Virus record (IMG/VR): IMGVR_UViG_3300021405_000012
Location: 3,855-67,854 of that record
Source of the DNA: a virus
Length of the DNA stretch: 64,000 nt
Reading direction: 5' to 3' (one strand)
Of this stretch, positions 1 through 64,000 are shown piece by piece (position 1 is the first letter of the stretch; each line of letters opens with the position of its first letter). The notes below the pieces were generated by a model. That model did not search any database. It saw only the letters and a list, made by a program, of their open reading frames with translations, and had not been told where the DNA came from. The translations under genes were made by a program, and so were the position numbers.

Positions 1-237
1 CAGCCGCACCTTCCAGGGCAGCTTGCGCTTCTCGATCGAGCCCGGCATGGCCACGATAGTCTCTTCGACCACTTGGCAGTCGGGGCGATCCTCGATGACG
101 AATTTTGAGACGCTATCGAGCACCCGCACTCGCGCTTTGCCGTCGGGCAGGTGAATCTCGACTTGCAGTTCGCAGCGTCCGGGGATGGTCAGCGGCGGCT
201 CGAAGGCGAAATCGTGGTGCTCGGTGTAGGTATTCAT
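1..237 (-). CDS. Hypothetical protein, runs off window edge
   Basis: Manual translation from ATG at 237 (MNTYTEHHDFAFEPPLTIPGRCELQVEIHLPDG...) stays open to position 1, directly downstream of the radical SAM gene. Confidence 0.6.
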   Translation of the reverse strand, partial: MNTYTEHHDFAFEPPLTIPGRCELQVEIHLPDGKARVRVLDSVSKFVIEDRPDCQVVEETIVAMPGSIEKRKLPWKVRL

Positions 238-248
238 GGGATCGCAGT

Positions 249-1106
249 CTAGCACTGGATCAGAGGTTTGGGAAGTGGGTTGTGCGCATGGATTATCGCC
301 GGTCGCGCCCACTGCCGCTGGAACCTCTTCCAGTCCGGGGATGGTCGGTATCTCTCAGCGCTTGGGGTTTCCGGCGCCCAAAGCATTGCGTGGGGGGTGA
401 AGCCGATCGCAACCATATCCCTCAGCCGTTTCTCGGCCGCAGCGAAGGTGTCTTTAGGGTAGCCGATCAGCACGTAACAGCGCAGCCGGTGCGATCTCGC
501 CGTAAAGCCAGCAGCCAAAAGGCGGGCAGCTGCGCTCTGCAACGTCTCGAAAGGATCTCCGGGGTCATAGGCAAAGAAGCAATTCGGGCGGGGCTTCATG
601 TCCGCCAGCAGCCCGACCTGGTAGTCCTGAAGAGCTAACGCTTCGAGGCCGCCAGTGAATTCGATCCGGCGGCTCTGCCGCGCCAGCATCGCAAACACGG
701 CTCGTACATGAGGCTCAGGGCAAGCGAGCAGGTTATCGTCGAGGATGTTCCAGCCATCCTGTATCGGAAGCAGGCGGGGAACCGGGTCACGCTTCCACAC
801 CGAACAGAACCAGCATCGTCGCGGGCAGCCGCGCGAGGTGAATGTGTAACCATCCCGGATGTAGCGGCCGGGCACAAACTCTTGGCCAGGGTCGCCGTAG
901 GCCACTCCACCGATCTTCGTTGGTGCAACACGCTGCCAGGCCTCGGCCAGCATCTCGGCCTTACTCTTGTCCGCCGTGAATGTGACATCCACATGCACCT
1001 CGTCGGCCTCGGCAAACAAATCAGGCGGCCCGAAGAATGCCAACTCGTCGCCGGGTGTGGCTTTGTTGCGACGTGGGAAGACCCTGGCTAATTTCATATG
1101 ATCCAT
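249..1106 (-). CDS. Radical SAM-like protein
   Basis: TSRGCPRRCWFC (CxxxCxxC) motif followed by ILDDNLLA; ATG at 1106 or 1097 directly after the recombinase stop. Confidence 0.8.
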   Translation of the reverse strand: MDHMKLARVFPRRNKATPGDELAFFGPPDLFAEADEVHVDVTFTADKSKAEMLAEAWQRVAPTKIGGVAYGDPGQEFVPGRYIRDGYTFTSRGCPRRCWFCSVWKRDPVPRLLPIQDGWNILDDNLLACPEPHVRAVFAMLARQSRRIEFTGGLEALALQDYQVGLLADMKPRPNCFFAYDPGDPFETLQSAAARLLAAGFTARSHRLRCYVLIGYPKDTFAAAEKRLRDMVAIGFTPHAMLWAPETPSAERYRPSPDWKRFQRQWARPAIIHAHNPLPKPLIQC

Positions 1107-1107
1107 T

Positions 1108-2295
1108 TTACTCGCCGTCGAAAAGACTCCCTTGACGAAACACACGCAATCCCGGCCGTTGCCGAAACGCATCTCCCATGCGCTGGCCGACTTCTTCTTC
1201 GTTCGCGCGGGTGTACCAGTTCATCGTCTCGATGGAGGCCCACCCCATGTACTCCTGAATGTCATTCAGCGCCTTGCCCGACTGCACTAGGTGGGTTGCT
1301 GTGCTGTGCTTCAAGGTATGCGTTTTAGCCTTTCGGGAGGGGATGCCTGCTTCAAGAGCGTAGCCGTGGACGAGCTGCCAAAACCGAACCCTGGTGATGG
1401 GAAACAACCGTTCTTTGGGGTCGCCGCGACGTTTGGGAGTGGCTGGGGGCGGCTGGGGGATGGTGGCCGAAGGCAAATTGCGCAATTCCGCTTCTGCGGC
1501 CTTCCGTCGGGCGGCGGGCAGCAGTTTGCGGGCACCGGGGCCTTTGGGGGGAGGACCGACCAATCCGCTCTCTTCCATCAGGTCGATCAGATGGCACGCC
1601 CGGCCGTATGCGATTCGCAGGCCTCGCTGCAACACCGACGTCGACACTTTCCCCGCCGCGATCACCAGTTTGACGGCGTCCCCGTAGAGCGGATCCACGC
1701 CTGAGTTTTCCTCGGAATCGACGATTTGGCCAATTTGCCGATTTGGCAAGGACTTAACACTCCTCGTACAAGGTAAAGTTTTTTCACGGGTCAAAGTGCT
1801 GCATTTCCGGGCCTCGCGAGCACCGCCTTTTACCCCATAGTTTGAGCGGTTCGCGAGCCAATCTTCTATGGCCGCCTTCTCGTTGAGCAGCGGGTTTTGA
1901 TGGTGCAGAAGGGGGTGTGTGGTTTCGTCGGATCCCTTGCCGCGCTGCACCCGGATTTCCCCGTCTTTGAAGTTGGCTGCGGTAAGGTTGGTGACCTCGG
2001 AGGCCCGCAGCCCGTGAACGTAGGCGACAAGGATCATCAGCCAGTCGCGGTGTCGGTGCTTTTTGGCGGTCGCGAGGAGAGCCTGTAGTTGCTCATCGCT
2101 GAGCGAGACGGGCGGCTTCCTGCGGCGTCTGGGTTTTTTGGGCACTTTGGGTTTTGGCGGGGCGAGGGAAAACGGGGCGGCACTCACGGCAGCCTCTCCG
2201 ACGAGTTCCTTGATTCTGGCGAAGAGCGAATCTACTTCAACCCAGATGGGCGACTCAGGTTTCGGAACAACGAACAGCTTGGCAGCGCGGGGCAC
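1108..2295 (-). CDS. Tyrosine recombinase (FimB/Xer-like catalytic domain) with an inserted FtsK-gamma domain
   Basis: HGLRASE, RGKGS..TTHPL, HTLKHS.ATHL and MGW.SI..MNWYT catalytic motifs; insert DPLYGDAVKLVIAAGKVSTSVLQRGLRIAYGRACHLIDLMEESGLVGP matches the FtsK-gamma pattern. Confidence 0.88.
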   Translation of the reverse strand: MPRAAKLFVVPKPESPIWVEVDSLFARIKELVGEAAVSAAPFSLAPPKPKVPKKPRRRRKPPVSLSDEQLQALLATAKKHRHRDWLMILVAYVHGLRASEVTNLTAANFKDGEIRVQRGKGSDETTHPLLHHQNPLLNEKAAIEDWLANRSNYGVKGGAREARKCSTLTREKTLPCTRSVKSLPNRQIGQIVDSEENSGVDPLYGDAVKLVIAAGKVSTSVLQRGLRIAYGRACHLIDLMEESGLVGPPPKGPGARKLLPAARRKAAEAELRNLPSATIPQPPPATPKRRGDPKERLFPITRVRFWQLVHGYALEAGIPSRKAKTHTLKHSTATHLVQSGKALNDIQEYMGWASIETMNWYTRANEEEVGQRMGDAFRQRPGLRVFRQGSLFDGE

Positions 2296-2300
2296 GCCGC

Positions 2301-2330
2301 ATGGTACTGATCCGTCGCCCTGTGAGGCAA
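2301..2330 (-). promoter_or_regulatory. Putative sigma70 promoter for a leaderless recombinase transcript
   Basis: TTGCCT-N18-TACCAT, then 5 nt, then the GTG start at 2295. Confidence 0.45.
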
Positions 2331-2360
2331 GGTGGAAATCGGCGCCCGATCTTTTTCTTG

Positions 2361-2390
2361 TTGACTCCCGCCGGGATCATGCGCTAGATT
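2361..2390 (+). promoter_or_regulatory. Putative sigma70 promoter divergent from the recombinase
   Basis: TTGACT-N18-TAGATT. Confidence 0.45.
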
Positions 2391-2472
2391 GCAAGTCGAT
2401 TGCGTTGTCCAAAGGGAAACAAGCCCCGGAATCCACTCTCTGAGCGTGACCACCGGGGCCATTTCCTGCGGT

Positions 2473-2523
2473 GAAAAAGAGAAGCCGGGCCTTCACCCCC
2501 AAGTGAGGCTCGGTTTTTTATTT
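2473..2523. terminator. Bidirectional intrinsic terminator
   Basis: Stem AAGCCGGGCCTTCAC / GTGAGGCTCGGTTTT flanked by an A-rich tract and a T-rich tract. Confidence 0.7.
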
Positions 2524-2621
2524 CCAGAATTCCACAGCGGCTGGTGTGCTAGAGTCCCCGCAACTGCTGCATAGCTGCATGGCCCCGGTGGGAGGGGGAC
2601 GGGTCTTGCCGGGGCCCTACT

Positions 2622-3110
2622 TCAGAGGAACCTCAGCGCCAAGAAGTTGATCGTCAGATGTAAAACAGTGTCCACGATAATTAGCAACCAGACCGCCATC
2701 CACGCCGGGGTTTCCGGGGGATATCCCGTCGGACATGCGGAAAGGGGTGGCATTTGCCGTCTGAAGGCATGCTCCACTTTCCCGCGATCGACATTCGTCC
2801 AGAGGCCGGGGTGGGGAAGAGGGGGCGGCGTCACCCCGAACTGATCGTGCGACTCAAAGAACCACTTCACCGGCGGGCTCATCCAGTTCTTCACGTACAC
2901 GACGTACCGCGCCAGCCGGAGGCGGTCGATAACGTAGTGAGTTACAAAGATCATGGTCAGCGCGTTTCCAGACGGGTGCAACAAGAGAAACGTGGCGGAG
3001 TAGAGCGCTGCATGAATCACCGCAGGCAGGTTGGCTTTGGTTTTGTTCTGCGCCATCCAGTCAGATTGCAGGATGTAGTCGCCCCAGAGATGGCAGAGCA
3101 GTTGGAGCAT
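2622..3110 (-). CDS. DUF3307-like membrane protein
   Basis: HLWGDYILQSDWMA..K, H..LY, H..ID and D..LH pattern with hydrophobic helices. Confidence 0.75.
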   Translation of the reverse strand: MLQLLCHLWGDYILQSDWMAQNKTKANLPAVIHAALYSATFLLLHPSGNALTMIFVTHYVIDRLRLARYVVYVKNWMSPPVKWFFESHDQFGVTPPPLPHPGLWTNVDRGKVEHAFRRQMPPLSACPTGYPPETPAWMAVWLLIIVDTVLHLTINFLALRFL

Positions 3111-3111
3111 G

Positions 3112-3315
3112 TCAGACCTTTCCCGTCATCACATCGTTGAGGGTGAAGGTGGTCCGTCGGGGATGCCGGTCCTCGTAGAGCAGTTGTGCGAACATAGCGG
3201 CTTCGCGGGCTTCCATCGGCGTGAACTGGCCCTGCTCGATCGCCGCGCTCATCATGTCGACCAGGCTATGAAAGACGGGATCGTCGCGGTAGCGCTCGGC
3301 CAGAGTCGATCTCAC
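3112..3315 (-). CDS. Hypothetical protein
   Basis: GTG start overlaps the upstream stop (GTGA coupling). Confidence 0.6.
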   Translation of the reverse strand: MRSTLAERYRDDPVFHSLVDMMSAAIEQGQFTPMEAREAAMFAQLLYEDRHPRRTTFTLNDVMTGKV

Positions 3316-3821
3316 GCGCTCTTCTCCCGCACCTTCAGCGTGGGCGTCTTCGGCTCGGGTACCTCGCACTGCGAGTACAGTGCCAGCAGTTTGGTTGACA
3401 GCTTTTCGCCTTTGACGATGACCGCAGCCTCGGGATTGAGCGTCCAGCGGATCGTCTTCTCGAAGACCTTCTTCAGCGTGCCTGCGAGCTTAGCTTTGAC
3501 CAGCGCCAGCCGGAAGCGTTCGACGGCGGCCGCGTCAATCGACGTGGAGGACCCGAACGTCCCCATGGCCTCGAGCGTGATGCCGTGCAGGATCTTCGAC
3601 TTCTCGGCGTGCGCGCTGCCGTGGGCCCGCACCAGCTCGATGATTTCCGTTTTCAGGTCGGCGAGCTGCTCGGGTTTTGGCTTGTCGCCTTCTTTGTCAC
3701 CCTTCAGCTTTTCCGCGAGTTCGAGCTTAAATTCGAGCACAGCATCGTTGATCTCTTTGTCGAGGGCGCGATACTGCTCGCACTTTTGCTCAACCTCGGC
3801 GGGAGTGGGTGCGGGAGTCAT
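3312..3821 (-). CDS. Hypothetical protein with N-terminal coiled coil
   Basis: Coupled to both neighbours; GC-rich third positions. Confidence 0.7.
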   Translation of the reverse strand: MTPAPTPAEVEQKCEQYRALDKEINDAVLEFKLELAEKLKGDKEGDKPKPEQLADLKTEIIELVRAHGSAHAEKSKILHGITLEAMGTFGSSTSIDAAAVERFRLALVKAKLAGTLKKVFEKTIRWTLNPEAAVIVKGEKLSTKLLALYSQCEVPEPKTPTLKVREKSA

Positions 3822-4219
3822 GCAACAGACATCCTCGCTCGCTCGGATTGTTCGCCGGCAAAGAAGGCCTGCACGATCGCCGAGAAGATGTAGTCCTTCA
3901 GTCGCTGATTGAACGGCAGCTGCTCGTAGGGAACAAAGCAGGGGTGCTGCTTTTTCTCTGGGTCCTTGACCGGCCCATAGATCCAGCCGTCCCGCCGCTT
4001 TTCTTCCAACCAGCTTTCATGCGAAGCCGAAGGGCTCGCAGGTCGGCCAGCGCGGAGCTCGGTCAAATGAAACCGCACCCCGTTGATTGCGGAGACTCTT
4101 TGCCAGTCCGGGGCGGTGGCCCATTCGGGCTGGGATTCGTCGCCGATGGACAGGCAGTAAGCCCGGTTGGCCTCGTGGCAAATGCTGGCGATCTGTACTT
4201 CGTTGAGCGGATCCATCAT
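3818..4219 (-). CDS. Phage RyR-domain protein
   Basis: SHESW..EK..DGWIYGPVKDPEKKQHPCFVPYEQLP motif; GAGGAGG RBS. Confidence 0.85.
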   Translation of the reverse strand: MMDPLNEVQIASICHEANRAYCLSIGDESQPEWATAPDWQRVSAINGVRFHLTELRAGRPASPSASHESWLEEKRRDGWIYGPVKDPEKKQHPCFVPYEQLPFNQRLKDYIFSAIVQAFFAGEQSERARMSVA

Positions 4220-4238
4220 TTCCTCCTCTACGGCCTGG

Positions 4239-4496
4239 TCATGGGTGTTCGTAGCGTGTCTGCCCCGCCGGACGTCCCGGCACATCCTGATGCTCCGGCT
4301 TCATGCACATGGCAATCACGGCATGCAGTTTGGCGTCTTGCAGGTGGGTTTGCACGATGGCAAATTCGCGAGTGTTTTCCGCGCAGTAGCCGCGCAGAGT
4401 CTTCAGGGTGGCGGAGAATAGCTCACCGATTTGGAGCAGCTTGTGCTGGCCCTCTTCGTTGAGCCGGTAGGTGTCGAAAAGTGGGTCCATGGTCAC
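4239..4496 (-). CDS. Acb2/Tad1-like helical-hairpin protein (candidate nucleotide sponge)
   Basis: About 85 aa with Y-R-LNEEG near the N-terminus and REFAIVQTHLQDAKLHAVIAM..P at the C-terminus, resembling Acb2-type hairpins. Confidence 0.5.
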   Translation of the reverse strand: MTMDPLFDTYRLNEEGQHKLLQIGELFSATLKTLRGYCAENTREFAIVQTHLQDAKLHAVIAMCMKPEHQDVPGRPAGQTRYEHP

Positions 4497-4558
4497 AGTC
4501 TAAACCCGGATCGCAAGAAGTGAGCAAGTTACTAGCGGTTTCGTGCTAGAACAAGGGC

Positions 4559-4759
4559 ATGGAAATCACCATCAAAGTGCCCGAGGGTTGGCACGAACGA
4601 GTCGTGACAGACCAGTCCAAACTGACGGCGGACGTCCACTTCGAGCGAGAAGGGGAATACGATTTACCCCGCGGTTGCCAGAAGACCTACTACAGAGTCG
4701 GCGACGAGTTCATCACGTTCACCTACGCGCCGAATCAGCGGCTCGTCGGAAGCGTCTAG
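4559..4759 (+). CDS. Small hypothetical protein antisense to the late operon
   Basis: 66 aa, GC-rich third positions; TG-C-TAGAAC extended -10 ends 6 nt before the ATG. Confidence 0.6.
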   Translation: MEITIKVPEGWHERVVTDQSKLTADVHFEREGEYDLPRGCQKTYYRVGDEFITFTYAPNQRLVGSV

Positions 4760-5107
4760 CTCCGTAGGCTCCATCGTGGCAACCCAGTCTGCGATTCGCT
4801 CCCGCGTCCAACGGTGCATGTCGTTCAAGTGAGCGATGAGCTCATTAAGCGGGATCGCCGCGTGACCGCAGACTCCCGAAGGGCATGTGGTCACGCGACG
4901 AACCTGGACGTAGGGCCAGCGCCAAAACAGCGCGTAATATACTCCCTCGTCGGCGATGATGGTTGGCAGCTCCGTGACCCCCACCGCAGCTAAGGCAGCT
5001 CCGAGAGCGCAGGTGCGCACCCCATTCACCCCACCGTATGTGCGAAAGTCGCCAAACCCCTGGCGGTTGAGGGTTGACCCCAGCCGAATTGCTTCACTGA
5101 GTCTCAT
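4664..5107 (-). CDS. Hypothetical phage protein (CALGA...HLND..RWTRERIADW type)
   Basis: AGGAGA RBS; starts MRLSEAIRLG. Confidence 0.7.
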   Translation of the reverse strand: MRLSEAIRLGSTLNRQGFGDFRTYGGVNGVRTCALGAALAAVGVTELPTIIADEGVYYALFWRWPYVQVRRVTTCPSGVCGHAAIPLNELIAHLNDMHRWTRERIADWVATMEPTELDASDEPLIRRVGERDELVADSVVGLLATAG

Positions 5108-5134
5108 GTGTTTTCTCCTGAAGTGAGCATACAC

Positions 5135-6760
5135 CTAGCGGTTTTTCCGCCCGCGCATGCGCTGCCGCGCCGTCCCGCCGTAGCTCTGCGGCTGCTTTGC
5201 CTGCTGCAATTCCCGCTGCATCTTGTCGCGGTAGAGCACCGCCGAGGTGGGGTCTTTCTTCCAGAGTTCCGCCAGGTCCTGCTCCATCTCCGCCTGTCTG
5301 GGCTTTTTGGCGGTGCGCTCGGTGGCCCAGCTGTAGTAGCCGTAGCGGCACATATCGTAAAAATCATCAAGTTCGTCGCCGGAGATTTTGTCGACGTCGC
5401 CTTCCTTGTCGGGATCCTTTTTGCGGGTTTGCAGGGCTTCGATGGTCTTCACGCAGTTGCGGCAGATTTTGAAGTCGCCGTCTTTCAGTCCGGAGTACAT
5501 CTTCATGGCTCCGCCGACGCGATCGTTTCGGGCCTTCGAGAAGCCCAGCCCGTACACTCCCAGAATCTCGTTCATCTGGTGGGCCAGGTTGAAACTCATC
5601 CCGCCGGCGCGGCCATGTTCCGACCAGGCATCGGGCGAGAGGTACCACGGCATCCAGCGGCGTTCGGGCACACTCAAGCCGCTGCCACCATCGGTCACCC
5701 AGCGTTCGACGATGGCGCCGGCGAAACCTTTGGCAGTCTTGTCGCGGAAGTCATGGCCGCCCATCTCGTCGACCATGTAGGCGACACCTTGCGGACACTC
5801 CGCGGTTTCAGGCGCGTGTTTGAACAGGCCCGCGGCTGGCGCAGAAATCGAGAAGCCGTAATCGCATCCCGGCCACTGCGGCCACCACCACTCCTCGCCA
5901 ATGTCCTTGCGATCCACGGTCATCGAGGCATAGTCCCAGATGTCAAAGAACTGGCCTTCCGTGGCTTCCCAGCATCCGGCGAGAAGCGCTTTCGCGAGCG
6001 CCGGCGACTGCATGTAGAGCTTGGCCACATAGTCCTGCCCCAACTTGTCGTGACCATAAACGCTGCCCAGGATGTAGGCGACGGAGAGCTTGTACTTGCC
6101 GTCGGGGCCTTCGAGCGGGCGGTCGTACTCCGGCCAGCGCCCATTCCACTGCAAAACTTTTTGCGGCGGGGCTTTCAGGGGTTCGCAGTGCGGACACACT
6201 CCGCCCATGAAGAGTTTCTTGTGCCATTTCGCGCCGATGTTGCCGGGGTTGGTGGTGAAGATGGCGCGGATTTTGAGGCTGGGATCGGGGGAGCGGCTGC
6301 GAGTCAGAATGGTGCGCGGAAACTTCTCTTCCCATTGCGTCGATTCATCGAAGGCGGCGGCGGAGATTTCCTTGCCCCAGTTGTTTTCGAGGTCAGCCTG
6401 GTTCTTCAGCTGGCGAAAGCGGAAGGCGGCCCCCGAGGGCCATACCCAGGTTGTGGTCAAACCTTTGTGGCGATCGACGGAACGCGCCCCGGTTTGGGGG
6501 AAGAGTTCGCCGGCAATGGTCATCGCCTGCTCCATGGCGTCATAGGTGCGGCGGAAAAAGTACGACGACATGCGCGGACCGTCGCGCTCCTGGATGAGCG
6601 AGACCAGGGCGGAGGAACTTTTCAGGCTCCCAGCCGCCCCGCCGAATAGCAGCAGATCAGCTTCGCTATCGAGTGCGTCCTCCTGGGCCTGATAGGCAGG
6701 CCACCAGCGCAAGGCCCGCCGGACTGGGTCGGGCAGCACCTGGACATCACTTGCTTGCAT
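5135..6760 (-). CDS. terL: Terminase large subunit
   Basis: Walker A FGGAAGSLKS, Walker B AAFDES, motif III TTNPG, nuclease acidic residues (CDYG, DDFYD..RY). Confidence 0.92.
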   Translation of the reverse strand: MQASDVQVLPDPVRRALRWWPAYQAQEDALDSEADLLLFGGAAGSLKSSSALVSLIQERDGPRMSSYFFRRTYDAMEQAMTIAGELFPQTGARSVDRHKGLTTTWVWPSGAAFRFRQLKNQADLENNWGKEISAAAFDESTQWEEKFPRTILTRSRSPDPSLKIRAIFTTNPGNIGAKWHKKLFMGGVCPHCEPLKAPPQKVLQWNGRWPEYDRPLEGPDGKYKLSVAYILGSVYGHDKLGQDYVAKLYMQSPALAKALLAGCWEATEGQFFDIWDYASMTVDRKDIGEEWWWPQWPGCDYGFSISAPAAGLFKHAPETAECPQGVAYMVDEMGGHDFRDKTAKGFAGAIVERWVTDGGSGLSVPERRWMPWYLSPDAWSEHGRAGGMSFNLAHQMNEILGVYGLGFSKARNDRVGGAMKMYSGLKDGDFKICRNCVKTIEALQTRKKDPDKEGDVDKISGDELDDFYDMCRYGYYSWATERTAKKPRQAEMEQDLAELWKKDPTSAVLYRDKMQRELQQAKQPQSYGGTARQRMRGRKNR

Positions 6761-7325
6761 GTGTCTCCTCGAGTTGCTTATTCCAGAGCGCCTTTTTGTC
6801 GCGCAGCCACTTGGCTTCGTACACGTCGATCAGGTTGGGCCCGGTCGATGGCGGCAGGTCGGGATGTTCGCGGGCATCGCCGCGGCCTGTGGGACGGATT
6901 GGGGCGTGCGTGGCAATCGTGCCCGTCGATTTCCAGCCATTGAGGATCGCGAGTGTCGCGGTGGAATCGAGCTTCTTGACTCCCTTGAGCAGGCGAATGT
7001 ATTGGGCATCGAGCCATTCCACGGTGAGGATTCGGTTCTCTGCTAACCGCGTGACGATTTCCTCCTTGAGCTCGACGCGCAATTCCTCGACGCGCTTGGC
7101 GATCGCGGGGCGCCGGGTTGACCACTGCAGACACGTACCCTCGTTGAGGCCGCACAGGGCAGCGGCTTTGCGGATGGTGTCGCCGCAGGCCCGGTGAAAG
7201 CAGTAGGCTTCTTCGGTCGGAGAAAGGTGGGTCTTCGGAGGACGTCCCTTGCGGTTGCGGTGGGCTGCGAGAGTCGCGGCCGCGGCGGTTTTCTTTTGTT
7301 TCTGTTGGGCCTTGGTTGCGCCCAT
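6747..7325 (-). CDS. terS: Probable terminase small subunit
   Basis: Immediately upstream of and overlapping terL; N-terminal HTH-like segment plus coiled helix. Confidence 0.7.
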   Translation of the reverse strand: MGATKAQQKQKKTAAAATLAAHRNRKGRPPKTHLSPTEEAYCFHRACGDTIRKAAALCGLNEGTCLQWSTRRPAIAKRVEELRVELKEEIVTRLAENRILTVEWLDAQYIRLLKGVKKLDSTATLAILNGWKSTGTIATHAPIRPTGRGDAREHPDLPPSTGPNLIDVYEAKWLRDKKALWNKQLEETHASK

Positions 7326-7371
7326 GGGTGTGCCTCTTTCCTTGGCGGCGAAGGCGTGCAGCCGCAGGAGG

Positions 7372-7401
7372 ATAAGTACCCCATAATTACGGGGTAGTTA
7401 T
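7372..7401. repeat. 30-bp inverted repeat (11-8-11)
   Basis: ATAAGTACCCC-ATAATTAC-GGGGTAGTTAT, 10 of 11 arm positions complementary. Confidence 0.75.
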
Positions 7402-7424
7402 GAGTGATCTGTTAGAGTGGTGCG

Positions 7425-7610
7425 ATGTTCTGGAAATTCGTGAGTGCGGTGGTTCTCGGTTTTCTCGCCGGCGAGGTTGGCTACTCGATCTGGCCTTGGA
7501 TGGCGTTCCGAGTCGCGACGGCCGTCTTGGTGGTGGCGTTCTTCTTTGCGATCGAGCCGGTTATCGGTTGGGTAGTGGATGGCGCGCCGATTCGGTTGCC
7601 CTGGCGCTGA
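7425..7610 (+). CDS. Small two-TM membrane protein (moron-like)
   Basis: Two hydrophobic segments; TG-T-TAGAGT extended -10 ends 6 nt before the ATG. Confidence 0.6.
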   Translation: MFWKFVSAVVLGFLAGEVGYSIWPWMAFRVATAVLVVAFFFAIEPVIGWVVDGAPIRLPWR

Positions 7611-10600
7611 TCACTGCGCGGCGGCCTCTGCCTTCTCAGTCTCCGCCCGTTCGCCCTTCTCCAGCAAGTTCATGCGCTTCTGGCGAACCTCGCGATGCAG
7701 CTCCTCCATTGCTTTCTTGTCACCGTCGCGCTTCGCGGCCTCGTACACGCGCATGATTTCCGAGTAGCTGAAGCCGTGAACCGTATCCTGCAACGGAGTC
7801 AGCCGGGCGCGTTCCCGGAGCTGCTTTTCCTGGGTGAGCGTGATCTGGTGTTTGGCGCGGGCCTCGGATAGAGGCTTCGAATCGCCCTTGCGCAGTGCGT
7901 CGAGAATCTCCCGGCGCCGGCTGTAGACTTGCTGCTCTTCGGGATCAACTGCCTCAGTGCCGACTTTCGTCATGGCGATATCCGCGGCGACACGCTCGGC
8001 CGGAGTCTTCACGCTCTTCAGTCCCAACTGCTGTAGCCAGAATTTCTTTCTTTGCTCGGCGCTTGACCAGGCCCGTTCGGCTTGCCCGATCTGGCCCATT
8101 TCGCCGATGACGTAGTGGCCGAGTTCGTCGCGCTGCGTCGACCAGGTCGCGTGCGGATCGACAATGTTTCGCCCGGAATACGACTCGCGGTTGTTCAGCA
8201 GGTCCATGCCACCCTTGAGCAGCGGGCTCGGCATCAGCACGCGCTGGGCGGTGGCGCCGACCCCGGCTTCCCGGCGGGCCATCTTGTCGACGGCTTCCAT
8301 GAAGCCGACCAAGCCGAAACGCTTCACCGCCAGATGCGCATCGTGGCCGAGTTCTTTGGCTTTGTCGTCGAGCCAAGGCAGGATGCCGTACATCAGCAGT
8401 GCCAGCATGGCCCACTGCGACCAGGCAGTACCAACTTCGCCCGCTTTGGAGTTGTCGCCGGTGGGCTCTTTCAGTCCCAGCGCCGCCTTGCCCATTTCGA
8501 AGGGTGCTTTAAGCAGGTGGTAGTGCCAAGGGCCGAAGATGAACACTTTCGGGCTGCGGAAGGCCTTCGAGAGCATAGTGCTGTCGGCGATGCGTGTGGG
8601 CACGCGGTAGTCGGCCAATATGCGGACCGTGTCCGCCAGCGCATCCTCGAACGACATACCCTTTGCCTGCTTCTCATAGGCCGACTGCAACAGGAAGAAA
8701 TCGCTGGAATGCCACGCCACGAAGTTCGAGAGCGTCTTCAGCGGGCCCAGGATGTAGGCGTACTTGGCCTCCGTGAGTCCGATCGCGTCGGCGATGCGCA
8801 TGGCCCACGGTTCTTTCTTGCCCAATCCCTCGGCCAGCCGTTCGTAGAAGAGCTTGGTGACATCCTGCGTCAGTTCGCGGTGGGATTGCAGCGCGGCGCC
8901 GGCATCGAGCGCAGCCTTGAAATCGTCGTTCTTGGTGAGCACCGCATGCAGCGCTTTCGAGCTGGTGCGGTACATGCGCACGTAGTTGGTGGGGAAAAAC
9001 CCGTGCAGGCCTTTCTCGACCAGCCAGTCCATGCCGACGTTGCCGGCGTGCATGAGAGGGTTGAGCAACATCACTAGGCGCATGAATTTGCCGACCTGGT
9101 CGAGCACGTTCGCCTCTCCACCCTTCAGGCTGTCGGCGTAGCGATCAAGGACCTCGGACGTCCGGGGCTCGAAGTAGTAGCCATGGAACTGCGGGAGCTG
9201 CGTGGACTTCCAGCCCTTGGGCGGATTGCCGCTGCCTTTCCAGGCAATGTCTTTGAATTCCGGCGAGGCTTTCAGGCCTTCGATGAAGTGCATCGCATCG
9301 AGCGCCGATTCCAACTGGATATTGGAAACGAGCAGAGACGCCAGCGCCGAATGATAATATTCCATGTCGGTGTTGTCCTCGATCTCGCGCGTGGTCGCCT
9401 GTACCACCTTCCAGTCGTAGCCGTCCGGCCCTTCGACGATCTTGCCCTTATCGTAGAACGCGGAATTTGGCTGGCCTTCAGGGAAGGTCTCATTCTCTTC
9501 GTCGGTTCGGCCGTTTGCGTTCTTGATCTCCCCGAGTTCGGTGGGTTCGCCTTCCTGCCACATGGTCGCGTGGCCGCCTTTGATTGAGATGACGCGCCGG
9601 TCCCCGGAATCATTCTCGATGGCCATCATGGTGCGGGTCTTCGTCTGGGGCGCGGATTTCGAGAGGCCTTTCCCGCCCACACTGGTGCGAATCTTTTGCG
9701 CGATGCGATCGAGCGCGCCGCCTTTGCCCTTCACCGTGCGGTGGACGTAGTTCTCAAGGGGCACGCCGCCGGCCGTCAGTTCGGTGTAGGCCTTCTCGTT
9801 GCGCTCCGCGATCGGCAGCATGTCATCGAAGCGGTTCTCCTGGGCGTCGGTGAGTTCGTCGCTTTCCTGGTCCTCGAGGTGGTGGTAGATGGCTTCGTCA
9901 TCGGCCTTGGTCAGCCCGGCTTTCTTGGCTTCGAGGAAGGCATCGCGGGCGCGCAGTTTGCGGGCATCTTTGCGGGTTTCGAGGGTTTCGAGCTGGTGCT
10001 CGATGTCGCGGGCGATCTTGGTAGCGGCTTTGACGTCTGTCAAGTAAGACTTTACAGCGCCGGCGGCGTCGACGGCCGCTTCGCCGAGCTTCGAGAGGTT
10101 GGCTTCTCCCGACTCGCCGGTCAGCAGGTTCTCTGCCTTCGGTGCGGGTGCTTCCTTCGGTGCGAACGATTTCGCTTCTTCGGCCATGCTGGGAGAGGCG
10201 TAGAGCGTGGTTTTCTTCAGCAGCTCCTCGATGACCTGTGTCTCCTTCCCCTTGGGGATAGCCGCCCGCATCGTGTTCTGCTGCGAAACAAAATCGCCGG
10301 TTAGGTCGGTGATGCCGTGGTCCAGGAAGTACTTGCCGCCGCGCGCCTTGGCTCTCGGCGTTACGATCGCGAGCTTTCCGGCATCGTTGACCACGCGCAC
10401 GTTTCCATCGCGGCTGGCGATGCCCATGTCCTCGATGCGCGGGTTGACGGTCTTGCGCAGGAACTTCAGCGCGTGCGCGGCGTCCCGCAGCCGGTAATCG
10501 CCTTTGGTGTTCTTGCTGAAGTCGAACTTCTTAGGCAGCAGAATGCCCTGCTCAGTTGTGCCGTCGGCCTTGGTGAAGTTGATGATCGTGCCGCGCGTGT

Positions 10601-13600
10601 CGGTCAGTTCGCCATAGGCTGCCAGCAGATTGCCGGTGATGATCTTGGCAGTCTCGCGGGTCTCGGCTTTCGTGCCGCGGAAAATGTCCTCCGGTTTGTC
10701 ATAGAGTTTCCGTTCCTCGATGCGCTGCACCTGCGTGGCTGGAACGGCGAGTGTCCGCAGGGAGCCGTTCGTCGCCAACGTGACGTTGATTTTACTGAGA
10801 GCGAACGGATTGCCGGTGCCTTTGTGGGTGCTGCGGATATTGACAACGGCGGCGTTATAGAGATCGCCATTGATTTCGACGCGCCAGGTTGAGCCGATCT
10901 CGTGGTCGCGGATGAAGTCCCGCGCCGTGCGCGCAACGATTTCAGATTGCCCCACCGTGGGGCTCGCTGGGTCGAGGGTCTGTTTGTAGTACGTGAGCTC
11001 GCCGTCTAGTTTCTCGATCAGCTCTTTTGAGTGCGCGGATGGCGTCTTGCCGTCGAGGTGCTCTTTGATGCTGGCGGTGACTTCATCGGGAGCCAGCGGT
11101 TTGCCCTGAGATTTGATCGAGTACTCCCCGTAGGTTGCGGCTTCGCCAAAGGGTGAAGCGGGATTGGTCGCCGCCACCAGTTCGTAGCCGCGGGTTTCCT
11201 TGGCGTCGTAATCGAAGGTCTTCGGCTCGAGCTCGTTCTGGTTGGTTGAATCGAGGTAAGCGATATAGTCGTTGTACTGCTGCTCGACCTCGTTATAGAA
11301 CGCCTCTTGCACTTTGACCGGAAGGATCGCCAACCGCCCAGTTGCCTTGCGGGCGATGTCCTCAGTCGGGCTGCCGTCCTCGTTGAGCGGAGTGACGTGC
11401 AGCATGCTCGCGAGTTCCGCGTTGTCTCCGAGATAGTTTCCGACAATCTGATCGCCGTACTTGTTGAGCATGTCCGCGGCTTTTACCGAGGTCGCGGATT
11501 CTGTGTTGCTCGAAGTGTTCGCGTTCAGCGACTTCATTTTCTTCGACAGCAGGGCCGTCGGGCGCTTCTCTGCCGGCAGGTCGGCGTTGAGGATGGTGTA
11601 TCCGGGTAGCCGCACTTGGCCGGTGCGGTTGATTCGCCCCAGCATCTGCATGAAGATGTTGATGTCCTGCGCCGGCTGGGCAACGATCATATGGCGCGGC
11701 TTCTGGTCTTTGAACTTCTCGGAAGCGTGGGCGCTGATGCCCGTCGAGCCAGCCACATTCAGCAGAAGGGAATCCAGGCGGCCATCGTTGAACCGGCGAA
11801 TGGTCTCGACTTTATCGTTCTGCTCCTTCAGCGGGACGTGCGACAGCTTCGGCTGCTCTGGGTTGCTGTAGTCCACGGACAGATTGCGGCCGGTGATTTC
11901 AGCCACGGTGTAGCCCGCATCCTCGATGCGCTGGCGGATCCAGTCGATCGGTGACACCGGAAGATCAATCTTCAGCTTGTCGATGGTCTTCTGGGCGTCA
12001 TCATAGGCATGCCGGGTCACGGGATCCAGTTCGTCGAGGGGAACGTACTTCTTGGTTTTGTTGCCCATGGCGTCGGTGATCTGCAAGTACCGGCTGCGAT
12101 CAAGGGCGCGCGAGAGCACGTTGCGGTAGTCGAAGTCTTCAAGCCGATCTCCGGGCTGTAATCCCTTGTCGCCAACGTAGGCCGAGAGGAATGAACCCAT
12201 CGTGTTATCGACGGCAATGACTGGCTTTTCGCCGCGCTTGATTGACGCGATCGCATCATCGGCTGCGGTGTTGGCCTTGATGCCCAGCAGCATCTGGCGC
12301 ACGAAGTTGTGAACCACCGAGGAGAACTCGGTGTGGTGTACCGACTTGCCGGCCTCGTTTCCACCGCCAACGATTTTGTTGGCCTTGTTCTCTGCGACAG
12401 CCGCCTTCTGTGCCTCTCCGACGTAGGTCGTATGGAAGGACTTGTCGGCGTCCACGATCGCGCGCAGGGCGCTGGTGGCACCGTCGGCAATCTTGGTGTG
12501 TTCGGCCCGGTGCTCGGTATCCACCTTGGTCGCCATGCTGATGCCGTCGTAGGAACGCTCCCGGCGGAACATCTGGCCAGCCTTCACCAGATTGTTCGAG
12601 ACCACGGTTTGCAGGGGCAGGCCGCCGTCTTTCATGGCCTGCACCAGTGTGCCGCTGTCGCCGATGGCTTCGCCCATGTCCGTCTTGAAATAAAGCGGCA
12701 TGTTGTCGGGGCGCTTTGCGTAGGTGGCCGAGAGGTAGGTCACGCCTTTGGCGTCGGCCAGCAGGCCACGAAGGAAGTCGCCGGTGTTCGACGAACCGCC
12801 GGCGTTGTGGGATTCGTCCAGAACAAAGATCGCTTTCCGCGCCAGCGACATAAGCATTCCCTGCTGGGCGTTGTGCACATTGACCTGCGAGTAGGTCAGA
12901 AACACCGCGTTGCGGCCGGCGGGCAGCGTCCCAGTGTTGCGAATCTGCTCTATCAGCTTTCGATGATTGGGCTTGTTGGCGAAGGCGCGGCTGCCGTCCG
13001 GGCGCGTGATCCACTCGTCTGAATTCACAATGAAGGGATTCACGTCATCCGTTCCGATGTCCGAGAGATCGCCGTACATATCGGTGAACAGGGACGGCGC
13101 TTTGGTGATGAAGACGGGGATATCGCCTTTCTTGGCGGCCCAGCGGATGATGGCCGCAGCCTGGCGTCCTTTGCCGATGCCGGTCTGATCGGCAATGACG
13201 ATGGCTTTGCCCTGCTGGATTTCGTGGATAGCTGCGGCAACCGAGTCAACCTGCAACCCCATAAAAGCGTTGTGCAGGTCGTCGACCGAGGGATAGCCAA
13301 GTTCCTTCGCCACGTACTTGTCGAGGTTGCCGACTTCATCTTCGAGGACGTTCATCGCCTGCTCCAGAGGCGATTTCATGTTTACCGGGATCAGGACGTT
13401 GGCGTCTTTTTTCTCCGAGGCCGGGGTGTAGGGAGTTTGGAAGTCGTTCGACTTCGGACTTATTGCGCTAGGGCTTCCGTTATCTGGTCGAGAGTTGGCA
13501 ACTCGCTCGGGTCGAGACTCAGGCTTGTGCCCTTTTTCCAGTCGATCCGAGTGAGCAATGTCTGCATCTGGCCGCAGGCTAGGATCTGAGACGGCCACTC

Positions 13601-16600
13601 TTCCGTCTCGTCCTGCATTGCGATCTGATACAGGTCCGACAGATTCTCCGGATCGCTCGACAGCACCTGCTGCGCCTGCTCCGGGTCGTCCTCGATCAGT
13701 TTTCTCAGGCGCTGCTCCAGGAGTGTTTCGTACAGGCTGCGATTCATCGGCTGGCTGCCGCTGTAGGGAACTGTCAGCCCCTCGCTCCCGTGCAGGTCGG
13801 GGCTCGGCCGCCATGATTTCACTGAACTGCTCATACACCTGATCCCATGACTCTAGTCGTTGGATGCTTTCAACCGGAGGGGCGATTGCAGAAGATGTTT
13901 GCCTTCCGCCGATCGCGATAACCCGAACTGGCCACGCCGCACCCTGGCGCCCATAGAGTTTTCCCTCGATCTCGAAATGCCCACTCACATCATAGTGCGA
14001 ATAGAGCCAATTTAGGAAGATATTGTCATCGGTGCTTTGGCCGCCGGGGGTGAACTTGTTGGCTCCGAGGATCAGGGTAGCCTTCCCGTCGTCCTTCATG
14101 GCGTCAAGGGCTCGAGCTGCAATCAGGTGGTCGATCTGGCCGATCTTGTAGCCGTCTACACGTTCCTTCGTCGCTTTGCCCTGGGCGTCTTTCACCGAGC
14201 CGAACGGCGGGTTGGCCACAACCGCGTCGTATGCCTTACCCAGAGTGGCCTTATGTGCTGGGCTCCACGCCTCTGCGGCATCCCGTTGGGTGACTTCCTG
14301 GTATCCCTGCTTTTGCAGTGCAGCCATGCGCTCCGGGTTGAGCTCGTTCACCCGCGTCTTCTTGGGGTTCGCTGCGATGGTGAGCATGCCGTTGCCGGCA
14401 GTCGGCTCGTAGAGACTGCTGTTCTTATCGACTCCCGCCAATTTGTCCGCGAGGTAGGCCAGCGGCGCGGGTGTGCTGTAGGCCTGGTTCTCGATGCTGG
14501 TCGAGGTACGGATGTTCAGGTTTGGCTGGGAATTGTAGAGATCGACCAGTTTGTCGAAGGTCTCGCGTGTGTTCTCACCTGCGTCAACGATATCGCGCGC
14601 GCGCTGGACCACGGCAACTTCGAGTGCTTCCTGCGCCTGCTTCATTCGAGCCGGGTCCGCAGGCTTGCCGTCGAAGGCGTCTACGAGCTTTTTCAGCGCT
14701 GGGTTGTCTTTCGGCATTTCACCGGCGGCGATCTTCTCCAGCAGGTGTTCGGTGAGAGCGGCGGCGCCTTTGCTGGTTTTGCCTTTCTGGATGTCGGCCC
14801 AGCCGGGTTTCTTCGGCTCTTCTGCGTGCGGCCGCGCTTCGTAGCTGCCCTCCGGGGTGGGAACGATGTCGGCCTTCTTGACGGTGAATTTCGGCTTCTC
14901 CTCGCCTTTCTTAAGCCCATGCGTCACGAAGCTGGGCAGCACGTACTTGGCGGGCTTCTCTCCCGCGAGCTTGACCACCTCCTGCTTGCCCTGCCGATCG
15001 GTGATCGCGATTTCACTAACTGTGAACTGTTTACCCTTGGTCAACTCCATGCCGACGTGCCTCTCTGCTCGGTCGGGGCGGACGTAGGCTATAGTTGCGT
15101 GAGGTCGGTACTCGAAGTCGGGCTTTTTGAAATCGCCATGCTTCTCCAGTTCCCCATTGATCCGGTGCAACTCCGGCGCCTCAATCGGTGCGATGATGAC
15201 GGCGGCGCCGTCGCTGTGCTCGCTGGGCGGGAACTTGTCAGTTTTCCCGAGCGTAGCCTCGAACGGCGCGAGGCCTGCCAGATACTTCTTGACGCCTTCG
15301 ACGTCGTCGCCCTTGATCCCGTAGCGTACCGTTACATGATTTCCGCCCTCTCCGATATCTTTGCCGTCTCCAGCGAGGTCCGCTTTCGAGATGCGGGCCC
15401 GAGCGGCTTCTAGAGCTTTGGCAGCTTCGCTCTCTTTGGGAATGTTGGCCTGGGTTGATCCGAATTTGTAGAGCGTCTCAGGTTTGTCGGCTTCACCGCG
15501 GTAAAGTCGGACTGTTCCTGCCCCCCGCGGTACTGCCGGCTTCTCCGCCCGCACCTTCTGCCCAACGTCCGGGCCCGTCTCAATCGAGTGATCGAAGCCG
15601 TGCTGCGTGATGTTCCGCTTTGCCGGGAAGACGGCACCTTTGGCTGGCTCGGAACTTCCGCCCTTGAGGCCCATGCTCTTGGTGACGATCCCGCCCGGCT
15701 CCGGCTTTTCTCCCAACTCCATTTCGAGGTTGGTCGAGTGCGTCACCACCAGTGGCCGCTTGCCTGCCTTCGCCATGCCCTCGATTTCGGCGAGCGCTTC
15801 GTCCTGGCGCTCCTTGGCCTGGTTATAGGATTCCCCGCCTTTCGGCACTTCGTCAGGATGGGCTTTGTAGTGATCCCGGATGTGCTGGATGTCGGAAACC
15901 TGCTTGCCTTCGGTTTCCGGCATACGCTGCGGCCGCAACCGTTCGTCGGCTTCGACGGGTACGCCCAGAGCTTTGCCGACAATGTCGGCGGTCTCTTTCG
16001 CGCGCGGCAAGTCTGATGTCACGATGGCAGTGGGTGGATTCCCTTTCAGGTCCGCCGCCATCTTCTGGGCAGCGGCTTTGCCACGCTCATCAAGACTCTC
16101 ATCCGACCAACCCGCGACAGTTTCTCTTCCTCCGGCTTGGTCGAGTTTGGTGGCGCCATGACGCCCGAATATGATCTCTCCGGCCTTGATGTCAGTCTTG
16201 GCGGTTTGCTCAACTTGCTTCTCGCCGGCGGCGGAGAGTGTCGCGTGGTGACGCTTGGGGATGGTGGTAGTCGATTTCGGCTCGGACATCCAGGGCAGCT
16301 GGGTAGGCTCGTCGAATTTCACCCGCACCGTGCGCAGCCCGCCGATCAGGCCATCGTGCTTGATTTCGGCTTCGGTGTTGCCGGCGGCGCCGATTTGGAT
16401 CCGGCTGCCCTTTGCGAAGCTTCCAGCAACTCCTTGGCCCGGGGCAGCAGCTCCAGATACTTCTCCGCCACCTGTTCGAGTGTCAATGTTTCGCTCAGGC
16501 AGGTTGGTTCCGGCAGCGGCGGCGGTGGATCCGGCAGCAGCAGTCGAAACGTCCTCGCGCTGATTAGCTCGATCGTGCTCGTCTGCTGCGAGTACCGCTG

Positions 16601-18146
16601 GCTTCGAAGTTTCACTGGGTATCTCCTCTTCGCCCACGATTGTAGGTGCGACATCCACATTCGTGGACGCTGGGATTGGCTCTTCGGCTAGAATTGCAGG
16701 CTGAGCTTGCCCGAGCTCGGCGGCACGCCCGCTACGGGTTTGCCGTGACCCCCTGGTTTCCTTGGGGGCAGCCGCCGGTTTGGTAGCTGCCCCCGATTTG
16801 CCCGTCTCCCCAGAGTTCCGGGCAAATTCCTTCTCCTGGCGCGCAACTTCGTCGTTGATGATCGATTGGGCGACCGAGGCGGCTTGTTTCTCATTTTCGA
16901 TAATGTGTAACTGGCCGTCTGGCCCAACGATTTTCCCCTGTTGCAGCAACACTTTAGACAGGGTTTCATGGGCTTCCATGACGCCTTGGGCGCGCAGGTT
17001 CTCCGGCAGCTTGACCAGCAGTTTGGCGATTCCAGAGACCGTATCCGAGGAAATGTGGCCCTGCTGGATGTCCTGGGGCAGAGGTGGGCCTTGCGGGGTT
17101 GGCTCCGGTTCTACAGGGGGCATGCCACGCACCACGCGGGCGGCTGCGGTGCGTTTGGCGGCGGCGGCGACCAGAGCGCTGGCTCCGTTGTCGGGCGGCC
17201 CTGCAGGGGCGGTTTGCTGGCCTTCGATGGTGGGAGGCTCCAAACCGGGACCCGCAGGCCGATTTCCCCGAGGGATGACAGTCTCACCCCGAAACGACCC
17301 TACTCCACCGCGCAGGCGGATTTCTTCAGGAGTGACCGCGATGCCAGCGCCAGCACGGCCATTGGCAACGGTTGCAGCCGCCCGAGTCCCTTCCGGACCG
17401 CTTTCCATGGAGAACTTGGGCCGCAGCCGGTTGGCGTCTGCGGCGAAGTAGGCGCTCAGCCCGGTCTTGGTGGCAATCTCCGAGCGTTCCATGGGGGTGA
17501 GTTCATCCCAGTGGTCGTGGAGCTGCTTGGCTCCGTCGATCGCGCCCGCGCCGAGCATGGTGCGGAAACCGCCGCTGATGATTTTTTGCAGGATGGGTCG
17601 GGCGGCCGCGCTCGCGAAGAAAGGCCAGTTGCGCACATCGCCGACCGTGCCGCCAGCGAATTCGCCGACACCCTTGATGGCTCCCATGGTCTTCGGGGCA
17701 TAAAACTCCATCGCTTTGACCGCATCGCCTTGGGGCGCTCCCGGTTTCAGTTCTGGCCGGAGAATCGGTTGCAACACAACTGAAGCCGCGCCCTCGGCAA
17801 TCTCGCCGCCAGCCTTCGCGGTGCGCGCAGCTGCGCGTTCGAACGGCTGCACCAGTGTGCGGTTCGCCAGATCCAGCGCGGGCACCGCCGCCTGCGGCAC
17901 CATTTCGCCGAGACGTTCTTCGGGCGTGGGCTGGTTCGGAGCGGCTTGATAGCTGGAACCGGTGCGCTGGGCGGGGGGCAGAACTTCGGGGTGAAGGATG
18001 CTGGGACGGGCTGGGGCTGCGGCTACAGCGGGCGGAATCGGCTCTTCGCCGACTATCTGGAACTTCGGGGCGGAGGAAGGGCGGGGTTGAGCGCTGGGCG
18101 CAGGGATGGGCTCTTCGCCAACAATCTGATAGGTGGGGTCGGGCAC
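7611..18146 (-). CDS. Giant polyvalent virion/ejection protein (DarB-like): His phosphatase, 2H phosphoesterase, amino-methyltransferase, Strawberry-notch SF2 helicase, helical C-terminal region
   Basis: RHG...TSDLPRA..TA...VVTHS; HVT...HAT; YSTPAPLA, EPTAGNG, NPPF; DQTGIGKGRQ, DESH, SAT, QMLGRINRTGQ; last of the ejection-type genes. Confidence 0.88.
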   Translation of the reverse strand: MPDPTYQIVGEEPIPAPSAQPRPSSAPKFQIVGEEPIPPAVAAAPARPSILHPEVLPPAQRTGSSYQAAPNQPTPEERLGEMVPQAAVPALDLANRTLVQPFERAAARTAKAGGEIAEGAASVVLQPILRPELKPGAPQGDAVKAMEFYAPKTMGAIKGVGEFAGGTVGDVRNWPFFASAAARPILQKIISGGFRTMLGAGAIDGAKQLHDHWDELTPMERSEIATKTGLSAYFAADANRLRPKFSMESGPEGTRAAATVANGRAGAGIAVTPEEIRLRGGVGSFRGETVIPRGNRPAGPGLEPPTIEGQQTAPAGPPDNGASALVAAAAKRTAAARVVRGMPPVEPEPTPQGPPLPQDIQQGHISSDTVSGIAKLLVKLPENLRAQGVMEAHETLSKVLLQQGKIVGPDGQLHIIENEKQAASVAQSIINDEVARQEKEFARNSGETGKSGAATKPAAAPKETRGSRQTRSGRAAELGQAQPAILAEEPIPASTNVDVAPTIVGEEEIPSETSKPAVLAADEHDRANQREDVSTAAAGSTAAAAGTNLPERNIDTRTGGGEVSGAAAPGQGVAGSFAKGSRIQIGAAGNTEAEIKHDGLIGGLRTVRVKFDEPTQLPWMSEPKSTTTIPKRHHATLSAAGEKQVEQTAKTDIKAGEIIFGRHGATKLDQAGGRETVAGWSDESLDERGKAAAQKMAADLKGNPPTAIVTSDLPRAKETADIVGKALGVPVEADERLRPQRMPETEGKQVSDIQHIRDHYKAHPDEVPKGGESYNQAKERQDEALAEIEGMAKAGKRPLVVTHSTNLEMELGEKPEPGGIVTKSMGLKGGSSEPAKGAVFPAKRNITQHGFDHSIETGPDVGQKVRAEKPAVPRGAGTVRLYRGEADKPETLYKFGSTQANIPKESEAAKALEAARARISKADLAGDGKDIGEGGNHVTVRYGIKGDDVEGVKKYLAGLAPFEATLGKTDKFPPSEHSDGAAVIIAPIEAPELHRINGELEKHGDFKKPDFEYRPHATIAYVRPDRAERHVGMELTKGKQFTVSEIAITDRQGKQEVVKLAGEKPAKYVLPSFVTHGLKKGEEKPKFTVKKADIVPTPEGSYEARPHAEEPKKPGWADIQKGKTSKGAAALTEHLLEKIAAGEMPKDNPALKKLVDAFDGKPADPARMKQAQEALEVAVVQRARDIVDAGENTRETFDKLVDLYNSQPNLNIRTSTSIENQAYSTPAPLAYLADKLAGVDKNSSLYEPTAGNGMLTIAANPKKTRVNELNPERMAALQKQGYQEVTQRDAAEAWSPAHKATLGKAYDAVVANPPFGSVKDAQGKATKERVDGYKIGQIDHLIAARALDAMKDDGKATLILGANKFTPGGQSTDDNIFLNWLYSHYDVSGHFEIEGKLYGRQGAAWPVRVIAIGGRQTSSAIAPPVESIQRLESWDQVYEQFSEIMAAEPRPARERGADSSLQRQPADESQPVRNTPGAAPEKTDRGRPGAGAAGAVERSGESVGPVSDRNAGRDGRVAVSDPSLRPDADIAHSDRLEKGHKPESRPERVANSRPDNGSPSAISPKSNDFQTPYTPASEKKDANVLIPVNMKSPLEQAMNVLEDEVGNLDKYVAKELGYPSVDDLHNAFMGLQVDSVAAAIHEIQQGKAIVIADQTGIGKGRQAAAIIRWAAKKGDIPVFITKAPSLFTDMYGDLSDIGTDDVNPFIVNSDEWITRPDGSRAFANKPNHRKLIEQIRNTGTLPAGRNAVFLTYSQVNVHNAQQGMLMSLARKAIFVLDESHNAGGSSNTGDFLRGLLADAKGVTYLSATYAKRPDNMPLYFKTDMGEAIGDSGTLVQAMKDGGLPLQTVVSNNLVKAGQMFRRERSYDGISMATKVDTEHRAEHTKIADGATSALRAIVDADKSFHTTYVGEAQKAAVAENKANKIVGGGNEAGKSVHHTEFSSVVHNFVRQMLLGIKANTAADDAIASIKRGEKPVIAVDNTMGSFLSAYVGDKGLQPGDRLEDFDYRNVLSRALDRSRYLQITDAMGNKTKKYVPLDELDPVTRHAYDDAQKTIDKLKIDLPVSPIDWIRQRIEDAGYTVAEITGRNLSVDYSNPEQPKLSHVPLKEQNDKVETIRRFNDGRLDSLLLNVAGSTGISAHASEKFKDQKPRHMIVAQPAQDINIFMQMLGRINRTGQVRLPGYTILNADLPAEKRPTALLSKKMKSLNANTSSNTESATSVKAADMLNKYGDQIVGNYLGDNAELASMLHVTPLNEDGSPTEDIARKATGRLAILPVKVQEAFYNEVEQQYNDYIAYLDSTNQNELEPKTFDYDAKETRGYELVAATNPASPFGEAATYGEYSIKSQGKPLAPDEVTASIKEHLDGKTPSAHSKELIEKLDGELTYYKQTLDPASPTVGQSEIVARTARDFIRDHEIGSTWRVEINGDLYNAAVVNIRSTHKGTGNPFALSKINVTLATNGSLRTLAVPATQVQRIEERKLYDKPEDIFRGTKAETRETAKIITGNLLAAYGELTDTRGTIINFTKADGTTEQGILLPKKFDFSKNTKGDYRLRDAAHALKFLRKTVNPRIEDMGIASRDGNVRVVNDAGKLAIVTPRAKARGGKYFLDHGITDLTGDFVSQQNTMRAAIPKGKETQVIEELLKKTTLYASPSMAEEAKSFAPKEAPAPKAENLLTGESGEANLSKLGEAAVDAAGAVKSYLTDVKAATKIARDIEHQLETLETRKDARKLRARDAFLEAKKAGLTKADDEAIYHHLEDQESDELTDAQENRFDDMLPIAERNEKAYTELTAGGVPLENYVHRTVKGKGGALDRIAQKIRTSVGGKGLSKSAPQTKTRTMMAIENDSGDRRVISIKGGHATMWQEGEPTELGEIKNANGRTDEENETFPEGQPNSAFYDKGKIVEGPDGYDWKVVQATTREIEDNTDMEYYHSALASLLVSNIQLESALDAMHFIEGLKASPEFKDIAWKGSGNPPKGWKSTQLPQFHGYYFEPRTSEVLDRYADSLKGGEANVLDQVGKFMRLVMLLNPLMHAGNVGMDWLVEKGLHGFFPTNYVRMYRTSSKALHAVLTKNDDFKAALDAGAALQSHRELTQDVTKLFYERLAEGLGKKEPWAMRIADAIGLTEAKYAYILGPLKTLSNFVAWHSSDFFLLQSAYEKQAKGMSFEDALADTVRILADYRVPTRIADSTMLSKAFRSPKVFIFGPWHYHLLKAPFEMGKAALGLKEPTGDNSKAGEVGTAWSQWAMLALLMYGILPWLDDKAKELGHDAHLAVKRFGLVGFMEAVDKMARREAGVGATAQRVLMPSPLLKGGMDLLNNRESYSGRNIVDPHATWSTQRDELGHYVIGEMGQIGQAERAWSSAEQRKKFWLQQLGLKSVKTPAERVAADIAMTKVGTEAVDPEEQQVYSRRREILDALRKGDSKPLSEARAKHQITLTQEKQLRERARLTPLQDTVHGFSYSEIMRVYEAAKRDGDKKAMEELHREVRQKRMNLLEKGERAETEKAEAAAQ
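13460..13747 (-). CDS. Nested acidic helical protein in the +1 frame within the giant gene (start could be 13834)
   Basis: MNRSLYETLLEQRLRKLIEDDPEQAQQ...; codons end mostly in G/C in this frame while the giant frame switches to GGA/CGA/CCT/GCA. Confidence 0.65.
   Translation of the reverse strand: MNRSLYETLLEQRLRKLIEDDPEQAQQVLSSDPENLSDLYQIAMQDETEEWPSQILACGQMQTLLTRIDWKKGTSLSLDPSELPTLDQITEALAQ
16346..16615 (-). CDS. Second nested protein in the +1 frame within the giant gene
   Basis: GAGGAG-N7-GTG start; G/C-ending codons in the nested frame; amphipathic helix LTLEQVAEKYLELLPRAKELLE. Confidence 0.5.
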   Translation of the reverse strand: MKLRSQRYSQQTSTIELISARTFRLLLPDPPPPLPEPTCLSETLTLEQVAEKYLELLPRAKELLEASQRAAGSKSAPPATPKPKSSTMA

Positions 18147-18171
18147 AGCAGGTTGAGGTTCACAGCGGGAA

Positions 18172-18199
18172 ATATCACGAAATCAACAATTTGTGATAT
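18172..18199. promoter_or_regulatory. Inverted repeat, possible operator upstream of the giant gene
   Basis: ATATCAC...GTGATAT arms in an AT-rich intergenic spacer. Confidence 0.5.
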
Positions 18200-18215
18200 C
18201 CCCCGCCAGTCACGA

Positions 18216-18231
18216 TGTTCCACGTGGAACG
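18216..18231. other. parS: parS-like centromere site
   Basis: TGTTCCACGTGGAACG, 15/16 match to the TGTTCCACGTGGAACA variant of bacterial parS; intergenic. Confidence 0.7.
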
Positions 18232-18804
18232 CTAGGATGTCGGGCCGAGGTTGCTGGCATCCGGCATCTGCACCAGGTTGTCGCTGCCCATGGCAGTCTC
18301 GACGTTGACCTGTTCCGCCTGGCCTGCTTCGCCGACGGCGGCGGGCGCGATCGCGGAGGGCTGGCCGCCAGGGTCTGGGCCTTTGTCGTAGGCGGCAATC
18401 TGGGCTTGCAACTCGACGATGTGGCCACCCAGTTCGAGATTGGTTTTTCGTAGTGCCTCGATCTCGGCGTCCTTTGCGAACAGCGCTTCGCTGCCTTGAT
18501 CGACGGCGGCTTCGGGTTGTGCGACTCGGGCCTGATCGCTCGTTTCCGACCAGCCGTGATAGTACTCGCCCGTCGGCTGATACGGCACCTGATCGACGAC
18601 ACTGAAGGCGTCAACCCAGTTGGCATCGCGCAGCAGGCCAAAATTCTTGGGTTCGATGATGGCGAGCTTCGCAGTCGGGACGGCATCATCCTTCGCGCTG
18701 GCGGGCAAAACGTCATAGGCGAGCAGGAAGGCATCGAGCGACTGGGCTTCGGGGTGGGTGCGGAAATAGTGGACAGCGGAGCCGATCTTTACGGGCTGGT
18801 GCAT
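18232..18804 (-). CDS. Hypothetical protein
   Basis: AAGGAG RBS; short coiled coil. Confidence 0.75.
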   Translation of the reverse strand: MHQPVKIGSAVHYFRTHPEAQSLDAFLLAYDVLPASAKDDAVPTAKLAIIEPKNFGLLRDANWVDAFSVVDQVPYQPTGEYYHGWSETSDQARVAQPEAAVDQGSEALFAKDAEIEALRKTNLELGGHIVELQAQIAAYDKGPDPGGQPSAIAPAAVGEAGQAEQVNVETAMGSDNLVQMPDASNLGPTS

Positions 18805-18818
18805 GACAAGTTCTCCTT

Positions 18819-20114
18819 TTAGGGTGTGCCCGCGGCTGCGACAGGTTTCGGCGTGCCGTCGGGTTGAATATCGAATTTCGCGGTGCGGCCACCGCCGACA
18901 TCGACGGTGACTCGCTTATTTTCCTTGCCTTTGAAAAAGTCTTTGGGGAACTGCGGAGTCTCGGCCTGTGGCGCCGCTGCCGGTTTCGCTGCTGGCGCGG
19001 CGGCTGGGGGTGGCGTCTTCGGCGCGGGCTTCCCATTCCAGGCGGTCACATCCTGATGTGCTGGCGTTCCGCCGAGGGCGGTGATCTCAGCTTCGTAGGC
19101 ATCCTGCGCCTGCTGCTGCGCTTCCATGAAATCGTCGTGGGCGTCCTGGTTGGCCTTGATGTCAAGCTGGTTGTATTCGCCCTTCTCGTCGGGTGTGAGA
19201 CTCAGGTTGCGTGTGGCTTTCACGTACTCGTTGTGGGCCTTGGTGAGCGCGCTGGCTTTCTTCGCTTCCGCCCCTGCGAACTGGGCAGGTTTGGCTTTGC
19301 CCGCCAGTTGTTCGCGGAATTCGAGCAACTCCTTCCGCAGCGCCAGCGTGTCCTCACCATTTTTCTGCTTTACCTCTAGGGCCTTTTGCGCCTGATCCAG
19401 CTTGTCCTGCGCTCCCTGCAAGTTGTTCGTCGCGATCTGCTGCTTGATGTCGGCGATGTTGTTTTTGTACTCGGCGTTGCTCTGGTCGCGCTGGGTCTCC
19501 CGGTCGAGGTTGGCTACTTTGTAGCGCCGTTCCCAGTTTTCGCCGGTGATTTTGGCCGCAGCTTCTGCCGGGGCGAGTTGCTCGCGTTCGGCGGCCATTT
19601 GCTTATCGAGGGCGCCAGACTTCTGCTGGTAATCGTTTTCCGCGCGGTTATATCCTCCCCATTCGAGATCATGTAAGGCGTTTCCCGCGCGCGGGGAAAT
19701 CACCGACGCAGCTGCCGTGCCAATCCGCTTCCAGAGCGCAGGCTTATATTGTTCCGCCGATGGAGGCTTGAGGGCTGCGCGTTGCGTTCCCAAGTCCTGC
19801 ATCTTGCTGGTGATGTTGCGGAGATTCTGCATCTCCGGGCTATTCGAGACGGCGTTCGGGTCTAGCGCGGGATCATCCGACGGCATCCCGGCTGCGCGCG
19901 GAACCCGTTCGGCGGTGACGGCTGGCGTGACCGCAGGTGTCATTCCCGCTGCCGGAGCTGCTGCTGGCGGTTGCATGGCTCCCGGCACGGCTCCGGGGTA
20001 CGGTGTCGAGCCGGGCGCGAATCCCGGAGGCGCGGCTGCGCCATTGGGCGGCTGCATGGCTGGGCGTGCGGCCAGAAGCGCCTTCAGTCCTTCGGGGATT
20101 TGATCGAGTGCCAT
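18819..20114 (-). CDS. Putative internal virion/DNA ejection protein
   Basis: Pro/Ala-rich ends, long Q/A/K coiled coil; lies between the pilot-like gene and the giant gene. Confidence 0.6.
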   Translation of the reverse strand: MALDQIPEGLKALLAARPAMQPPNGAAAPPGFAPGSTPYPGAVPGAMQPPAAAPAAGMTPAVTPAVTAERVPRAAGMPSDDPALDPNAVSNSPEMQNLRNITSKMQDLGTQRAALKPPSAEQYKPALWKRIGTAAASVISPRAGNALHDLEWGGYNRAENDYQQKSGALDKQMAAEREQLAPAEAAAKITGENWERRYKVANLDRETQRDQSNAEYKNNIADIKQQIATNNLQGAQDKLDQAQKALEVKQKNGEDTLALRKELLEFREQLAGKAKPAQFAGAEAKKASALTKAHNEYVKATRNLSLTPDEKGEYNQLDIKANQDAHDDFMEAQQQAQDAYEAEITALGGTPAHQDVTAWNGKPAPKTPPPAAAPAAKPAAAPQAETPQFPKDFFKGKENKRVTVDVGGGRTAKFDIQPDGTPKPVAAAGTP

Positions 20115-20124
20115 TTATAGCTCC

Positions 20125-20697
20125 CTAGGAGCCCCGTCCTGCACTTGCCGCTCCGCTGGTGACGCCCTGAATCAGCGAGTTCCATGGGCCATACGCCGCA
20201 ATTCCCAGCTGAGTGAGCGCTTGATTCGAAGCGTCCGTCCCACCCACTGAGGTCGAGTAGTACGGGCTTTCCGCTTGCGCGCCCGCGAGCGGCATTTCTG
20301 CCATGCCGGTCTGGTAGGCGACGTTTTTGTTGTAGTCGCCGGCGGCGCGTTCGGCGGAGAGTTGATCTGCCAGCCGTCCGGTCTGCAACCCGGTGTCGCG
20401 GATCGCGCCGTAGGCGGAAGCGTTATTCATCCCGCCGGTGCGGCGGTTGACTGCCGCCAGTTGCTGGTCGGTGGCGTTCTTGTTGGCATTCAGTGCGCCC
20501 GATTGCAGGCGGTTGACGTTCGAAAGATATGCCGGCTTCTGCCAGGGGTTTGGAGCTACATCCTGCCCGCTCTCGAGCTTTTTCAGGTTGTTTCCGAACT
20601 GCGAGATGTAGCCTTGCCCGGCCCCGAAGGCGGTGCCCTGGTTGGCCGTCATCGTGCTCGACTGCGAGGTATCTTGAGATTGCCCGGTACGAGCCAT
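20125..20697 (-). CDS. Putative pilot/ejection protein
   Basis: G/A/Q/N/S-rich composition typical of podovirus ejection proteins; position. Confidence 0.55.
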   Translation of the reverse strand: MARTGQSQDTSQSSTMTANQGTAFGAGQGYISQFGNNLKKLESGQDVAPNPWQKPAYLSNVNRLQSGALNANKNATDQQLAAVNRRTGGMNNASAYGAIRDTGLQTGRLADQLSAERAAGDYNKNVAYQTGMAEMPLAGAQAESPYYSTSVGGTDASNQALTQLGIAAYGPWNSLIQGVTSGAASAGRGS

Positions 20698-21168
20698 TTA
20701 GGCCACCTGTGCTTTCGCCTTGGCCTTCAGTTGCGGGAGCCACTTATAGAACTGGGTGAGCAGCTCGGGGTCTTCCTGGGTGAAGCCGAGCTTCTCGAAA
20801 ATGCGTGCGATTGCCGGCTTGCGGCTGCCTTTTGCTGGCCACATCATGGCGGCCGGCACAAACGATCTCACCACCCGCAGGCGATAGAACTGGGCCGCCG
20901 CGGTCAGCATGTGCAGCGGTTCCGCCAGTTCGGCCGGCGCGAGCACGTTGGCAGCTCCGCTTTGCAATTCCGCTTCAGCTTCGAGAAACAGCACATGACG
21001 GAGCACTCCATCCACCCGCCCGACCACGGCGGCGATGATGGGCTCTTCGAGCAGCTCCGAGCATTCGAGCCTGCGCCCTATCCGGCGTTCGAGTTCGGCG
21101 TGCAACAGCAGCCGTTCGGCCTCGTCTTCCTTGCAGTACCAGCTCCACACCACGCGCGGTTTTCTCAC
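20698..21168 (-). CDS. Hypothetical virion-assembly protein (possible degenerate GNAT fold)
   Basis: C-terminal RIFEKLGF motif; position after nozzle genes as in P22 gp14/T7 gp13-type layouts. Confidence 0.45.
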   Translation of the reverse strand: MRKPRVVWSWYCKEDEAERLLLHAELERRIGRRLECSELLEEPIIAAVVGRVDGVLRHVLFLEAEAELQSGAANVLAPAELAEPLHMLTAAAQFYRLRVVRSFVPAAMMWPAKGSRKPAIARIFEKLGFTQEDPELLTQFYKWLPQLKAKAKAQVA

Positions 21169-21623
21169 GCGGTTACCACTCCGCTGCGGATGGGCGGATT
21201 GAAGTTCTCGCCATCGAAACTGGATTGCACCCGGAAGTAGCCTGTCTGCGGCGATCCGACTTTCCCGCCTACATCTTCAACCGGCACGGTGTAGTAGGTC
21301 TGCGTCGAAATGGGGAAGGCGATCATGCCCGAAGCAAAATCCGGCCGCGTCGAAAACTCCACCAGATGCAGCAACGGGGTTTTGGGCAGGTTGCCGCGGT
21401 TGACATACTCGGGGTTGGTGATACGGATCACGAAGCGCCCCGAGCCAGTCACCGCCGAGACCGAAACTGCCGCCTGCGGCGGCGTCGACAGTAATGCTCC
21501 CGTCTTGGTTTCGAGACTCGATATCCGGGCTTCGTTGTTTTCGAGCAACTGCTGCAACTGGAAACTGCGCCCCTTGACTGCCGCCTGGGCGGCATCGCTG
21601 GGCTTGATTTTGGCGGTGCTCAT
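21165..21623 (-). CDS. Hypothetical virion protein
   Basis: ATG at 21623 overlaps the nozzle stop; short coil then beta-rich domain. Confidence 0.65.
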   Translation of the reverse strand: MSTAKIKPSDAAQAAVKGRSFQLQQLLENNEARISSLETKTGALLSTPPQAAVSVSAVTGSGRFVIRITNPEYVNRGNLPKTPLLHLVEFSTRPDFASGMIAFPISTQTYYTVPVEDVGGKVGSPQTGYFRVQSSFDGENFNPPIRSGVVTA

Positions 21624-24600
21624 ACCCCGGATGACTCCGCCGGCCGGCAGGGGTACTTCTCTTTCGACCAGATGGTGATTTCGTGGAGTTCGGCCCAACT
21701 GCCGGCCACCGCCGCGTTATTGAAATTGAGCGAGAACAGCTCTTTCTCCATCACCTCGCCGAGACTCTTCGCAAACTTGATGGGCGTGCCCGCCGTCTTC
21801 CCAACGGGCACCGTCAAAGCCACACTGGGCACTTTGGTTGCCGCCACCCCAAAGGTCGGGTCATCGGTGGTCTGGGTCATCACCATGGCGCCATTGCCGC
21901 GTGCCCGGCCGGTCACCATTTCCCAGCTCAGAATGCCGGCGCCGGTGGCGGGGCTTTGTCCCGCCGCCGGCATCGAGCGCGCAAACGCGGGCAGATACTG
22001 GAAGTCGATGCCAACCGCGGCACCGCCGGTGAAACTGTCATCCTGATAGCTGTCCGGCACTTCCATCTGCACCAGCGATGCGGCGAGATTGAGGGTGCCG
22101 GCGGCGATGCCAAACAGCGGCTGGAACTTGTTGATGCGGGGATCGACTTTGACCGCCAGCGTGCGCTGCATGTAGCGCACCTTGCGGCAGGCCAGCGGCC
22201 AGGTCGACCAGCGGCGGGAGTAGCGGTTGGGCTTGACCGAGCCATCCAGCATCACAATCAGCGGATCCTGCCAGCCCATCGAGTAGTCGAGACACATGAC
22301 GGTGTTGCAGGTAGTCGCGCCATTCAACGGCAGCAGGAAGAACACGCGATGGTTGTCTTCGTCGATTTCGATGGAGACTTCCCGCGAGGCATCCCAGTTG
22401 ACGGTGTCCCAGGTGGCTTGCTTCTCGTGGCCTATCCAGGTCAGCTCGCCTTCGAAGTAGCGATAAGGTCCGGTGCGCCGCGAGAACAGGATCATAAAAT
22501 CTTTGGCGACTTTGCAGGCGTCGGGACCAACCGGGCCGCGTTTGCGCCAGCGGTTGCCTACGCCCCACTGCGCCGGCGGGAGATCGCTCGGAGTGATGGC
22601 AAAGCCGCCATTTTCCTTGAGTGACAGCAGTTCTCCGTTCTGCATTTCGCGGAAGCAGATGGTGGGATAGCCGTCGTTGTCGTTGACCGCAAGAATCCCG
22701 TCTGGGCTTTGAATGTTTTCCGCGTCCCCAATGTTCGAAAAATAATGCGTGCTGGCCCCTCCGGGGGTATAGACCACGCGGTTTTGGCTTTCCGAGAAAG
22801 CGATGTCGATGGATTTGGGGGCGCCGATGGCGGTGAGCTGCGAGGTTACATCGCCGGAGTCGGCGCCGGAGTCGGCGAGGGTATTGTCATCGAAATTCAG
22901 GATGATGCCGGGGGCCCCAATCAGCACGCCGGCGGTTCCAGTGAAGGGCGCTCCCAGGATGGTCGACTGCCAGGTGACGACGCCGCCATTGCCGACCAGC
23001 GCCGGAGTAACCGTCTGCAACTCGCCAATCTGGCGATCGAGGGTCGCATCTCCAGTGGAAAACGCCGCGATGCGCATGCCGGGAGCCACGAAGCTGGCAT
23101 CGTCGACCGTGGCAATCACCTGGCCGTTCGCGAGCAGGCGCAGTGCGGTGATGTTGGCGATGGTGAGATTAAACGCCGAAGGTGGCTGCGCCGTGGGCAA
23201 AACCTGCTGCACGGTCAAGGTGCCATTGATGTTAGTGACTGAGCCGGTCGAAGTGGTGATATCGGCCAAAAGCACCGTGTTGCCGGTAATGGCGGCCACT
23301 CCAAACTGCACTCCATCGAGGTTGTTCAAAGGCGCGGGAATGCTGCCAAGGATGACGATATCGCCGAGCGAGATCCCGGAAGGGTCTTTGACATTCAACG
23401 TGATCCCGCCATTGGCGGCGGTGCAGGAGGTCACTACCGTCGAAAAGATGGCAGCGGGAATAGCTTCGGGAATCCAGGTAAACGGCCCGGCGGTGCCCGC
23501 GCCCGCCACCGTCAAAGCCACTACATCGAGCGCATCGTTATAGCCGGGCGGCAAGACTACGACGGGCGGCGGTCCGGGAACGGTGGTTATGGTGCCCTGG
23601 GCGCTGCCGGTGGTTCCGCTCATGGTCGAGGTTTGCCAGGTCACTGCTCCGGCGGGCAGCACGGAAGGAACAATCGAGAGCAAGGCAAAGGCGCCGCCAT
23701 CGAGCGTGGCGTCGGAAGCGTTGGCGACGAACAGCTCCTGCCCGACCGCGAGTTGGGTGATGTCATCGAGTTCCGCCGTCACCAGGCCCGCGCCGTTGCG
23801 GGCGATGGCGGTAATGTTGGCACTGAAGCTGCCAAGAAACTGGGCGGAAAGCACGGCGCCGGGATCGGCTGGCGAGAGGCTGTCATTGTAGTCGTCGCGC
23901 AGCACCACCAGATTGCGTTTGCCGCTTTCGCCGAGAAAGAGCAGGCCGGTCAGGGGTGCCGTCGATACCGTGAGTTGGGTATGCGCGCCGGTGCCGCTGA
24001 TGGCGGTGATGATGACTGGCGCTCCTGGACTCTGCGCGGCGGCGTAGAGCTTATAAGTGGTCGGCGCGGCCGCCGAGTGAGCGACTGAAGCTACATACAC
24101 ATTCATGCAGGCAAACGCCGCCGGCCAGGCGATAAGCGGGTCAGTCGAAGGATCGACCGCCGGAGTCCCGCCAACCAGCGGGAAAAAGATGGAAGCCAGC
24201 CAGCTCGGCATGCGCGGGCCGCCATAGCCGGCGGCGCCGTAAGTGGCGGGAACAACCGGGCCGGGCACTTCGCCATTTTTCTGGAAAAAGACTTCGAGAA
24301 CGTCATTCGCGGCGGTGTTCGAATACACAATGGGAACGGTCCAGATGCTTTCCCCGTTGGCGTTCTCGTAGGCGATTGCGACATACACATCGAGGCCGTT
24401 GCCGATGGTTCCGCCAGGTGCGCCGGCTTCGCCTTTGATCGAGAGAATCTGTTCAGGAGCCTCCGGGGCGGGCACATAGGCAGTGATGCCGGGGGTCCAT
24501 TCCGTCCAACTGATCTGGTTGGGGCCGGCATTGTCGACCACGAACGATGCGGTGAACGCGGTGCCTTGGAAGTAGCCATCGAAGGTTGGCCAGTTGGGCT

Positions 24601-25195
24601 CATTGACTCCCGATATCCCGGCATTCGAGGCGAGAAACCAGCGCCGCGCGTTGCCCGAAGTGCGTACCAGGTCGCCGGCAAAATAGTTTGTCGCCGGCAG
24701 CCACAGCGCTCCCGGAGCGTTTTGCGAAACAGGAGTGAAGTTGCCGGTGGGGCCATCGAGCACCATGGGCAGAGCCAGGCCGTTGAACATATCGGTGATC
24801 GTCATGTACTCGCGGTTGAAGGCTTGTGCGGCCATCAGGTGGCTCGAGCCGGGCAGGGCGAAGGGTGGCGTCAGGGGAACCAGGGTGCCTGAGCCTGCGG
24901 GCGATTCTTTGAGCAGGATGCCAGTCCCGCCGGCGCCCCCGGTCGAGAGCCACACCAGCGGAATCTGCTTGGCGTAGGCGCCCAGCACATTCAGGCACTC
25001 CATGCCAGTGATGTCGGCCGGAGTCGCGTAGCTCATGGTGTTCTTGCGGCCAAAGCGGCAAGCCACACTTTCAGCGCGAAACCGGGCGTTACGCGCTCTG
25101 AGCGCCAAACCGTTAGGGATTTGAGTCGGATCGTCCCAATCCGATTCGCCGCCCCAGCGCGTAATCTTCCAGGGAGTGAGCCCAGATGTGTTCAA
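21620..25195 (-). CDS. Tail nozzle/head-closure-like protein with inserted beta domains
   Basis: N-terminal GGESDWDDPTQIP..ALRARN.RF; C-terminal propeller-like region; three internal repeats of the IT/VT..L..G..V..LDG type and a WxPxTxYxxGDLV motif. Confidence 0.65.
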   Translation of the reverse strand: MNTSGLTPWKITRWGGESDWDDPTQIPNGLALRARNARFRAESVACRFGRKNTMSYATPADITGMECLNVLGAYAKQIPLVWLSTGGAGGTGILLKESPAGSGTLVPLTPPFALPGSSHLMAAQAFNREYMTITDMFNGLALPMVLDGPTGNFTPVSQNAPGALWLPATNYFAGDLVRTSGNARRWFLASNAGISGVNEPNWPTFDGYFQGTAFTASFVVDNAGPNQISWTEWTPGITAYVPAPEAPEQILSIKGEAGAPGGTIGNGLDVYVAIAYENANGESIWTVPIVYSNTAANDVLEVFFQKNGEVPGPVVPATYGAAGYGGPRMPSWLASIFFPLVGGTPAVDPSTDPLIAWPAAFACMNVYVASVAHSAAAPTTYKLYAAAQSPGAPVIITAISGTGAHTQLTVSTAPLTGLLFLGESGKRNLVVLRDDYNDSLSPADPGAVLSAQFLGSFSANITAIARNGAGLVTAELDDITQLAVGQELFVANASDATLDGGAFALLSIVPSVLPAGAVTWQTSTMSGTTGSAQGTITTVPGPPPVVVLPPGYNDALDVVALTVAGAGTAGPFTWIPEAIPAAIFSTVVTSCTAANGGITLNVKDPSGISLGDIVILGSIPAPLNNLDGVQFGVAAITGNTVLLADITTSTGSVTNINGTLTVQQVLPTAQPPSAFNLTIANITALRLLANGQVIATVDDASFVAPGMRIAAFSTGDATLDRQIGELQTVTPALVGNGGVVTWQSTILGAPFTGTAGVLIGAPGIILNFDDNTLADSGADSGDVTSQLTAIGAPKSIDIAFSESQNRVVYTPGGASTHYFSNIGDAENIQSPDGILAVNDNDGYPTICFREMQNGELLSLKENGGFAITPSDLPPAQWGVGNRWRKRGPVGPDACKVAKDFMILFSRRTGPYRYFEGELTWIGHEKQATWDTVNWDASREVSIEIDEDNHRVFFLLPLNGATTCNTVMCLDYSMGWQDPLIVMLDGSVKPNRYSRRWSTWPLACRKVRYMQRTLAVKVDPRINKFQPLFGIAAGTLNLAASLVQMEVPDSYQDDSFTGGAAVGIDFQYLPAFARSMPAAGQSPATGAGILSWEMVTGRARGNGAMVMTQTTDDPTFGVAATKVPSVALTVPVGKTAGTPIKFAKSLGEVMEKELFSLNFNNAAVAGSWAELHEITIWSKEKYPCRPAESSGV

Positions 25196-25219
25196 TGGAG
25201 GCTCGCGGGATTACGGCCG

Positions 25220-25621
25220 CTAGTCGCGCTTCAGCGGGGTGATGATCTCGAACATGATATCGGTCAGCTGTAATCCCGCCGGCATCGCTCCAGCCGCCAG
25301 TTCCTGCGTGCTCTGGAAGATGGTGAGCACGTAATTCTTCAGCGTGGGGGCGACCGCGTTCTGCGAGATGTAGATCTGGTAGCCCGCCAGGTCCGCGGGC
25401 AGGATGTCGTCGGTTGCCGGGATCGAATTCGGGGAGCTTGCGACTCCTCCAAACTTGCCTTTCTGGATTTTCTGCGGGTTCGCCATGGTGGTGAAGTCCA
25501 CCGGGAAGCCGCCATTCGCGTTCTGCACGTAGTTTCCCGCGCCTAACTGGATGGCGATCCAGCGAGTCGCGTGGTTACGGCTTAGATCCTTGCGCTTGAG
25601 GGTGATGCTCGAAACTGACAT
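25220..25621 (-). CDS. Hypothetical structural protein
   Basis: GGAGG RBS; beta-rich; within morphogenesis cluster. Confidence 0.65.
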   Translation of the reverse strand: MSVSSITLKRKDLSRNHATRWIAIQLGAGNYVQNANGGFPVDFTTMANPQKIQKGKFGGVASSPNSIPATDDILPADLAGYQIYISQNAVAPTLKNYVLTIFQSTQELAAGAMPAGLQLTDIMFEIITPLKRD

Positions 25622-25761
25622 GGTGGCCTCCGGTAGAAAAACTCAGGTAAAATGAAATCGCCGCGTGAAGCTCGATCCAATCATGCGGTGAGTGTTGCTC
25701 AGAACGCAGACACGGACGCGCGTATAAACTGCCGATTCACCAAATGAAGGCGCGCCCGTTG

Positions 25762-26490
25762 TTATCCGGTCGGGATGCGGAAGCTGTTCGGGCCTTGCCG
25801 CATGCCGCTGCGCCGTCCCCCCAGCCGCTGCCGCTGGCCGTGCTTAGGCTTGATCTGGTTGTTCTCGAAATTCGCCTTCGAGCGCCCTAGCTCTTCTTTC
25901 CAGGACACGGCTTCCGCCGAAGCTGCCCCGCCACGGCTTTTCGCAATCGACCAGCAAATCCAGTAGACGAGGATGTTGACGACGCCGCGAATCGGCTGGT
26001 TGGGGGAATCGGCATCGAGGTTCGCGGGCAAAGCCTGAAAGCGCACCCGGAGATCGACCACCGACTGCGACGGGCTGATGAAGATGATTCCATCGCGCCA
26101 CTCCCAGCTTTCAACATCCATCGCATCCGAGGCGACTGCCGCGCCCGGCAGTCCGGTGCCAGTGTCGGTATCGAGCACTTTTGCGACTGGGTCGACCACC
26201 TCCCAGTCCTGCTGGTTTTCGCCACTCAGCCGCCATTCGATGGTGATGGGCATCGTCATGCAGGCGAGCGGCCCGCCAATCACCTGAAAGCTCGACAGGT
26301 CGGTGGTATTGGCCGCGACCGCCGGCAGGATGACCACCTGGGTATCGAAGTTCAGGTCGAGTGATTCGAGTTCCTGCTCGAGATCGTCATTCTTGATGGC
26401 GAGCACCTGGCAGATGAAGTCCGCATCCGTCCAGGTCGCTCCAAAGTCGCGCAGTTCCCACTGCACGCGCTTGATGATGAGAGGAACCAC
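25762..26490 (-). CDS. Putative head-tail adaptor
   Basis: N-terminal IIKRVQWELRD..WTDADF helix pattern; position upstream of nozzle. Confidence 0.55.
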   Translation of the reverse strand: MVPLIIKRVQWELRDFGATWTDADFICQVLAIKNDDLEQELESLDLNFDTQVVILPAVAANTTDLSSFQVIGGPLACMTMPITIEWRLSGENQQDWEVVDPVAKVLDTDTGTGLPGAAVASDAMDVESWEWRDGIIFISPSQSVVDLRVRFQALPANLDADSPNQPIRGVVNILVYWICWSIAKSRGGAASAEAVSWKEELGRSKANFENNQIKPKHGQRQRLGGRRSGMRQGPNSFRIPTG

Positions 26491-26496
26491 GGCTAT

Positions 26497-26925
26497 TTAG
26501 TTGGCGTTCGGCGATGCTTGCACCGGGCCAGGTACTTGAGGGGGCACTGGCACCTGAGCACAGCCCTCAACCGAGAGTGTGCTCTTTAAGCCTCCGCTGC
26601 CTACAGCTGCCGCTTCGTAATAGAGCGCGGTTGCCCCAGCCGGAATGTTGTTGTCCTGAAAGGCCACTGTTCCGCCGTTTGATATCAGTCCGGTAGCGTA
26701 GGGCGTTGTCCCCTCGGCGCCGGAAGTCGTCGCGCGGTAAAGGTCGTAGCTGACCACTGTCGGCGGCTGCGTGGATGCCGCAAACGATATCTGCACACAG
26801 ATGGCGCCCACGGGCTGGCCGGCGCAGCCCTGAGTGCCGATGGTCGAATTGCAGGTGGTGGCCGCGAAGGCGGCACCGGCGAGCACTAACAACGTGCTCA
26901 GCAGACTAATGATTGTTCGTTTCAT
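26497..26925 (-). CDS. Secreted fibronectin-III-like protein
   Basis: Signal peptide MKRTIISLLSTLLVLAGAAFA; SYDLYR, F.D, YY...AV...G..S..S motifs. Confidence 0.65.
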   Translation of the reverse strand: MKRTIISLLSTLLVLAGAAFAATTCNSTIGTQGCAGQPVGAICVQISFAASTQPPTVVSYDLYRATTSGAEGTTPYATGLISNGGTVAFQDNNIPAGATALYYEAAAVGSGGLKSTLSVEGCAQVPVPPQVPGPVQASPNAN

Positions 26926-26937
26926 CCGCAGTGCTCC

Positions 26938-27978
26938 TCAGTCAGTTTTGGCTTTGACCTTCTTTTCTTCCTTCTCGAATCCAGGCATGTTGGCTGCGGT
27001 CAAAGCCTCTCGGGTAAACATCCCGCCTTTGATCAGGTGCTTGATCTGGGCTTCGGTCAGGCGGCGGAAGGCGAGACCAGCTCCGGGAGTGTCCAACCCG
27101 ATGACATATTTCTCGAAAGCCTCAAAGGCGTCGAAGACGTAGCTGCAAGTGCCATTGGTGCAGCGCACGGCTTTCGGTTTGGCCTCGAACCCGCAGGAAG
27201 GGCACTCGCGCGGCGGGCGCGCATCTTTCCCGGTACGCTTCGCGGTGAACCACTCGGGGTCGGTGGCAATCACTCCCCAGGCGCGGCACATGGTCACAAT
27301 CTTGCGCATGTTGGGAGTGATCTCGGAACGCCGCTGGCCCTTGCGCCAGGACTTGGCTTCGTCGGCGAAGATGTCGTTAGCTTCGTCGAGCTGCTTCATG
27401 TAGTAGGCCAGCTGGTCGGCATGCACCCGCTCGATCGCCTCTTTCACCGTCATGCGGGCGCAGTTTTCCGGCAGATAGGCGTTCTGGGTGGGCACGTAGG
27501 CTTCTTTCCCCAGGCTGTGGTTCGGAGGCTCAACGCCCACGTAGCAGAACATTCCGCCGACGTTATTGCGCATGGAATTGTTGTGCTGGTAGACGTAGTC
27601 GAGCGCCTGCGAAAGCGGCAGCATCTCTTCAAAGGTACGATCACCGGACTCGTTTGGAATGCCGTCCACTTTGTAGTCGGTGAAAGCGTAGATGGCGTAA
27701 GTCAGGTCGCGGCCGTCGAGGGTCTGGATGCGGGGCGCGGTTTCATCGCTCGGCAAGGGCGCTGGCGGAATGCGGAGGTCGTGGTGAACGTAGCCCGAGG
27801 CATGCAGCGGCCAGGGATGGAAGCTGATGAGGGTGATGGGATCCCAGCGGGTCGAGCGCATGCGGCTGTGAATGTGGGCGATGCCGCGCAGTTCCTTGGC
27901 TTCCGAGCGGCTGGTCCAGCGCTTGACTTCGGCGCGGGCGTTACCTTCTTCGATGTGCGGGATTGCGTTAGTTGCCAT
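26938..27978 (-). CDS. Hypothetical protein with C-terminal zinc ribbon
   Basis: CPSCG...C..C; AAGGA RBS. Confidence 0.75.
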   Translation of the reverse strand: MATNAIPHIEEGNARAEVKRWTSRSEAKELRGIAHIHSRMRSTRWDPITLISFHPWPLHASGYVHHDLRIPPAPLPSDETAPRIQTLDGRDLTYAIYAFTDYKVDGIPNESGDRTFEEMLPLSQALDYVYQHNNSMRNNVGGMFCYVGVEPPNHSLGKEAYVPTQNAYLPENCARMTVKEAIERVHADQLAYYMKQLDEANDIFADEAKSWRKGQRRSEITPNMRKIVTMCRAWGVIATDPEWFTAKRTGKDARPPRECPSCGFEAKPKAVRCTNGTCSYVFDAFEAFEKYVIGLDTPGAGLAFRRLTEAQIKHLIKGGMFTREALTAANMPGFEKEEKKVKAKTD

Positions 27979-28121
27979 GGGTTGTCCTTGGTTTTAAGTC
28001 GCGAACGTGAAGCGACTGATTTAGAATTGGTGGGTGATCCTGCTAAAACTGATCTGGGTTAAGCTGCAACTGTGGTACTGGCGTCGCAGATTGCACGCCG
28101 CTGGCGAAGAGAATCGCCGCC

Positions 28122-28475
28122 TCAAGGCCTTATTCCGTAAATCCTGAGCGTTCCCCGCACCAGCGCGGTTTGGCTATAGAAGTCGACGGCGGCTTTCATC
28201 GCGGTATCGCGTTGGCTCTGCTGGTCGGCCTTCTCCGCGCGGCGCCGCCAGTGGATGTAGGCCGTGCCAATCGGCGGAATCACCAGACTCCCAGCCGCGA
28301 AGGGCAAGCTGAGCGCGAAGTGCAGTGGCACCCGCCAGACGGCTTTCTTCCAGTCGCGTTGCACTTTGCAGAGTTGCGGGCCGGTGGTCGCATACGGACC
28401 GGCGTAGGGGCCGCCTTGGGCGGTTGCGACCGCCGAGAGCAGCAGTAGGACGGCGATGGCCTTAGTTGCCAACAT
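28122..28475 (-). CDS. Hypothetical exported/membrane protein
   Basis: AAGGAG RBS; signal-peptide-like N-terminus plus hydrophobic segment. Confidence 0.6.
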   Translation of the reverse strand: MLATKAIAVLLLLSAVATAQGGPYAGPYATTGPQLCKVQRDWKKAVWRVPLHFALSLPFAAGSLVIPPIGTAYIHWRRRAEKADQQSQRDTAMKAAVDFYSQTALVRGTLRIYGIRP

Positions 28476-29334
28476 GCTCCTTGATCCCTGCCCTGTCTGC
28501 GAGCTCCGTGCGCATCTTTCCGGCGGCCAAACTTGAGCCTAAGTAGGGCTTCATGGTGTCGCGAATAAACTGCAACTGCTGCTCACGTTCCTGCTCTTCG
28601 AGCATGCGCATGCGGCGCTGATACTCGCTCAACCGCATGGCCATACGAGCCTCGGGACTGGCTCCGAGCGTCTTCAGGCGATCGCATTCAAGAAACTGGA
28701 TCATGTCTTCGAGCAGGCTGATCGGCGGAACCTTCTCCCAGGAGTCGTAAGTCTGGAATACGCCTTGATGGTTGCGCTCGACACGCTCGCCGGCGATTTC
28801 GTAGGCTCCGCGCTCGGGGTACGGGCCCAGCATCAGGATGGCGGGATTGCCGCGGTAGAGAAACGATTCCCAGACATGCCGCGCCCCAAAGTGTCCCGCC
28901 GGACGCCACATTTGCAGGATCCAGCCGTAGATGGTGGGATAGCGCTTCACTTTCCGCATGCCCACAAAACGGCGGATCGGCTGCGTGGTCGATGGCACCA
29001 TGACCGGCACCTGCGCCTGGATGGTGAGGGGTTTGGTGAATTCCGGGATCTTGATGCGATGAGTTTTGAGCTGGGTGCCAGCAAACACCATTCCACCTTG
29101 CTCTTGCAGCGCGGTGCCTTTCGGCCAGTCGATGAACTCGCCGCCATGCCACTCCATGACGCATTGCGCCAGCACCAGGCGGAAGCGCGGCTCGCCGTGG
29201 GGATTGAGGCCGCCAACCTGGGCCAGGGCGAGCTGGATGGGTTTGGGCGCGTGGCCGTCGCTGATGATGTCGTCACGCTGGATGACGTCTTTCAGGCGGG
29301 CGCGGGCACGGAGCTGGCGGGGCGAGATGGTCAT
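28462..29334 (-). CDS. Hypothetical phage protein
   Basis: Long ORF with GC-rich third positions, coupled to the next gene. Confidence 0.75.
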   Translation of the reverse strand: MTISPRQLRARARLKDVIQRDDIISDGHAPKPIQLALAQVGGLNPHGEPRFRLVLAQCVMEWHGGEFIDWPKGTALQEQGGMVFAGTQLKTHRIKIPEFTKPLTIQAQVPVMVPSTTQPIRRFVGMRKVKRYPTIYGWILQMWRPAGHFGARHVWESFLYRGNPAILMLGPYPERGAYEIAGERVERNHQGVFQTYDSWEKVPPISLLEDMIQFLECDRLKTLGASPEARMAMRLSEYQRRMRMLEEQEREQQLQFIRDTMKPYLGSSLAAGKMRTELADRAGIKEHVGN

Positions 29335-29442
29335 AAGAGTTGTGGTGATCCCATCGGGAAAGTGTTAAGCTGGACAGAGAAAAGGCCACGCACTGTTGCG
29401 AACAGCGACGTGGCCGACACCGCTCTCACGGGAGGAGAGACG

Positions 29443-30288
29443 ATGCCACCATTCAAGTCTACCAAACGATTGCGCTACGAGTGGCTTGTGGATCAGCTGT
29501 CCAAGCCGCTCACCGATCAGTGCATACTTTGGCCCTTTGAAACTCAAAGAGGCTACGGAACCCTTCACCTGTTGAGTTCGGGGAGACCTAAAGTATTCGC
29601 GCATCGTCTCGCCTACAAACTTCATTACGGAGTCTGGCCGAATCCCTGCGGTCGCCACACCTGCGACGTTTCCCTTTGTTTCAATCCTTTGCATATCGTG
29701 GCCGGTACCGTCGCAGAGAATAACCGCGACATGCTTGACCGAGGACACCATCGCAACCAGTACACCGGCCCGCTTCCGAAACGCCTGCGCTACGCCGTGA
29801 AGCACGGTCGCGAGTTGGACATAACGCTCTACGCTTGGTTGGTCGAAGCGATTAGAAAGCATGGCGACAGTGATGGATGTCTCCTCTGGCCGTGGCCCGT
29901 GAACGCCTCTGGCTTCCCTCGCTTGCGGGATCTCGCGCACAGAAACATTCTCGCCCATCGGCTCGTATTTCGCTTGATTCATGGCAGAGAGGCTGTGCCG
30001 TTCGCCACTCAGACTTGTCAAGACCACACCTGCATCAGCCCGCGTCACATCGCTGAGTCGTCGAAAATCGAAGCGTGGCGAAAGGCTGGCCACAATGGCG
30101 CGAACAATCGCCGTGGCGAGAGAAACGGCTCGGCGAAGCTCGACGCGGAGAAAGTCCGCGAGATCAGGCGCATGTATGCCAGTGGTCACTATTCGCAGCA
30201 GCGAATCGCGGATCAATTTAGCGTTGGACAAAACACGGTGAGCTGCATTTTGCTGAACAAAACGTGGGGCCACGTTAGCGTACCGTGA
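29443..30288 (+). CDS. Free-standing HNH endonuclease (tandem HNH-type repeats + C-terminal HTH)
   Basis: AHRLAY...RHTCD..LCFNP.H...GT..EN..D; second degenerate copy; GERNGSAKL...EIR HTH; GGAGG RBS; opposite strand to neighbours. Confidence 0.85.
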   Translation: MPPFKSTKRLRYEWLVDQLSKPLTDQCILWPFETQRGYGTLHLLSSGRPKVFAHRLAYKLHYGVWPNPCGRHTCDVSLCFNPLHIVAGTVAENNRDMLDRGHHRNQYTGPLPKRLRYAVKHGRELDITLYAWLVEAIRKHGDSDGCLLWPWPVNASGFPRLRDLAHRNILAHRLVFRLIHGREAVPFATQTCQDHTCISPRHIAESSKIEAWRKAGHNGANNRRGERNGSAKLDAEKVREIRRMYASGHYSQQRIADQFSVGQNTVSCILLNKTWGHVSVP

Positions 30289-30311
30289 CCCCAACACGTA
30301 AGTTGTTGATT

Positions 30312-31577
30312 CTATGAGCCAAAAACATGCGCCGCGGGACACGCACAATCCGTGATGACCGCAGTCGCGACCGGATTGTCGCAGTAGAATTGGACCGGGT
30401 TCACATGGGTCGAAGCCAGCTGCGTGGTGGGGCGGCCAGTATTCGGATCCATGTAGTTGTAAACTTTGTTCCCGTTGATCAGCAGCCAATACGGATCGGC
30501 AAACTTCACGCGACCAAAAGCGTCCGGCTGGAGCAAGAACCATGCAGTCTGGTCCGCGTTCTTGCCGGCCTTCACGGAGACGCCGTCGATGGTGATCGAG
30601 CCCTGGAAGAACAGGTCCAAGCCCTTCGCTTCCCCGTTGACCGGATAGAGCTGGCGGTCGTAGCCCAACTCCTTGTAACCCTCGATCTGGGAGTCGTGGG
30701 TGTACCAGAAGGAGCCGACCAGAGCCTCTTCACTCAGGCGGTTCTGGCGGATGATTTTCGCCAAAGCCAACGAGGGAAGCGTGATCTGGTTATTGCCGTT
30801 GTCGAAGCCGGCGGCGTTGGTGAACGGGTTCGAGCGCGGAATCCCGTGCAGGTTGCCGAGCGCGGAGAAGCTGACCATATACTTCAGGCCATTGACTCCG
30901 ATCGGCGCGCCGTCCGTCAGGTTGCCGTAGCGGCAGATATCGAGCGGCTGGGCGCCCGGAACGTCGGCGGTGTTGTAGGTGAACTGCTGTTGCGAGCCCA
31001 CCAGCTGAAAGCGGTTCTGAATAGTCAGCGAGCCGCGCTTGATGTTGGTGGCGGGATTGACAATATCCACCGTCTGGCCTTGCTGGATCAGGCGGGCGCC
31101 GAACGGGGTGGCATTCAAGGTGTAAGTCTTGGTGCCGGGGTTCACCGCGGAAACGGTTGCCAGCGTGCCTTGGCCGTCGGTCTGGAGCAGGGCGTCGGTC
31201 CACTGCTTTTCCATCTCGATGAGGCCATTCAAGGCGCGGGCGACGGCGTTCTCGATCGAAACTTTATCGTCGGCCTTGGCGCCTACCAACTCAATCAATT
31301 CCGTCCAGTTGGTCGAAGAGGCAATCACCGATGGGGTGACCGCTCCCGCCAGCCAGTCGGGCGAGCTGCCGGCCGGCACTACATCGCCGTCCAGGTTCAT
31401 AAAGCGCGAATCGCCGGGCAGCGCATCTTCCATCACCAGACGGAAGGCGCGAGGCGAAACTTGTTGGGCCCGCCCGTTGTTCAGGTGGGTGTAGAGCATC
31501 TTGTCGGTCAGCCACAGTTTCGGAATGCGCGGGCTGATGGCTTCGATATAGAGGTTGGCAGTCGAGGCTGCGTTCAT
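30312..31577 (-). CDS. Major capsid protein
   Basis: 421 aa after portal and scaffold; DGQGTLA, NGL...V, GIPRS motifs seen in podovirus-type capsids; GGAG RBS. Confidence 0.75.
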   Translation of the reverse strand: MNAASTANLYIEAISPRIPKLWLTDKMLYTHLNNGRAQQVSPRAFRLVMEDALPGDSRFMNLDGDVVPAGSSPDWLAGAVTPSVIASSTNWTELIELVGAKADDKVSIENAVARALNGLIEMEKQWTDALLQTDGQGTLATVSAVNPGTKTYTLNATPFGARLIQQGQTVDIVNPATNIKRGSLTIQNRFQLVGSQQQFTYNTADVPGAQPLDICRYGNLTDGAPIGVNGLKYMVSFSALGNLHGIPRSNPFTNAAGFDNGNNQITLPSLALAKIIRQNRLSEEALVGSFWYTHDSQIEGYKELGYDRQLYPVNGEAKGLDLFFQGSITIDGVSVKAGKNADQTAWFLLQPDAFGRVKFADPYWLLINGNKVYNYMDPNTGRPTTQLASTHVNPVQFYCDNPVATAVITDCACPAAHVFGS

Positions 31578-31621
31578 GGGTTGTCTCCGTTAGGTGGGAA
31601 GTGGAAGGGTGGTCCAGTTCC

Positions 31622-33247
31622 TCACGCCGCGCCCTGAGCGGCTTGCTTGAGCTTCACCACTTCAACCAGAAACTCCTGATTGAACTGGGGCGTCCGTCGT
31701 CCCCCATGCCGGGCCAGTACGTTCGCGGTCGCCTGATTGTCGATATCGTCTTCCGACATGACTTTCGGGGCGGCGGCGGCGCTGGTGGCGGCAGAGGTGG
31801 GAGTGGACTTATCGCGGGCGATGGCCGTGTCAATGGCAGTGTGGCGGGCCGCGTTGGCCGCCACCAGATCAACACCATACTCGCCTAACACTTTCTCGGC
31901 GACCGAGGCGAAAATGCCTTCGATGGTGGTGACGTTGAGGGCGGCGAGCGATTTGACTTGCTCGTCTCCCATGCCTCTCGACCAGTAGCCACGCTTGAGC
32001 TGCTGATACTCGCGGTTGGTTTTCAGGGATTCGAATACTCCCTGCCAAATCTCTTTTTCCGCTTTGATCTTCAGCTTATCGCTCAGCGCGGTGCGGTCGA
32101 GTGTTGCACGCATGGTGGGCTGGACGCCCTTCAGCGTGTCATCAAAGATGCGGTCTTCGGTGATCTTTTCGCGTTCGGCTTGGGTGGCGGCATCGCGTTC
32201 CCGCGATTCCTTCACGGTTTTGTCGGCGGCATCCAGGCGCCGCTGCACTTCCGGCGAGATGGTGTCGGTGGTCTTCGCGCCCGGCTTCTGATAGCCCGCC
32301 TGGCGGAAGTCGTTGAGGTAGTCGATGGCGGCTTCGAGGTGGCCGTAGTACTCCTTGTCCTCATCGGAGCCGGCGGCTTTGCCGAGCTGCTGCGCGGCGT
32401 TGCGGATGTAGCCGAGATCGGCATCGCTCGCGAATTGCAGGAAGCGTTGCACGCTGCCATCGGTCTGGAAGGTGCCATCGGCGTTTCTGAGGATCTCGCC
32501 TTTATCGTTGCGCAGCACGGAGAGTGGCAGCATGGTCTCCATGACAAAGCTGTCAAAGTCTTCAAGCTTCTGGATCGACGGAAAACGCTCTTCGATGTCG
32601 TAGAAGTGGCCTGCGCTTTCTTTCATAAACGTGGCCGCTTCGAGGGTGGGGGCGATGGCCTTGTACTGCGCGGTTTCAGCCGCCAGGCGGGCGTTGTGGA
32701 TGAGGGTATCGCCGTCGAGGCCGGCGGCTTTGAGGGCCGCAGCCAGCTCGGGCTTGGCGGCCATGGCTTTGGCAATCTTCTCCGCGGGCAGCGGACCCAG
32801 CTTGTCGAGTGGGTTGACATTCTTCTCCGCGAGTTCGCGGGCCGCTTTTGCTTCCGGGGTCTCGGCGGCACGCTCTGCGGTTTCCCGAGCGGTCTTCGCC
32901 TCGGGGGATTCCGCAGCGCGTTCGCGAGCCAATTTTTGCTCGGGAGTCTCAGCCGCAAGTTCGCGCGCGGCTTTCTCTGCGGCAGTTTGGCCGGGCTTGG
33001 CGGCCTCGGCAGGCTTCGGCAGCTCGACTTCCTCGCCCGCCAGGGCCCGCTTGGCCAGGTCCTCGGGAACTTTGGCGAGTTCGTCTTTGAGGAATTTGAG
33101 GGTTTCCGGCCCGGAGAACGTAGATTCGTCGCGGGTGGTGGTAGTGGTTTCGGTGGAACTGGGGGTAGCTACTGGGGCCGCCGTAGTTTCCGGTGCCGCA
33201 GCCGCTGCCGGAGCGCTTACTTCCGGAGTGATGGCGCTAGTTGCCAT
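31622..33247 (-). CDS. Probable scaffolding protein
   Basis: Between portal and capsid; A/E/T/P-rich N-terminus with E(T/S)PE.K.ARE repeats; helical. Confidence 0.6.
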   Translation of the reverse strand: MATSAITPEVSAPAAAAAPETTAAPVATPSSTETTTTTRDESTFSGPETLKFLKDELAKVPEDLAKRALAGEEVELPKPAEAAKPGQTAAEKAARELAAETPEQKLARERAAESPEAKTARETAERAAETPEAKAARELAEKNVNPLDKLGPLPAEKIAKAMAAKPELAAALKAAGLDGDTLIHNARLAAETAQYKAIAPTLEAATFMKESAGHFYDIEERFPSIQKLEDFDSFVMETMLPLSVLRNDKGEILRNADGTFQTDGSVQRFLQFASDADLGYIRNAAQQLGKAAGSDEDKEYYGHLEAAIDYLNDFRQAGYQKPGAKTTDTISPEVQRRLDAADKTVKESRERDAATQAEREKITEDRIFDDTLKGVQPTMRATLDRTALSDKLKIKAEKEIWQGVFESLKTNREYQQLKRGYWSRGMGDEQVKSLAALNVTTIEGIFASVAEKVLGEYGVDLVAANAARHTAIDTAIARDKSTPTSAATSAAAAPKVMSEDDIDNQATANVLARHGGRRTPQFNQEFLVEVVKLKQAAQGAA

Positions 33248-33316
33248 GATGGTGTACCTTCCTTTGTGTGGAGTTCAAAACTGGTGCTGGCGTGGGTTCA
33301 GTTGCACAATCCCGGA

Positions 33317-33580
33317 ATGATTAGCGAAGAACAACTCGCTAAGGTCGCAGCGCTCTATGCCGAGCATGGCTATCTGGTCGTCGCCCGCGTCGGGACTTGC
33401 GCGATGGGCGAGATCGTCGACAATGTGGCGTGGCAAGACTCGCGTTCACACGTCCCGCAACCGTTCCGTGTCGTCGGCGAGGCGACAAAAGCCGAGTTCC
33501 TGGAGCAGAGTCGCGCCGCCGGCGGCGGCAACGCGATTGGCTGGCCCTACGACAACTTCTACCGTGTTATCACCGACTAG
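33317..33580 (+). CDS. Small hypothetical protein antisense to the head genes
   Basis: MISEEQLAKVAALYAEHGYLV...; CACAAT -10 ends 6 nt before the ATG; GC-rich third positions. Confidence 0.6.
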   Translation: MISEEQLAKVAALYAEHGYLVVARVGTCAMGEIVDNVAWQDSRSHVPQPFRVVGEATKAEFLEQSRAAGGGNAIGWPYDNFYRVITD

Positions 33581-33753
33581 GCTCCCGCCTTCTCTTTCGC
33601 GTCGAAGATGGGATAGACCATCGCCAGCAGCTCCGCGATCGTAAATTTCTCTTTCAGGCTGCGCAGCTCGACGGTGACATCGTGCTGACCGAAGAGGCCC
33701 ACAGTGACCTTCATCACACTGCCGTCGGGCGCTTGATATTCCACATCTGCCAT
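33577..33753 (-). CDS. Small hypothetical protein (58 aa)
   Basis: Manual translation MADVEYQAPDGSVMKVTVGLFG...; TGATG coupling to the portal stop and GAGGAG RBS. Confidence 0.6.
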   Translation of the reverse strand: MADVEYQAPDGSVMKVTVGLFGQHDVTVELRSLKEKFTIAELLAMVYPIFDAKEKAGA

Positions 33754-36077
33754 CAGGCTCCTCCTCGGGGTGCTGCCGCAGGCGCAGCGCCCTTACCAGT
33801 CGCTGCGGGGTGGCCCAACGATCCTGCCCAGCCGGGAGCGCCTTCGCTCAGCATCGACTCCGCCTGCACTTCGCCAACATACTGCCGCGCGATGGTCAGA
33901 TACGCCATCAGGGCTTGCCAGTTGGCCGGCTTCTTGCGGCGCTGATCGTAGTTTTTCAGGGCGTAGCGCACCACCGTGGGAATGGTCACCGGAGTCAGAT
34001 AGTCGCGATCGACGTCGCGGTCGGGCTCGACGATGGGCTTCTCGACCGGCTGTCCGGTGGCTTCGTCCTGTCCTGGCACCAGCGGTTGCTGGGCGCCCAT
34101 GATGGTCGAAATGTCTTTCAAAACCTTGTCGCGCGCGACCTGCTCCGGCAGTTCCATGTCGGGCGGCCCCAGGTAGAGCATGGCCTGGCGGCGGTTCTCG
34201 AAGGTGTCAAGCACTTCCATTACCAGCGGGTTTGGCTCTTTGCCGCTGGCCATGCCAACCAGCTCTTTGTAGAGCTGGCGCTGCTGGTCGTAGTCGATGG
34301 GATAGTCCTGATTGGCTTCCGGGCGTGCAATGGCTTTGGCGCGGAGATCGACCAAGCGAATCGGCTCATTCATAAATTCCGGGGTGTCTTCGGATTTCGT
34401 GACCAGGTAGTCGTCTCCCGAGGCGTTTCCGGCAAAGCAGTCAACCGAGAGGTTCGCGCGCAGCGCCCACTCGTTCACTACAGCCTGGTAGTGGCCGCCT
34501 TCGGCGGCGCGGGCGGTATTCAGCGACTGTTGCTGGCCCATGCCGGTTTTGATGTTCTTGTCGGAGCCGCCCCACATCGAAGGATTCACGCCGACCAGCA
34601 CCTGCACCAGCTGGAAGAGTTCCTGCAGCCACTGGTAGACGCCGTTGTCCATCTTGAAGTTGGGCTGCCAGCAGGTGTCTTCGAGTTTGCGTCCAATATC
34701 GCGGTTGGCGGCGACTGGCACCAGCGATCCCGCGGGAAGGTATTTGCCATTGAAGGCATCCCCCCACACAAAGGCGTCGTAGATGATGGGCGGATTGCCG
34801 GCGCGATCGTGAAATTCGTCGATCGAGTTGCCGCGATCGTTGATCCTGTCCTGGAAGTCGAGCGCGGAATGTACCGGCGCCGGAGGATATGCTCCCGCAT
34901 CCTGTTCGGCTCCGCACCAGGTCCACTCTTTGGTGGCTTCCGCTTTGCGGATGTCGAGAATCGAGTTCTCCTGAATCACCGCCATGCAGCCATCGCCGAT
35001 CTTGTCGGCCAGCTTCTGGATTTCCTCTTTCGAGGCATCGAGGCCATAAATCGAGTCGGGATTGAACCACACCCGGTGATAGCTCAGCGTGTTCGGGCAG
35101 ATGACCACTCCGCGCTGGGTGCCGGGCGTGAGGGCGCGGATCTGCGCGATGCGGGTGATTTCGGTGTCGGTGCCGGAAGTGTCGGCGTCGGCGGCGCGCA
35201 GCTTTTCCCAGGCTCCGGGATACATTCGCCGGTAGGCGCCCTTGGTGATCAGGCAGGATAGGTCGATCAGCGGGGTGTTGCCAATCACTCCCGCCCCTTG
35301 CGGCGAGGCCTGTGGCATGACTTCACAGTTGAGGATGTTCCAGGTATCCCAGCGCACCTGGCCGTTCGGGACTTCGCGCTGGCCAGTCTGCACCGGAACC
35401 TTGATGCTCTTGCCGGGATAGAAATTCGCCGAAGTTAACGGACGTCCGCAACCGATGCAGGGCCGCTTCGAGTCAATGCTTTCAAGGTTGGCGGGAGTGG
35501 TCGCGCCGCAGCTGGGGCAGGTGTAGCGGTCGGGCAGAATTTGCTGGTCGGCCCAGCCCATGATGGGTTCGAAGTGCGTCCCGGTAATGGTCTTGTCCAT
35601 CGACCAGCGGGTGTGCGTGAAATACGAGCCGGTCAAAAACAGGTAGTCAAGGCAGAGCGCGAGGAAACCTTTGTCCTGGTTGTCGCCGGCAATCTTGCGG
35701 TAGGCGCGGCCACGGGCCTGGGCGCAGCGGTTGTCGAGATCCGATTCCGAATCTCCCGGCCACCATTCGACCCGCGGCACCGCGCCGCCGAGGTAAGACG
35801 TCCAAACCCGGCGCAGCCATTGGATGATGTTCGCCGTCGACTGATAGATAGCTGCATCGTCGGTGCCCTGCTGAGTGCCTTCCGTCATCCCCGAGGCGGC
35901 ATCGGAGCCAAAGGGGTTGTAGTAAGCGAACGAGAACGGGTCCCAGGAGATGTACTGGTTGCCTTTGTTGTACTCGATGGCCCGCAACACGTCGCGCAGC
36001 TTCATGCGCCGCGGAATCGCCCAGTCTTCGATGTGGCGGCGCCAGATTTTGCAGAGATGGCGTTCGTAAGTCTGCAC
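33753..36077 (-). CDS. Portal protein (true start uncertain; frame open to about 36248)
   Basis: About 770+ aa upstream of scaffold and capsid; KGNQY, N.I, DFQDRIN, P.I..D motifs; zinc-ribbon insert CPSCG..CIGCG. Confidence 0.78.
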   Translation of the reverse strand: MQTYERHLCKIWRRHIEDWAIPRRMKLRDVLRAIEYNKGNQYISWDPFSFAYYNPFGSDAASGMTEGTQQGTDDAAIYQSTANIIQWLRRVWTSYLGGAVPRVEWWPGDSESDLDNRCAQARGRAYRKIAGDNQDKGFLALCLDYLFLTGSYFTHTRWSMDKTITGTHFEPIMGWADQQILPDRYTCPSCGATTPANLESIDSKRPCIGCGRPLTSANFYPGKSIKVPVQTGQREVPNGQVRWDTWNILNCEVMPQASPQGAGVIGNTPLIDLSCLITKGAYRRMYPGAWEKLRAADADTSGTDTEITRIAQIRALTPGTQRGVVICPNTLSYHRVWFNPDSIYGLDASKEEIQKLADKIGDGCMAVIQENSILDIRKAEATKEWTWCGAEQDAGAYPPAPVHSALDFQDRINDRGNSIDEFHDRAGNPPIIYDAFVWGDAFNGKYLPAGSLVPVAANRDIGRKLEDTCWQPNFKMDNGVYQWLQELFQLVQVLVGVNPSMWGGSDKNIKTGMGQQQSLNTARAAEGGHYQAVVNEWALRANLSVDCFAGNASGDDYLVTKSEDTPEFMNEPIRLVDLRAKAIARPEANQDYPIDYDQQRQLYKELVGMASGKEPNPLVMEVLDTFENRRQAMLYLGPPDMELPEQVARDKVLKDISTIMGAQQPLVPGQDEATGQPVEKPIVEPDRDVDRDYLTPVTIPTVVRYALKNYDQRRKKPANWQALMAYLTIARQYVGEVQAESMLSEGAPGWAGSLGHPAATGKGAAPAAAPRGGA

Positions 36078-36238
36078 TTCGCCAAGGTTCTGGGTGCCAA
36101 AGAAGATCAGCTTGTTCTGATCTGGGGTGGTGGTAACCGGGGTGCGGGGCGAGGCTTCAGCGCCATTGCCGCCTTGCCCACTGTTGGCAGCAGGTTGGGG
36201 ACGGCCTTGCGCGTCTAGGATCGGACTGGTTTGGGCAG

Positions 36239-36273
36239 CCGTAAAATTTTACCGGGCTGTAAAGTTTTTACGG
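36239..36273. repeat. AT-rich inverted repeat at the portal 5' end
   Basis: CCGTAAAATTTTAC-CGGGCT-GTAAAGTTTTTACGG. Confidence 0.8.
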
Positions 36274-36298
36274 GGGTGTCAAAACTTCAGCGGCCATG

Positions 36299-36607
36299 TC
36301 AGGGCTTGCGCCGGCTGAGCTTGCGCACCGGATGATCTGGAGGAAACTCCTCGGTGGCCGCCGTGGTGCCGGTGTGGGAGCCATCATCGGCGCCGCCTTC
36401 ATGCTCGGCCAGCAGCTGGTCGATGTGGGCATGTACTTCGTCGCGAGTCTTCGCCAGGTGCGGCTTGGGACTATCGCTGGCCGAGGTGGGCATGGGCGCA
36501 TCGCCACTGCCGCCGGTCTTTGCTGGCATGGCGTGGCGGTGATGGATGCTGTAACCGTTGTCGGCGGTGTCGATGCTGATATGTTCGAGCTTGCCTTTTT
36601 TGCTCAT
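36299..36607 (-). CDS. Small His-rich protein with C-terminal HPVRKLSRR motif
   Basis: GGAGGG RBS; ATG at 36607. Confidence 0.7.
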   Translation of the reverse strand: MSKKGKLEHISIDTADNGYSIHHRHAMPAKTGGSGDAPMPTSASDSPKPHLAKTRDEVHAHIDQLLAEHEGGADDGSHTGTTAATEEFPPDHPVRKLSRRKP

Positions 36608-36626
36608 GCGCAAAACCCTCCGTAGA

Positions 36627-36992
36627 TCAAATCCGGGTGTAGCCGTCCTCGAACGCGGCTGCCGGCGAGAACGAGACATAGCCGTCTTCGTAGATCACGT
36701 AGTACCCGCCGACCTGGGGTTGGTGCTTCTCCATGAAGGATGGCTCGACCTGGAACGGGCCGTAACCCGCATCCTCCGGCGTGATGAGTGTCTTGAGCTT
36801 GGGGCCATGCTCGCGTTCCCATTCGCAGCGCTCACAGGCGTTGCAGGCAGCCTGAAATGCGGACGAGCCTCGGCAGGTCACGCCAACCCATTCCGGCAGC
36901 TTCTCGGTGTCGATCGCCTTGATCTTCAGCGCCCAAACTTTCTTGTGGCACTGGTAGCGGGGCAGAGGCGTGGTTCCGGTGGTGTGAGTCAT
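36627..36992 (-). CDS. Conserved phage protein with GGYYVxYxDGYxSFSP motif
   Basis: LPRYQCHKKVWALKI...KHQPQVGGYYVIYEDGYVSFSPAAAFEDGYTR. Confidence 0.75.
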   Translation of the reverse strand: MTHTTGTTPLPRYQCHKKVWALKIKAIDTEKLPEWVGVTCRGSSAFQAACNACERCEWEREHGPKLKTLITPEDAGYGPFQVEPSFMEKHQPQVGGYYVIYEDGYVSFSPAAAFEDGYTRI

Positions 36993-37001
36993 GGGAAGTT
37001 C

Positions 37002-37451
37002 CTATTGTGCGAGCGCTTTCAGCAGGTCTTTGCTGGCTTCGACCACATCCGCATTCTGGGCGGCGGTCGGGATGACTGCTTCTTTGGCCTCGGCGGGTTC
37101 GGTGCGGCTCACCGGAAACATCGTCCGGCTGAATTCCTGGAGGTTTTGCCGGCTGATGTGATTGGCGATGGCGCGCGGGTTGCGGCTGCCGGTTGCGCGC
37201 ACCGCCCGCGCAATGGGGTCGGTTGGCGCTTCTTCGGGCTCGCGGGTTTCGGCGGGGGCCGCGCCCGGCTTCATCCACTCCGGCCGCACTTCGATCTCAG
37301 GATGGGTTGGAGCGCCTCCCAGCCGCCAGGCAATGAAATTGTTGAGCCGCTCGACTTCCCGCGCCAAGCCCAGCTTCTCCGCCTTCAGCTCGGCGATACG
37401 CTCTTGCGCATCGTTAAAGCGGGACCCGGAGACAAACCACATCAGAGCCAT
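37002..37451 (-). CDS. Hypothetical coiled-coil protein
   Basis: ATG at 37451 overlaps the upstream gene. Confidence 0.65.
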   Translation of the reverse strand: MALMWFVSGSRFNDAQERIAELKAEKLGLAREVERLNNFIAWRLGGAPTHPEIEVRPEWMKPGAAPAETREPEEAPTDPIARAVRATGSRNPRAIANHISRQNLQEFSRTMFPVSRTEPAEAKEAVIPTAAQNADVVEASKDLLKALAQ

Positions 37452-37837
37452 TCCCTGACTTCGACCTGGGTAGCGTTCGCGGTCGCGGAAATCACTTCGC
37501 AGAGCGTGGTCGCGGGGATGGTGTTCCCCGGCTGCGCATTGTCGGCGCGGGCAGCAAAGCCAAGTCCGCGGCCTCCCCACTGCCGGGCCATGGCATCGGA
37601 GTTGCCGAAAGGCAGAATATCGCCCGCAACCAGGCCGCGCGGAGTAAGGAAACCATCGTCAGGCAGGGTGTAATTCAAGCCTTGGGGAGCGTAGTTCGCG
37701 CCATTGAAGGCATTGGCTTTGGGCGGGCATTCCGCGATTTCGACGTAGTGAGCGCCGTTGACGGTGATGGGGATGATGGTAGGCGCGCCGCCGGCGGCGG
37801 CCACCGGGTAGATGGTACGTTTGGGATTCGATGGCAT
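37442..37837 (-). CDS. Hypothetical beta-rich protein (possibly virion)
   Basis: GAGG RBS; composition. Confidence 0.7.
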   Translation of the reverse strand: MPSNPKRTIYPVAAAGGAPTIIPITVNGAHYVEIAECPPKANAFNGANYAPQGLNYTLPDDGFLTPRGLVAGDILPFGNSDAMARQWGGRGLGFAARADNAQPGNTIPATTLCEVISATANATQVEVREWL

Positions 37838-37848
37838 GGTTGCCTCGG

Positions 37849-38040
37849 TTATTTTTTGGGTCTGCGGGAGAGCTGGCGCAGGGGATGCTCGGGCTGATAT
37901 TCCTTGTTGCCGCCTTCAGCCGCGCGTTTCTCGGAGAGCATGATGGCTACGGCTTGCTTCTGATCTTTGACGGGTTCACCAGAGCCGCCGGATTTCAGCG
38001 TCCCAGCTTTCCACTTGTGCATGACCTGGTCGTAGGGCAT
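37849..38040 (-). CDS. DUF6496-like small basic protein with HPLRQLSRR tail
   Basis: VMHKWKAGTLKSGGSGEPVKDQKQAVAIMLSE pattern. Confidence 0.65.
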   Translation of the reverse strand: MPYDQVMHKWKAGTLKSGGSGEPVKDQKQAVAIMLSEKRAAEGGNKEYQPEHPLRQLSRRPKK

Positions 38041-38438
38041 CAGTCTTCGCTGCGGCCGGGGCCGTGCTCCTCGAAACCGGCTGGCTGGTATGGTCTCTTG
38101 AGCTTCTTCATGGTCAGCTTCGCGGTCGCATCGTCGAGCGGCTTGATGAACTGAGGCTGGCTGTCCATCTTCTGCATCGAGTTGGCGGTCTTGTAGTCGC
38201 CAGCATCGAACGCGGTGGCTGCGGCATAGCCCTTGCCGGGCGGACGCGCAGGCTTTGTGACGTCGGTCGGTGCGGTCTCGGTGCGGTCCATGCGCATCGG
38301 CGACTCCGCGCGGTCTGAAGACACAGCCCATTTTGACAGTGGCGGATCGCCGGGGCGGCGCGGGTCATCGGGGTCAGCTCCGCCGGATGATGGACGGCGC
38401 TTGCTTAACGCGCGAAGTGGATGATCGGCAGCAGACAT
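38040..38438 (-). CDS. Disordered hypothetical protein with N-terminal HPLRALSKRR
   Basis: TGATG coupling at both ends. Confidence 0.65.
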   Translation of the reverse strand: MSAADHPLRALSKRRPSSGGADPDDPRRPGDPPLSKWAVSSDRAESPMRMDRTETAPTDVTKPARPPGKGYAAATAFDAGDYKTANSMQKMDSQPQFIKPLDDATAKLTMKKLKRPYQPAGFEEHGPGRSED

Positions 38439-38676
38439 CAGCAGCACACTCCGTACATGCGATTGACTTCCTCGAACGACCGTTTGAAATCGTCCGCAGC
38501 AACCTCTATCGCGAGGCTGCGAAGCAGTTGCCGAGCTTGGTTGTCGGCCATGGTTCGCCGACGTGCGAGTGAGCGAAAAGCCCCTCCCAGGATCATCAGT
38601 CCAATCAGCCCCTCTGTCATGGTGGTGGGGTGTGTCCGCAGATATTCGACCTGCAGGGCGATGATGTCGGCGGTGG

Positions 38677-38970
38677 TTAAGATGCTGCCTCCACGTCGGG
38701 CAGGGGAGCAGTCACCCACTGATCGCCGCGCCAGTAGAGCCGCGCCCGCTCGTACAGCATCCAAGCGCCGGTGGCGGTCTTGTTCCCTCCGGCGCTGCCG
38801 CCGTAGAGATGGTAGGCCTGCCTCAAGTAGAAGCGATCCAGAGAGCACAGCGGATCGGCGATGATGATCTCTTTCGGGAACGACCACACTCGCCCGAGCG
38901 GGATAGCGTGCTCAAGCGCTATCCCGGCCGTGCCTAAGCCGAGCAGCGAAAGAAAGCGCCGGCGGTTCAT
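38677..38970 (-). CDS. Small protein with twin-arginine-like N-terminus
   Basis: MNRRRFLSLLGLGTAGIAL. Confidence 0.6.
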   Translation of the reverse strand: MNRRRFLSLLGLGTAGIALEHAIPLGRVWSFPKEIIIADPLCSLDRFYLRQAYHLYGGSAGGNKTATGAWMLYERARLYWRGDQWVTAPLPDVEAAS

Positions 38971-39233
38971 GGCGTCAATCTTAGCGCGAACTTCTGCATG
39001 ATAAACCAGCCCAATTCCCAGAGCCCCAACCCCCAGCCAATCCAGCCGTAGAGTTTCGATGGCCCTAGCTGCTGCTTGCGGTCATAGAACGGAACGAGTA
39101 TCAGGAAGCCGACAAACAGGTGCGCCAGAGCTTCGTAAGTGCCCTCGAATGAGGGGATGTTGACTAGGCGCGGCGCGATAAAGAATCTGCCGATGGCCAC
39201 AGCCACCGCGAGAACGATGACGAGTTTTTTCAT
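38967..39233 (-). CDS. Small three-TM membrane protein
   Basis: Three hydrophobic segments; ATGA coupling. Confidence 0.65.
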   Translation of the reverse strand: MKKLVIVLAVAVAIGRFFIAPRLVNIPSFEGTYEALAHLFVGFLILVPFYDRKQQLGPSKLYGWIGWGLGLWELGWFIMQKFALRLTP

Positions 39234-39457
39234 TGTCTGCCCACCAGCTTGCGCAGGGGGTGCTCCTTGTTCACGTATTCGCAGGTTCCGCAACTGAATT
39301 TCTGTACGCTTTTGGACTGGGGTTCGAAATAATTGCAACACCCGAGTGTCGTGCTCACTCCGCCGGGCACTGCGACCTTCTCGCAGTCGGCATCTTTCAC
39401 GGCGCCAGCGAGTTCCATGTAGCCAGCGGCTTCTGCGAAGATGCGATGGTCAGCCAC
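39230..39457 (-). CDS. Small Cys-rich protein with HPLRKLVGR tail
   Basis: C..GCC..CGTC; coupled to the next gene. Confidence 0.65.
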   Translation of the reverse strand: MADHRIFAEAAGYMELAGAVKDADCEKVAVPGGVSTTLGCCNYFEPQSKSVQKFSCGTCEYVNKEHPLRKLVGRQ

Positions 39458-39569
39458 GCAGGTGCAACCTCTGCAACTCTTCCGCTGTGGGCGGCAGGAT
39501 CACAATCTTTTCCGCCAAGGCCCGCAAGCGCATTGCCTCAAACCACGCGAGAAAGCGGGCCAGCACATG

Positions 39570-39743
39570 CTACTTCTTGACTCCGAGCCCGGCGGAGCAC
39601 TCGCGGCAGTAGGCGAGCACGGTGTTCGCAGAGACGCAGACGCCAGTCCCACATTTGCCGCAAGGCAGAATCTTGGTCGGGTGCGGCAGCTCCAGGAGGT
39701 TGCTGGGGGCTGGAGCCACGTTCTGGGCACGCTGGAGGCTCAT
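39570..39743 (-). CDS. Small zinc-ribbon protein
   Basis: Manual translation contains CGKCG and CREC; ATGA coupling with def. Confidence 0.5.
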   Translation of the reverse strand: MSLQRAQNVAPAPSNLLELPHPTKILPCGKCGTGVCVSANTVLAYCRECSAGLGVKK

Positions 39744-40213
39744 GCGGTTCGCTCCAGGCAGGTCAGGCCGTCGAGGTGATCGAGTTCGTGCTGAATCGCG
39801 CGCGCGAGCAAGCCCTTGGCCTTCAGCTCGCGGGCGATGCCGAGTTCATCCTGGAAGGCAATCCATACGGTGGCAGCGCGTTCGACCATCATGCGCACGC
39901 CGGGGATGCTGAGGCAGCCTTCCGCCTGGCGCGAGTAGCCTTTCTTGCGCACAATCCATGGATTCACTAAGGCCATGTCCGGCCAGCCGGGCACCGCCAG
40001 CACGGCGATGCGCAGGCCATAGCCGACCTGATTGGCCGCGAGGCCGATCCCGTGGTACCCCTTCTGCTTCATGGTTGCAAACATGTCCATGATGAGCGAG
40101 AAGTAGCGGCGATCAAACTCTACCACCCGCTCGGTCGGAGTCAAGAGTATCGGATGCGGATGCATCACGATTTGCAGGGCGGCACCACTCTTTAGTTCTG
40201 TAACCGGGTTCAT
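39740..40213 (-). CDS. def: Peptide deformylase (short, phage-type)
   Basis: GIGLAANQVG, EGCLS and QHELDHLDG motifs. Confidence 0.93.
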   Translation of the reverse strand: MNPVTELKSGAALQIVMHPHPILLTPTERVVEFDRRYFSLIMDMFATMKQKGYHGIGLAANQVGYGLRIAVLAVPGWPDMALVNPWIVRKKGYSRQAEGCLSIPGVRMMVERAATVWIAFQDELGIARELKAKGLLARAIQHELDHLDGLTCLERTA

Positions 40214-40698
40214 AGCGAGGATTCTACCTCTGCCCAGAACGCTGCGGCGCCTTCGTTTTGGTAAATCTGCCGTGCTTCGTCGTTCGGTGCATTCACGGGG
40301 AAACCGCCGGTGAGCTGAAAATGCGGGGCGTCGACCAGCCGGATCCAGTTCGCACCCGTCGTAAGGCCTAGACTCACGCCTACAGCCTCCATCCGCTTCC
40401 ACTGCGGGTGGGAGGCCTTCCAGTCGATCTCGCCGTTAACTACTTCCGGCTCGCAGTCAACGGCTACCCCAAGGCAATGCCAGCTTTGCCCGCCATCGGC
40501 GTCGGTGACGATGTCGCCGGGCAGGCTGCGGCCTTGTAGAAAAAGTGCGTGCTGTTCAGCCCAGGTGCGTGCGCCGGCGGAAACCACCAGCGCGATCGGC
40601 TCCGGGTCGAGGGCGAGGATCGCCGCCATCTGCCGAATCTTGTCGGCCAGAGCTGGCATGACATCCTGCAAGCGCGCTTCTGAGGCTGGACTAAGCAT
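40210..40698 (-). CDS. Endolysin, M15 family (L-Ala-D-Glu peptidase-like)
   Basis: RTWAEQ..LF.QGR, SWH..G.AVD, DAPHFQL; GGAGG RBS. Confidence 0.88.
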   Translation of the reverse strand: MLSPASEARLQDVMPALADKIRQMAAILALDPEPIALVVSAGARTWAEQHALFLQGRSLPGDIVTDADGGQSWHCLGVAVDCEPEVVNGEIDWKASHPQWKRMEAVGVSLGLTTGANWIRLVDAPHFQLTGGFPVNAPNDEARQIYQNEGAAAFWAEVESSL

Positions 40699-41473
40699 CT
40701 TCCTCCGCGGCGAAATTGAACGGCGCCGACTTGCGCCCGTTCCAGTTCCCTCCAAACTGCGCATTCACCGATTCCAGATGGTAGCCCACCACTTCCGGGA
40801 TCAGCGCACGTTTGGCGCGCGGCCACTGCGCCGCAAACAGCAGGTCGGTACGGCCCGCGTTGTTACTCTCGCCGGGATAGCGCCGCACTTTTGACTGGCC
40901 GGGATGCCACAGCTGAAAAAAGCCGATAGGGATATAGCCGCCAAAATGTTCCTGCATCACCCGTGTGCCTACGGGAAACGCTCCCATGTGAATGTAGGCG
41001 CCGGCTTCCTGCTGCAAGGCGGGCAACTCTTTGAAGCGGTCCCAGGCCCGGAAGCCTTTCACGATGAAGCGGTCGGCGCCATAGACCATGCTGGGATCGA
41101 GGTTGGCGGCTTGCAGCAGTTTCCGGGTGAGCGGTGGCAGCCAGATATCGGCGTCGAGATGCACTACCCAACCCTCCATCGAGAGCGCGGACAGGCCCAC
41201 ATTGATGCCCGAAGCCTTGCAGAACGTCCCCCAGCGCGTGCCCAGCACGTCGGTCGGGACACATTCGACGTGATAGAACTCGCACAGCCGCCGCGTGTCT
41301 TTGTCCTCGGCGGAGGTGACCACCACCATGCGGTCGAATAAATGCTTGTTCTCCGGCAGGGTGTTCCGCAGGAAGTCCGAGTAGTGGTCACACACCACCA
41401 CTGCTTCGAGCCGGAAGTTCGGATCCGGTGCCGGAGCCGGCTGGGGATCGACGTAGGGCTGAGGGGATTCCAT
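40691..41473 (-). CDS. Glycosyltransferase (GT-A fold)
   Basis: K..GIN.GL, WVVHLDADI (DxD motif), GFFQL. Confidence 0.75.
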   Translation of the reverse strand: MESPQPYVDPQPAPAPDPNFRLEAVVVCDHYSDFLRNTLPENKHLFDRMVVVTSAEDKDTRRLCEFYHVECVPTDVLGTRWGTFCKASGINVGLSALSMEGWVVHLDADIWLPPLTRKLLQAANLDPSMVYGADRFIVKGFRAWDRFKELPALQQEAGAYIHMGAFPVGTRVMQEHFGGYIPIGFFQLWHPGQSKVRRYPGESNNAGRTDLLFAAQWPRAKRALIPEVVGYHLESVNAQFGGNWNGRKSAPFNFAAEEDA

Positions 41474-42034
41474 CTACCAGCCCAGTTTCAATCCGCCTGA
41501 GAGGATCACTGCCGAGCTATTGAAGCCGGGCAGGTGGCCGTAACGCAGCTCGAACAAGTTGACGGTGAACTTGCCATTCGAGGTTGGGCTGTAGGCAACC
41601 CCGCCGCCGAGCATCTCGCCGACATTCTGCTTGGTCTTGTTTTCCTGGGAATTGATGCCGGCGCCGATGCTGGCCGTGAAGTAGGGCTGGAACTGGTTCG
41701 GACTCAGTTTGGTCTTCGCAATCTGTTTAGCGAAGAAGCCGGGCGCCCAGTTGAAGCCGCCGAAGTAGCCTTGCCAGCTGGCCGAGGGCGCGAGGATGTT
41801 CTCTTGGCGCAAGGCCACCGTGTTGGTCAGTTGCAGCGTGCCCCCGAAGTCGGCGGCGGCGGTCGAGCCGGAGACTACGTTGCCAATCTGCATCACGCTG
41901 GCGTTGAGCGAGAAGGTGCTGGTCGGAGTCACGGTCACCGGGGCCTGGGCCGGAGGCGGCGTGGGTACGGTGGTTTGGGCGATCGCCGGCACCAGGCCAG
42001 CGAACAGGACAAGCAGGCGGACAAAGTTCTTCAT
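41474..42034 (-). CDS. Outer-membrane beta-barrel-like protein
   Basis: Signal peptide; alternating amphipathic strands; C-terminal GGLKLGW. Confidence 0.65.
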   Translation of the reverse strand: MKNFVRLLVLFAGLVPAIAQTTVPTPPPAQAPVTVTPTSTFSLNASVMQIGNVVSGSTAAADFGGTLQLTNTVALRQENILAPSASWQGYFGGFNWAPGFFAKQIAKTKLSPNQFQPYFTASIGAGINSQENKTKQNVGEMLGGGVAYSPTSNGKFTVNLFELRYGHLPGFNSSAVILSGGLKLGW

Positions 42035-42094
42035 CGCATTCTCCTTAAAGGTTGTGAATGGTGCTGCTTAGAGTTGACAAAAGACGTGCCACAT

Positions 42095-42316
42095 TCAGCG
42101 CGGGCAGCGCAGGACGGTGTTGCCGCTGCGGGCGTCGATTTCGATATCGAATTTGTCGCAGGCACAGCTCACGATGGCGAGGCCGGGATCGAGACGGCAA
42201 TCCTGCAAATGCACCGCGCCCAGCCGTCCCGCCGGCAGGTTCATGGTCACCCGCTTGGCGGCGCAGCCCAACAACAGCAGCCCAAGAGCGGCGGCGGCGG
42301 TCAGACGCAAGCCCAC
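42095..42316 (-). CDS. Small lipoprotein
   Basis: LLLLGC lipobox. Confidence 0.6.
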   Translation of the reverse strand: MGLRLTAAAALGLLLLGCAAKRVTMNLPAGRLGAVHLQDCRLDPGLAIVSCACDKFDIEIDARSGNTVLRCPR

Positions 42317-42318
42317 GG

Positions 42319-42540
42319 TTAGCCTTGAGCGGCGCGGGCCACGCTGACGTTCGCAGCCTGTGGGCCTTTTGGGCCCTGGACTACGTCGAAGGTGACTTCA
42401 TCGTTCTCGGCCAGGCTTTTGTAGTCGCCCTGCTGGGCGTCGATGGCGGTGTAATGCACGAAGATGTCCTTGCCGCCCTCGGCGGGGCTGATGAAGCCGT
42501 AGCCCTTGGAATTGTTGAACCATTTCACGCTACCTTGCAT
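42319..42540 (-). CDS. csp: Cold-shock protein
   Basis: [15 protein letters not shown] (RNP1), DIFVHY (RNP2), [10 protein letters not shown]. Confidence 0.95.
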
Positions 42541-42543
42541 AGA

Positions 42544-42783
42544 TCAGTTCTCCTTTTTTGCAATCTCATTGCCGCGGTTGGGCAGCATGTAGAAACCCCG
42601 CGCCACCATCAGCGCGGCCGCGACTCCGGTGGCGGCGTAGTGCTCCCAGCATGCGGCAGTGTAGCAATTCCCCTCCGAAGCGGCATGCACAAAAGCGGCG
42701 ACGAAGCCACTCGCGACTGCCACGATGGCAGCCTGCGCCTGGTGCGGCAGGCTGGCCCAGAACGCCTTACATTTTGCGATCAT
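42544..42783 (-). CDS. Holin candidate
   Basis: Two TM segments and charged C-terminus; upstream of endolysin; GGAG RBS. Confidence 0.5.
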   Translation of the reverse strand: MIAKCKAFWASLPHQAQAAIVAVASGFVAAFVHAASEGNCYTAACWEHYAATGVAAALMVARGFYMLPNRGNEIAKKEN

Positions 42784-42979
42784 CAGCTCCTCCGTGGTGT
42801 TTCTGGTGACAGGCACAAGGGGAGGAGTCGCCATGCTCGCAGGTGTCATGCAGGCCGAGTATGCACCAAAAGCACATCATCGCCGCGAAGCGTTTGCGGG
42901 GCTTCTTGCGCTGCCGGGGCCAGTCATGCTCGATCCAGCGGCCATAAGCGACCTGGTTTCCGTTTTCAGTTTCAGGCAT
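42767..42979 (-). CDS. Small Cys/His-rich protein
   Basis: C..C...H..C...C.C.H; overlaps both neighbours. Confidence 0.45.
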   Translation of the reverse strand: MPETENGNQVAYGRWIEHDWPRQRKKPRKRFAAMMCFWCILGLHDTCEHGDSSPCACHQKHHGGADDRKM

Positions 42980-43280
42980 GGCGGCGTTGTTCAAGTGCGG
43001 CCAGGACGGCCAGCGATGAGGCCATCTGCTGGCTGGTGTCGGTAAGTTTTTCGAGCAGCCGGGTCTGTGTCTGCAAGGTCTGGCCAAGCCTGCCGTTGAT
43101 GACTTCGATCATGGTTTCGCGAATGAAGCGCTGCCAGTACTCCGAGCTGCGCTCCGACGCCGGTTCTCCCCGCACGTCCTCGGGGTCCTCCGGCCGGGTA
43201 AACCTGCGGCGGACGAGGGGCACAGCAATGGCGGCTGCAACGGAGCCGCCGATGGCCGCGCCAATGGTTCCCCAATCCAT
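42972..43280 (-). CDS. Single-TM coiled-coil protein (holin/antiholin-like)
   Basis: N-terminal TM followed by heptad helix. Confidence 0.55.
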   Translation of the reverse strand: MDWGTIGAAIGGSVAAAIAVPLVRRRFTRPEDPEDVRGEPASERSSEYWQRFIRETMIEVINGRLGQTLQTQTRLLEKLTDTSQQMASSLAVLAALEQRRHA

Positions 43281-43510
43281 GGCTAGTTGGCCTTTCGGGT
43301 AGACTGTCTCGGCACCGAAATTAGGCGCAGAAAGAGGTATGAATCAATGAAGCGAGTAGCCCTTTGTTTGTCGGTTTGCATTTTATTGCTCACGCTCACG
43401 CCATGGCTAACACGCCGGTAAGCGTGAGTGCGCTCGCTAACGTGTGTGGAGGCGGTGGCACTGCTGCGTTCGACATCATCATTGGGAGGATCAAGATCAA
43501 CCCGTAAGTT

Positions 43511-43547
43511 CCCAGAGGCAGACCCGGTGGACGGGCCTGCCTCTGGG
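43511..43547. terminator. GC-rich hairpin, probable terminator
   Basis: CCCAGAGGCAG...CTGCCTCTGGG immediately after the 43550 stop. Confidence 0.55.
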
Positions 43548-43549
43548 TG

Positions 43550-45454
43550 TTAGTTCGCGGTGACCGGCTCGAACGTCAACATGTTGATGATGGGGGCGGT
43601 GATGTTCTGTGAACCACTCTCGGCCGCGTTGACCGAAACCCACAAACCTTTGGTTAGATCGAGGGCGCTTGAGGCTGCGGTACCCACGTCCGCCCCGTTC
43701 ACGAACGTGGTTTGCGCCGAGTTCTTCACGTTGAAAAACGGGAAGGGAGTCTCTGCCCACAATGTCCCACTGGTCCCAGTGGCAGCTGTCGAGAGCTTCC
43801 AACATCCGCCCTGAGTTCCTGCCGTCGTCTGCGTTTGAGTCGCGAAGAGAACAGCCGACACGGCCACCGGAGACTGAGCGTAATTATTGCTCATGTTCAA
43901 GTTGTAGGTCAGGATCGAAGAGGCCACCTGGGTAGCAGTCGCCCCCTTAATGCACAGATTCCAGGACTTCTGCAGCTGGTTGAGAAAGCCCGCGGGGAGG
44001 TAGAACTGGGCCAAATCTGCGTTGCTGTTGTTGATAGTGCCGCCCGCGGCAAACGGAGCGAAGCTGGTCTGGAAGTTCAGCGGAGGATTCGAGAACGCCT
44101 GGTAGCCGAACAGGGTGTGCGCAGTCGATTCCACCACCGGCTTCGAAGTCGCCGAAGGGTTGCCGGCGGTGATGACCGCCGGGGAGCCGATGGCGCATGC
44201 CGGAATCACCGTCTCCAGCGTCGACAGCGGACAGATATTCGAGTCGATGGTCTGCTTGGCCAGGATTTCGGTGTTGGTCGCGCCGCCGTTGGCGGTGATG
44301 TAGGGCAGCCAGCCACAGGCACCGGCGGTGGCCACTGGCGAGCTTAGCGACATGCCGGTAATGGTGCCAGACTGCGCCGACTCGGTCGAAGGCAGCGAGA
44401 TTCCGCCCAGGCAGTCCACATACGCGGTTTTGGCGTAGTAGGCGCCCGAGGTCAAGCTGCCAGTCGCGGCGGTAATGGTCGAAGCCGCCGCCGCGGCAAT
44501 CAGGGTAATCGTGGTCGGACGCAGCGCGAAGTACAGCGGCTGATTGAAGCCGTTGGCTTGCGTGGCCTGCACGATGCAGCCGGTGCCGGCGGCGAGGGAT
44601 GCCGTCTGCACCAGGTAGGTCAAGGTGGTGCCGCCAGAGCCGCCCGAAGCCAGCGCGAAAGTCGAGCCGTTGCCACCTTGGCTGCTGTTATAGCCGGTGG
44701 GAGTGCAGTTCGATACCACCAGGCCGTTGCCGCCGGCAAATGAAGCGGCGAAGTTCGAGCCGCTGACCGTGGTCAAGGTGACCGTGTTGGTCGAAGCCGT
44801 GGCGGTGACCGCGGTCTGGGTTCCGGGAATGATGGCGCCCGGCGCGGCGCCTTTGGTGTACTCGATGACGATGTTGGGTACAGGCCCTGTGGCCGCCGTG
44901 GTGGTGGCGTTCAGGATCTGCTGGGTGGTGATGCCTGAATAGTTGTCGACGGTGACGTAGGCGGCGCCCAGAATGGCGGCATCGTTGATTGCTTCCATCA
45001 AGCCGTTGTCTCCCGAGACGATGCGCACGCCTACCGCATGGGCGTTGGCAAAGGTCGCGGTAAAGCCGCAGTTGAAGGGATTGACGGCGCCGATGCCGGC
45101 CGGAGTCGGAGTAGTGACCGCGGTCGGGGTTACCGTCTCAGTGTTGGCTCCGTCGATGACGGTGAGAGGAACGTCGGTCGCGTAGATGGCCGCGAACGGA
45201 GCAAAACGGTTGTTCGAGCCGACCGGCACAAAGCAGGTATCGACCGTCATGGCGCCCGCGCCGGCGGCGACTGCGGTGAGGCCTTTCACGCTCCAGTTGC
45301 CGTAGCCGGAAGCCATCACCCGGCCAGCCTGGTTCGAGGGGTACTGCGGAATAACGCTCTGGGCCAAGCCGAACGAGACCAGAGTCAACAGAGTGAGGCA
45401 TGCGCCCGCCAGTCGAATACGGGCGAACGCCGGAACTAGCGAGCGTGGGTTCAT
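43550..45454 (-). CDS. Signal-peptide-bearing A/T/G-rich beta protein (putative virion appendage or surface protein)
   Basis: AAGGAG RBS; ...LTLLTLVSFGLAQ signal; paired Cys. Confidence 0.75.
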   Translation of the reverse strand: MNPRSLVPAFARIRLAGACLTLLTLVSFGLAQSVIPQYPSNQAGRVMASGYGNWSVKGLTAVAAGAGAMTVDTCFVPVGSNNRFAPFAAIYATDVPLTVIDGANTETVTPTAVTTPTPAGIGAVNPFNCGFTATFANAHAVGVRIVSGDNGLMEAINDAAILGAAYVTVDNYSGITTQQILNATTTAATGPVPNIVIEYTKGAAPGAIIPGTQTAVTATASTNTVTLTTVSGSNFAASFAGGNGLVVSNCTPTGYNSSQGGNGSTFALASGGSGGTTLTYLVQTASLAAGTGCIVQATQANGFNQPLYFALRPTTITLIAAAAASTITAATGSLTSGAYYAKTAYVDCLGGISLPSTESAQSGTITGMSLSSPVATAGACGWLPYITANGGATNTEILAKQTIDSNICPLSTLETVIPACAIGSPAVITAGNPSATSKPVVESTAHTLFGYQAFSNPPLNFQTSFAPFAAGGTINNSNADLAQFYLPAGFLNQLQKSWNLCIKGATATQVASSILTYNLNMSNNYAQSPVAVSAVLFATQTQTTAGTQGGCWKLSTAATGTSGTLWAETPFPFFNVKNSAQTTFVNGADVGTAASSALDLTKGLWVSVNAAESGSQNITAPIINMLTFEPVTAN

Positions 45455-45520
45455 AGTGTCATTTCTCCTTTGGGTTGGGTGACGAGAGTTACGAGAAAAG
45501 TTACGTGCGAAAGAAAGAGA

Positions 45521-45940
45521 TCAGGGGCGTATGCCCATCAAAGTCCACTTGTAGTCATCGCCGGCAAAGCCCGGCGCGGCGCCGAGCGCCATCTTGCCAG
45601 TCTCGGGCGCAACCACGCCGATGCCCTGATGAGTGACATCGCTGGTATCGGTGTAGCGGTACATGCGAAGCGGAAACTCAGTCCAGGGATCGCCGTTGAA
45701 TGAGTAGGACGCTCCCCCGACGCAGAGGTAGCCGTAGTTCGCTGGCGAGCAGTTCAGATAAAGCGCGATCCAGTCGCCCTTTTGGACTTTAATGGTGTGG
45801 AACAGCGACACCCTGGTTTCCCCGCTCTCGATCAGAAACAGATTCGAGAACGCAGCCGGGCCCGCCTGAAGCGGACGGCTCTGGGCGAAGGCTGGCCCCA
45901 CCAAGCAGCAGCTGGCTATGAGTAGGAGAAGCGCCCGCAT
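45521..45940 (-). CDS. Secreted hypothetical protein
   Basis: MRALLLLIASCCLVGPAFAQ signal peptide. Confidence 0.7.
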   Translation of the reverse strand: MRALLLLIASCCLVGPAFAQSRPLQAGPAAFSNLFLIESGETRVSLFHTIKVQKGDWIALYLNCSPANYGYLCVGGASYSFNGDPWTEFPLRMYRYTDTSDVTHQGIGVVAPETGKMALGAAPGFAGDDYKWTLMGIRP

Positions 45941-48900
45941 CAGTTGGCCTGGATAAGATTGCAGACCGCGTTAGCCAGCACTTGGATGGTGCCCGCAGCA
46001 GCCACGTTCGAGGTATCGAGAGTCATGGCGCCGGCGCTTGAGCCATTCTGAATCTGGGCGTTGACGTGGAAGATGGCCGTGCCCGCCAAGGCGGCGCTGG
46101 CTCCGGTCTTGGTCGATACCCAAGTGGTTTGCGCGATGATGTTCTGATCGGAATATGCGCCCGCCGTCCCGATTGCGCCGTACATGTCCAGGTTGTAAGA
46201 GGTCGGAGTGCCCGGCCCCACCAGTCCAAAGGCCACGGTCGCCGTCGACGTCAGGGCTACCGGGATTTCGCAATCCAGGCGATAGTTCTTGCTGGCAATC
46301 AGGGTCCAGCTCATGCCGGTAATCGCCGTCAGTGTGGCCGAAGCCTGCGTGCCCATGCTGGTGGCGAGAAAGCCGGTGGTGGTATCGACGTAGCCTGCGG
46401 CTTTCATCGTGCCGGTGGTCACCAGTTGCGGCGACGCGCAGTTGGCTGCAAGGAAGGTTAAGCTTAGTACGCTTGAGGCCCCCACCTGCCAGTCGAAATC
46501 TTTAGAAAGCGCCCCGGCCTGGGTGCAGGTGATGTTGTGAAAGAAGGAAGCTGTTACCACCCCCGACGTGTTCCACGTAGCAGTCGAGTAGACCAGCGCC
46601 GGGAAAATCTGCGTGCCGGTCAGAGAGTTACTCATGTTGAGGGCACTCGCGGTCGAACCGGCTAACGTCGTCAATTGCAGCTTAGCTTGTCCGCCAGCCG
46701 CGCCACCCGTTGCGGCGTGGCCTGCGGTCTCTCCCATCTGAAAAGAGACGTGGTTGTTGGTGGTCATGCTGTCTTGCCAGATTTGCTGGGTGTTGCCATT
46801 GGCGAGGGTGTTGGTTCCAAGCGCGGCCTTCAGCGAAGAAATGGGTACCGTGCATCCGGTGCATACCCCGGTGCCTACGTTGATCCCGCCAGGGAAGCTC
46901 TGCACTGCCGCAATGTCGGAGTTCAGCACAAAGCCGGTATTGCTGGGCTGCCCGTTGGCGAGCGAGTCGCGGATGTAGTGCATGACCGGACTGGTCACAT
47001 TGGTAGTCTGTCCGGTTGCGGCGTTCAAGACATCATCGAGGATCTCGGTTGTCCCCCCACCGCCCGCCGCCATGGTGACATCCGCGCTGGGGACGTTCTG
47101 GTCCAGGTGGATGGCTACCGCGGAGCTGCGGAACTGGCCTGAACAGCAGCGCACCATAACGTTGCGGACGGTAATCGAGGTATTGACCACAAACAGGTTC
47201 TCGATGGCCGCTTCCGCGTCGAAGTTTTCGATGACCCCGCCCAGCGGCTCGGCCAGTGACGACGTCAAAGAGTGTTCCACTTCGATGACCGCGCGGCCCA
47301 GCACCGAGGTGCCTTGTGCGGGCCCATAGCTGCTATCCGCGGAAGAGTGGAATGCGCCAACATCTTCGAACAGGCGGTGCATCTGGTAGTCGGTGTTCTG
47401 TCCCAGACAATGCCCGTAACGCAGGTTGGAGTTTTGCGCCCCTGGCCCAAACAGGTATTCGCAGCCCGCGCCGGCGTCGGCAATCACGATATTGTCGTCC
47501 TGGGTGGCTTCTTCGCAGGACTGGTTAAACAGGCCCCAGGAATCGGGTTCGAGCACGTTGAGGTTCTTCGCCAGTTCAAGCTTGAGTCCACCCACGCGAG
47601 CTCCGTAACAGCCGCCCGGCCAGTTCGGCAAGAGTGCCGGCCCACCCAGCTGGACGAGGATCTCGCTGGCATTGTGAGTAGGTACGCGGTTGCCGTTGTT
47701 GTTGATGGTCGTCATCGTCCAAGTCGATCCCGGAGCGCAGACACGGCCATACGGCAGCGAACCTACATAGGCGGAGCAGACGAAGTTGATGCCGTCGGGA
47801 ACTTGTTCGAGGTTGTTGGCGGAGCCTGCGCCACTGGCGCCATTGCTTGCCCACATGATCCAGCCAGCGGCGTTGTTGACACCCGTAGTCGGGAAGGTGC
47901 CTTGCACCGCCTGCCCAGCGCTCCACGAGCCGTGCGCGAAGGCGGTCTCGGCCAGCGCGTTGCCGGGACCGTTGGCGGTGACTGGCACAGCCTGGAGAAA
48001 GAGGTCGTTGGCCGGATTGAGGAATAAGACGTTCGGTTGCAGGCCCGCGCTCGAGGTCGGGCAAGTGTTGGTCGCAGGGCAGCTGACTGCCGAGGGCGCT
48101 GCTTGGGCGGGCAGGAAGGTAGCGCCATCGCCGCCCGCAATGACGGTCGTGAAGTTGAGCGCGGTCTGGTTGGCGTTCAGCGTCCCTTTGAAGCCAGCGA
48201 AGCTGGTGCCGGAATTCCAGGTGATCTGCTTAAAGCCGCCATTCAGGGAAAGCAGGCTCTCGAACGGGCTCAATGTGGTGTTGATGCAGGAAGCGCAACC
48301 ACCGCCGCCCGAAACCTGCTGCGACCACTGGTTGGCAAAACTCACCGCCCCGGTTGCGACAAATACTCCATACTGCGGGCTGACCAGCGTAGTCTGGCCG
48401 CCCATCGACATCCAAGTACAGCCGGCATCCACGATGACGTCACCCAGCTGGCCGCTGCCGGAGTCGGCGGCGAAGGGATTCGAGCCGGTGCCGCCGGTGC
48501 AGCCTTGCGCTACTCCCGAGCCGTTGGCGGTGATGTTTTCCCACGCCGTAGCCGTGCCGGAATCGTAGATCATCGCCTTAGCGGCGTAGGCAGTGCCAGC
48601 GCCGGCATTGTTCGACCAGGCCGAGGCCACGTAGCGGATTTCCCAGGCCTCGGTGCCGTCGGTGCAAAGCGAGCCGACGGTGAAGGCCGCACAGCCACCC
48701 GAAGGGAAGCTGCCGCCGGAACTCGAGATGCCCACCGCCGTGGCAACCAGAATGTAAAGCGTTCCGCCGCTGACTACAGCGATGCGGTTGCCCTGGCAGG
48801 AGTGCGCGGTGCTGTTGCCCCAGTAAAGGACGCTCGGCGCCCACGGCCCAAACTCGGCGTGCATCACCGGAGTTGAGAGCTTGACTGCCTGGGTGCCAGA

Positions 48901-49959
48901 AACAAAGGCGGGGAAGGTATGCGGCGGCCCAATGCTAACAATCTGATCTGAGCCGGTGCAAGCGTCGTAGAGCGCGTAAGCAACAGTCAATGACTGGCCG
49001 ATGGTGCCCGCGCCTGCAATCTCCTGTCCCAGTGGTTCCATCAGCGTGGGAATGCCGTCCGGGAAGCCGGAGCCGCCGGTAATCTGCGAAGTGTTGCGGT
49101 TTAAGCCTAAAAGTGTCGGATAGTTCCCGGTCACCCAAGGCACGTTGGTCACGAACGGGCCGGTGCCGATATTCAGCGAGACGCTCGAAACGATCAGGCC
49201 GTTGGTGTTTGCCGGCGGCGGCGTGGGGCCGGCATTGAAGCCGTAAGTGTTGGTCGCCGCTCCGATGAACGGGCCAACTCCGTTGGAGCCGCTGATGAAG
49301 AGGTTGGTCGTCGAAGTCGAGGCCAGCACGAAGTTCGAGCAGTTGGTTCCCTGGCATTCGCCCACTTCGTAGGCGTAGGCACCGGCCAGCGTGGCCGCGA
49401 TCGGCGAGACCACGGTGAAACACTGGTTGGCGGCGGTGACTGGGATGTTGGCTTGCACCGCCGAGGTCGCAATATCGCCTGGGCGATCGAGCACGTAGAG
49501 CACAACCGAAAGCGGGCTGCCGTTGGTCAGTGCAGTGCGGCCGCCGCAGGTTCCGGTGAGGGCTACCGTGGGTGCGGCTGGAACTTGGGGGTTACCATAG
49601 GGGTTGCTGGCGACGTTGACGGTCTGCCCGTTGGGCGGCGACCAGGTGATGCTTCCCCCCATGGTGCCGAAATTGTTGGCCGGATTCGAGAGCACGGCGC
49701 CGGGGTTGGCGACAGCGGTGCCATCGACAAAGAAGCTGCCGCCGGTGCTAGAAGCGCCGAGACTGACCACGCCGTTGCTGTACGCACAAGTCAGGCCAGC
49801 TACGCAGTTCAAGGTCGCATAGCGGTTCAGCGTCACCAGCGGCGTTCCCGCTTGCTGCATTTGCAGGGTAAACACGGGCGGCTTGTTCTGAGCTGCGATT
49901 GGCAGCACTGCCAGCAGGCAGAGGAGTGCGACTCTGAGCACGCGAAGCATAGGTTTCAT
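45940..49959 (-). CDS. Large signal-peptide-bearing Cys/Gly/Thr-rich protein (tail-fibre/adhesin-like)
   Basis: MKPMLRVLRVALLCLLAVLPIAAQ signal; DG...W carbohydrate-binding-like motifs; beta-helix-like segment. Confidence 0.75.
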   Translation of the reverse strand: MKPMLRVLRVALLCLLAVLPIAAQNKPPVFTLQMQQAGTPLVTLNRYATLNCVAGLTCAYSNGVVSLGASSTGGSFFVDGTAVANPGAVLSNPANNFGTMGGSITWSPPNGQTVNVASNPYGNPQVPAAPTVALTGTCGGRTALTNGSPLSVVLYVLDRPGDIATSAVQANIPVTAANQCFTVVSPIAATLAGAYAYEVGECQGTNCSNFVLASTSTTNLFISGSNGVGPFIGAATNTYGFNAGPTPPPANTNGLIVSSVSLNIGTGPFVTNVPWVTGNYPTLLGLNRNTSQITGGSGFPDGIPTLMEPLGQEIAGAGTIGQSLTVAYALYDACTGSDQIVSIGPPHTFPAFVSGTQAVKLSTPVMHAEFGPWAPSVLYWGNSTAHSCQGNRIAVVSGGTLYILVATAVGISSSGGSFPSGGCAAFTVGSLCTDGTEAWEIRYVASAWSNNAGAGTAYAAKAMIYDSGTATAWENITANGSGVAQGCTGGTGSNPFAADSGSGQLGDVIVDAGCTWMSMGGQTTLVSPQYGVFVATGAVSFANQWSQQVSGGGGCASCINTTLSPFESLLSLNGGFKQITWNSGTSFAGFKGTLNANQTALNFTTVIAGGDGATFLPAQAAPSAVSCPATNTCPTSSAGLQPNVLFLNPANDLFLQAVPVTANGPGNALAETAFAHGSWSAGQAVQGTFPTTGVNNAAGWIMWASNGASGAGSANNLEQVPDGINFVCSAYVGSLPYGRVCAPGSTWTMTTINNNGNRVPTHNASEILVQLGGPALLPNWPGGCYGARVGGLKLELAKNLNVLEPDSWGLFNQSCEEATQDDNIVIADAGAGCEYLFGPGAQNSNLRYGHCLGQNTDYQMHRLFEDVGAFHSSADSSYGPAQGTSVLGRAVIEVEHSLTSSLAEPLGGVIENFDAEAAIENLFVVNTSITVRNVMVRCCSGQFRSSAVAIHLDQNVPSADVTMAAGGGGTTEILDDVLNAATGQTTNVTSPVMHYIRDSLANGQPSNTGFVLNSDIAAVQSFPGGINVGTGVCTGCTVPISSLKAALGTNTLANGNTQQIWQDSMTTNNHVSFQMGETAGHAATGGAAGGQAKLQLTTLAGSTASALNMSNSLTGTQIFPALVYSTATWNTSGVVTASFFHNITCTQAGALSKDFDWQVGASSVLSLTFLAANCASPQLVTTGTMKAAGYVDTTTGFLATSMGTQASATLTAITGMSWTLIASKNYRLDCEIPVALTSTATVAFGLVGPGTPTSYNLDMYGAIGTAGAYSDQNIIAQTTWVSTKTGASAALAGTAIFHVNAQIQNGSSAGAMTLDTSNVAAAGTIQVLANAVCNLIQAN

Positions 49960-49979
49960 GGGTTTGATGGAAAGGGAGC

Positions 49980-52241
49980 TCAGTTGCCGAAGCATCCCCA
50001 GAACAGGTTGCCAACATCGCCGCCCACGCTCGAAGTGAACGTGACTTCGACCGTCGAGCTGGTGTAAGAAAGGATTCCCGTGACCGAGCCGGTGAGGTTC
50101 TTGTCCCAGAGCGCGAAGCATCCCGGAGCGTGGTTATAAGTTCCGCTGAGATTGATGGCACTGCAATTTGTCCCCAGAGTGCAGATGCCGGAGTCGGCGA
50201 TCGCTACGCTGCGCTGAAACTGCTGGGGATTCTGATACTGCGCGGTGCAGAGTTGGGCCGCGGTTCCGCCCAGGACGTTGATAGTGGCGGTGGCCGCCGC
50301 CGTTCCGCCCACCAGGTTGGCGCAAGGCAGCGAAGCCAAGCTATTGTTGCGGGCGCTGAAGTTGACGGTGGTGGTGGTGGAATCCTTGATCACGCCGGTC
50401 GAGGGCGTGTTCAAGGCCGACTTGGCCTGGATGAAGGCGTCTTTGATGGTGAAGAAGGCGCCTTGCGCGTTGAACCAGAAGTCGCTGCCGCTGGCGCCGG
50501 TCGAGTCGTCTTCGATCACTCCACCGTCCTGGAAGTAGTCCACGGGGCCGCGCAGGGCGTGCGCCGAGGAGCCAAAGAACAGCTCAATGTGCGGACTGTA
50601 GAGCGAGAGCTGGGCACAGCAGGTGGTGTTGTTGTTGTAGTCGAAGGCGTAGGTCGGCGTCCCAATGAACGAGGTCCCGTAAAACGTCATTTCGGAAGGA
50701 AAGCAGCCGGCCCCGCAGCCGCTCGATCCGGTGGGCGCGGCAATGTAGGTCACGCTCGATGCGAACTGGCCGCCATAGACATCCTGCGTCGAGACGTTCC
50801 CAATCACCCAATCGGTGGTGTTGAACCAGAAATTGGGATTGATCCACGTCACCGGCGCGGAATTGAAATTGTTGGTGTAGTAACCCTGGCTGAAGCCGGC
50901 GACGGTGACGTTCTCCATGGTGGCGCCCATGATGCCGTTATTAGTCGCGCCGGTCATGATGCCAGTGGCCGAGCTGGTGCCGGTGTATTGGCCGATCAGA
51001 GCGTTCACCAGGACGATGTTTTTGAGGCCATGCGCCCCAGCCGCAGCCGAAGTGGTCGCGGTGGCGTAGTCAAGGGTGATGGCGCTGGTTGCAGTCAGTG
51101 GGGTGTAGTTCAGGCAGCCCGACCAGGTCCCAGTCGCGCCCGCTGCAATCAAGCCGCCCGAGCCCCCGGATTCGAGCAACACATACTTCCCGGCCGTGTT
51201 GAGCACGATTGGCGTCGAGTAGCTATAGCAGCTGCCATCCGCCTTCGGGGCAATGACGATGTGGCCGCCCTTCACGCCCAGTGCCGCGTATGCAGTGTTG
51301 ATCGCGCAGCCGATGTCGCCGCCGCAGAGGGTGAGGTACTGGTCGGCGTATTGCACATTCTCGATGGTGGTCGAGAAGATCGAAGTCGCCGTCAGCGCGC
51401 CGGCAGCGATGTTGCCGAGCAGGAGTGGCACGTTGGTGCCGCCGGGAATGATGGTGGCGCCGCTGAGGTCAAGCACGCCTTTGATGGCCAGGCTGGTGCC
51501 GCCGAATACGGTTACCGCGGGCGCAGCCGAATAGCCGGTGCCGCCCGCTGCCACGGCGCAGGCGGTCAGAACGCCACCGCTTACCGTCGAATACAGCAGG
51601 CCACCCGTCCCCAACCCTGAAATCTGTAGTGCGGGAGGGCTTTGATAGTTCGAGCCACCCGCAGTGACCACGCAGCCATTGATGGCCCCCCCACCGGAAA
51701 CCGTTACTGTGACGGTGGCGCCGCTGCCGCCGAGCGGCTGGTTGATAACCTGCGAGCTCGTGGGATTGCCGAAAATCGTCTGAAAGCCTGGCGCCGGCGG
51801 AGAGTTCGGGCCCAGATTGAACGGTGTCGCCCCATTCAGGTTCCAGGCGAGCGTAGCCACGCCATCGGCGCAGTTGGTGGTGGTCGAGCACAAGTCGTAG
51901 TCGAGGTCGCCGGCGATCGGCGTACTCGAATCGAGGTAGGCGGTGACGTGCCACAGCGTCGAATACGAGTTGCCGCAAGTGATCTCATTGTTCGCGTAGA
52001 TGGTGGCGGGCAGCTGCGAGGGGAGCAGCACCAGGTCCTTGGCAACGATTGAGAGACCTCCGCCGGTCACCACCGGCACGTTGTAGCCACAGTAGTTCAG
52101 GTGCAGCTTCAGGAAGGCGTACTGCTGGGGATTGCCCTGAGCGTCGGTGAGGGTGGCATTGACGCTCACCGTAGCCCCGGCGGACGCAGCTAGGGCCAGC
52201 AGAACGAGCGGAACGAGCATTTTGCGGAGGCTGGTGATCAT
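49980..52241 (-). CDS. Signal-peptide-bearing tailspike/beta-helix-like protein
   Basis: ..LVPLVLLALAASAGA signal; GG.GY..AP repeats; D.G.AIN.AYAAL..GG.I tailspike-type lead-in. Confidence 0.75.
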   Translation of the reverse strand: MITSLRKMLVPLVLLALAASAGATVSVNATLTDAQGNPQQYAFLKLHLNYCGYNVPVVTGGGLSIVAKDLVLLPSQLPATIYANNEITCGNSYSTLWHVTAYLDSSTPIAGDLDYDLCSTTTNCADGVATLAWNLNGATPFNLGPNSPPAPGFQTIFGNPTSSQVINQPLGGSGATVTVTVSGGGAINGCVVTAGGSNYQSPPALQISGLGTGGLLYSTVSGGVLTACAVAAGGTGYSAAPAVTVFGGTSLAIKGVLDLSGATIIPGGTNVPLLLGNIAAGALTATSIFSTTIENVQYADQYLTLCGGDIGCAINTAYAALGVKGGHIVIAPKADGSCYSYSTPIVLNTAGKYVLLESGGSGGLIAAGATGTWSGCLNYTPLTATSAITLDYATATTSAAAGAHGLKNIVLVNALIGQYTGTSSATGIMTGATNNGIMGATMENVTVAGFSQGYYTNNFNSAPVTWINPNFWFNTTDWVIGNVSTQDVYGGQFASSVTYIAAPTGSSGCGAGCFPSEMTFYGTSFIGTPTYAFDYNNNTTCCAQLSLYSPHIELFFGSSAHALRGPVDYFQDGGVIEDDSTGASGSDFWFNAQGAFFTIKDAFIQAKSALNTPSTGVIKDSTTTTVNFSARNNSLASLPCANLVGGTAAATATINVLGGTAAQLCTAQYQNPQQFQRSVAIADSGICTLGTNCSAINLSGTYNHAPGCFALWDKNLTGSVTGILSYTSSTVEVTFTSSVGGDVGNLFWGCFGN

Positions 52242-52446
52242 CGCGAGGTCTGTATGTTTTTGCTGGGAAAGTGCTGGGGTCACACGCCAGCGGCCGGAAA
52301 GCGAATCGAAGCCAGCTCCTGGAGTTTGTCGAAATGCAGAAACGGGTCGAATATGACCATACTGACTGAGTCTTTAAAGGTCACAGCGACAAGGATTTGC
52401 CGGGAAACCACCGCCACAATCTCGGCTTGGCAGCCTTCAGGAAACT

Positions 52447-52704
52447 TCACGGGAAGAGACTGAGTTGCAGTCCGGTTGTGCGAACTTTCGCACAGCGCCG
52501 GCGGCGCGCTACCGGAAGCAGCGGATCTTCGTCGTCTTCAGGTTCGGGACGCTGGCGTTGTGCAGCGACTTTCGCCGGGCGGAAGAAGCCAGACTCATCC
52601 CGCGCCATGCCTAAGCCCAGATTCGCGAGCACCTTGCGTGCCCACGCCCGGCGTGCCGGGTCGCCGGCGCCACCTTGCGGCACGGCTGTGATGCGGGGTT
52701 CCAT
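52447..52704 (-). CDS. Basic hypothetical protein ending QLSLFP
   Basis: ATG at 52704; C-terminal QLSLF. Confidence 0.5.
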   Translation of the reverse strand: MEPRITAVPQGGAGDPARRAWARKVLANLGLGMARDESGFFRPAKVAAQRQRPEPEDDEDPLLPVARRRRCAKVRTTGLQLSLFP

Positions 52705-52714
52705 TCTGCCCCTA

Positions 52715-53125
52715 TTATGATGCAAGTGCATTGTTTTGCTGCTTTTTCTCTGGGGTGAGGAAGCGCAACAGCCAGCGCAGGCGATGATCGCCCAAGGCTG
52801 GGATGTTGTAGTGGTGCCGCTCCGGTTCGCGCATCGGGTTCTGGATCCGGGCAAAGCCGAGCACGTTGCCGACACCGACCGGCCCGTCGTACCACCGGGC
52901 CACGCCTTCAATCTCGCCGTACTGGAGGGCCAGCTCGCGCAACTGGGCTTGCAGGGTGTGCGCGGGAATGGTTTTGAACTGGGCAGCGTACTCGCGGCCG
53001 CGGCTGTCCCGCAGCAACACGATGCGGCCCTCCTCGAGCAAAATCAGTATCCCCGACCAGGACTCGTAGCACAGCGGGGCGTCAAAGCTGGGGTCGGCGT
53101 CGTGAGCGAACAGGGATATCCGCAT
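52715..53125 (-). CDS. Hypothetical protein
   Basis: GC-rich third positions; first ORF of the late minus-strand block. Confidence 0.65.
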   Translation of the reverse strand: MRISLFAHDADPSFDAPLCYESWSGILILLEEGRIVLLRDSRGREYAAQFKTIPAHTLQAQLRELALQYGEIEGVARWYDGPVGVGNVLGFARIQNPMREPERHHYNIPALGDHRLRWLLRFLTPEKKQQNNALAS

Positions 53126-53299
53126 GGCTGTGGGGTCACCGCGTTACGGCGCGGGATGCCGTCGAACACACAACACACTTAGGGCCGAAAGCCTACGCCG
53201 TGCCAGATCTGGGGAAACGCGGAGGAGGAAGGTAAATTCACTGCATGAGTTGTAGTGGAGAGCGGAAAAGCTGGCAAGTTACCAACGGTCAATACTGGT

Positions 53300-53575
53300 T
53301 CATGGGGTGCGGCGGCTGGTGATGGTGAGGGTCAAGGTCTTGGCGGAATTCAAGTGGTCCCGCATTTCGCCTTCCGCTCTAGTGTCGTCGTTGGCAAGGA
53401 AGCTGGCCGCGATGTCGGCGATTTTGCCTTTCGCTATACATGGGACAGTGATCTCGACGTCGGTGCTGCTGTGGCGGCCTACCACAAATTGGACGGCGCA
53501 ATCGCTCGGTTCGGGCGTTGAGCTCGCCGAACCGAGCAGTACAAGGAACGCGAAAGGAACAATCAGCCGCTTCAT
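53300..53575 (-). CDS. Secreted hypothetical protein
   Basis: Signal-peptide-like N-terminus; ATGA coupling. Confidence 0.6.
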   Translation of the reverse strand: MKRLIVPFAFLVLLGSASSTPEPSDCAVQFVVGRHSSTDVEITVPCIAKGKIADIAASFLANDDTRAEGEMRDHLNSAKTLTLTITSRRTP

Positions 53576-53721
53576 GCGGTGGCCTTCTTCCGCTTGGCCC
53601 AGCGGGCGTTGGCGGCACGGCGGGCAGAGTCCTTGCGCTGTTTGGTGGTCATCTTCTTCGCCAGAGCCTTACCGCCCATGCGCGCAAATTCCGTGATCGT
53701 CAGTGGTTTGACTGCTGCCAT
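53572..53721 (-). CDS. Very small basic protein (GGKA..K.T..QR...AR.AA.ARW type), possible regulator
   Basis: Manual translation MAAVKPLTITEFARMGGKALAKKMTTKQRKDSARRAANARWAKRKKATA; leaderless promoter upstream. Confidence 0.7.
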   Translation of the reverse strand: MAAVKPLTITEFARMGGKALAKKMTTKQRKDSARRAANARWAKRKKATA

Positions 53722-53800
53722 GTTCGCATCTTGTCACACTTCCGCCATCCGCGCAAGCACGAATTTACTTGACAATGCGTGCAAGCGCGTAATAGGATGC
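53722..53800. promoter_or_regulatory. Divergent promoter pair (switch region)
   Basis: + strand TTGACA-N18-TAGGAT (53769-53798); - strand TTGCGC-N17-CAAGAT ending 6 nt before ATG 53721; related GCAAGC boxes overlap both. Confidence 0.6.
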
Positions 53801-53835
53801 GAATCGGCAGCAGATAGGCAGCAAACGAGGCTCCA

Positions 53836-54075
53836 ATGACCAGACTCTCCGAACGCAAGACGCGGCTGGCTTTCACCACCGACGCCGAGATCCGCTATCG
53901 CGGCAAGATGCGCCCCGTCATCGTCGAAGTGCAAAACGGCTTTGTCGCCAGCGTGCGGCTGGCTGGAACACGCCAGCGGTATGAGTTTTCATGGGAGGGG
54001 CTCCACAATTGGGCGGCTGAGCTTTACGTGCGGCGGGAACGCGAACAACGTAAGTTGCGCCGCAAACAACGTTAA
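53836..54075 (+). CDS. Early hypothetical protein
   Basis: GAGG RBS; first gene after the promoter. Confidence 0.75.
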   Translation: MTRLSERKTRLAFTTDAEIRYRGKMRPVIVEVQNGFVASVRLAGTRQRYEFSWEGLHNWAAELYVRREREQRKLRRKQR

Positions 54076-54148
54076 CCGGGCCGGGAGGCGGCTTCCAGAC
54101 CGCCCGCCAGCCCTAACCAAACTTACCTGCAATGGAGGCAGGCAAAAC

Positions 54149-54358
54149 ATGGCTCCGACCACTGTAACATCCCCTGATCTTCTCCCGTTCCTGACCGAAC
54201 TTCTCCGGCCCACCGGCTTCTGCGAATACGAATATCCAGAATCGTCGCGCGGCGCCTGCGATGGCGGCCAGCCCTGCATTCACAGCGCAACCGTTCACGA
54301 TCCCGAAAGCGACCGCAATCTCTGCGGGAAGCACTTCGAAATCAAGGGGGCACTGTGA
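54149..54358 (+). CDS. Small Cys-rich protein
   Basis: GGAGG RBS; C..C..CGKH. Confidence 0.6.
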   Translation: MAPTTVTSPDLLPFLTELLRPTGFCEYEYPESSRGACDGGQPCIHSATVHDPESDRNLCGKHFEIKGAL

Positions 54359-54570
54359 TGACCAGCACCGAGATCAGGGTTAAAGGAATCGAGGCTCCGA
54401 GTAATTCGATGTGTGGTCGCGAGGGCGACAACAATGCTGGCGCAGTGGACAATCTCGGCTTGGTTGTGGGCTGCCTCACTGAGATCGCCGCGCAACTCGC
54501 TGAATTGAACGAGCGCATCGGGCGCATCACTGCTGGCACGGAACACGTATGCACAGACATCTATAAGTGA
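54355..54570 (+). CDS. Hypothetical protein
   Basis: GTGA coupling. Confidence 0.5.
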   Translation: MMTSTEIRVKGIEAPSNSMCGREGDNNAGAVDNLGLVVGCLTEIAAQLAELNERIGRITAGTEHVCTDIYK

Positions 54571-54605
54571 CGTTTCACCAATCCACTACCCAAAGGAGAA
54601 CCACA

Positions 54606-55850
54606 ATGGCTTTACAGCTAGCAACCAAAGAAGTCGGATTCGCAAAAGGCGGTATCTACGGGCCGAAGGGCACAGGGAAAACCACCCTCATGGCCATGCT
54701 GCTCATCCACTTGTCGAAGACCTACCACAACTCTGCGCCCGTCGCATGGCTGGCGTCCGAGAAGGGCGTGGACTTCGTCATCGACATCTTCGCCGCCGAG
54801 AAAGTGCCGCTGCTGCTCACTCGCAGCCGGTCCTTTGTCGATTTGCTGGCCCTTAGCCGCGAGGCGATCACGGCGGGTGCCTGCGCCGCCGGTGTTGATT
54901 CAGTCTCTCACTACTGGTCTGATCTATTCACCGCTGGCATGAAAGCACGCGGGCCACGGCTGCAACGCATCGGACGTATCAAGGAAGAATGGGCACCGTT
55001 CGCCCAGGACTTTCAAGACTCCAACATCCACTTCCTGGTCACTGGCCGCATGGGTTTTGTGTGGGATGAGGTCGAGATCGAGGATGACAAAGGGGAACTG
55101 GTGAAGGAGCTATCCAAGGGCGGCACCAAGATGAAGGCCGAAGGGGATTTTGGGCATGAGCCTGATTTGGAAATCGAGACTTCACAGATTGACGATCCCG
55201 ATCTAGTCCGCTTCGATAAGATCAGAGGCAAGGCGCGTCGCAACTTCAAGAGCCAGATGATTCACGTCGCCACGGTAAAGAAGTGTAGAGTCTGGGCTTT
55301 GAACGGCCAAGCCTTCACCTGGAAGGATGTTCCGGGATACAAGCCCGACTACTATAAGAAAGTGGCTGATCCCTTCCGCCCCTACTTCGATGCCATCAAC
55401 ATCGGCGGCGTGCATGCTGCTGTGCATTCCGAACGCCCCAGCGCCGCCGTACTGTTTGAAAACGGTTCGGAGCAGAGCCGGGTTGAGTGGGGAATCAAGA
55501 AAGACATCGCCCTTGAAAAGTGGCAGGCGACGATGGATCTCATCGCTGGCGGCCAGACCAAAGAGAACATCCACAAGCGGGCGGTCATGGGCGAGGCCAT
55601 CACTGGCACGCGCTCAAGGACCGAATTCGAGCGGCAGAGTCTTGACTCAATCGTGCGTCAAGTCCAGGTTCTGATGACACTCGAACACCGTCTGCTACTC
55701 GATGCTCCCAAAAACGATGAAGAGCTGCTGGCCTGCTGCGCGATGGCAATCGAGGACGTCGACCATCCCGGCAAGAGCCTTACACTGCTCGAAGCCATGA
55801 GTACCAGCAAAGCAAACGGCCAAGGGCAGCCTGAAGCCATGCCGTTTTAG
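54606..55850 (+). CDS. AAA-domain P-loop ATPase (Sak4/AAA_24-like recombination protein)
   Basis: GPKGTGKT Walker A; VDSVSHYW Walker B; GTKMKAE..FGHEPDL; AAGGAG RBS. Confidence 0.8.
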   Translation: MALQLATKEVGFAKGGIYGPKGTGKTTLMAMLLIHLSKTYHNSAPVAWLASEKGVDFVIDIFAAEKVPLLLTRSRSFVDLLALSREAITAGACAAGVDSVSHYWSDLFTAGMKARGPRLQRIGRIKEEWAPFAQDFQDSNIHFLVTGRMGFVWDEVEIEDDKGELVKELSKGGTKMKAEGDFGHEPDLEIETSQIDDPDLVRFDKIRGKARRNFKSQMIHVATVKKCRVWALNGQAFTWKDVPGYKPDYYKKVADPFRPYFDAINIGGVHAAVHSERPSAAVLFENGSEQSRVEWGIKKDIALEKWQATMDLIAGGQTKENIHKRAVMGEAITGTRSRTEFERQSLDSIVRQVQVLMTLEHRLLLDAPKNDEELLACCAMAIEDVDHPGKSLTLLEAMSTSKANGQGQPEAMPF

Positions 55851-55921
55851 GCGAGGGGGGCGCGGTCCTGAGCCGCGCAAGCTGGCCCCGCTCAGAGAAG
55901 GGCTGGCTTGTGGAGCTTAGG

Positions 55922-56287
55922 ATGATTCGCAGAAGGCCCATCCCGCGCAGCGCCTACTGCTGGCAACCCCAGCCAAAGCCTGCCCGATCCCTGCGCTACG
56001 CTGTGATCCTCAATGGAGCCGTGCGCGTGTATCCTGATGGCCGCGAAGTCTGTCAGTCGAACTCTGCGGGCAGCCGTGAATACGCGCGCAGAGTAGGCTT
56101 GATGGTCGAACGCCAGAGATACCGTTGCAGCCTGTGTACGCACCGCTTACACGAAAGCGCGGCCACCTTCGAGCACCAACGACGTAGAGGGATGGGGGCA
56201 GCCTTCCGGGATGATAGGATCGCGGACGCCGCAGGTAACTGGCTGAATTCCGCGGCTCACTGGATTTGTAATTCTAGAAAGGGGTAA
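55922..56287 (+). CDS. HNH endonuclease-like protein
   Basis: Q.YRCSLC...ATFEH...N..AAHWICNSRKG. Confidence 0.7.
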   Translation: MIRRRPIPRSAYCWQPQPKPARSLRYAVILNGAVRVYPDGREVCQSNSAGSREYARRVGLMVERQRYRCSLCTHRLHESAATFEHQRRRGMGAAFRDDRIADAAGNWLNSAAHWICNSRKG

Positions 56288-56289
56288 CC

Positions 56290-56724
56290 ATGAACAAGAT
56301 CACCGGCACCCACAGCGACGGCAGGCGCTTCTTGGCCTTAATTCTCGAACCTGGCAACATCTTCCGGCTCTGCCAGAAACGCGCCCGCATCATGCTCCGC
56401 ATCGAAGACGAGTTTCCCGACGGCATTCCGCCGAAGTTGCTCCTCGAAATCCACTATAGCGAGACGCCGCTGGCCGACGCGGCCCAACTGAAGGGCATGG
56501 CGAAAATGACGTTCGACGAACGCTCCGCAGTCACCGACAAGCTGCGCCCGCATTGCCCAGAGTGCCATTCAACCATCGAGCAGCTCGGGATGTGGAAGGG
56601 CGACAGCCCGATCGCCCTGCTATTTTGTGCTCAGTGTGGCTGCGCGTTCGGCTCGTTCCCGGCCCGCGACTTGCCTGCGGACCTCAGCCAGTTCACCGCG
56701 CCGTTCGGAAAGGAGCAGCCATGA
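56290..56724 (+). CDS. Hypothetical zinc-ribbon protein
   Basis: CPEC...CAQCG. Confidence 0.7.
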   Translation: MNKITGTHSDGRRFLALILEPGNIFRLCQKRARIMLRIEDEFPDGIPPKLLLEIHYSETPLADAAQLKGMAKMTFDERSAVTDKLRPHCPECHSTIEQLGMWKGDSPIALLFCAQCGCAFGSFPARDLPADLSQFTAPFGKEQP

Positions 56725-56837
56725 CCCGCGCCGACAAATTGCTCTGGTGGATGTGGGCAGTCAGTCTTTTGTTGTCGCTCGGAATGCTGGGCGCGTTCGC
56801 CGTCATCACGATCCACTTTGCCCGCAAGTTTTGGTAG
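56721..56837 (+). CDS. Small single-TM peptide
   Basis: AAGGAG RBS; 38 aa hydrophobic. Confidence 0.5.
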   Translation: MTRADKLLWWMWAVSLLLSLGMLGAFAVITIHFARKFW

Positions 56838-56850
56838 GAAAGGGACAACC

Positions 56851-57054
56851 ATGAAAATCCGCACCAGCTACGACTACCCGCCCATCCCCATCCGCTGGTT
56901 AGACTGGAGTGCGGTCGACGACGACACCTACGACGGCCCAGGCTCTCCCATTGGCACGGGCGCAACCGAGCAGGAAGCTATTGCCGACCTGTTGGAGCAG
57001 CTTGAGGAGAAACGCGAAGAACGTCTGTGCCAGAAAGGACTACATCAGCCATGA
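56851..57054 (+). CDS. Small acidic hypothetical protein
   Basis: PPIP.R..DWSA..D.YDG...G.GATEQEAI.DL pattern. Confidence 0.7.
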   Translation: MKIRTSYDYPPIPIRWLDWSAVDDDTYDGPGSPIGTGATEQEAIADLLEQLEEKREERLCQKGLHQP

Positions 57055-57380
57055 CGACACCCACTGCCGAACTCGAGCTGGCACTGGTACATCTCTCCCG
57101 CGCCATTCAGCTCTGTGTGATCTTTCCCCACCGCGCTGCGGATCTCGAACTGCTGGCCAAGGTGCAGCGCGGCGCCGGAGAAGTCCGAAGGCGGTTTATT
57201 GCCGAGCACTCGACAACTCTTCCCTTTCAGGTATGGTGCCGATGCACCCACATCAGCGGCCAGCACGGTGCTCGATTCCCCCACGTTTGTGCTGTGGATG
57301 GTGGCTGCGAAAACAACTGTCAAGAATTTCAGGAGGCTGCAAATGGCAAACAAGAGAAAATCATCACGCCCGCGTTTTAG
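57051..57380 (+). CDS. Hypothetical Cys/His-rich protein
   Basis: ATGA coupling; C.C.H...H...C..C..C. Confidence 0.55.
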   Translation: MTTPTAELELALVHLSRAIQLCVIFPHRAADLELLAKVQRGAGEVRRRFIAEHSTTLPFQVWCRCTHISGQHGARFPHVCAVDGGCENNCQEFQEAANGKQEKIITPAF

Positions 57381-57597
57381 CCACCATCCGGGAATATCGG
57401 ATCAACATGCGCTCGAAATCGTGCGGGAGACGCTTGGAACCCCAAAGCCGGTTATCGCAAAACCGGCCGATCCAGACACCGAGCCGGACTGGGGAGGCCA
57501 GTGCGAAGTGTGCGGCGCAAGTCCTATCGTGCCGGCTACCGGGATGTGCGGGCCCTGCACGTTTGGTGAAGCCGAAACTGCGGGAGGAAACTGGTAA
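57343..57597 (+). CDS. Hypothetical zinc-finger protein
   Basis: GGAGG RBS; CEVCG..P....MCGPC. Confidence 0.65.
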   Translation: MANKRKSSRPRFSHHPGISDQHALEIVRETLGTPKPVIAKPADPDTEPDWGGQCEVCGASPIVPATGMCGPCTFGEAETAGGNW

Positions 57598-57600
57598 ATC

Positions 57601-57858
57601 ATGCCCACGCTAACGATTGAAGTCACCGAGAAAGACATCGACAAAGGCATGCCCTGCGATGGCTGGAACGATCCTATCTCGCGGGCACTCTTTCGCATCG
57701 TGGGCCAGCGCTTCATCGTCCACGAGGACCGCATCCATCCCCTCGGCCAAGCTGGCGTCTTCATTCCGCTGCCACAGCACGCGAAGCTCTGGCTGTGGGG
57801 CTTCGACCATCGCCTGCCCGTCAACCCTTTCAGCTTCAAGCTGGAGATGCCGCAATGA
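57601..57858 (+). CDS. Hypothetical protein
   Basis: I.VT..DIDKG..C....PI.RAL pattern; GGAGG RBS. Confidence 0.7.
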   Translation: MPTLTIEVTEKDIDKGMPCDGWNDPISRALFRIVGQRFIVHEDRIHPLGQAGVFIPLPQHAKLWLWGFDHRLPVNPFSFKLEMPQ

Positions 57859-57868
57859 GGAGGAAATC

Positions 57869-58072
57869 GTGGCTCTAGGCCCAGGTAAATACGATGCCGA
57901 ATGCACCCAGGCAATGGTTCAGTACCACGCCGCGGCAGTTCTAGTCATCGTCATCGGCGGAACGAAGGGCAGCGGGTTCGCCTGCCAGGCCACGCCCGAG
58001 ATTACCGCCAATCTACCTCGCGTTCTTCGCTCTGTGGCCGACGAGATCGAGCGCTCCGGAGCTTTCGCATGA
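57869..58072 (+). CDS. Hypothetical protein
   Basis: GAGGAGG RBS before GTG. Confidence 0.65.
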   Translation: MALGPGKYDAECTQAMVQYHAAAVLVIVIGGTKGSGFACQATPEITANLPRVLRSVADEIERSGAFA

Positions 58073-58290
58073 GGAAGCACTGCCGCATCCGCCAAGGCGC
58101 TTTCGGACGCTGGTACATCTTTCACGCGATATTCGATTTCGCCGCCTGGAGTGGGTCGCGCTGGGCGCCTTGTCTCGGCAACGGCCTGCCCGCCGCCGAC
58201 GTTCAAACCTCGAACTTCGATACTCGCGAAGCGGCGTTGGCCTGCGCCACATCGCAGGGCTTCGATGTCGACCGCGAACTGGCTTCCTAG
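58069..58290 (+). CDS. Hypothetical protein
   Basis: GGAG RBS; ATGA coupling. Confidence 0.6.
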   Translation: MRKHCRIRQGAFGRWYIFHAIFDFAAWSGSRWAPCLGNGLPAADVQTSNFDTREAALACATSQGFDVDRELAS

Positions 58291-58658
58291 CGCAGCGCCC
58301 GCATCACCAGAAAAGCGATTCCCAGCCCTTCCGCGGCGACCACCACCATCAGCAGCAGCAGCGCTTGGCTTTGGCGCTTCAGGTCGGCAACCAGGTCGTT
58401 CGAGGGCGCGATCGCTATGGGCAAGGCCAGAGGCACAGGCAGCGGGATGACTTTCGGTAGACCAGGTGGGTTGACCTCCAGCGGGGGTTGCGGTCCGAGG
58501 TTGTGTTCAGCGACTGAGCGTTGCACCAGAGCATGCACCCATTCAAAGAAGCTACGGCGCTGGTCATCCCAGTATTGGGAGAGCAGTTGATCGGGCGTGC
58601 GCTCGACCGAGGCCAAAGGAGTGAATCCCATCGCAGGCGCCCCGGCCAGCCTGCGCAT
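58287..58658 (-). CDS. Hypothetical protein with C-terminal TM anchor
   Basis: C-terminal hydrophobic helix. Confidence 0.5.
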   Translation of the reverse strand: MRRLAGAPAMGFTPLASVERTPDQLLSQYWDDQRRSFFEWVHALVQRSVAEHNLGPQPPLEVNPPGLPKVIPLPVPLALPIAIAPSNDLVADLKRQSQALLLLMVVVAAEGLGIAFLVMRALR

Positions 58659-58742
58659 CGAGGAGTGGGGAGCTACGGGGGTGAGGTAGCTGCCTGCATC
58701 ATACTCTCCCCTTGGCTAAAGCGCTTGTCTGAGCAAAATTGC

Positions 58743-59111
58743 TCACTTTGGGGCGGTTTTCGCAGCTCCCGCGTTGACTTTATGGCACCAATAGTTCGGC
58801 GGGTCTTGTTCGTCGTGCAGGAGAATTCTGATCTTGTCGGCGCAGGATTGCCGAGTCATGTGATATTTACCCGGATTGCCATACCAATCATCGGGGGTAG
58901 CTGGCTTACCACTTCGATCAAGTATCGCGCAGCCCTCCATCGTGGAGAAGCAGCCCCACGTAGGCACCGTGACCTGAACCGCCGGGACATCCTCTGCGAA
59001 GGGATTCACTGAACCGCTCACGCCAGAGGTCGTGGCCTTCCAGACGATGCCGCCATCTTTAACCGTTCCCTGTAACAATCCGAGCACCAGCAACGCGCAC
59101 AGCAGTCTCAT
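58743..59111 (-). CDS. Secreted Cys-containing protein
   Basis: GGAG RBS; MRLLCALLVLGLL signal. Confidence 0.6.
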   Translation of the reverse strand: MRLLCALLVLGLLQGTVKDGGIVWKATTSGVSGSVNPFAEDVPAVQVTVPTWGCFSTMEGCAILDRSGKPATPDDWYGNPGKYHMTRQSCADKIRILLHDEQDPPNYWCHKVNAGAAKTAPK

Positions 59112-59112
59112 G

Positions 59113-59574
59113 TCAGTTACTCCAGTTCCAGAGCATACGGTTTCCCTTCGCCGGAATTGGCTCATCGAGAACGCGGAGGCTATTCAGATACCAAGCATAG
59201 CGTCCTAGCTCATAGTTGCCAAAGAGATGCTCTAAGTCACCAATGATCTCTGGCTCGTGATCCAATCCGGTTTCTCGGATGTCATCCAGGCGCACAATAC
59301 ACAGAACTTTTCCGTAGGGAAGTGCGCGGATTGCATCATCGACGTGAGCACCCACACGATCATCAGAATCACGACGACAGTTGAAAATATCCGCCAAGGC
59401 ATTGCGGAAGTAGACGTTATGCCGAGATACCCCTAACCATTTCGGCGGTAAGACCGCTGCCGCATGAATTGCTAGATCGCCACGATGTTTTGTAGACCAG
59501 CAGCGGGTCTCAATTCGTTTGTGACCAAGGGCGACCAAACTCGCCCATGGCTGCCATAGCGTCAAAGCCTTCAT
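59113..59574 (-). CDS. ASCH-domain protein
   Basis: MKALTLWQPWASL...KRIETR.W...RG.LAIHA; P.PAKG...LW. Confidence 0.88.
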   Translation of the reverse strand: MKALTLWQPWASLVALGHKRIETRCWSTKHRGDLAIHAAAVLPPKWLGVSRHNVYFRNALADIFNCRRDSDDRVGAHVDDAIRALPYGKVLCIVRLDDIRETGLDHEPEIIGDLEHLFGNYELGRYAWYLNSLRVLDEPIPAKGNRMLWNWSN

Positions 59575-59605
59575 CTTCCCCTCCCGGCGAACCCGCACAG
59601 AGTCT

Positions 59606-59812
59606 TCATGGCTTCACCGTCCCCGTTGTGCAGCTAGCAGTGGCTATCCACACACAAGTATTGTTGTTATCAGGTTTTGCGCAGAGAGGCCAAGCGGTAG
59701 TTGCCACGGCGCTGGGGAGGCTTACATGCCTACGTGAGCTATCCACCCAGCCATTTTCATATCCAGCGATAAATGCTAATGCCGCAATCAATAGGGCGCA
59801 CGTAGTCTTCAT
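59606..59812 (-). CDS. Small exported protein
   Basis: Hydrophobic N-terminus; ATGA coupling. Confidence 0.5.
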   Translation of the reverse strand: MKTTCALLIAALAFIAGYENGWVDSSRRHVSLPSAVATTAWPLCAKPDNNNTCVWIATASCTTGTVKP

Positions 59813-60003
59813 CCCGCCTTCTTTCTCGGCTCCGAGCGCCAGTTGCGTTCCATCAGCTTCCGGTTATGCGCCATGACTTCGGGATCCGGACGTTCGGGTA
59901 CCCCTTCTTGGCAAAAGCGGTCGAGTGGCCCGGGCTCGATCTCTTTCATGTAACCAGGGCGCGGCACTTGACAGCGGGCGCCTTCTTCCTCGCGGTTGGT
60001 CAT
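59809..60003 (-). CDS. Hypothetical protein
   Basis: Coupled to neighbours. Confidence 0.5.
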   Translation of the reverse strand: MTNREEEGARCQVPRPGYMKEIEPGPLDRFCQEGVPERPDPEVMAHNRKLMERNWRSEPRKKAG

Positions 60004-60006
60004 GGC

Positions 60007-60327
60007 TCACGCTGCCTTATGGTCGATACGTGACTGATCCAGCCGCTTGGGGAGAGTGTTCTTTTTCCAGCCAGCGCGAACTTCGGCCTTGGCCTCTGCG
60101 ACGCGCTCGCGCAGTCTTAGGCTGACAATGAGACGGTTGAGGGTGTTGCGGTGGATGCGCAGCGCGCGGGCGGTGCGGCATAGGTTGGCGTGGTGCTGCT
60201 TCAGGGCGACGGCGATGATCTGCCGCCACAGTTCGTTGCGGGCTTCTTCGAGGTTCATGCCGGCGGTGAGCATCTGGCGGGCAGTGGCATCGAGCAGTGA
60301 GCCTGGTCTGGGTTCCAATTTTGACAT
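60007..60327 (-). CDS. Fis-family HTH protein
   Basis: II..AL..H.AN.C.TARAL.IHRNTL.R; AAGGAG RBS. Confidence 0.8.
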   Translation of the reverse strand: MSKLEPRPGSLLDATARQMLTAGMNLEEARNELWRQIIAVALKQHHANLCRTARALRIHRNTLNRLIVSLRLRERVAEAKAEVRAGWKKNTLPKRLDQSRIDHKAA

Positions 60328-60484
60328 GGGGGAAACACTACTCCTTTCCGATTGGCTTGCGGGAAGTATTTGGCTGGCGCCCGCAGGATTCCGTGTGCTG
60401 CTTCTGGGAGAGGTTGGAACCCTCGCGAGCGCCAGTCGCTCTGGCGATTCTTCGCGACCTCCTTTCCTCACTGAATTTACGGGA

Positions 60485-60664
60485 TCAGAGTCCGCGCAGA
60501 CAGGCGGGTTCGTCTTCCGTCTTTGCCGGTCCTCCGGCAGAGCTTGTGCGCTGGTGGAGCTGCTCTTCGTTGACCAAGTAGACACGCCAGCCACGCCGCC
60601 ATAGCCATGCGCAACACGACATCAGCGCCACAGCTGCCAGCCAGGCTGTGAGTGGGCGCATCAT
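60485..60664 (-). CDS. Small membrane protein
   Basis: GGAGG RBS; N-terminal TM. Confidence 0.45.
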   Translation of the reverse strand: MMRPLTAWLAAVALMSCCAWLWRRGWRVYLVNEEQLHQRTSSAGGPAKTEDEPACLRGL

Positions 60665-60879
60665 GCGGCCTCCGCCTTTACGCAGTCGGGACAGAATGTG
60701 CCGTGGGCGTAGCTCTTCGCCTTCCACCCGAGTTTCCGCAATGCTGCAAGCATTTCCTTTTCGGGAACAGGATCTCCATCCTTCTCGCCTTTGAGGGCGC
60801 GACGGCTGATGCTGACATCGCTGGGGCAGCCTTCGGTGTCGCAATCGTTGACCGAAGTCACTACGCGCCAGCCGCTCAT
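60661..60879 (-). CDS. Small zinc-finger protein
   Basis: CD..GC...GW....FCPDC. Confidence 0.65.
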   Translation of the reverse strand: MSGWRVVTSVNDCDTEGCPSDVSISRRALKGEKDGDPVPEKEMLAALRKLGWKAKSYAHGTFCPDCVKAEAA

Positions 60880-61112
60880 GCCGCCACCTCAATCAATCCG
60901 AGATCGAGCGCTTTCTGGATGGTTTCCGCCAACGGGCGGGCTTCCGCAAAGGCTTTATCGACACAGGCGGGGTTCGAGCAGACATCATCAAGCAGCCACG
61001 CGCACGGCACCACGTTGCCATTGGGCCGGAAGTCTGGATCGGAGACGAAGCTGGCAGGGATGAAGCAGGGTGTGGCTTCAGTGCAGCCGCAGAATTTACA
61101 GACGCCAACCAT
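60876..61112 (-). CDS. Small zinc-finger protein
   Basis: CKFCGCTE..PC...C.W....CS...C. Confidence 0.7.
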   Translation of the reverse strand: MVGVCKFCGCTEATPCFIPASFVSDPDFRPNGNVVPCAWLLDDVCSNPACVDKAFAEARPLAETIQKALDLGLIEVAA

Positions 61113-61171
61113 GACCCTGATAGCAATATGCCCGCGCCGCGCCGCTTGTCAACGGCAAACTTCCTGATCCC

Positions 61172-61257
61172 GGTGCAAAAGCTGTGGATGCTGTGGAAGG
61201 TTGGAATAGAACCGGGTTTTCCTAACTTATCCTGAGTCCTGCACAGTATTTGCACGG
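61172..61257. promoter_or_regulatory. Cluster of degenerate DnaA-box-like 9-mers (possible origin)
   Basis: GGTGCAAAA, TGTGGATGC, TGTGGAAGG, TTATCCTGA, TCCTGCACA, ATTTGCACG versus TTATNCACA; divergent intergenic region upstream of replication genes. Confidence 0.35.
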
Positions 61258-61313
61258 TTTGGCTGATTTTTTCGCTTGCGTTGGTTTCCGGGTACTGCTA
61301 TTGATCCTTGCGC

Positions 61314-61847
61314 ATGTCAGACGACCCGGCTCTGAAATGGTTTCCTATTCCCATGGATGGCTCGATTGGACCGCCTCGCGGTCTCAAAGACTTTCAGGTG
61401 GGATGGTGGTGGAATCTGTTCTGGGCCACGCTTTCAAACCCGGACAATCCCGGCTATCTTCCGGCATCACGCAGTACTCTCTGGACCTTCGCAGGAGCGC
61501 ATCGCCGCGCCCACTGGGACGCCAACTGTGCCCTGGTTATGGCTGCCTTCGAGCTCCGAGAGATAGCAGGACGGGAGATGTTGTGGTTGCCTCGGCTCAC
61601 ACGCATTCTGGACCAGCAGCGCAAGAAGCTGCGGAACCATAAGGGGCGTAATTTACACAGTGATCCACAGGTGAGCGGGGATTTCTCTCCCTCTCAATCT
61701 GTATTTGACTTTGAATTTTCACCACGAGGCGAAAATGAACACCAACCCTACCCAAAAACCGGCTCTCCGGCGACTGGCAAACGAGCCCAACGGGTCGAGC
61801 AAACTCGAGCCGTACTCCTCGAAAGCCTCCGCCGCCGCCACGGCTAG
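61314..61847 (+). CDS. Putative replication initiator (YdaU/DUF1376-like N-terminus)
   Basis: PALKWFP..., G....L....., GYLP...L...AG.....W, PRL pattern; overlaps a P-like gene. Confidence 0.5.
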   Translation: MSDDPALKWFPIPMDGSIGPPRGLKDFQVGWWWNLFWATLSNPDNPGYLPASRSTLWTFAGAHRRAHWDANCALVMAAFELREIAGREMLWLPRLTRILDQQRKKLRNHKGRNLHSDPQVSGDFSPSQSVFDFEFSPRGENEHQPYPKTGSPATGKRAQRVEQTRAVLLESLRRRHG

Positions 61848-62325
61848 AGCGCTCGACCTGCTGGCCGAGATCCAACTGGGCACCGAACCGCTCACCCAGC
61901 GGCAGTCGGATGTCTGGATGTTGCTGCTGCAAGACTACCGCCCGCGCCTGATCGACCAAGCCTTCTATCGCTGGGCGAAAATCTCGAAGCACATGCCAGT
62001 GCCTTCGGAAATCATTACCATCCTCGAGGAGCTGCGGGAAGCCGAAGCGGAAGCCGCCAAGCGGGCCGAAGACACTGCCAGAATTGCGGAATGCCGCGAA
62101 ACCCGGCGACAATTAACGGAAGCTGGCGAACCGAGCGGCCTTGAACAGTACCGGGCGGTGATGGGGGAAGCGCTCCAGCGGATACACAGCTTTCCTGCTT
62201 TCCCCGATCCGAACCGCAGAGTCGAACTGAAAGAGCGGCTGGCCCGGGCCGAGCGCGAACGGGCGGCGCGGAAGAAGCCAGCAGTTCCGGCGGAGGGCGT
62301 ATGGCGAAACGAGGCAACCGCGTGA
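61735..62325 (+). CDS. Putative helicase loader/loader-inhibitor-like protein
   Basis: W...L.DY....I..AF..W....K.MP.PSEI motif; overlaps the initiator C-terminus as in lambdoid O/P pairs. Confidence 0.55.
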   Translation: MNTNPTQKPALRRLANEPNGSSKLEPYSSKASAAATARALDLLAEIQLGTEPLTQRQSDVWMLLLQDYRPRLIDQAFYRWAKISKHMPVPSEIITILEELREAEAEAAKRAEDTARIAECRETRRQLTEAGEPSGLEQYRAVMGEALQRIHSFPAFPDPNRRVELKERLARAERERAARKKPAVPAEGVWRNEATA

Positions 62326-62540
62326 GCACCCAATCCAACCTACTCGAGATGGCCGTAAGCTTTCCCATGTGGAAAGAGGTTTTATTCGCGGACGTCCGCA
62401 TGCAGTCGAACCGCGCCATGCGGGAGCGCGTGACCAATCTGTCAGACCACGTCCTGCACGGTCTGTGGTGGCAGGGCGCCAAGCCCAGCGTGCAAGGCAT
62501 CCTCGACCACTGCACCGTAGACTGGGATCAGGAGGCGTAA
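62322..62540 (+). CDS. Hypothetical protein
   Basis: GAGG RBS; GTGA coupling. Confidence 0.55.
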   Translation: MSTQSNLLEMAVSFPMWKEVLFADVRMQSNRAMRERVTNLSDHVLHGLWWQGAKPSVQGILDHCTVDWDQEA

Positions 62541-63109
62541 TGAATGTACAAGCCGCAACTCTCGAATTAGAACCGAATGCGCGGGCCAAGTATCGCGAGT
62601 ACCGCACTGCGCTCAAAACCCACAAAGCCGAACACCTGGCCGCGCTGGCTGCCATCTACTGGCAACTCGCGCATGACCACAAAGTGCTTGACGTGGTGAA
62701 AGCCATCACCGACGCCGGCACCAACGAGAAGGGCGAGCCCAAGCTGGCGATCGCACGTGCTGATGACCGCCGCATTGAATTCCGCCGCAACCATGACTCC
62801 GAGCTGCGATTCATTCGCCGGACTCCTGGCCAGCACCCCAAGACCGTCATCGAGTTCCCCGTGCCATGGCCTTCGCACGGATGGCAAGCCGGCACTGCTC
62901 CGGTCCCGCTGATTCCGCCGGCATGCTTACCGAAAGGCGCCCTCGACGGCTATCACATTCTCTGGGAAGTCGAAGCGTGGGCGCCGGTGCCTTCCCCAGA
63001 CCCGATTCTACTGCGAAGGCTTGAGGGTGCCCTGTTTGTGATTGTGGCAGCGTGGAATCTGACCCCGGCCGAGCAGGCTGTCATGCGCCAGGGGTTGCGG
63101 GTGCGCTGA
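62540..63109 (+). CDS. Conserved hypothetical phage protein
   Basis: PKLAIARAD, VPLIPP, YHILWEVE.W, DPILL motifs; GGAGG RBS. Confidence 0.75.
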   Translation: MNVQAATLELEPNARAKYREYRTALKTHKAEHLAALAAIYWQLAHDHKVLDVVKAITDAGTNEKGEPKLAIARADDRRIEFRRNHDSELRFIRRTPGQHPKTVIEFPVPWPSHGWQAGTAPVPLIPPACLPKGALDGYHILWEVEAWAPVPSPDPILLRRLEGALFVIVAAWNLTPAEQAVMRQGLRVR

Positions 63110-63411
63110 TGAAAACCCGCGAGTACCCGGAAATCAGCGTCATCCGGCTCTCCCCGATCGTGCAGACTCCCATGCGCAACCTCGATCTGATCGAAGGCAT
63201 GGATGGAACGTACTACCTGCGCGAGACTCACTGGCGGCACATGAGCAAAGACGGCAGCGAAGTCCGCACCGTCACCATGCAGCCTCACGAACTGTTCTCG
63301 CTCGGCGAGATCATCAAACGCATGGGCGGCGACCTGGCCAGCAGGATGAAGATTGTCACCAACGGCCAGCGCAGCCACACCGTGGCCAGGAAGAAAGCGG
63401 GGGGCGAGTGA
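63109..63411 (+). CDS. Hypothetical protein
   Basis: TGATG coupling. Confidence 0.6.
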   Translation: MKTREYPEISVIRLSPIVQTPMRNLDLIEGMDGTYYLRETHWRHMSKDGSEVRTVTMQPHELFSLGEIIKRMGGDLASRMKIVTNGQRSHTVARKKAGGE

Positions 63412-63605
63412 TGTGGCTGAAGCCAGTCAAGCCGCAAGGGCCGCAGTTTCAGGTGGAAGTGGTATGGGAGAAGCCCAACCTGATTTGCCTGCAGTCGGCA
63501 ACCCGCAGCTTCACGGTGATGCCGCGCCCCGAGGGCCAGTTGGTCGACACCGCCAACGGGACGGAGTACAGGCTGGGCATGCCGGAGGCCGACGGTGGTG
63601 ATTGA
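63408..63605 (+). CDS. Hypothetical protein
   Basis: Coupled to neighbours. Confidence 0.55.
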   Translation: MMWLKPVKPQGPQFQVEVVWEKPNLICLQSATRSFTVMPRPEGQLVDTANGTEYRLGMPEADGGD

Positions 63606-63876
63606 GAGGCGGGTGTGCCGTCGCTGCCAGCGTCCCATCCACAAGGGCAAGTGTGTCGGCAGCTCGCGCAACCCGGCATTGCGCGCCGATCAGAAGTTGG
63701 AAGTGGTGCGGAGATTTCCGGTCTTGCTCGAAAATGACGACGGCCAGGTCGCCCGCTGCCTCGGTGATCGCGCCTGCCCGCATCCCCCGGTTCTCGGTGG
63801 CCTCTGCCGTGGCCACGCACTTGACCGGCTGGCGGAGCACTCGCTGCTTGGGAGCACGTTAGGAGGCGCAGCATGA
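63595..63876 (+). CDS. Cys-rich hypothetical protein
   Basis: CRRC..H..C and C....C......LC..H. Confidence 0.55.
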   Translation: MVIERRVCRRCQRPIHKGKCVGSSRNPALRADQKLEVVRRFPVLLENDDGQVARCLGDRACPHPPVLGGLCRGHALDRLAEHSLLGSTLGGAA

Positions 63877-64000
63877 CCACCGAAGAAGTTGGAAGCTACG
63901 TTGCCCTGGCCAACCGTCTGGCACGAATCTCCTGGGTGGAGATCGTCCACGCCGGCAAGCCACTCGATCACGCCGCCATCGAAAAGCAGCTCATCCTGGC
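63873..64000 (+). CDS. Hypothetical protein, runs off window edge
   Basis: AGGAGG RBS; MTTEEVGSYVALANRL... open to the end. Confidence 0.55.
   Translation, partial: MTTEEVGSYVALANRLARISWVEIVHAGKPLDHAAIEKQLIL

Follow-up and report, generated by a model that had tools for sequence, protein, structure and literature searches.

The window (the whole stretch of viral DNA analysed, 64,000 nt long) carries on its minus strand, at positions 1108..2295, a gene for a 395-aa tyrosine recombinase with an internal FtsK-gamma domain, as delineated by the ORF, its translation and Pfam. The ORF starts with GTG, is open over 395 aa and ends with a stop codon at 1108-1110 (minus strand). A database protein search found an identical 395-aa protein already on record; one other protein, an 84% relative of the window recombinase, starts at the same place. 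In a six-frame profile search of the 67,854-nt record, a single tyrosine recombinase and a single gamma domain were detected, both of them in this gene.

The match to Phage_integrase (PF00589; E 2.8e-26, 92.8 bits versus a cut-off of 27.1) falls into two stretches: profile positions 3-86 correspond to aa 65-150 and positions 104-171 to aa 299-367 (six-frame search of the record). As 148 residues stand in place of 17 profile positions, the net insert is ∼131 aa, in agreement with an earlier reading made without database searches (the sequence-only reading), which had described a catalytic domain split by an insert of ∼135 aa. The first half of the domain (aa 65-150; 1846..2103, minus strand) holds R97 (Arg I), E100, K120 (Lys) and a helix, aa 139-153, from the end of which the insert exits; the second half (aa 299-395; 1111..1401, minus strand) holds H326-x-x-K329, W352, the nucleophile Y361 and the C-terminal helices. 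The active site reads R97-E100-K120-H326-K329-W352-Y361; a HMMER alignment to E. coli XerD pairs R97 with R148, K120 with K172, H326 with H244, K329 with R247, W352 with H270 and Y361 with Y279. Six of these seven residues are canonical (R97, E100, K120, H326, W352, Y361), and Arg II is represented by K329; the HxxK motif and the Trp at the H/W position, both pointed out in the sequence-only reading, are borne out by this alignment. Lys at the Arg II position is reported to be rare among tyrosine recombinases (0.5%), and the Cre variant R292K to have only moderate activity with a ligation defect (PMC2943603); the window recombinase, too, may be active with K329.

In the AF2 model (pTM 0.56), the catalytic core has pLDDT >90; structural comparison of its fold gave Z 20.4 with XerA (5hxy_D; 176 residues aligned) and Z 15-18 with XerH, lambda Int and Cre. 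The catalytic domain is preceded by 64 aa (2104..2295, minus strand) with a predicted helix at aa 16-37 and then a proline-/basic-rich tail of the KPRRRRKPPVSLS type. The earlier impression that a core-binding domain is absent holds: Pfam gave no match to PF02899 or PF13495, and structural matches to recombinases begin only at model residue 57-63. A search of the ESM Atlas returned generic integrase clusters only (0.86-0.87).

The insert and its gamma domain

The insert, also read from the minus strand, is made of a winged helix held between two linkers. Linker 1 (aa 151-199; 1699..1845) opens with the family motif GVKGGA and is otherwise predicted to be disordered (AF2 pLDDT <50 at aa 157-161 and 167-197); its GC3 is low, 0.49 versus 0.64-0.78 in the rest of the gene. 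The FtsK-gamma winged helix (aa 200-262; 1510..1698; GC3 0.78) comprises helices 1 and 2, the recognition helix 3 (GRACHLIDLME) and the wing (GLVGPPPKGPGARKLL). Linker 2 (aa 263-298; 1402..1509) has a short helix (260-268) and then a disordered Pro/Arg-rich stretch, with pLDDT <50 at aa 269-287.

The match to FtsK_gamma (PF09397; E 4.2e-18, 65.3 bits versus a cut-off of 30.6, profile positions 3-60 of 63) covers aa 200-258 (nt 1522-1698) and differs by no more than 4 nt from the segment 1518-1694 that had been read as a gamma winged helix from the letters. Profile scores of the insert (65.3 bits, FtsK_gamma) and of its flanks (92.8 bits, Phage_integrase) support both domain assignments of that reading. 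The six-frame search of the record gave 68.5 bits for FtsK_gamma, and the domain also matches phrog_13700 (5e-15, PHROGs). It is modelled with pLDDT >90; model residues 200-266 superimpose on the KOPS-bound gamma of Pseudomonas aeruginosa FtsK (2ve9_A) with Z 11.2 and rmsd 1.2 Å (62/62 residues, 42% identity), and the Foldseek TM of the domain is 0.88. The FtsK motor domains are absent from the protein, with no Pfam match to PF01580 or PF17854.

The best PDB sequence match of the window protein, in three stretches, is 5dcf_A. Its structural alignment (Foldseek, VIA) covers the core only (model 63-352 on chain 2-172) and says nothing on gamma placement; both domains together are not alignable by sequential aligners because gamma stands elsewhere in the sequence order of 5dcf. 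A complex prediction of gamma (aa 195-268) with its own core halves (aa 1-166 and 288-395) had a score of 0.00 (mark 0.32) and speaks neither for nor against docking.

Recombinase family, likely source of gamma and conservation

Relatives of the window recombinase are compact recombinases, likewise devoid of a core-binding domain, from phages, prophage-like contigs and MAGs of Acidobacteriota (Terriglobales). K329 is present in 25 of the 25 aligned relatives; H326, H330 and Y361 are invariant too, as are R118, K120, G121, S122 and E139, and W352 is kept in at least 90%. In the N-terminal tail, K54, P55 and R59-L65 are nearly invariant across the family. The loop at the insert site, on the other hand, ranges in length from nearly absent (a few residues) to far more than 100 low-complexity residues, so that the position of gamma could be explained by a permissive site without any function. 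Integron integrases are known for a lineage-specific insert close to this place in the fold. In the alignments of the window family, HxxK, W352 and the split catalytic domain are family-wide traits, not tied to gamma.

Gamma itself is rare in this family. A search for the same architecture elsewhere yielded one other distinct carrier, the 84% relative; both carriers score as PF09397, and they are two among 54 recombinase-type matches. A region search with aa 185-270 retained two of 333 candidates, the 84% relative and the window protein itself. Among 57 proteins, the gamma HMM matched the window protein (twice), the 84% relative and two FtsKs, and no remnant of gamma was seen in the loops of relatives (next best E 1.1). 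A scan of IMG/VR with the gamma segment gave 85 pattern matches, none of which was confirmed; a scan of IMG/VR with the family alignment gave 20 loci, none with gamma (tblastn, best E 3.4); and among 20 GenBank phage records none had both the recombinase and gamma parts covered. None of the best 149 of 8469 gamma-like representatives (the 84% relative aside) resembled either recombinase half (phmmer, E up to 10); beyond the best 150 of the 8469, separate fusions of a recombinase to a more distant gamma may exist. We characterize gamma as a probable lineage-specific capture, with two distinct proteins known.

The likely source of the insert is a host-type ftsK. The window gamma is 58-62% identical in amino acids to Terriglobales FtsK gamma, and its DNA is 81.7% identical to a Terriglobales ftsK over 71 nt; its recognition helix, GRACHLIDLME, compares with GRAAHLIDLME in three Terriglobales FtsKs, whose gammas are nearly invariant among themselves. 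Terriglobales genomes that harbour recombinase relatives also encode a gamma-bearing FtsK and XerD-like proteins; the score of one such XerD just reaches the curated cut-off (329.7 versus 329.6 bits).

The window recombinase is itself neither XerD nor XerC. It scores 87.7 bits versus 329.6 for XerD (TIGR02225) and 75.0 versus 335.15 for XerC (TIGR02224), below the curated cut-offs, has no N-terminal SAM-like (core-binding) domain and carries Lys at Arg II. The sequence-only reading had called the core FimB/FimE-like. The likeness stands with regard to size, as these invertases also combine a catalytic domain with a short N-terminal extension, and some members of the window family are annotated as FimB/FimE at source; membership does not, since the models NF007370 and NF007371 match (E 1e-14 and 6e-13) with 54.7 and 48.8 bits versus cut-offs of 221 and 222. 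Unlike FimB/FimE, the window family has HxxK, a basic-proline N-tail, a variable internal loop and an origin in phage contigs.

Conservation could be assessed in one pairwise comparison, that of the window protein with the 84% relative. The catalytic halves are 95-96% identical (9 of 199 positions changed), the gamma wing 95% (18/19), the linkers 62% (45/73; 60% in linker 1, 63% in linker 2) and the segment from helix 2 to helix 3, which carries the recognition helix and the XerD contacts, 52% (14/27). The wing is far better kept than the linkers (binomial P 0.0013), which indicates that a part of the gamma domain is under purifying selection; the helix 2-helix 3 segment differs from the wing (Fisher P 0.003) and not from the linkers (Fisher P 0.49). 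As read from these two sequences, the scaffold is kept and the reading surface changes, as in a DNA-binding domain; a reading surface diverging as fast as the linkers would also be expected from relaxed selection.

Four of the six E. coli XerD-contact residues are kept in the window gamma (Q1288=Q223, R1289=R224, R1292=R227, I1293=I228) and two of six in the 84% relative (changes R1289K, R1292N, I1293V and N1296A). On the side of the core, the mappable docking positions of E. coli XerD correspond to Q71 (E119), A75 (Q123) and a deletion (I127). A Terriglobales XerD keeps none of E183, E184 and Y187 of the E. coli protein; residue-level arguments on Xer contact, whether for or against, are therefore not transferable to this phylum.

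Possible roles of the tethered gamma

FtsK gamma is a textbook small domain, both a reader of a polar chromosome motif and a switch of a tyrosine recombinase. To our knowledge, laboratory fusions are the only evidence that a tethered gamma suffices, and in a literature search covering few subscription journals we found no published description of a natural tyrosine recombinase with FtsK gamma. A natural fusion offers a ready-made test of whether the logic of tethered gamma has been used in evolution or whether gamma serves as a portable DNA reader. It also points to a previously undescribed recombinase family from a poorly known group, the phages of Acidobacteriota, in which the second catalytic Arg, present in nearly all tyrosine recombinases, is a Lys, and to a permissive loop in the recombinase fold that accepts a whole domain and could be useful for engineering targeted recombinases.

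Several known systems come close. The background given in the sequence-only reading on gamma, on XerD activation and on engineered fusions is in print: gamma is reported to activate XerD, XerD-gamma and XerC-gamma fusions to be self-activating, and a tethered 9-residue gamma peptide to be enough (PMC5052618; Keller 2016), and engineered gamma-Xer fusions are described by Grainge 2011 (PMC3130261). In these XerD- and XerC-FtsK gamma fusions (PDB 5DCF), as in the window protein, a catalytic domain is joined to gamma by flexible linkers; they are man-made and have gamma at the C-terminus, whereas the window protein is natural and has gamma inside the catalytic domain. Bacillus phages Sam46 and Sam112 are reported to have a small terminase with an N-terminal FtsK_gamma (PMC8190038), likewise a DNA-acting phage protein with a host-like gamma that presumably reads DNA; as described there, its partner is Terminase_2, its gamma is terminal and not inserted, and the host phylum is another. 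Phage-borne Xer-type recombination independent of FtsK is reported for XafT of TLC-phi and for IMEX elements (PMC6744903, PMC9226527); XafT, compared here by its description only, is portrayed as a separate small protein without a recombinase domain that activates host XerD.

Proteins with tandem gammas (2-3) or with gamma next to a defence domain, which also have gamma outside FtsK, make up most of the best 149 of 8469 gamma-like representatives (the 84% relative aside). PF09397 is present in 149 of these 149 and the FtsK motor in 26; a good many are short and have 2-3 gammas in tandem, and among the Pfam families listed (25 of 46) are TIR_2 (4), Mrr_cat (2) and nSTAND1 (3). Gamma is a widely reused DNA-binding module.

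The reading that we rank first, at a little under an even bet, is one of those offered in the sequence-only reading, that of a functional compact phage recombinase with gamma as a tethered DNA-targeting module. In one lineage, the gamma of a host-type ftsK would have landed in a variable, disordered surface loop of the recombinase and would be held there by two flexible tethers of ∼45 and ∼35 residues. The tethered gamma could read a short motif beside the core site of recombination, either a KOPS-like host motif or an accessory site of the phage, and so stand in for the arm- or core-binding domains of other recombinases, which confer DNA affinity and site choice; several gammas of a recombinase dimer or tetramer may cooperate, as the three gammas of the FtsK hexamer do on one KOPS. 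Targeting is favoured because both domains are folded with high confidence and the linkers with low, because there is no core- or arm-binding domain, and because the recognition helix is almost that of Terriglobales FtsK. In E. coli, the reading of KOPS is reported to rely on R1300, E1303 and E1306 of the gamma recognition helix (PMC2680272); isolated gamma is reported to bind KOPS poorly and to require three copies (PMC3384302), which fits display on a multimeric recombinase. Against targeting stand the gamma-less relatives, which manage on their own, so that gamma cannot be essential to the chemistry of the family. Furthermore, neither a candidate motif nor a recombination site was found: KOPS of E. 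coli type (GGGNAGGG) is not enriched there (5 versus 11.8 expected), a motif that is E. coli's and may not be the host's.

One could speculate instead about a natural self-contained recombination switch, in which the built-in gamma would turn on its own core, an adjacent subunit or the XerD of the host, and a phage-encoded, Xer-like reaction would proceed with no need of the septal FtsK pump. If true, it would be a natural equivalent of the engineered XerD-gamma fusions, the first of its kind, and could serve in dimer resolution of the circular ∼67.7-kb phage genome or in integration close to a site flanked by KOPS; we consider it rather unlikely, and some of the evidence cuts against such Xer-centred proposals of the sequence-only reading. 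Self-activation, in which the tethered gamma would dock on the rear face of the catalytic domain, either its own or that of an adjacent subunit, and switch it on allosterically, is similarly doubtful. It would agree with the engineered fusion 5dcf_A being the best PDB match, with the four contact residues kept in the window gamma and with the exit of the insert from the C-terminal end of helix aa 139-153; this helix opens with the invariant E139 and is, by its position after the third strand, the counterpart of the XerD helix with E183/E184, the gamma docking site, at its N-terminus. Activation of XerD by a tethered gamma, even by the peptide FtsK 1289-1297 (PMC5052618), is a reported precedent, and since Lys at Arg II is reported to weaken Cre (PMC2943603), an activator could help. 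However, gamma-less relatives conserve E139, HxxK and the remainder of the core just as well, the mappable XerD contact residues are not kept, and the loss of contacts in the 84% relative is accompanied by no sign of co-variation in the core. The dependence of XerD on an activator stems from its particular part in the XerCD heterotetramer; for the compact recombinase family we see no hint of an inactive resting state. Still less probable, in our view very improbable, is that gamma engages host XerD or competes with FtsK, making recombination at or near dif independent of division, with the phage enzyme in the part of an adaptor comparable to XafT of TLC-phi. The host-like gamma, in which the E. 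coli contact residues Q, R, R and I are retained, the co-occurrence of XerD-like genes and gamma-bearing FtsK in Terriglobales with recombinase relatives, and the reported precedents of IMEX elements and XafT are in line with this; yet the catalytic set of the protein is complete and conserved in the family, tyrosine included, which would be needless in an adaptor, no dif-like site was found, and host FtsK gammas are nearly invariant whereas the contact segment is at 52% between the phage carriers. A surface fitting a conserved host XerD should not drift that far, which counts against a hijack of host Xer.

Gamma might also be a passenger, captured by chance from ftsK in a loop that tolerates anything, without a role and heading for decay. 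The loop range seen in relatives, the presence of gamma in two carriers only among the 54 recombinase-type matches, the divergence of helix 2-helix 3 at the pace of the linkers and the atypical GC3 of linker 1, as if of foreign or non-coding origin, would all suit this idea. We regard it as improbable: both carriers still score as PF09397, the predicted gamma fold has pLDDT >90, the wing is kept against the background of the linkers, the frame is open and the GC3 of gamma matches that of the gene.

The phage genome and the kind of reaction

For the targeting module ranked first, we infer that gamma binds DNA at a motif beside the recombination site, and that the reaction would be integration, dimer resolution or inversion. 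The record is a circular phage genome of ∼67.7 kb. Its other ORFs were typed with Pfam (on 10 + 10 + 46 ORFs) and PHROGs (on 10); no recognizable repressor, partition or replication gene was among them, and consequently neither integration nor plasmid-like dimer resolution is favoured for the phage. Contigs of two runs, which drop rare forms, showed no strand-change joints and no inversion or integration junctions. A terminal overlap was looked for and not found in a 66,437-nt Terriglobales MAG contig with a recombinase relative. There is no tRNA near the recombinase gene within the window; among 23 related loci, a tRNA-Leu is present in one, at a distance of 3.3 kb from the recombinase gene.

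The intergenic region upstream of the gene has no significant RNA structure (z -1.22), and inverted repeats upstream of int in seven relatives followed no common pattern. In the window, a perfect 13-nt inverted repeat lies upstream of the gene (2450-2462 and 2579-2591, 116 nt apart); by a hand estimate, ∼0.6 such repeats are expected by chance in 64 kb, so that a single one is close to the chance level. Matches of the other ORFs of the record include terminase, DNA methylase, a radical-SAM-like protein, DUF3307, RyR and HNH, as well as peptide deformylase, a cold-shock protein, a Fis-type HTH and the SU10 adaptor.

Recombinase with an inserted FtsK-gamma domain

The recombinase ORF lies at 1108–2295 (minus strand; 395 open codons, GTG start). 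Pfam Phage_integrase matched its product in two separate stretches (E 2.8e-26, 92.8 bits against a gathering score of 27.1), and FtsK_gamma (PF09397) matched residues 200–258 (E 4.2e-18, 65.3 bits against 30.6). A six-frame search of the record placed integrase profile positions 3–86 on residues 65–150 and positions 104–171 on residues 299–367, with 17 model positions replaced by 148 residues; PHROGs assigned the flanks to integrase families and residues 189–263 to an FtsK/SpoIIIE-like family. The sequence-only reading had described a catalytic domain split by an insert with an FtsK-gamma core, and had proposed searching the insert against FtsK_gamma and the flanks against Phage_integrase; with both matches above gathering scores, its observation held in every point, coordinates of the insert core included.

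The NCBIfam models XerD, XerA, XerC, integron integrase and FimB/E-type invertase all matched far below their cut-offs; by curated thresholds the protein is thus outside both the Xer and the FimB/E families. The NCBIfam FtsK equivalog matched residues 199–248 only, and, unlike in FtsK, gamma is here not part of a translocase. The top PDB sequence match was the engineered XerD-FtsK gamma fusion 5dcf, in three pieces; architecturally, the window protein is a natural counterpart of such engineered fusions. We characterize it as a tyrosine recombinase into which an accessory, putatively DNA-binding domain of a known family is inserted.

Catalytic residues were numbered by HMMER alignment to E. coli XerD and the residue list of Gibb et al. 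2010 (PMC2943603, Table 1). R97, K120, H326, K329, W352 and Y361 correspond to XerD R148, K172, H244, R247 (Arg II), H270 and Y279, respectively, and E100 provides the Glu in the R-x-x-E motif. The HxxK variant and the W at the H/W position, both noticed earlier, are thus seen in the alignment as well; Arg II (K329) is the sole non-canonical catalytic position. [quoted passage not shown] 2010, PMC2943603); K329 is thus a rare residue and, by analogy, would not be disabling.

Recombinase family and origin of gamma

Among 5.8 billion proteins the window protein had 56 matches, 54 recombinases and 2 FtsK proteins (matched via gamma alone). Only two of these recombinases contained PF09397, the window protein and P0003 (392 aa, 84% identical, from the assembly of a public run); we call this pair the carriers. 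In a 25-member alignment K329, H326, H330, Y361, K120 and R118–S122 are invariant, with W352 and R97 near-invariant, which makes HxxK and W traits of the whole family, independent of gamma. Common to the family (alignment A1) are a basic, proline-rich N-terminal motif, KPRRRRKPPVSLS, where the core-binding domain would be, the loop-start motifs GVKGGA and KMQQSxxxV and the loop-end motif KPAGG; all of these lie outside the catalytic core and may serve as linear motifs for binding DNA or a partner. Loop length between the motifs is highly variable, from near nothing in ∼10 IMG/VR relatives to ∼100 or more low-complexity residues in four. Gamma was absent from all 20 IMG/VR relative loci examined, and the gamma HMM detected no remnant of it in other family members. 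As the relatives in named genomes belong to Terriglobales and Acidobacteriaceae MAGs, the phage host is most likely an acidobacterium.

A HMMER search with the gamma query (residues 185–270) over 1.84 billion representatives gave 8469 gamma-like proteins at E ≤0.001. In the best 150 of these 8469 the only recombinase was P0003; PF09397 was present in all 149 others (the FtsK motor in 26), and none of the 149 showed similarity to either recombinase half. The 149 others (P0058–P0206) are mostly short proteins, ∼150–350 aa, in which two or three gammas follow each other in tandem, resembling the engineered three-gamma KOPS-binding constructs described in PMC3384302, but natural; in a few, gamma is joined to TIR_2, Mrr_cat, nSTAND1, SLFN or response-regulator/receiver domains. 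We found no GenBank phage with recombinase and gamma parts together and, in the literature searched, no description of a natural recombinase-gamma fusion; the nearest published case we saw has gamma at the N-terminus of a phage small terminase (PMC8190038).

The phage gamma is 58–62% identical to the FtsK gammas from three Terriglobales genomes, which are near-identical among themselves, and the segment coding for helix 2 to helix 3 has 81.7% nucleotide identity over 71 nt to one Terriglobales ftsK. Given this likeness in both protein and DNA, gamma most likely derives from the ftsK of an acidobacterium, through a capture that is not very recent. Linker 1, preceding gamma (1699–1845), has GC 0.50 and GC3 0.49 versus GC3 0.64–0.78 in the remainder of the gene; its origin may be different from that of the recombinase and also from that of the part derived from ftsK. 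A 17-nt inverted repeat, 82% complementary (1472–1488 and 1723–1739), flanks the gamma-coding part (aa 192–269) almost exactly; it is probably due to chance, since these 8 kb contain another repeat that is equally good.

Possible role of gamma

An AlphaFold2 model, built on a 36-row alignment of compact relatives and 22 single-gamma sequences (A4), had pLDDT >90 in both catalytic halves and the insert core, and <50 at residues 157–161, 167–197 and 269–287. The modelled core matches XerA (Z 20.4), XerH, lambda Int and Cre; modelled residues 200–266 match KOPS-bound P. aeruginosa FtsK gamma with Z 11.2 and rmsd 1.2 Å over 62 residues.

A comparison of the two carriers, a single pair, showed 91/96 and 99/103 identical residues in the catalytic halves (95–96%) and 45/73 (62%) in the linkers. 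Within gamma, identity was 13/17 (76%) in helix 1, 14/27 (52%) from helix 2 to helix 3 and 18/19 (95%) in the wing. Helix 2 to helix 3, the segment with the surface for reading and contact, diverges as fast as the disordered linkers (P 0.49), as might be expected of a DNA reader tracking a changing target, or of relaxed constraint. That gamma is a mere passenger seems rather unlikely to us: the wing is much better conserved than the linkers (P 0.0013), which means that gamma is not just decaying. Alternatively, tethered gamma could switch on its own recombinase, a reading that we consider unlikely, though less so than the passenger one; a contact surface fitting the near-unchanged catalytic core should not diverge like linkers. 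The same holds for a surface fitting conserved host XerD, and hijacking of host XerD by the phage gamma appears the least probable of these readings.

Gamma would then best be read as a DNA-targeting module tethered to the recombinase, a tentative preference to which we give somewhat less than an even chance; the probability left after all four readings goes to roles we have not thought of. Besides the divergence pattern, three points favour this reading: the recognition helix, GRACHLIDLME, is close to that of host-type Terriglobales FtsK (GRAAHLIDLME); the window protein has no DNA-binding domain other than gamma; and firm KOPS binding by gamma needs several copies (PMC3384302).

Comparison of contact residues with E. 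coli does not decide the role of gamma. According to Keller et al. 2016 (PMC5052618), E. coli gamma touches XerD by Q1288, R1289, R1292, I1293, G1294 and N1296, at the ends of helices 2 and 3, with E119, Q123, I127, E184 and Y187 on the XerD side; KOPS is bound by the same gamma surface, and a tethered FtsK peptide, 1289–1297, suffices. The corresponding positions in the window protein are Q223, R224, R227, I228, A229 and G231 (4/6 E. coli residues kept; 2/6 in P0003). Recombinase-side positions mappable by alignment differ from XerD (Q71, A75 and a deletion). The insert exits from the end of helix 139–153, after the third strand, the place of the XerD helix with E183/E184; this helix begins with an invariant Glu, equally invariant in gamma-less relatives. 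One Terriglobales XerD, aligned to that of E. coli, carries Val, Pro and Lys at E. coli positions 183, 184 and 187, and therefore the E. coli contact map is not transferable to this phylum.

The fusion, based on two metagenomic sequences, would surprise a specialist in Xer or phage integration; it makes directly testable whether a recombinase driven by tethered gamma has arisen in evolution.

Phage genome and recombinase neighbourhood

The IMG/VR record (67,854 nt) is rated complete and classed ‘linear’; however, its last 126 nt repeat positions 12–138 of its start, and in an independent assembly of the probable source run this DNA forms a single 67,716-nt contig with a different starting point. 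The genome is thus circular or circularly permuted, ∼67.7 kb, without host flanks. Identical short contigs occurred at low depth in a second soil study (run X2). Recognised phage genes code for large terminase, DNA methylase, HNH, SU10-type adaptor, radical-SAM-like, DUF3307 and RyR-domain proteins; the 46 ORFs of alignment A5 also included peptide deformylase (E 5.6e-39), cold-shock domain (6.5e-29) and Fis-type HTH (9.4e-08) proteins. Profile searches of the phage ORFs recognised no repressor, partition or replication genes, and no att site or tRNA was found in the window. Candidate reactions of the recombinase are integration of the phage, dimer resolution in a circular replicon and inversion of a segment. 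The terminase genes are followed downstream by one ORF of 3,511 codons (7611–18146, minus strand).

All genes near the recombinase described here are on the minus strand. The radical-SAM-like ORF (249–1172) has a weak match, E 4e-4, below cut-off, and a CxxxCxxC motif; taken at its longest it would overlap the recombinase 3′-end by 65 nt. On the other side are the DUF3307 membrane protein (2622–3110), a 169-aa protein without Pfam or PHROGs family match (3312–3821) and the RyR-domain protein (3818–4285). Homologues of the 169-aa gene (54–62% identity, tblastx) are found 1–2 kb upstream of the recombinase here and in five IMG/VR contigs (L005–L009), which places the recombinase in a conserved phage neighbourhood; the 169-aa protein is possibly an accessory factor of the recombinase.

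The intergenic region upstream of the recombinase gene (2296–2621), whose RNA fold was not significant (z −1.22), contains 4 of the window's 19 GCCCCGG sites within 193 nt, where they form inverted pairs at 2423/2453 and at 2582/2609 (Poisson ∼1e-4 after correction). A perfect 13-nt inverted repeat (2450–2462 and 2579–2591) flanks a bidirectional terminator-like hairpin at 2485–2508. The GCCCCGG pairs and the 13-nt repeat may act as operators or recombinase sites, or may form RNA hairpins.

Follow-up and report, generated by a model that had tools for sequence, protein, structure and literature searches.

The closest described systems are the phage-type polyvalent proteins, which were predicted to be delivered into the cell together with the phage DNA (Iyer, Burroughs, Anand, de Souza and Aravind 2017, J Bacteriol 199:e00245-17; PMC5512222). 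According to the text of that survey, a dyad of a methylase and an SF2 helicase (archetype: P1 DarB) and 2H domains are both part of the class, the 2H domains are predicted to destroy host nucleotide signals, and a domain with a GxGU motif, LPD36, is found N-terminal to the methylase. The word 'phosphatase' has 0 occurrences in the main text of the survey. Two other systems combine or contain comparable domains: Acb1 inactivates its signals through ring opening alone, leaving GpAp with a 3' phosphate, as described in PMC9117128, and the phosphatase of the animal Sts proteins acts on phosphotyrosine, as described in PMC10218301.

The window analysed here is a stretch of 64,000 nucleotides from a virus record (IMG/VR IMGVR_UViG_3300021405_000012, positions 3,855 to 67,854). 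It contains a gene for a giant protein, the parts of which are as follows, from the N-terminus to the C-terminus.

7611..18146, minus strand: giant polyvalent protein gene (P0001), a single open frame of 3,511 codons with a GTG start

16227..18146, minus strand: N-terminal frame, rich in Pro and Ala, aa 1-640, with a conserved core at ~aa 250-450 (nt 16797-17399)

15669..16178, minus strand: compact histidine phosphatase of branch 1, aa 657-826 (Pfam, AlphaFold2, Foldseek)

15480..15668, minus strand: disordered linker between the phosphatase and the 2H domain, aa 827-889 (pLDDT below 50)

14937..15479, minus strand: 2H phosphoesterase, aa 890-1070 (Pfam, AlphaFold2, VIA-align)

14502..14759, minus strand: helical region preceding the methylase, aa 1130-1215, placed where the scheme of 2017 has LPD36

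13962..14501, minus strand: gamma-class N6-adenine DNA methyltransferase, aa 1216-1395 (Pfam Eco57I, PHROG 9133)

13347..13961, minus strand: low-complexity linker, aa 1396-1600, read from the translation, with no domain match

11247..13346, minus strand: Strawberry-notch-type SF2 helicase, aa 1601-2300 (Pfam AAA_34 and Helicase_C_4, PHROG 14770)

10140..11246, minus strand: conserved post-helicase region, aa 2301-2669, part of the shared core (coverage by relatives)

7614..10139, minus strand: C-terminal frame of ~840 aa, aa 2670-3511 (C-termini of relatives)

There are no internal stop codons across the 3,511-codon frame, and the start of the gene is placed at or near 18146 because the relative P0123 aligns from aa 2 onward. 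A preliminary description had proposed a single 3,511-aa multi-enzyme, and this was confirmed: the frame is open, all four enzyme domains lie at the predicted sites and their catalytic motifs are intact. The phosphatase, predicted at ~aa 654-822, is matched by Pfam His_Phos_1 at aa 658-807 (E 3.7e-27, 95.7 bits; cut-off 21.7) and contains the motifs RHG (662-664), SDLPR (711-715), GGES (770-773) and THS (802-804). The 2H domain, predicted at ~aa 889-1062, is matched by Pfam 2_5_RNA_ligase2 at aa 931-1054 (E 2.6e-11, 44.2 bits; cut-off 27), with the motifs HVT (937-939) and HAT (1016-1018). For the methylase, predicted at ~aa 1209-1432, the matches are the Pfam Eco57I-type methylase at aa 1236-1373 (E 3.5e-6) and PHROG 9133 (E 3.8e-16); the motifs are STP (1224-1226), EPTAGNG (1247-1253) and NPPF (1312-1315). 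The Strawberry-notch helicase, predicted at ~aa 1565-2282, is matched by AAA_34 at aa 1646-1874 (E 3e-12, 46.5 bits) and Helicase_C_4 at aa 2080-2243 (E 1e-18, 68.5 bits), both above the cut-off, and by PHROG 14770 (E 2.4e-68); it contains the Walker A motif GIGKGR (1656-1661), DESH (1777-1780) and motif VI QMLGRINRTGQ (2167-2177). His_Phos_1, AAA_34 and Helicase_C_4 had been named beforehand as families to compare with and were found, but Acb1 (PF23474), named with them, had no match to the protein at the gathering score or even at E ≤ 0.1. The E-values and the folds of the four domains are far beyond chance; the domains are real and, judged from their sequences, look catalytically competent. 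Concerning other databases, NCBIfam gave only phosphatase equivalogs, every score being far under the cut-off, and PADLOC gave nothing of note (DrmD at E 0.0072). The PLxRFG motif, which names some of the relatives, is absent from the protein by regex search.

Among 2,374 scored candidates, 327 proteins were matched at E ≤ 0.001. Looking at the 120 relatives listed of these 327, the Strawberry-notch helicase pair is present in every one (120/120), the helical region of aa 1130-1215 is covered in 115, and the post-helicase region is covered in 119-120 of them up to ~aa 2650. No Pfam family was matched by either region (aa 1130-1215 and aa 2301-2669), and a GxG[GAS] motif was not found in the former by regex. 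Many of the 120 also carry domains typical of polyvalent proteins (ART-PolyVal, ddrB-ParB, LPD38/39, InPase and PBECR). On the evidence of its sequence, the giant protein belongs to the polyvalent proteins of Iyer et al. 2017: Pfam finds disparate activities in one polypeptide, the gene lies in a virus record near late genes, and the relatives carry domains of the class. The preliminary description had regarded it as a delivered protein, and it is indeed a member of the class whose proteins were proposed to enter the cell together with the DNA.

The protein as a whole is a mosaic, as the N- and C-terminal frames are common to one set of giant proteins and the methylase-helicase centre to another. 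The conserved core of the N-terminal frame (aa 250-450) is shared by ~11-13 of the 120 core relatives and also by the phosphatase-bearing giants; a short motif, [IL][VL][GA]EE[PE]IP, occurs in this frame in four copies (aa 8, 31, 485 and 503). The C-terminal frame shares 41-52% identity with the C-terminal ends of P0122, P0123, P0125, P0139 and P0145, and its relatives comprise 11 proteins of 652-1423 aa. The nearest Atlas clusters of this frame are viral (88-100% of members) and named 'hypothetical protein', and two of the five nearest clusters shown carry LPD38 or LPD39. Neither frame has a Pfam match at E ≤ 10, and for the C-terminal frame tblastn against 50,697 phage records gave no match in cultured phages. 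Both end frames presumably serve packaging or ejection.

What is new in this protein is the compact histidine phosphatase directly upstream of the 2H domain; the mosaic build is also new. The phosphatase contains the RHG histidine, two arginines, the glutamate donor and the distal histidine of branch 1, together with a model score above the cut-off, and RHG, SDLxR, GE[ST] and THS are invariant in all 14 phosphatase relatives. It is well folded in the AlphaFold2 model at aa 657-826 (model residues 17-186), as is the 2H domain at aa 890-1070, and the phosphatase's Foldseek matches include Rv2419c (1.7e-9) and PhoE (1h2e, 1.7e-8). In the 2H domain, both histidines and both threonines of the motifs are invariant in 27/27 sequences, and the mean pLDDT of the domain folded alone is 93.3.

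Based on these features we propose, with a probability of roughly 40%, that the giant protein is a head-packed, DNA-delivered effector, in which the methylase-helicase guards the DNA and the phosphatase-2H pair acts in two steps on small nucleotides. By analogy with P1 DarB, the N6-adenine methylase and the Strawberry-notch translocase would move along the incoming DNA, methylating it ahead of the host restriction enzymes. In the second unit, the 2H domain would open a 2',3'-cyclic phosphate, or cut a 3'-5' bond via such an intermediate, and the histidine phosphatase would next remove the resulting terminal phosphate. The substrates may be host defence or second-messenger signals and cyclic-phosphate products, with a slight lean towards these over RNA ends; the 3'-phosphate product of Acb1 could, in this respect, be a substrate of the phosphatase. 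The most specific form of the proposal, a pre-loaded two-step eraser whose 2H domain linearises cyclic oligonucleotide signals or opens their cyclic-phosphate products and whose phosphatase strips the phosphate, is in our view decidedly unlikely. Once the terminal phosphate had been stripped, the host's 3'-phosphate/cyclic-phosphate ligases or cyclases could neither re-close the fragments nor reuse them, which would make degradation irreversible. Signal destruction by the 2H domain and the sequence of opening followed by dephosphorylation had both been put forward in the preliminary description. The first idea stands in the literature of the class, but was already published in 2017 and hence is not new; in the second, the dephosphorylation step is chemically possible but unneeded, since ring opening by Acb1 alone inactivates the signal.

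The 2H domain was folded and searched separately; the Foldseek query with both domains was dominated by phosphatase matches. VIA-align gave Z-scores of 13.9-15.0 for CPDase, LigT, YjcG and Usb1, with 151-165 residues aligned (drCPDase 5h7f 15.0, P. horikoshii LigT 1vgj 14.8, YjcG 2d4g 14.1 and E. coli ThpR 4qak 13.9). The Acb1 structures rank lower, with a VIA-align Z of 11.7 for 7t27 and a Foldseek rank of 30 for 7t26. The modelled domain scores nearer by fold to the LigT/YjcG/CPDase enzymes than to Acb1, with which it nevertheless shares the fold; the specific likeness to Acb1 that had been suggested earlier is not supported. Among the 81 other members of the 2H clade, Pfam Acb1 appears as a weaker second match in 22 (at or above the 27-bit cut-off in 5), RelA_SpoT in 6 (3 above the Pfam cut-off) and GGDEF in 4; these companions speak for a small-nucleotide substrate. 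The profile of the 2H clade had no sequence match in the PDB, and phmmer with the 2H domain alone returned one chance ribosomal match and nothing else. A literature search found no publication on the phosphodiesterase of phage BCSR5 (PDB 9q2y). A HAD-like DxDG motif noticed by eye N-terminal to the 2H domain of P0232 and P0237 was not confirmed by Pfam.

That the closest folds (drCPDase, LigT, YjcG and ThpR) are cyclic phosphodiesterases argues for a different use of the delivered pair, namely the cleaning of RNA 3' ends, where the cyclic phosphate would be opened to a 2'- or 3'-phosphate and then removed. Such ends would come from metal-independent RNases of the host (anticodon nucleases, HEPN RNases or toxin RNases), and the phosphatase would replace KptA/Tpt1, leaving a tRNA or mRNA end to be extended or rejoined by host enzymes. 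Removal of the phosphate matters for RNA ends and is unneeded for signal inactivation. Also, a Zeta/PNK-like P-loop kinase adjoins the 2H domain in 3 of the 81 clade members, a pairing that we take to resemble the healing half of fungal tRNA ligase. Processing of RNA 2',3'-cyclic-phosphate ends explains the presence of the phosphatase at least as well as signal dephosphorylation does. Against this, the window yielded neither an RNA ligase nor a polynucleotide kinase nor a tRNA gene when Pfam was applied to 177 ORFs (a hand-picked set of 44 with a minimum of 120 aa plus another 133 with a minimum of 100 aa) and ARAGORN to its full length, and a 3'-OH end is not known to be a substrate for the host ligase RtcB. 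Moreover, 2H domains were never seen together with RNA ligases in the 2017 survey, as its text states (PMC5512222). RNA-end clean-up is about as likely a role as signal destruction; as an account of the pair in a delivered protein we regard it as somewhat unlikely.

The phosphatase-2H tandem had been singled out at the outset as the unusual part of the protein, and its distribution agrees with this: it is present in 9 of the 151 compared proteins, in none of the 33 loci given by the alignment-based genome scan, and in none of the 10 matching phage records. Queried as one protein, the whole tandem had no relative in a scan of genome contigs. Of the 151 proteins, 136 have the domain of the 2H clade but no phosphatase, and P0139 (4,116 aa), P0145 (2,277 aa) and P0270 (1,319 aa) have the phosphatase but no 2H domain. 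The linker between the two is ~60 residues long, with AlphaFold2 pLDDT <50 at model residues 187-229 and 234-248, and the single-chain model (pTM 0.49) contains no confident packing or contact between the domains. The separate occurrence of the two domains and the nature of the linker are in line with independent cargo, the phosphatase acting on an unrelated phosphoprotein, sugar phosphate or nucleotide pool and its adjacency to the 2H domain being that of one inherited N-terminal frame; the nearest solved phosphatases, PhoE and Rv2419c, are broad-specificity or sugar-phosphate enzymes. Since the giants with the phosphatase have both end frames in common as well, the tandem may reflect common descent and not functional selection. 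However, the phosphatase is N-terminal and the 2H domain follows in all 7 full-length proteins with both domains, although their central cargo varies (Sno, SNF2 or ParB-like), and the two superfamilies have been joined independently in the animal Sts proteins. We consider independent cargo rather unlikely.

For the head-packed, DNA-delivered effector that we favour, the position of the gene is relevant, and the following features of the window were used.

33753..36077, minus strand: probable portal protein of 774 aa (Atlas feature score of 0.97 to P22_portal or SU10_portal clusters)

25762..26490, minus strand: possible head-tail adaptor (Pfam SU10_adaptor, E 3.6e-4; the score of 21.5 bits falls short of the cut-off, 27)

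5135..6760, minus strand: terminase large subunit, downstream of the giant gene (PHROG 979, E 1.8e-28)

1108..2295, minus strand: tyrosine integrase with an FtsK-gamma domain (Phage_integrase E 2.8e-26, FtsK_gamma E 4.2e-18)

The giant gene comes after the probable portal, the possible adaptor and large uncharacterised proteins on the same strand, and before the terminase. Homologues of three of its neighbours keep the same order in locus L003, and a terminase homologue is found downstream of the giant gene in locus L004. Most neighbour genes are without a recognisable family in PHROGs (E ≤ 0.1), Pfam and three PDB sequence searches; only the portal was recognised, by Atlas, and it has no PHROG, Pfam or PDB sequence match. 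Elsewhere in the 2H clade, one member (P0261) is fused to a portal protein, and in the Tunturiibacter phage Tunturi_5 another is part of a 1,362-aa protein encoded between connector and tail genes. The phage behind the window is uncultured and temperate and, in the reading we favour, has a P22/SU10-like head; its host probably belongs to the Acidobacteriota. From class membership and gene position we infer that the giant protein most likely travels in the head and enters the cell along with the DNA. The alternative, that it is synthesised in the infected or lysogenic cell and works there, with superinfecting elements as one conceivable target, is very improbable: the protein has no MuF domain or portal fusion, and captured polyvalent genes may serve hosts according to the text of PMC5512222, but the gene lies within a conserved same-strand block of portal, possible adaptor and terminase genes, and relatives of the 2H clade are fused to portal.

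Polyvalent proteins are thought to enter the cell at time zero and almost none have been tested. The phosphatase-2H cassette is separable and small (~430 residues), both of its active sites are invariant, and it has a few dozen natural relatives. It bears on a question that has stood since 2017, namely whether the 2H domains brought in by phages serve to erase immune nucleotides or to heal RNA ends, and also on what the phosphatase contributes. The mosaic build, in which the end frames are shared and the enzyme centres can be swapped, indicates a division into carrier and cargo parts that is useful for annotating the many giant uncharacterised genes of soil phages.

Comparing the window protein with the known systems, it resembles the polyvalent proteins of 2017 in being a giant multi-enzyme of a phage late block with an adenine methylase-SF2 helicase and 2H cargo. 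It differs from them in having a histidine phosphatase and in that no zincin peptidase, MuF domain or ArdC-N domain was detected in it; it has a Strawberry-notch helicase, the rarer case according to the text of the survey (PMC5512222). P1 DarB (AAQ13985.1, 2,255 aa) is likewise one large protein in which an SF2 helicase comes after a methylase with NPPF-like and EPxAGxG motifs, and is also encoded beside head genes; it is without the phosphatase, the 2H domain and the C-terminal frame. The proposed likeness to DarB holds for the architecture, but in BLASTP the alignment is limited to the methylase (27% identity over 144 aa, E 0.001) and the DarB helicase gives no significant alignment with the Strawberry-notch helicase. 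With Acb1 (PDB 7t26/7t27), the window protein shares the 2H fold, the HxT/HxT tetrad and the viral setting, whereas the 2H domain is larger (~180 vs ~150 aa). The match to LigT/ThpR, YjcG and CPDase (5h7f, 1vgj, 2d4g, 4qak and 1iuh) extends over the whole domain structure and includes the same Pfam family above the cut-off; unlike these enzymes, with which it has 12-22% sequence identity, the window 2H domain forms part of a much larger phage protein. The animal Sts/UBASH3/TULA proteins also unite a histidine phosphatase of branch 1 with a 2H phosphodiesterase on one chain, but according to PMC10218301 the 2H domain is the first of the two there, and the chain includes UBA and SH3 domains. In the window protein Pfam matched neither UBA nor SH3. 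There is no sign of common descent between the Sts fusion and the phage tandem. The eraser logic, if true, would be undescribed in phage counter-defence and convergent with the 2H-phosphatase pairing of the animal Sts immune regulators.

The giant gene (7611–18146, minus strand) is a single open frame of 3,511 codons with a GTG start. This upstream-most start is plausible because P0123, a relative of the giant protein, aligns from residue 2 onward; no Shine–Dalgarno sequence is evident ahead of it. The preliminary description had placed four enzyme domains in the product, and Pfam matches lie at the same places, with all the expected catalytic motifs complete.

Pfam domains of the giant protein
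aa 658–807: His_Phos_1 (E 3.7e-27)
aa 931–1054: 2_5_RNA_ligase2, a 2H family (E 2.6e-11)
aa 1236–1373: Eco57I-type methylase (E 3.5e-6)
aa 1646–1874: AAA_34 (E 3e-12)
aa 2080–2243: Helicase_C_4 (E 1e-18)

A word-indexed search with the full-length protein gives 327 proteins at E ≤ 0.001 among 2,374 scored. The Strawberry-notch helicase pair is found in all 120 relatives listed of these 327; many of the 120 contain Pfam domains defined in polyvalent proteins (ART-PolyVal, ddrB-ParB, LPD38/39, InPase, PBECR, RadC, SLT, GGDEF) and a few bear the name "PLxRFG domain-containing protein". In the sections consulted, Iyer et al. 2017 (PMC5512222) describe the methylase–SF2 helicase dyad of polyvalent proteins, with P1 DarB as the archetype, propose that their 2H domains either act as Usb1-like RNases or destroy defence signals of the 2'-5' oligoadenylate and cyclic-nucleotide kinds, and place their genes amid late and virion genes. 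The giant protein is therefore a member of an already known class, and the idea of a delivered protein that protects the DNA and destroys immune signals, which is partly supported here, was at its core published as a prediction in 2017.

The protein is built as a mosaic. Based on BLAST, aa 1151–2650 are covered by 115–120 of the 120 listed relatives, any part of aa 1–1100 by only 1–13 and aa 2701–3500 by 2–5; proteins found via the phosphatase have the opposite pattern. What the latter (P0122, P0123, P0125, P0139 and P0145) have in common with the giant protein is the N-terminal stretch (starting at ~aa 250–365 and reaching aa 447), the phosphatase, which only some combine with the 2H domain, and the C-terminal ~840 residues (41–52% identity); they lack its methylase–helicase centre. 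In its place P0123 and P0139 have an SNF2-type helicase and a methylase, and nothing recognisable is found in P0122 and P0125; of two further proteins, P0124 has Helicase_C only and P0126 a ddrB-ParB nuclease. The C-terminal frame is also found in proteins of 652–1423 aa, and P0270 is scarcely more than the phosphatase and this frame. It matches no Pfam family and nothing among cultured phages; its language-model features place it close to viral clusters bearing the name "hypothetical protein", with LPD38 or LPD39 in two of the five shown. We infer that both ends are carrier parts and the enzymes exchangeable cargo. Four copies of [IL][VL][GA]EE[PE]IP flank the N-terminal domain (aa 8–15, 31–38, 485–492 and 503–510; window 16626–18125) and are possible processing or docking sites; a narrower motif, [GA]EE[PE][ILV]P, is absent from the 277 other proteins compared, except the identical copy P0002.

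Concerning the tandem of phosphatase and 2H domain, an exhaustive phmmer search with aa 641–1100 against 1.84 billion cluster representatives gives 6,402 matches at E ≤ 0.001, 181 of them at E ≤ 1e-30. The set compared comprises 151 proteins: 150 matches listed of the 6,402, and P0003 from the core-relative search. Both domains are present in nine of them, namely seven full-length giants of 2,359–4,201 aa (the protein studied here included) and two N-terminally cut fragments. The phosphatase alone is found in six (at least two end at or just past it and may be truncated) and the 2H domain alone in 136, of which 65 are 1,500 aa or longer and 19 are shorter than 450 aa. The order phosphatase then 2H is confirmed by Pfam in 6/6 full-length relatives tested. 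The phosphatase is present at one of three related viral loci bearing the 2H clade and at none of 33 such loci of bacterial genomes. In the GenBank phage collection ten records match one domain or the other, none of them both, and none of the 50 BFVD matches listed covers both convincingly. These counts uphold the earlier view that the tandem is unusual. A literature search on 2H phosphoesterases and histidine phosphatases in phage found no account of it among the papers listed, and "phosphatase" at word start has no occurrence in the main text of PMC5512222.

The phosphatase belongs to branch 1 of the histidine phosphatases and is compact, at ~170 residues. Among solved structures the nearest relative by sequence is Bacillus PhoE (E 5.7e-13), and the nearest by fold are Rv2419c of mycobacteria (Foldseek 1.7e-9) and PhoE (1.7e-8); RHG, SDLxR, GE[ST] and THS are invariant across a 14-member alignment of the subfamily. 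NCBIfam gives equivalog models only, all far below their cut-offs, and thus points to no particular substrate.

AlphaFold2 predicts two confident domains in aa 641–1100 (aa 657–826 and 890–1070; pLDDT 80.7, pTM 0.49), with a disordered linker of ~60 residues between them and a relative placement that is not confident. Modelled alone from 27 sequences, the 2H domain reaches pLDDT 93.3 and pTM 0.84. Its best Foldseek matches are Thermus TT0787, Arabidopsis CPDase, Usb1 and Deinococcus CPDase, with Acb1 (7t26) at rank 30. Using VIA-align over 48,161 chains, the best are drCPDase (Z 15.0), P. horikoshii LigT (14.8), YjcG (14.1), and E. coli ThpR and human Usb1 (both 13.9); the viral signal-degrading enzymes follow with penguinpox cGAMP phosphodiesterase (12.1), Acb1 and MHV ns2 (both 11.7) and a Burkholderia phage phosphodiesterase (11.6). 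The tetrad (two His and two Thr) is conserved without exception in 27/27 sequences. A profile of the clade matches no PDB sequence, and the Pfam Acb1 model does not match this domain; in 22 of 81 other clade members, compared in two runs with different E-value limits, it is a weaker second match on the same stretch, at or above cut-off in five and always scoring below 2_5_RNA_ligase2. The precomputed lists of the 120 core relatives hold 2_5_RNA_ligase2 in eight and PF23474 in eight. By family and predicted fold the domain is thus a true 2H enzyme; within the superfamily it is a sister to Acb1 but stands nearer to cellular cyclic phosphodiesterases. A motif, R[YF]S.DQPRD..GK[FW]..GG, recurs just past the 2H domain in many relatives (among the short ones, e.g. 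P0222, P0232, P0240, P0242 and P0264), and may serve other polyvalent lineages as a linker or a cleavage signal; checked by eye, it is not in the giant protein.

A 2H enzyme would turn a 2',3'-cyclic phosphate, or a 3'-5' bond via that intermediate, into a 2'- or 3'-phosphomonoester, which a broad histidine phosphatase could next take off; the end product of Acb1 is GpAp with a 3' phosphate (PMC9117128). Chemistry allows this two-step sequence, and the reading we put first, at roughly 0.4, has the two domains work as a couple on small nucleotides. Among 81 clade members RelA_SpoT is next to 2H in six (three above cut-off) and GGDEF in four; both are second-messenger synthetases. A weak kinship to Acb1 points the same way. 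No RNA ligase or kinase (Pfam on 177 ORFs, namely 44 hand-picked ones with a minimum length of 120 aa and 133 others with a minimum of 100 aa) and no tRNA gene (ARAGORN) is found in the window, and the 2H domains of polyvalent proteins never accompany RNA ligases according to the sections of PMC5512222 consulted, which argues for small nucleotides over RNA ends. Coupled action on RNA ends is somewhat less likely; the fold neighbours of the domain are cellular cyclic phosphodiesterases and three of 81 clade members carry a Zeta/PNK-like kinase (the metagenomic fusions P0190, P0242 and P0259), and, according to the review literature, phosphate removal matters only where the end is reused. Less likely again is that the two are independent cargo; in favour of this reading, each domain is often found alone, a disordered linker separates them, and common descent could account for their adjacency because phosphatase-bearing proteins share frames.

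The window belongs to a virus record and encodes a tyrosine integrase, a terminase large subunit, an M15 endolysin and a peptide deformylase, almost all on the minus strand.

Other features of the window
249–1172, minus: accessory gene, weak radical-SAM match
1108–2295, minus: tyrosine integrase, FtsK-gamma winged-helix domain at its aa 200–258
3818–4285, minus: accessory gene, RyR-domain protein
7425–7610, plus: 61-aa ORF with two hydrophobic helices
25762–26490, minus: weak SU10-adaptor match, below cut-off
28765–30288, plus: ORF with HNH_3 endonuclease match (E 1.3e-6) at its aa 278–321
33753–36077, minus: probable P22/SU10-type portal (Atlas score 0.97)
39740–40402, minus: peptide deformylase (E 5.6e-39)
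59113–59598, minus: accessory gene, ASCH-domain protein

FtsK_gamma is also present in some giant relatives (P0011, P0021, P0106). The 61-aa ORF, possibly a small membrane protein, is convergent with the giant gene and ends exactly at its end. The HNH ORF overlaps minus-strand ORFs 28462–29334 and 29365–30543; the structural block may have a small plus-strand HNH gene embedded in it.

In one same-strand block, the probable portal, the weak adaptor match and the gene of a 1,191-aa protein precede the giant gene, and the terminase follows it; in P22-like phages, ejection-protein genes have a comparable place. Homologues of its 1,191-aa, 177-aa and 190-aa neighbours are upstream of a 4,155-aa giant gene at related locus L003, and a terminase homologue is downstream of the giant gene at locus L004. 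In P0261 a 2H domain of this clade is joined to a Phage_portal domain; in Tunturiibacter phage Tunturi_5 one is part of a 1,362-aa protein whose gene has connector and minor-tail genes on either side. The archetype, DarB, is a head protein according to PMC5512222. Against delivery, neither a MuF domain nor a zincin peptidase is detected, and PHROGs, Pfam and PDB sequence searches assign no family to most neighbours. On balance, the protein is probably delivered in the phage particle. The host is likely acidobacterial: metagenome-assembled genomes of Acidobacteriaceae and Terriglobales contain the nearest genomic relatives of its 2H domain (76%, 66% and 63% identity), the nearest phage in culture has an acidobacterium, Tunturiibacter, as its host, and the window has ~60% G+C.

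The features that merit a bench test are the frame-plus-cargo mosaic and the phosphatase–2H cassette. Compared with P1 DarB, which had been named as a likeness, aa 1101–2700 align in the methylase alone (27% identity over 144 aa, E 0.001, spanning the TP, EPxAGxG and NPPF-type motifs) and the helicases do not align; the two have a common architecture and distantly related methylases, but are not orthologues. Concerning the cassette, the literature describes animal Sts/UBASH3 proteins in which a single polypeptide likewise combines a histidine phosphatase with a 2H phosphodiesterase, the latter converting 2',3'-cNMP into 3'-NMP.

What the first reader, a model, noticed from the sequence alone, without database searches (positions are those of the whole stretch)
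13460..13834. Gene nested in the +1 frame of the giant gene between MTase and helicase
Seen: across this linker the giant frame uses A/T-ending codons (GGA, CGA, CCT, GCA, GAT) and is R/G/P/S low-complexity. The +1 frame has genome-typical G/C-ending codons (CTG, GAG, CAG, ATC, GAC) and encodes an acidic helical 95-124-aa protein with its own stop. Selection appears to act on the nested frame. Inference: a cognate inhibitor, chaperone or DNA mimic that keeps the adjacent enzymes off during virion assembly, hard-wired inside the effector gene. Standard annotation would miss it.
Basis: partly seen in the sequence, partly recalled or inferred. Interest (0 to 1): 0.8.

Follow-up and report, generated by a model that had tools for sequence, protein, structure and literature searches.

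The report
Conserved gene nested in giant phage gene
A small, well-folded acidic protein is encoded in a second reading frame inside the floppy linker of a giant phage enzyme, and both readings have been kept intact across more than a hundred related phages and prophages, so this is a real hidden gene of unknown function.

Summary
Window 13460-13834 (- strand) is a 124-codon ORF in the +1 frame of a 3511-aa gene (7611-18146, -). It lies between an Eco57I-type adenine methylase domain and a Strawberry-notch/SNF2-type helicase.

- **Composition:** there the giant frame has GC1/2/3 of about .77/.63/.38, against .64/.45/.74 overall, which is the genome-typical pattern shifted to the +1 frame.
- **Conservation:** a +1 ORF of this family is present in 95 of 164 related stretches, always same strand and frame. 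On a tree of 117 giant-gene relatives it is missing only from one Bacteroidota clade and one outlier.
- **Selection:** substitutions fall at nested third positions. Synonymous shuffles of either frame usually close the other, so both frames are kept open.
- **Start:** ATG in 52 of 52; Shine-Dalgarno core in 33 of 52 (5% at control ATGs).
- **Structure:** AlphaFold gives pLDDT 92.7 for the nested protein, with no fold match. The overlapping giant-frame segment is disordered.

This is a genuine dual-coding region translated from its own start, not a frameshift, artefact or homing insert. The proposed function (inhibitor, chaperone or DNA mimic) is untested because the complex prediction never ran.

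The parts
7611..18146 (-). Giant gene, 3511 aa, a multidomain 'polyvalent' phage protein: His phosphatase, 2H/2'-5' RNA ligase-like domain, adenine methylase and Sbno/SNF2-type helicase, plus a long uncharacterised C-terminal part
14028..14441 (-). Core of the adenine methylase domain (giant aa 1236-1373, Pfam Eco57I; NPPFG motif)
13452..13799 (-). Disordered giant-frame linker (giant aa about 1450-1565). pLDDT is 23-32 with no secondary structure. Gly is 19.9% and Trp 0% across relatives
13460..13834 (-). Nested gene in the +1 frame: 124 codons plus TAA. Its product is an acidic alpha/beta protein (P0002)
13832..13834 (-). ATG start of the nested gene. It is formed by TAT-G of the giant frame's conserved Tyr-Glu (VYEQF) at the end of the last methylase helix
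   Evidence: ATG in 52 of 52 relatives
13835..13846 (-). Weak ribosome-binding region (GGGATCAGGTGT). It has GGGA 8 nt and AGGT 2 nt upstream of the ATG and fails the strict GGAG/AGGA/GAGG test that 33 of 52 relatives pass
12525..13247 (-). First lobe of the helicase ATPase (giant aa 1634-1874; AAA_34/ResIII; DQTGIGKGR motif)
11418..11909 (-). Strawberry-notch-type helicase C-terminal domain (giant aa 2080-2243)

Best explanation
Window 13460-13834 (-) is a genuine protein-coding gene fully nested, on the same strand and in the +1 frame, inside the giant gene 7611-18146.

Shown here:
- Both frames are kept open by selection.
- Amino-acid-level purifying selection acts on the nested frame, while the giant frame at this place only has to stay open and encodes a disordered tether between the methylase and helicase domains.
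- The nested frame has its own conserved ATG, usually with a Shine-Dalgarno sequence.
- The nested gene has co-diverged with the giant gene across phages and prophages of several bacterial phyla.

Inferred:
- It is translated by internal initiation on the giant gene's mRNA. No promoter-like site was found upstream.
- It yields a roughly 14-kDa acidic alpha/beta protein of a family and fold not yet described.
- The folded small gene is probably the older reading, and the giant ORF came to read through it when methylase and helicase became one polypeptide. Relatives outside the clade have the two enzymes as separate genes, with a short junction, or with another in-frame domain there.

Function (my estimate about 0.35): an accessory subunit of the methylase-helicase pair, such as a regulator, inhibitor or assembly factor, made from the same message. 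Free-standing and fused copies elsewhere leave room for an independent role, for example as an anti-defence protein.
For: Distribution.
- A profile built from 52 nested proteins hits 95 of 164 related stretches, and 52 of those are its own training rows. All 95 hits are on the + strand and in the +1 frame relative to the giant frame, and there are none in any other frame or strand.
- On a tree of 117 giant-flank rows, 78 have a profile hit and 23 have another ATG-started +1 ORF of at least 85 codons. The 16 with neither are one clade of 15 Bacteroidota rows (support 100) plus the long-branch L003. That needs 2 changes; the shuffled mean is 15.3, and 0 of 500 shuffles were as low.
- The +1 ORF is present in AT-rich relatives, where +1 stops are frequent. 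L065 (GC .37) has 131 codons and L017 (GC .43, stop density .069) has 130 codons.

Selection.
- In 40 close pairs, differences at nested codon positions 1/2/3 total 1584/1206/2194.
- In the flanks the giant third position varies most. For L019/L020 the counts are 6/5/39 and 15/6/66, against 34/15/15 (giant positions 1/2/3) in the overlap.
- In 14 independent pairs there were 265 isolated differences. Of these, 147 (55.5%, expected 25.2%) are synonymous in the nested frame only, 50 (18.9%, expected 29.0%) are synonymous in the giant frame only, and 60 (22.6%, expected 45.2%) change both.

Both frames kept open.
- Synonymous shuffles of the nested ORF put a mean of 1.8 stops into the giant frame (median fraction left open .118, window .018), yet the giant frame is open in 52 of 52.
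- Synonymous shuffles of the giant frame put a mean of 1.97 stops into the nested frame (median fraction left open .0455, window .0185).

Start.
- The start is ATG in 52 of 52, and a stop codon lies directly before it in 16 of 52.
- A Shine-Dalgarno core lies 4-11 nt upstream in 33 of 52, against 229 of 4480 other ATGs in the same loci.

Protein.
- The AlphaFold model has pLDDT 92.7 and pTM .83.
- The giant-frame overlap has pLDDT 23-32.
- Composition is globular in the nested frame (Leu 13.8%, Trp 2.3%), against Gly 19.9% and Trp 0% in the giant frame.
- 167 proteins among 1.84 billion representatives match at E<=1e-3. Most are 115-135 aa and start at the same Met.

Co-divergence.
- The nested-protein tree recovers the giant-gene clades with 4 changes where the minimum is 2. 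The window is sister to L004 in both trees.
- Spearman correlation is .67 between flank identity and nested identity.
Against: - There is no direct evidence of translation. The only expression hint is one 198-nt contig from an RNA library over 13720-13917, and that could be DNA carry-over.
- In this window the ribosome-binding site is weak and fails the strict test.
- ORF length and GC pattern in the window alone would not be conclusive.
- Rows are phylogenetically related, so counts over loci and pairs overstate independence.
- The profile counts include the training rows.
- The pair counts use an alignment guided by the nested protein.
- The flank-control script stopped with an error after 6 of 14 pairs.
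- 23 'orf' rows are not recognised by the profile. For 12 of them, a profile-profile comparison with the main family is only weak (probability 64%, E 6.6e-5, 32 columns). Three (L043, L044, L053) look like off-frame junk.
- Function: no family, fold or defence-system match was found, and the binding test could not be run.
- Free-standing copies (L172, L174) and fusions (P0051, P0149) show that the protein can exist without the giant gene.
Confidence: 0.85

Rival explanations
1. Programmed +1 ribosomal frameshift. Ribosomes leave the giant frame at the end of the methylase domain and finish in the +1 frame. This would give a shorter N-terminus-to-methylase product with a folded acidic tail, rather than a separate small protein.
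For: The +1 ORF begins exactly at the end of the last methylase helix. The window's own ribosome-binding site is weak. Two-product genes made by frameshifting are common in phages (recalled).
Against: The +1 frame opens only 6 codons before the ATG in the window, and a stop directly precedes the ATG in 16 of 52 relatives. The start is ATG in 52 of 52, and 33 of 52 have a Shine-Dalgarno core against 5.1% of control ATGs. No shared slippery motif is visible in the 24 nt upstream across relatives. Free-standing copies start at the same Met.
Confidence: 0.04
2. Selfish insertion. [quoted passage not shown]
For: The same architecture is in print: an in-frame read-through loop with an out-of-frame ORF inside a phage methylase gene (PMC11855218, abstract read). 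Relatives without the ORF have a junction about 100 aa shorter. One free-standing copy lies next to an HNH endonuclease gene.
Against: The nested proteins show no nuclease or any other Pfam, NCBIfam or PHROG domain. Presence and absence need only 2 changes on the host-gene tree. The nested tree mirrors the host tree. In close pairs, nested divergence equals flank divergence: L019/L020 are .84 nt identical in the overlap and about .85 in the flanks.
Confidence: 0.04
3. The nested protein is real but acts independently of the giant protein. It would be, for example, an anti-restriction or anti-defence factor (a DNA mimic or defence-protein binder) that merely uses the tolerant linker as a parking place.
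For: It is consistently acidic: median net charge -9 and pI 4.5 in 52 relatives. Free-standing chromosomal copies exist (L172, L174), as do fusions to unrelated domains: Sel1/TPR in P0051 and a separate 170-200-aa module in P0149 = WP_068629310.1. The host gene belongs to the DarB-like antirestriction theme (PMC5512222 passages).
Against: It has co-diverged strictly with the methylase-helicase pair across phyla. L172 still carries remnants of the giant linker frame, so it may be a decay product rather than an independent gene. Its charge is far milder than that of classical DNA mimics (recalled). Fold searches gave no match to any known inhibitor.
Confidence: 0.2
4. There is no second protein. 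The +1 ORF and its conservation would be by-products of composition, of nucleic-acid structure, or of assembly errors (two compensating frameshifts, so that the +1 frame would be the true giant frame here).
For: GC-rich genes carry many long off-frame ORFs. A Gly/Arg/Pro-rich linker raises GC1 and GC2 on its own.
Against: The ORF persists at GC .37-.45. The substitution classes show purifying selection in the +1 frame. The predicted fold has pLDDT 92.7. Both frames are open in 52 of 52 independent assemblies, with stops flanking the +1 ORF. Natural variants from other soil runs keep the arrangement.
Confidence: 0.02

Closest known systems
Rz/Rz1 spanin genes of phage lambda, and other embedded phage genes such as those of phiX174 (recalled, not tested here)
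   Same: A complete gene with its own start lies in the +1 frame, on the same strand, inside a larger gene. Both products are thought to be made from one message.
   Different: Here the host gene is a 3511-aa multidomain enzyme, and the overlap is confined to a disordered inter-domain linker. The nested product is a soluble acidic protein, not a lipoprotein. A functional link between the two products is not shown.
Out-of-frame HNH endonuclease hidden in the in-frame 'ShiLan' insertion of actinophage DNA methylase genes (Arsenault, Gosselin and Gogarten 2025, PMC11855218; abstract read)
   Same: A phage methylase-containing gene reads through a segment as a loop or linker, and that segment's real gene is in another frame.
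   Different: The nested protein here has no nuclease domain. It has been inherited vertically with the host gene over a deep tree and shows no sign of homing. It lies after the methylase domain, not inside it.
Methylase-SWI2/SNF2 helicase dyad of polyvalent proteins, archetype P1 DarB (Iyer et al. 2017, PMC5512222, passages read)
   Same: The giant gene has an adenine methylase followed by a Strawberry-notch/SNF2-type ATPase, in a phage with a terminase and an integrase, together with further effector-like domains.
   Different: The main text of that paper contains neither 'overlapping' nor 'frameshift', so no nested gene is described there. Packaging and antirestriction activity of this protein are not tested. 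A tblastn search of the phage collection with this region found 3 records at E<=1e-10, none of them P1 or a Bcep22-like phage.
Accessory proteins of the P1 Dar system (Hdf, DarA, DdrA, DdrB, Ulx), as cited in PMC9144972 (passages read)
   Same: These are small proteins needed alongside a giant methylase-helicase virion protein. That is the kind of role inferred for the nested protein.
   Different: They are separate genes, not nested. No sequence or fold relation was tested against them by name, and none appeared in the family or fold searches.

Membership tests
Overlapping (dual-coding) protein genes | Both reading frames are open beyond chance expectation | tested here: met
   Synonymous shuffles of one frame close the other. 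The giant frame is left open in a median .118 of shuffles (window .018), and the nested frame in a median .0455 (window .0185). Both are open in 52 of 52 loci.
Overlapping (dual-coding) protein genes | Purifying selection on the amino-acid sequence of the second frame | tested here: met
   Of 265 isolated differences in 14 pairs, 55.5% (expected 25.2%) are synonymous in the nested frame only and 18.9% (expected 29.0%) in the giant frame only. Position counts are 1584/1206/2194, and the flanks are reversed (6 pairs).
Overlapping (dual-coding) protein genes | Own start codon and ribosome-binding site | tested here: met
   The start is ATG in 52 of 52. A Shine-Dalgarno core is present in 33 of 52, against 229 of 4480 control ATGs. 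In the window itself the ATG is present, but the Shine-Dalgarno site is only GGGA/AGGT and fails the strict test.
Overlapping (dual-coding) protein genes | The product is detected (ribosome profiling or mass spectrometry) | not testable with these tools
   The only evidence is an RNA-library contig over 13720-13917, which says nothing about translation.
Polyvalent protein with methylase-SNF2 dyad (DarB-like) | N6-adenine methylase domain followed by a SWI2/SNF2-clade ATPase in one polypeptide | tested here: met
   Pfam finds Eco57I at 1236-1373 (NPPFG motif), AAA_34/ResIII at 1634-1874 and Helicase_C_4 at 2080-2243.
Polyvalent protein with methylase-SNF2 dyad (DarB-like) | Encoded by a phage or prophage with a packaging system; the protein is packaged and injected | tested here: inconclusive
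   A terminase large subunit lies at 5135-6760 and an integrase at 1108-2295, and the record is a 67,854-bp virus record. Packaging itself was not tested. Virion association is shown by mass spectrometry only for the DarB-like gp69 of phage JC1 (PMC9144972), which was not among the tblastn matches to this region.
DNA-mimic antirestriction proteins (Ocr/ArdA type) | A strongly acidic surface imitating B-DNA, and a fold like known mimics | tested here: inconclusive
   Net charge is -11 and pI 4.28 (median -9 and 4.5 in the family). No known mimic appeared in the Foldseek PDB search, the VIA wide search (best Z 3.2) or the BFVD search. Absence from those lists does not exclude the family.
Homing-endonuclease insertion read through in frame (ShiLan type) | The nested ORF encodes a nuclease | tested here: not met
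   P0002 had no Pfam, NCBIfam or PHROG match, and 6 relatives had no PHROG match.
Homing-endonuclease insertion read through in frame (ShiLan type) | Sporadic distribution that is incongruent with the host gene | tested here: not met
   Only 2 changes are needed on the 117-row host tree, and the nested tree is congruent with it.
Programmed frameshift product | The +1 frame is continuous with the upstream frame through a conserved shift site, with no independent start needed | tested here: not met
   A stop lies directly before the ATG in 16 of 52, and the ATG is invariant. The upstream 24 nt differ between clades.

The most novel reading that the evidence does not exclude
The small protein is a dedicated partner of the methylase-helicase pair, for example a brake or an assembly/packaging factor. 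Its gene once lay between separate methylase and helicase genes. The two enzymes then became one polypeptide by reading straight through that gene in another frame. This would create a disordered tether and lock the three functions into one inseparable, co-expressed unit: a gene fusion achieved by overprinting an intervening gene. The arrangement has since been kept in phages of Pseudomonadota, Bacteroidota, Cyanobacteriota, Verrucomicrobiota and others.
Probability: 0.3. Interest if true: 0.85.

Novelty: new variant of a known kind. Interest (0 to 1): 0.75.

Why it matters
- **Hidden genes:** fully nested same-strand genes of more than 100 codons with deep conservation are rarely documented in phages and bacteria, and routine annotation does not report them. 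The GenBank record of Bacteroides phage BS-TP4 lists only the giant CDS here. This case has unusually clean evidence.
- **Disordered linkers:** it shows that a 'meaningless' disordered linker of a giant enzyme can be the shadow of another gene. That matters for reading low-complexity linkers in other polyvalent proteins.
- **A testable new component:** it adds an uncharacterised, confidently foldable protein family with no known fold relative to the DarB-like methylase-helicase module, which is thought to protect injected phage DNA. The protein is a candidate regulator or co-factor, and silent knock-outs can test it cleanly.
- **Literature:** four full-text searches and the reference paper on polyvalent proteins yielded no description of it. 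Supplements were not consulted.

Tried and rejected
Searches gave no usable answer. Binding is therefore untested.

**Direct searches with the nested protein.**
- tblastn against phages and plasmids: no match.
- Viral contigs with P0002 alone: none confirmed.
- Nested-protein alignments A3 and A4 were too diverse for locus scans.
- P0068 and P0051 in viral contigs: nothing.
- P0051 in metagenome contigs: only a Sel1-repeat relative, so the genomic context of the Sel1 fusion remains unseen.

**Family and structure searches.**
- Family libraries: P0002 has no Pfam, PHROG, PADLOC or NCBIfam hit. P0005 has a sub-threshold CSTF2_hinge hit (20.9 bits against a cut-off of 27), which was disregarded.
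- Fold searches: Foldseek against the PDB had no match at E<=1e-3. The VIA wide search had a best Z of 3.2, and BFVD gave none.
- PDB profile search: best E .018, a splicing factor, disregarded.
- ESM Atlas: best score .80 (DUF6553), which is at noise level.

**Other checks.**
- Promoter scan of 13300-14400: 0 sites.
- Earlier findings of this scan: nothing.
- A second nested gene at 16346-16660 or 16688-16969 was considered because of a GC3 dip. It was rejected because the products are R/S/P/T-rich junk.
- Mean pairwise nucleotide identity by codon position over all 52 sequences was uninformative (.388/.444/.386) because of saturation. It was replaced by close-pair counts.
- The 12 short 'orf'-class proteins compared with the main family by hhalign gave only probability 64%.
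- RNA evidence: one contig in one RNA library. Parts of the stretch without cover in the laid runs are not interpreted.

Full report
**What is there.** The window carries a 10,536-nt ORF on the minus strand (7611..18146, 3511 aa). Pfam finds a histidine phosphatase (aa 658-807) and a 2H/2'-5' RNA-ligase-like domain (931-1054). It also finds an Eco57I-type adenine methylase (1236-1373), an AAA_34/ResIII ATPase lobe (1634-1874) and the Strawberry-notch helicase C-domain (2080-2243). The record is a 67,854-bp virus record with a terminase large subunit and an integrase. The reported ORF, 13460..13834 (-), has 124 codons, starts with ATG and lies in the +1 frame of the giant gene.

**The observation.** The giant gene has GC1/2/3 of .64/.45/.74 overall. 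In windows over 13467-13826 the values are .77-.79/.63/.36-.40, so the genome-typical pattern sits in the +1 frame. The same shift is seen in relatives:
- 26 GC-rich loci average .77/.65/.42 in the overlap, against .63/.44/.77 and .60/.42/.78 in the flanks.
- 17 AT-rich loci average .63/.61/.35, against .56/.39/.43 and .53/.38/.41.

The nested product has net charge -11 and pI 4.28. In the window alone the case would be weak. Off-frame ORFs of 127-188 codons occur nearby. A second GC3 dip at about 16350-16800 carries +1 ORFs whose products look like junk. Still, only 1.85% of 2000 synonymous shuffles of the giant frame leave the +1 frame open here.

**Relatives.** The nested protein alone found nothing by tblastn in phage or plasmid records. 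The methylase-linker-helicase region found the following:
- one IMG/VR contig at 55% identity;
- three phage records;
- as an alignment, 259 relatives in viral contigs with the best 80 kept;
- 111 relatives in bacterial genomes and MAGs with the best 80 kept.

The first relative already showed a +1 ORF at the same place. It is 38% identical to the window's over 103 residues (E 6e-14) and ends at the same point.

A profile built from 52 such ORFs was run over every open stretch of at least 45 codons in all six frames of 164 stretches. It hit 88 stretches, and 95 after iteration. All 95 are on the giant gene's strand and in its +1 frame. 52 of these are the training rows and three are duplicate loci. 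Among 120 non-duplicate loci with both catalytic motifs, 80 are hit.

Of the 40 not hit:
- 12 have a junction about 100 aa shorter and no +1 ORF;
- a few have a normal-length junction without one;
- many carry other ATG-started +1 ORFs of 90-150 codons that look like proteins.

A profile-profile comparison of 12 of these with the main family is only weakly positive (probability 64%).

**Vertical inheritance.** On a maximum-likelihood tree of 117 giant-flank rows with the linker removed, 101 rows carry a +1 ORF (78 profile hits, 23 others). The 16 without are one clade of 15 Bacteroidota rows (support 100) plus the long-branch Acinetobacter phage row. That requires two changes, against a shuffled mean of 15.3. 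The tree of the nested proteins recovers the same three major clades with 4 changes where the minimum is 2, the exceptions being long branches. It places the window next to L004, as the host tree does. Nested identity tracks flank identity (Spearman .67, 1081 pairs). This argues against a homing element.

**Which frame is under selection.**
- In 40 close pairs, differences fall 1584/1206/2194 at nested codon positions 1/2/3, so most fall at the nested wobble, which is the first position of the giant codon.
- In the flanks of the 6 pairs examined before the script failed, the giant third position dominates. For L019/L020 the counts are 6/5/39 and 15/6/66, against 34/15/15 in the overlap.
- In 14 phylogenetically independent pairs there were 265 isolated single differences. 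147 (55.5%, expected 25.2%) are silent only in the nested frame, 50 (18.9%, expected 29.0%) only in the giant frame, 60 (22.6%, expected 45.2%) change both, and 8 change neither.
- On the same nucleotide columns, amino-acid identity is higher in the nested frame (.41 against .28 where flank identity is .6-.7).

**Both frames are maintained.** The giant frame has no stop between the two motifs in all loci that have both, except L145 and L151, which belong to the clade without the nested ORF. Synonymous reshuffling of the nested ORF introduces on average 1.8 stops into the giant frame. The median fraction still open is .118, and .018 for the window, yet 52 of 52 are open. The reverse shuffle gives 1.97 stops and a median of .0455. 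This is true dual coding: a read-through linker and a nested gene.

**How it is expressed.**
- The aligned start is ATG in 52 of 52.
- It is built from a giant-frame codon ending in AT followed by G: Tyr-Glu (TAT GAG) of the conserved VYEQF motif in the window's clade, and Asn-Glu/Gly (AAT G..) in another clade. The A/T-ending codon is used even in GC-rich genomes.
- A Shine-Dalgarno core lies 4-11 nt upstream in 33 of 52, against 229 of 4480 (5.1%) other ATG triplets in the same loci. One clade uses AAGGAG from Lys-Glu even at 37-45% GC.
- The three Bacteroidota rows lack a Shine-Dalgarno sequence, as expected for that phylum (recalled).
- A stop directly precedes the ATG in 16 of 52, and in the window the +1 frame opens only 6 codons upstream. 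This, together with the invariant ATG, argues against a frameshift product.
- The window's own site is weak (GGGA at -8, AGGT at -2) and fails the strict test.
- No promoter-like site lies upstream, so internal initiation on the giant mRNA is inferred.
- One 198-nt contig from a soil RNA library covers 13720-13917 at 100% identity. This is only a hint of transcription.
- By my count from table 3, variants in two other soil runs fall 8/4/4 at nested positions 3/1/2.

**The two products.** With 58 relatives, AlphaFold2 models the nested protein at pLDDT 92.7 and pTM .83. The model is a two-stranded sheet formed by residues 5-9 and 103-107, packed on six helices. M1, W8 and P10 are invariant, which supports the 124-aa form. 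The same nucleotides read in the giant frame give residues 268-383 of the modelled region (window about 13452-13799). These have pLDDT 23-32 and no secondary structure, and lie between well-modelled methylase and helicase lobes. Across relatives the nested frame has a globular composition (Leu 13.8%, Trp 2.3%), while the giant frame here is 19.9% Gly with no Trp or Cys.

**What the protein is.**
- No Pfam, PHROG, PADLOC or NCBIfam family matches.
- No PDB sequence relative was found.
- No fold match was found in the PDB or among viral models: Foldseek had none at E<=1e-3, and the VIA wide search had a best Z of 3.2.
- The Atlas hit is at noise level.
- In 1.84 billion representative proteins, the two-sequence profile finds 167 proteins at E<=1e-3 (92 at <=1e-10). 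Most are 115-135 aa and start at the same Met, so gene callers do call it on short contigs. The window's exact product is on record from two ENA contigs of 688 and 588 nt.
- Some hits are longer, with other sequence on one side of the domain:
  - a Sel1/TPR fusion (P0051);
  - a Rhodoferax MAG protein (P0094);
  - WP_068629310.1 of Variovorax sp. PAMC 28711 (P0149), in which the domain is N-terminal to a module that occurs alone in other Burkholderiales genomes.
- Free-standing copies exist in two Burkholderiales chromosomes. L174 is one. L172, a 122-aa gene between an HNH endonuclease gene and a DUF3987 gene, still carries remnants of the giant linker frame (VYEQY...NEFQAIYD) without methylase or helicase.

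**Origin and function (inference).** In the clade without the nested ORF, the same junction takes several forms:
- it is short;
- it holds an in-frame MutS domain I (L107);
- it is a gene boundary, with a stop in L145 and L151.

Since the nested frame is folded and constrained while the giant frame is disordered and nearly neutral, the small gene is most likely the older reading, and the linker arose by reading through it. That disordered frames tend to be the younger ones is a recalled generalisation about overprinting.

Strict co-divergence with the methylase-helicase pair suggests a role tied to that pair. The mild acidity, free-standing copies and fusions keep an independent anti-defence role open. 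The co-folding test could not be run.

**Known work.**
- Iyer et al. 2017 describe the methylase-SNF2 dyad of polyvalent proteins, with P1 DarB as archetype. Their main text contains neither 'overlapping' nor 'frameshift' (passages read).
- The JC1 paper shows by mass spectrometry that a DarB-like giant protein is virion-associated in Bcep22-like phages, and it lists the P1 accessory proteins (passages read). Those phages were not among the tblastn matches to this region.
- The closest published architecture is the out-of-frame HNH endonuclease hidden in an in-frame insertion of a phage methylase gene (PMC11855218, abstract read).
- Searches listed nothing describing this nested gene. Only listings were seen for the other papers, and no supplements were read.

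**Verdict.** This is a real, conserved nested gene of a new protein family in the linker of a DarB-like giant phage protein. Its function is open.

Noticed in passing
window 16346-16660 and 16688-16969 (-): Two further +1-frame ORFs (104 and 93 aa) lie in a second region of low giant-frame GC3 (.48-.54, Ala/Gly/Pro/Glu-rich). Their products are R/S/P/T-rich and look like off-frame junk. This shows that the GC pattern alone can mislead.
   Followed up: partly
L107 2239-2682: In a Bacteroidota relative without the nested ORF, the methylase-helicase junction holds an in-frame MutS domain I (Pfam E 2.7e-17). The junction seems to be a place where different modules are accommodated.
   Followed up: partly
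L145 and L151 (junction region): In these two Bacteroidales relatives the giant frame has one stop between the methylase and helicase motifs, so the two enzymes appear to be separate adjacent genes.
   Followed up: partly
L172 1483-1851: A free-standing 122-aa homologue of the nested protein lies in a Burkholderiales chromosome, between an HNH endonuclease gene and a DUF3987 gene. The giant-equivalent frame still reads VYEQY...NEFQAIYD, but no methylase or helicase is present, so this looks like a relic of a giant gene.
   Followed up: partly
P0051, P0149 (= WP_068629310.1), P0094, P0039 (proteins): The nested-protein domain also occurs with other sequence attached. In P0051 it follows Sel1/TPR repeats. 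In a Variovorax chromosomal protein it precedes a module of about 160 aa that stands alone in other Burkholderiales genomes. The genomic contexts could not be fetched.
   Followed up: partly
window 7611-18146 (-), giant aa 658-1054: Upstream of the methylase, the giant protein carries a histidine phosphatase domain and a 2H (2'-5' RNA ligase-like) phosphoesterase domain. About 1250 C-terminal residues have no Pfam match.
   Followed up: no
L002 and L120: The giant-gene flanks of Bacteroides phage BS-TP4 and of the Phocaeicola massiliensis DSM 17679 scaffold are nearly identical (branch lengths 0 and .003). This suggests a prophage of the same phage type in that genome.
   Followed up: no
window 13720-13917: A 198-nt contig from a soil metatranscriptome library matches at 100% identity and spans the nested start codon. 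Three soil DNA runs hold parts of the stretch.
   Followed up: partly
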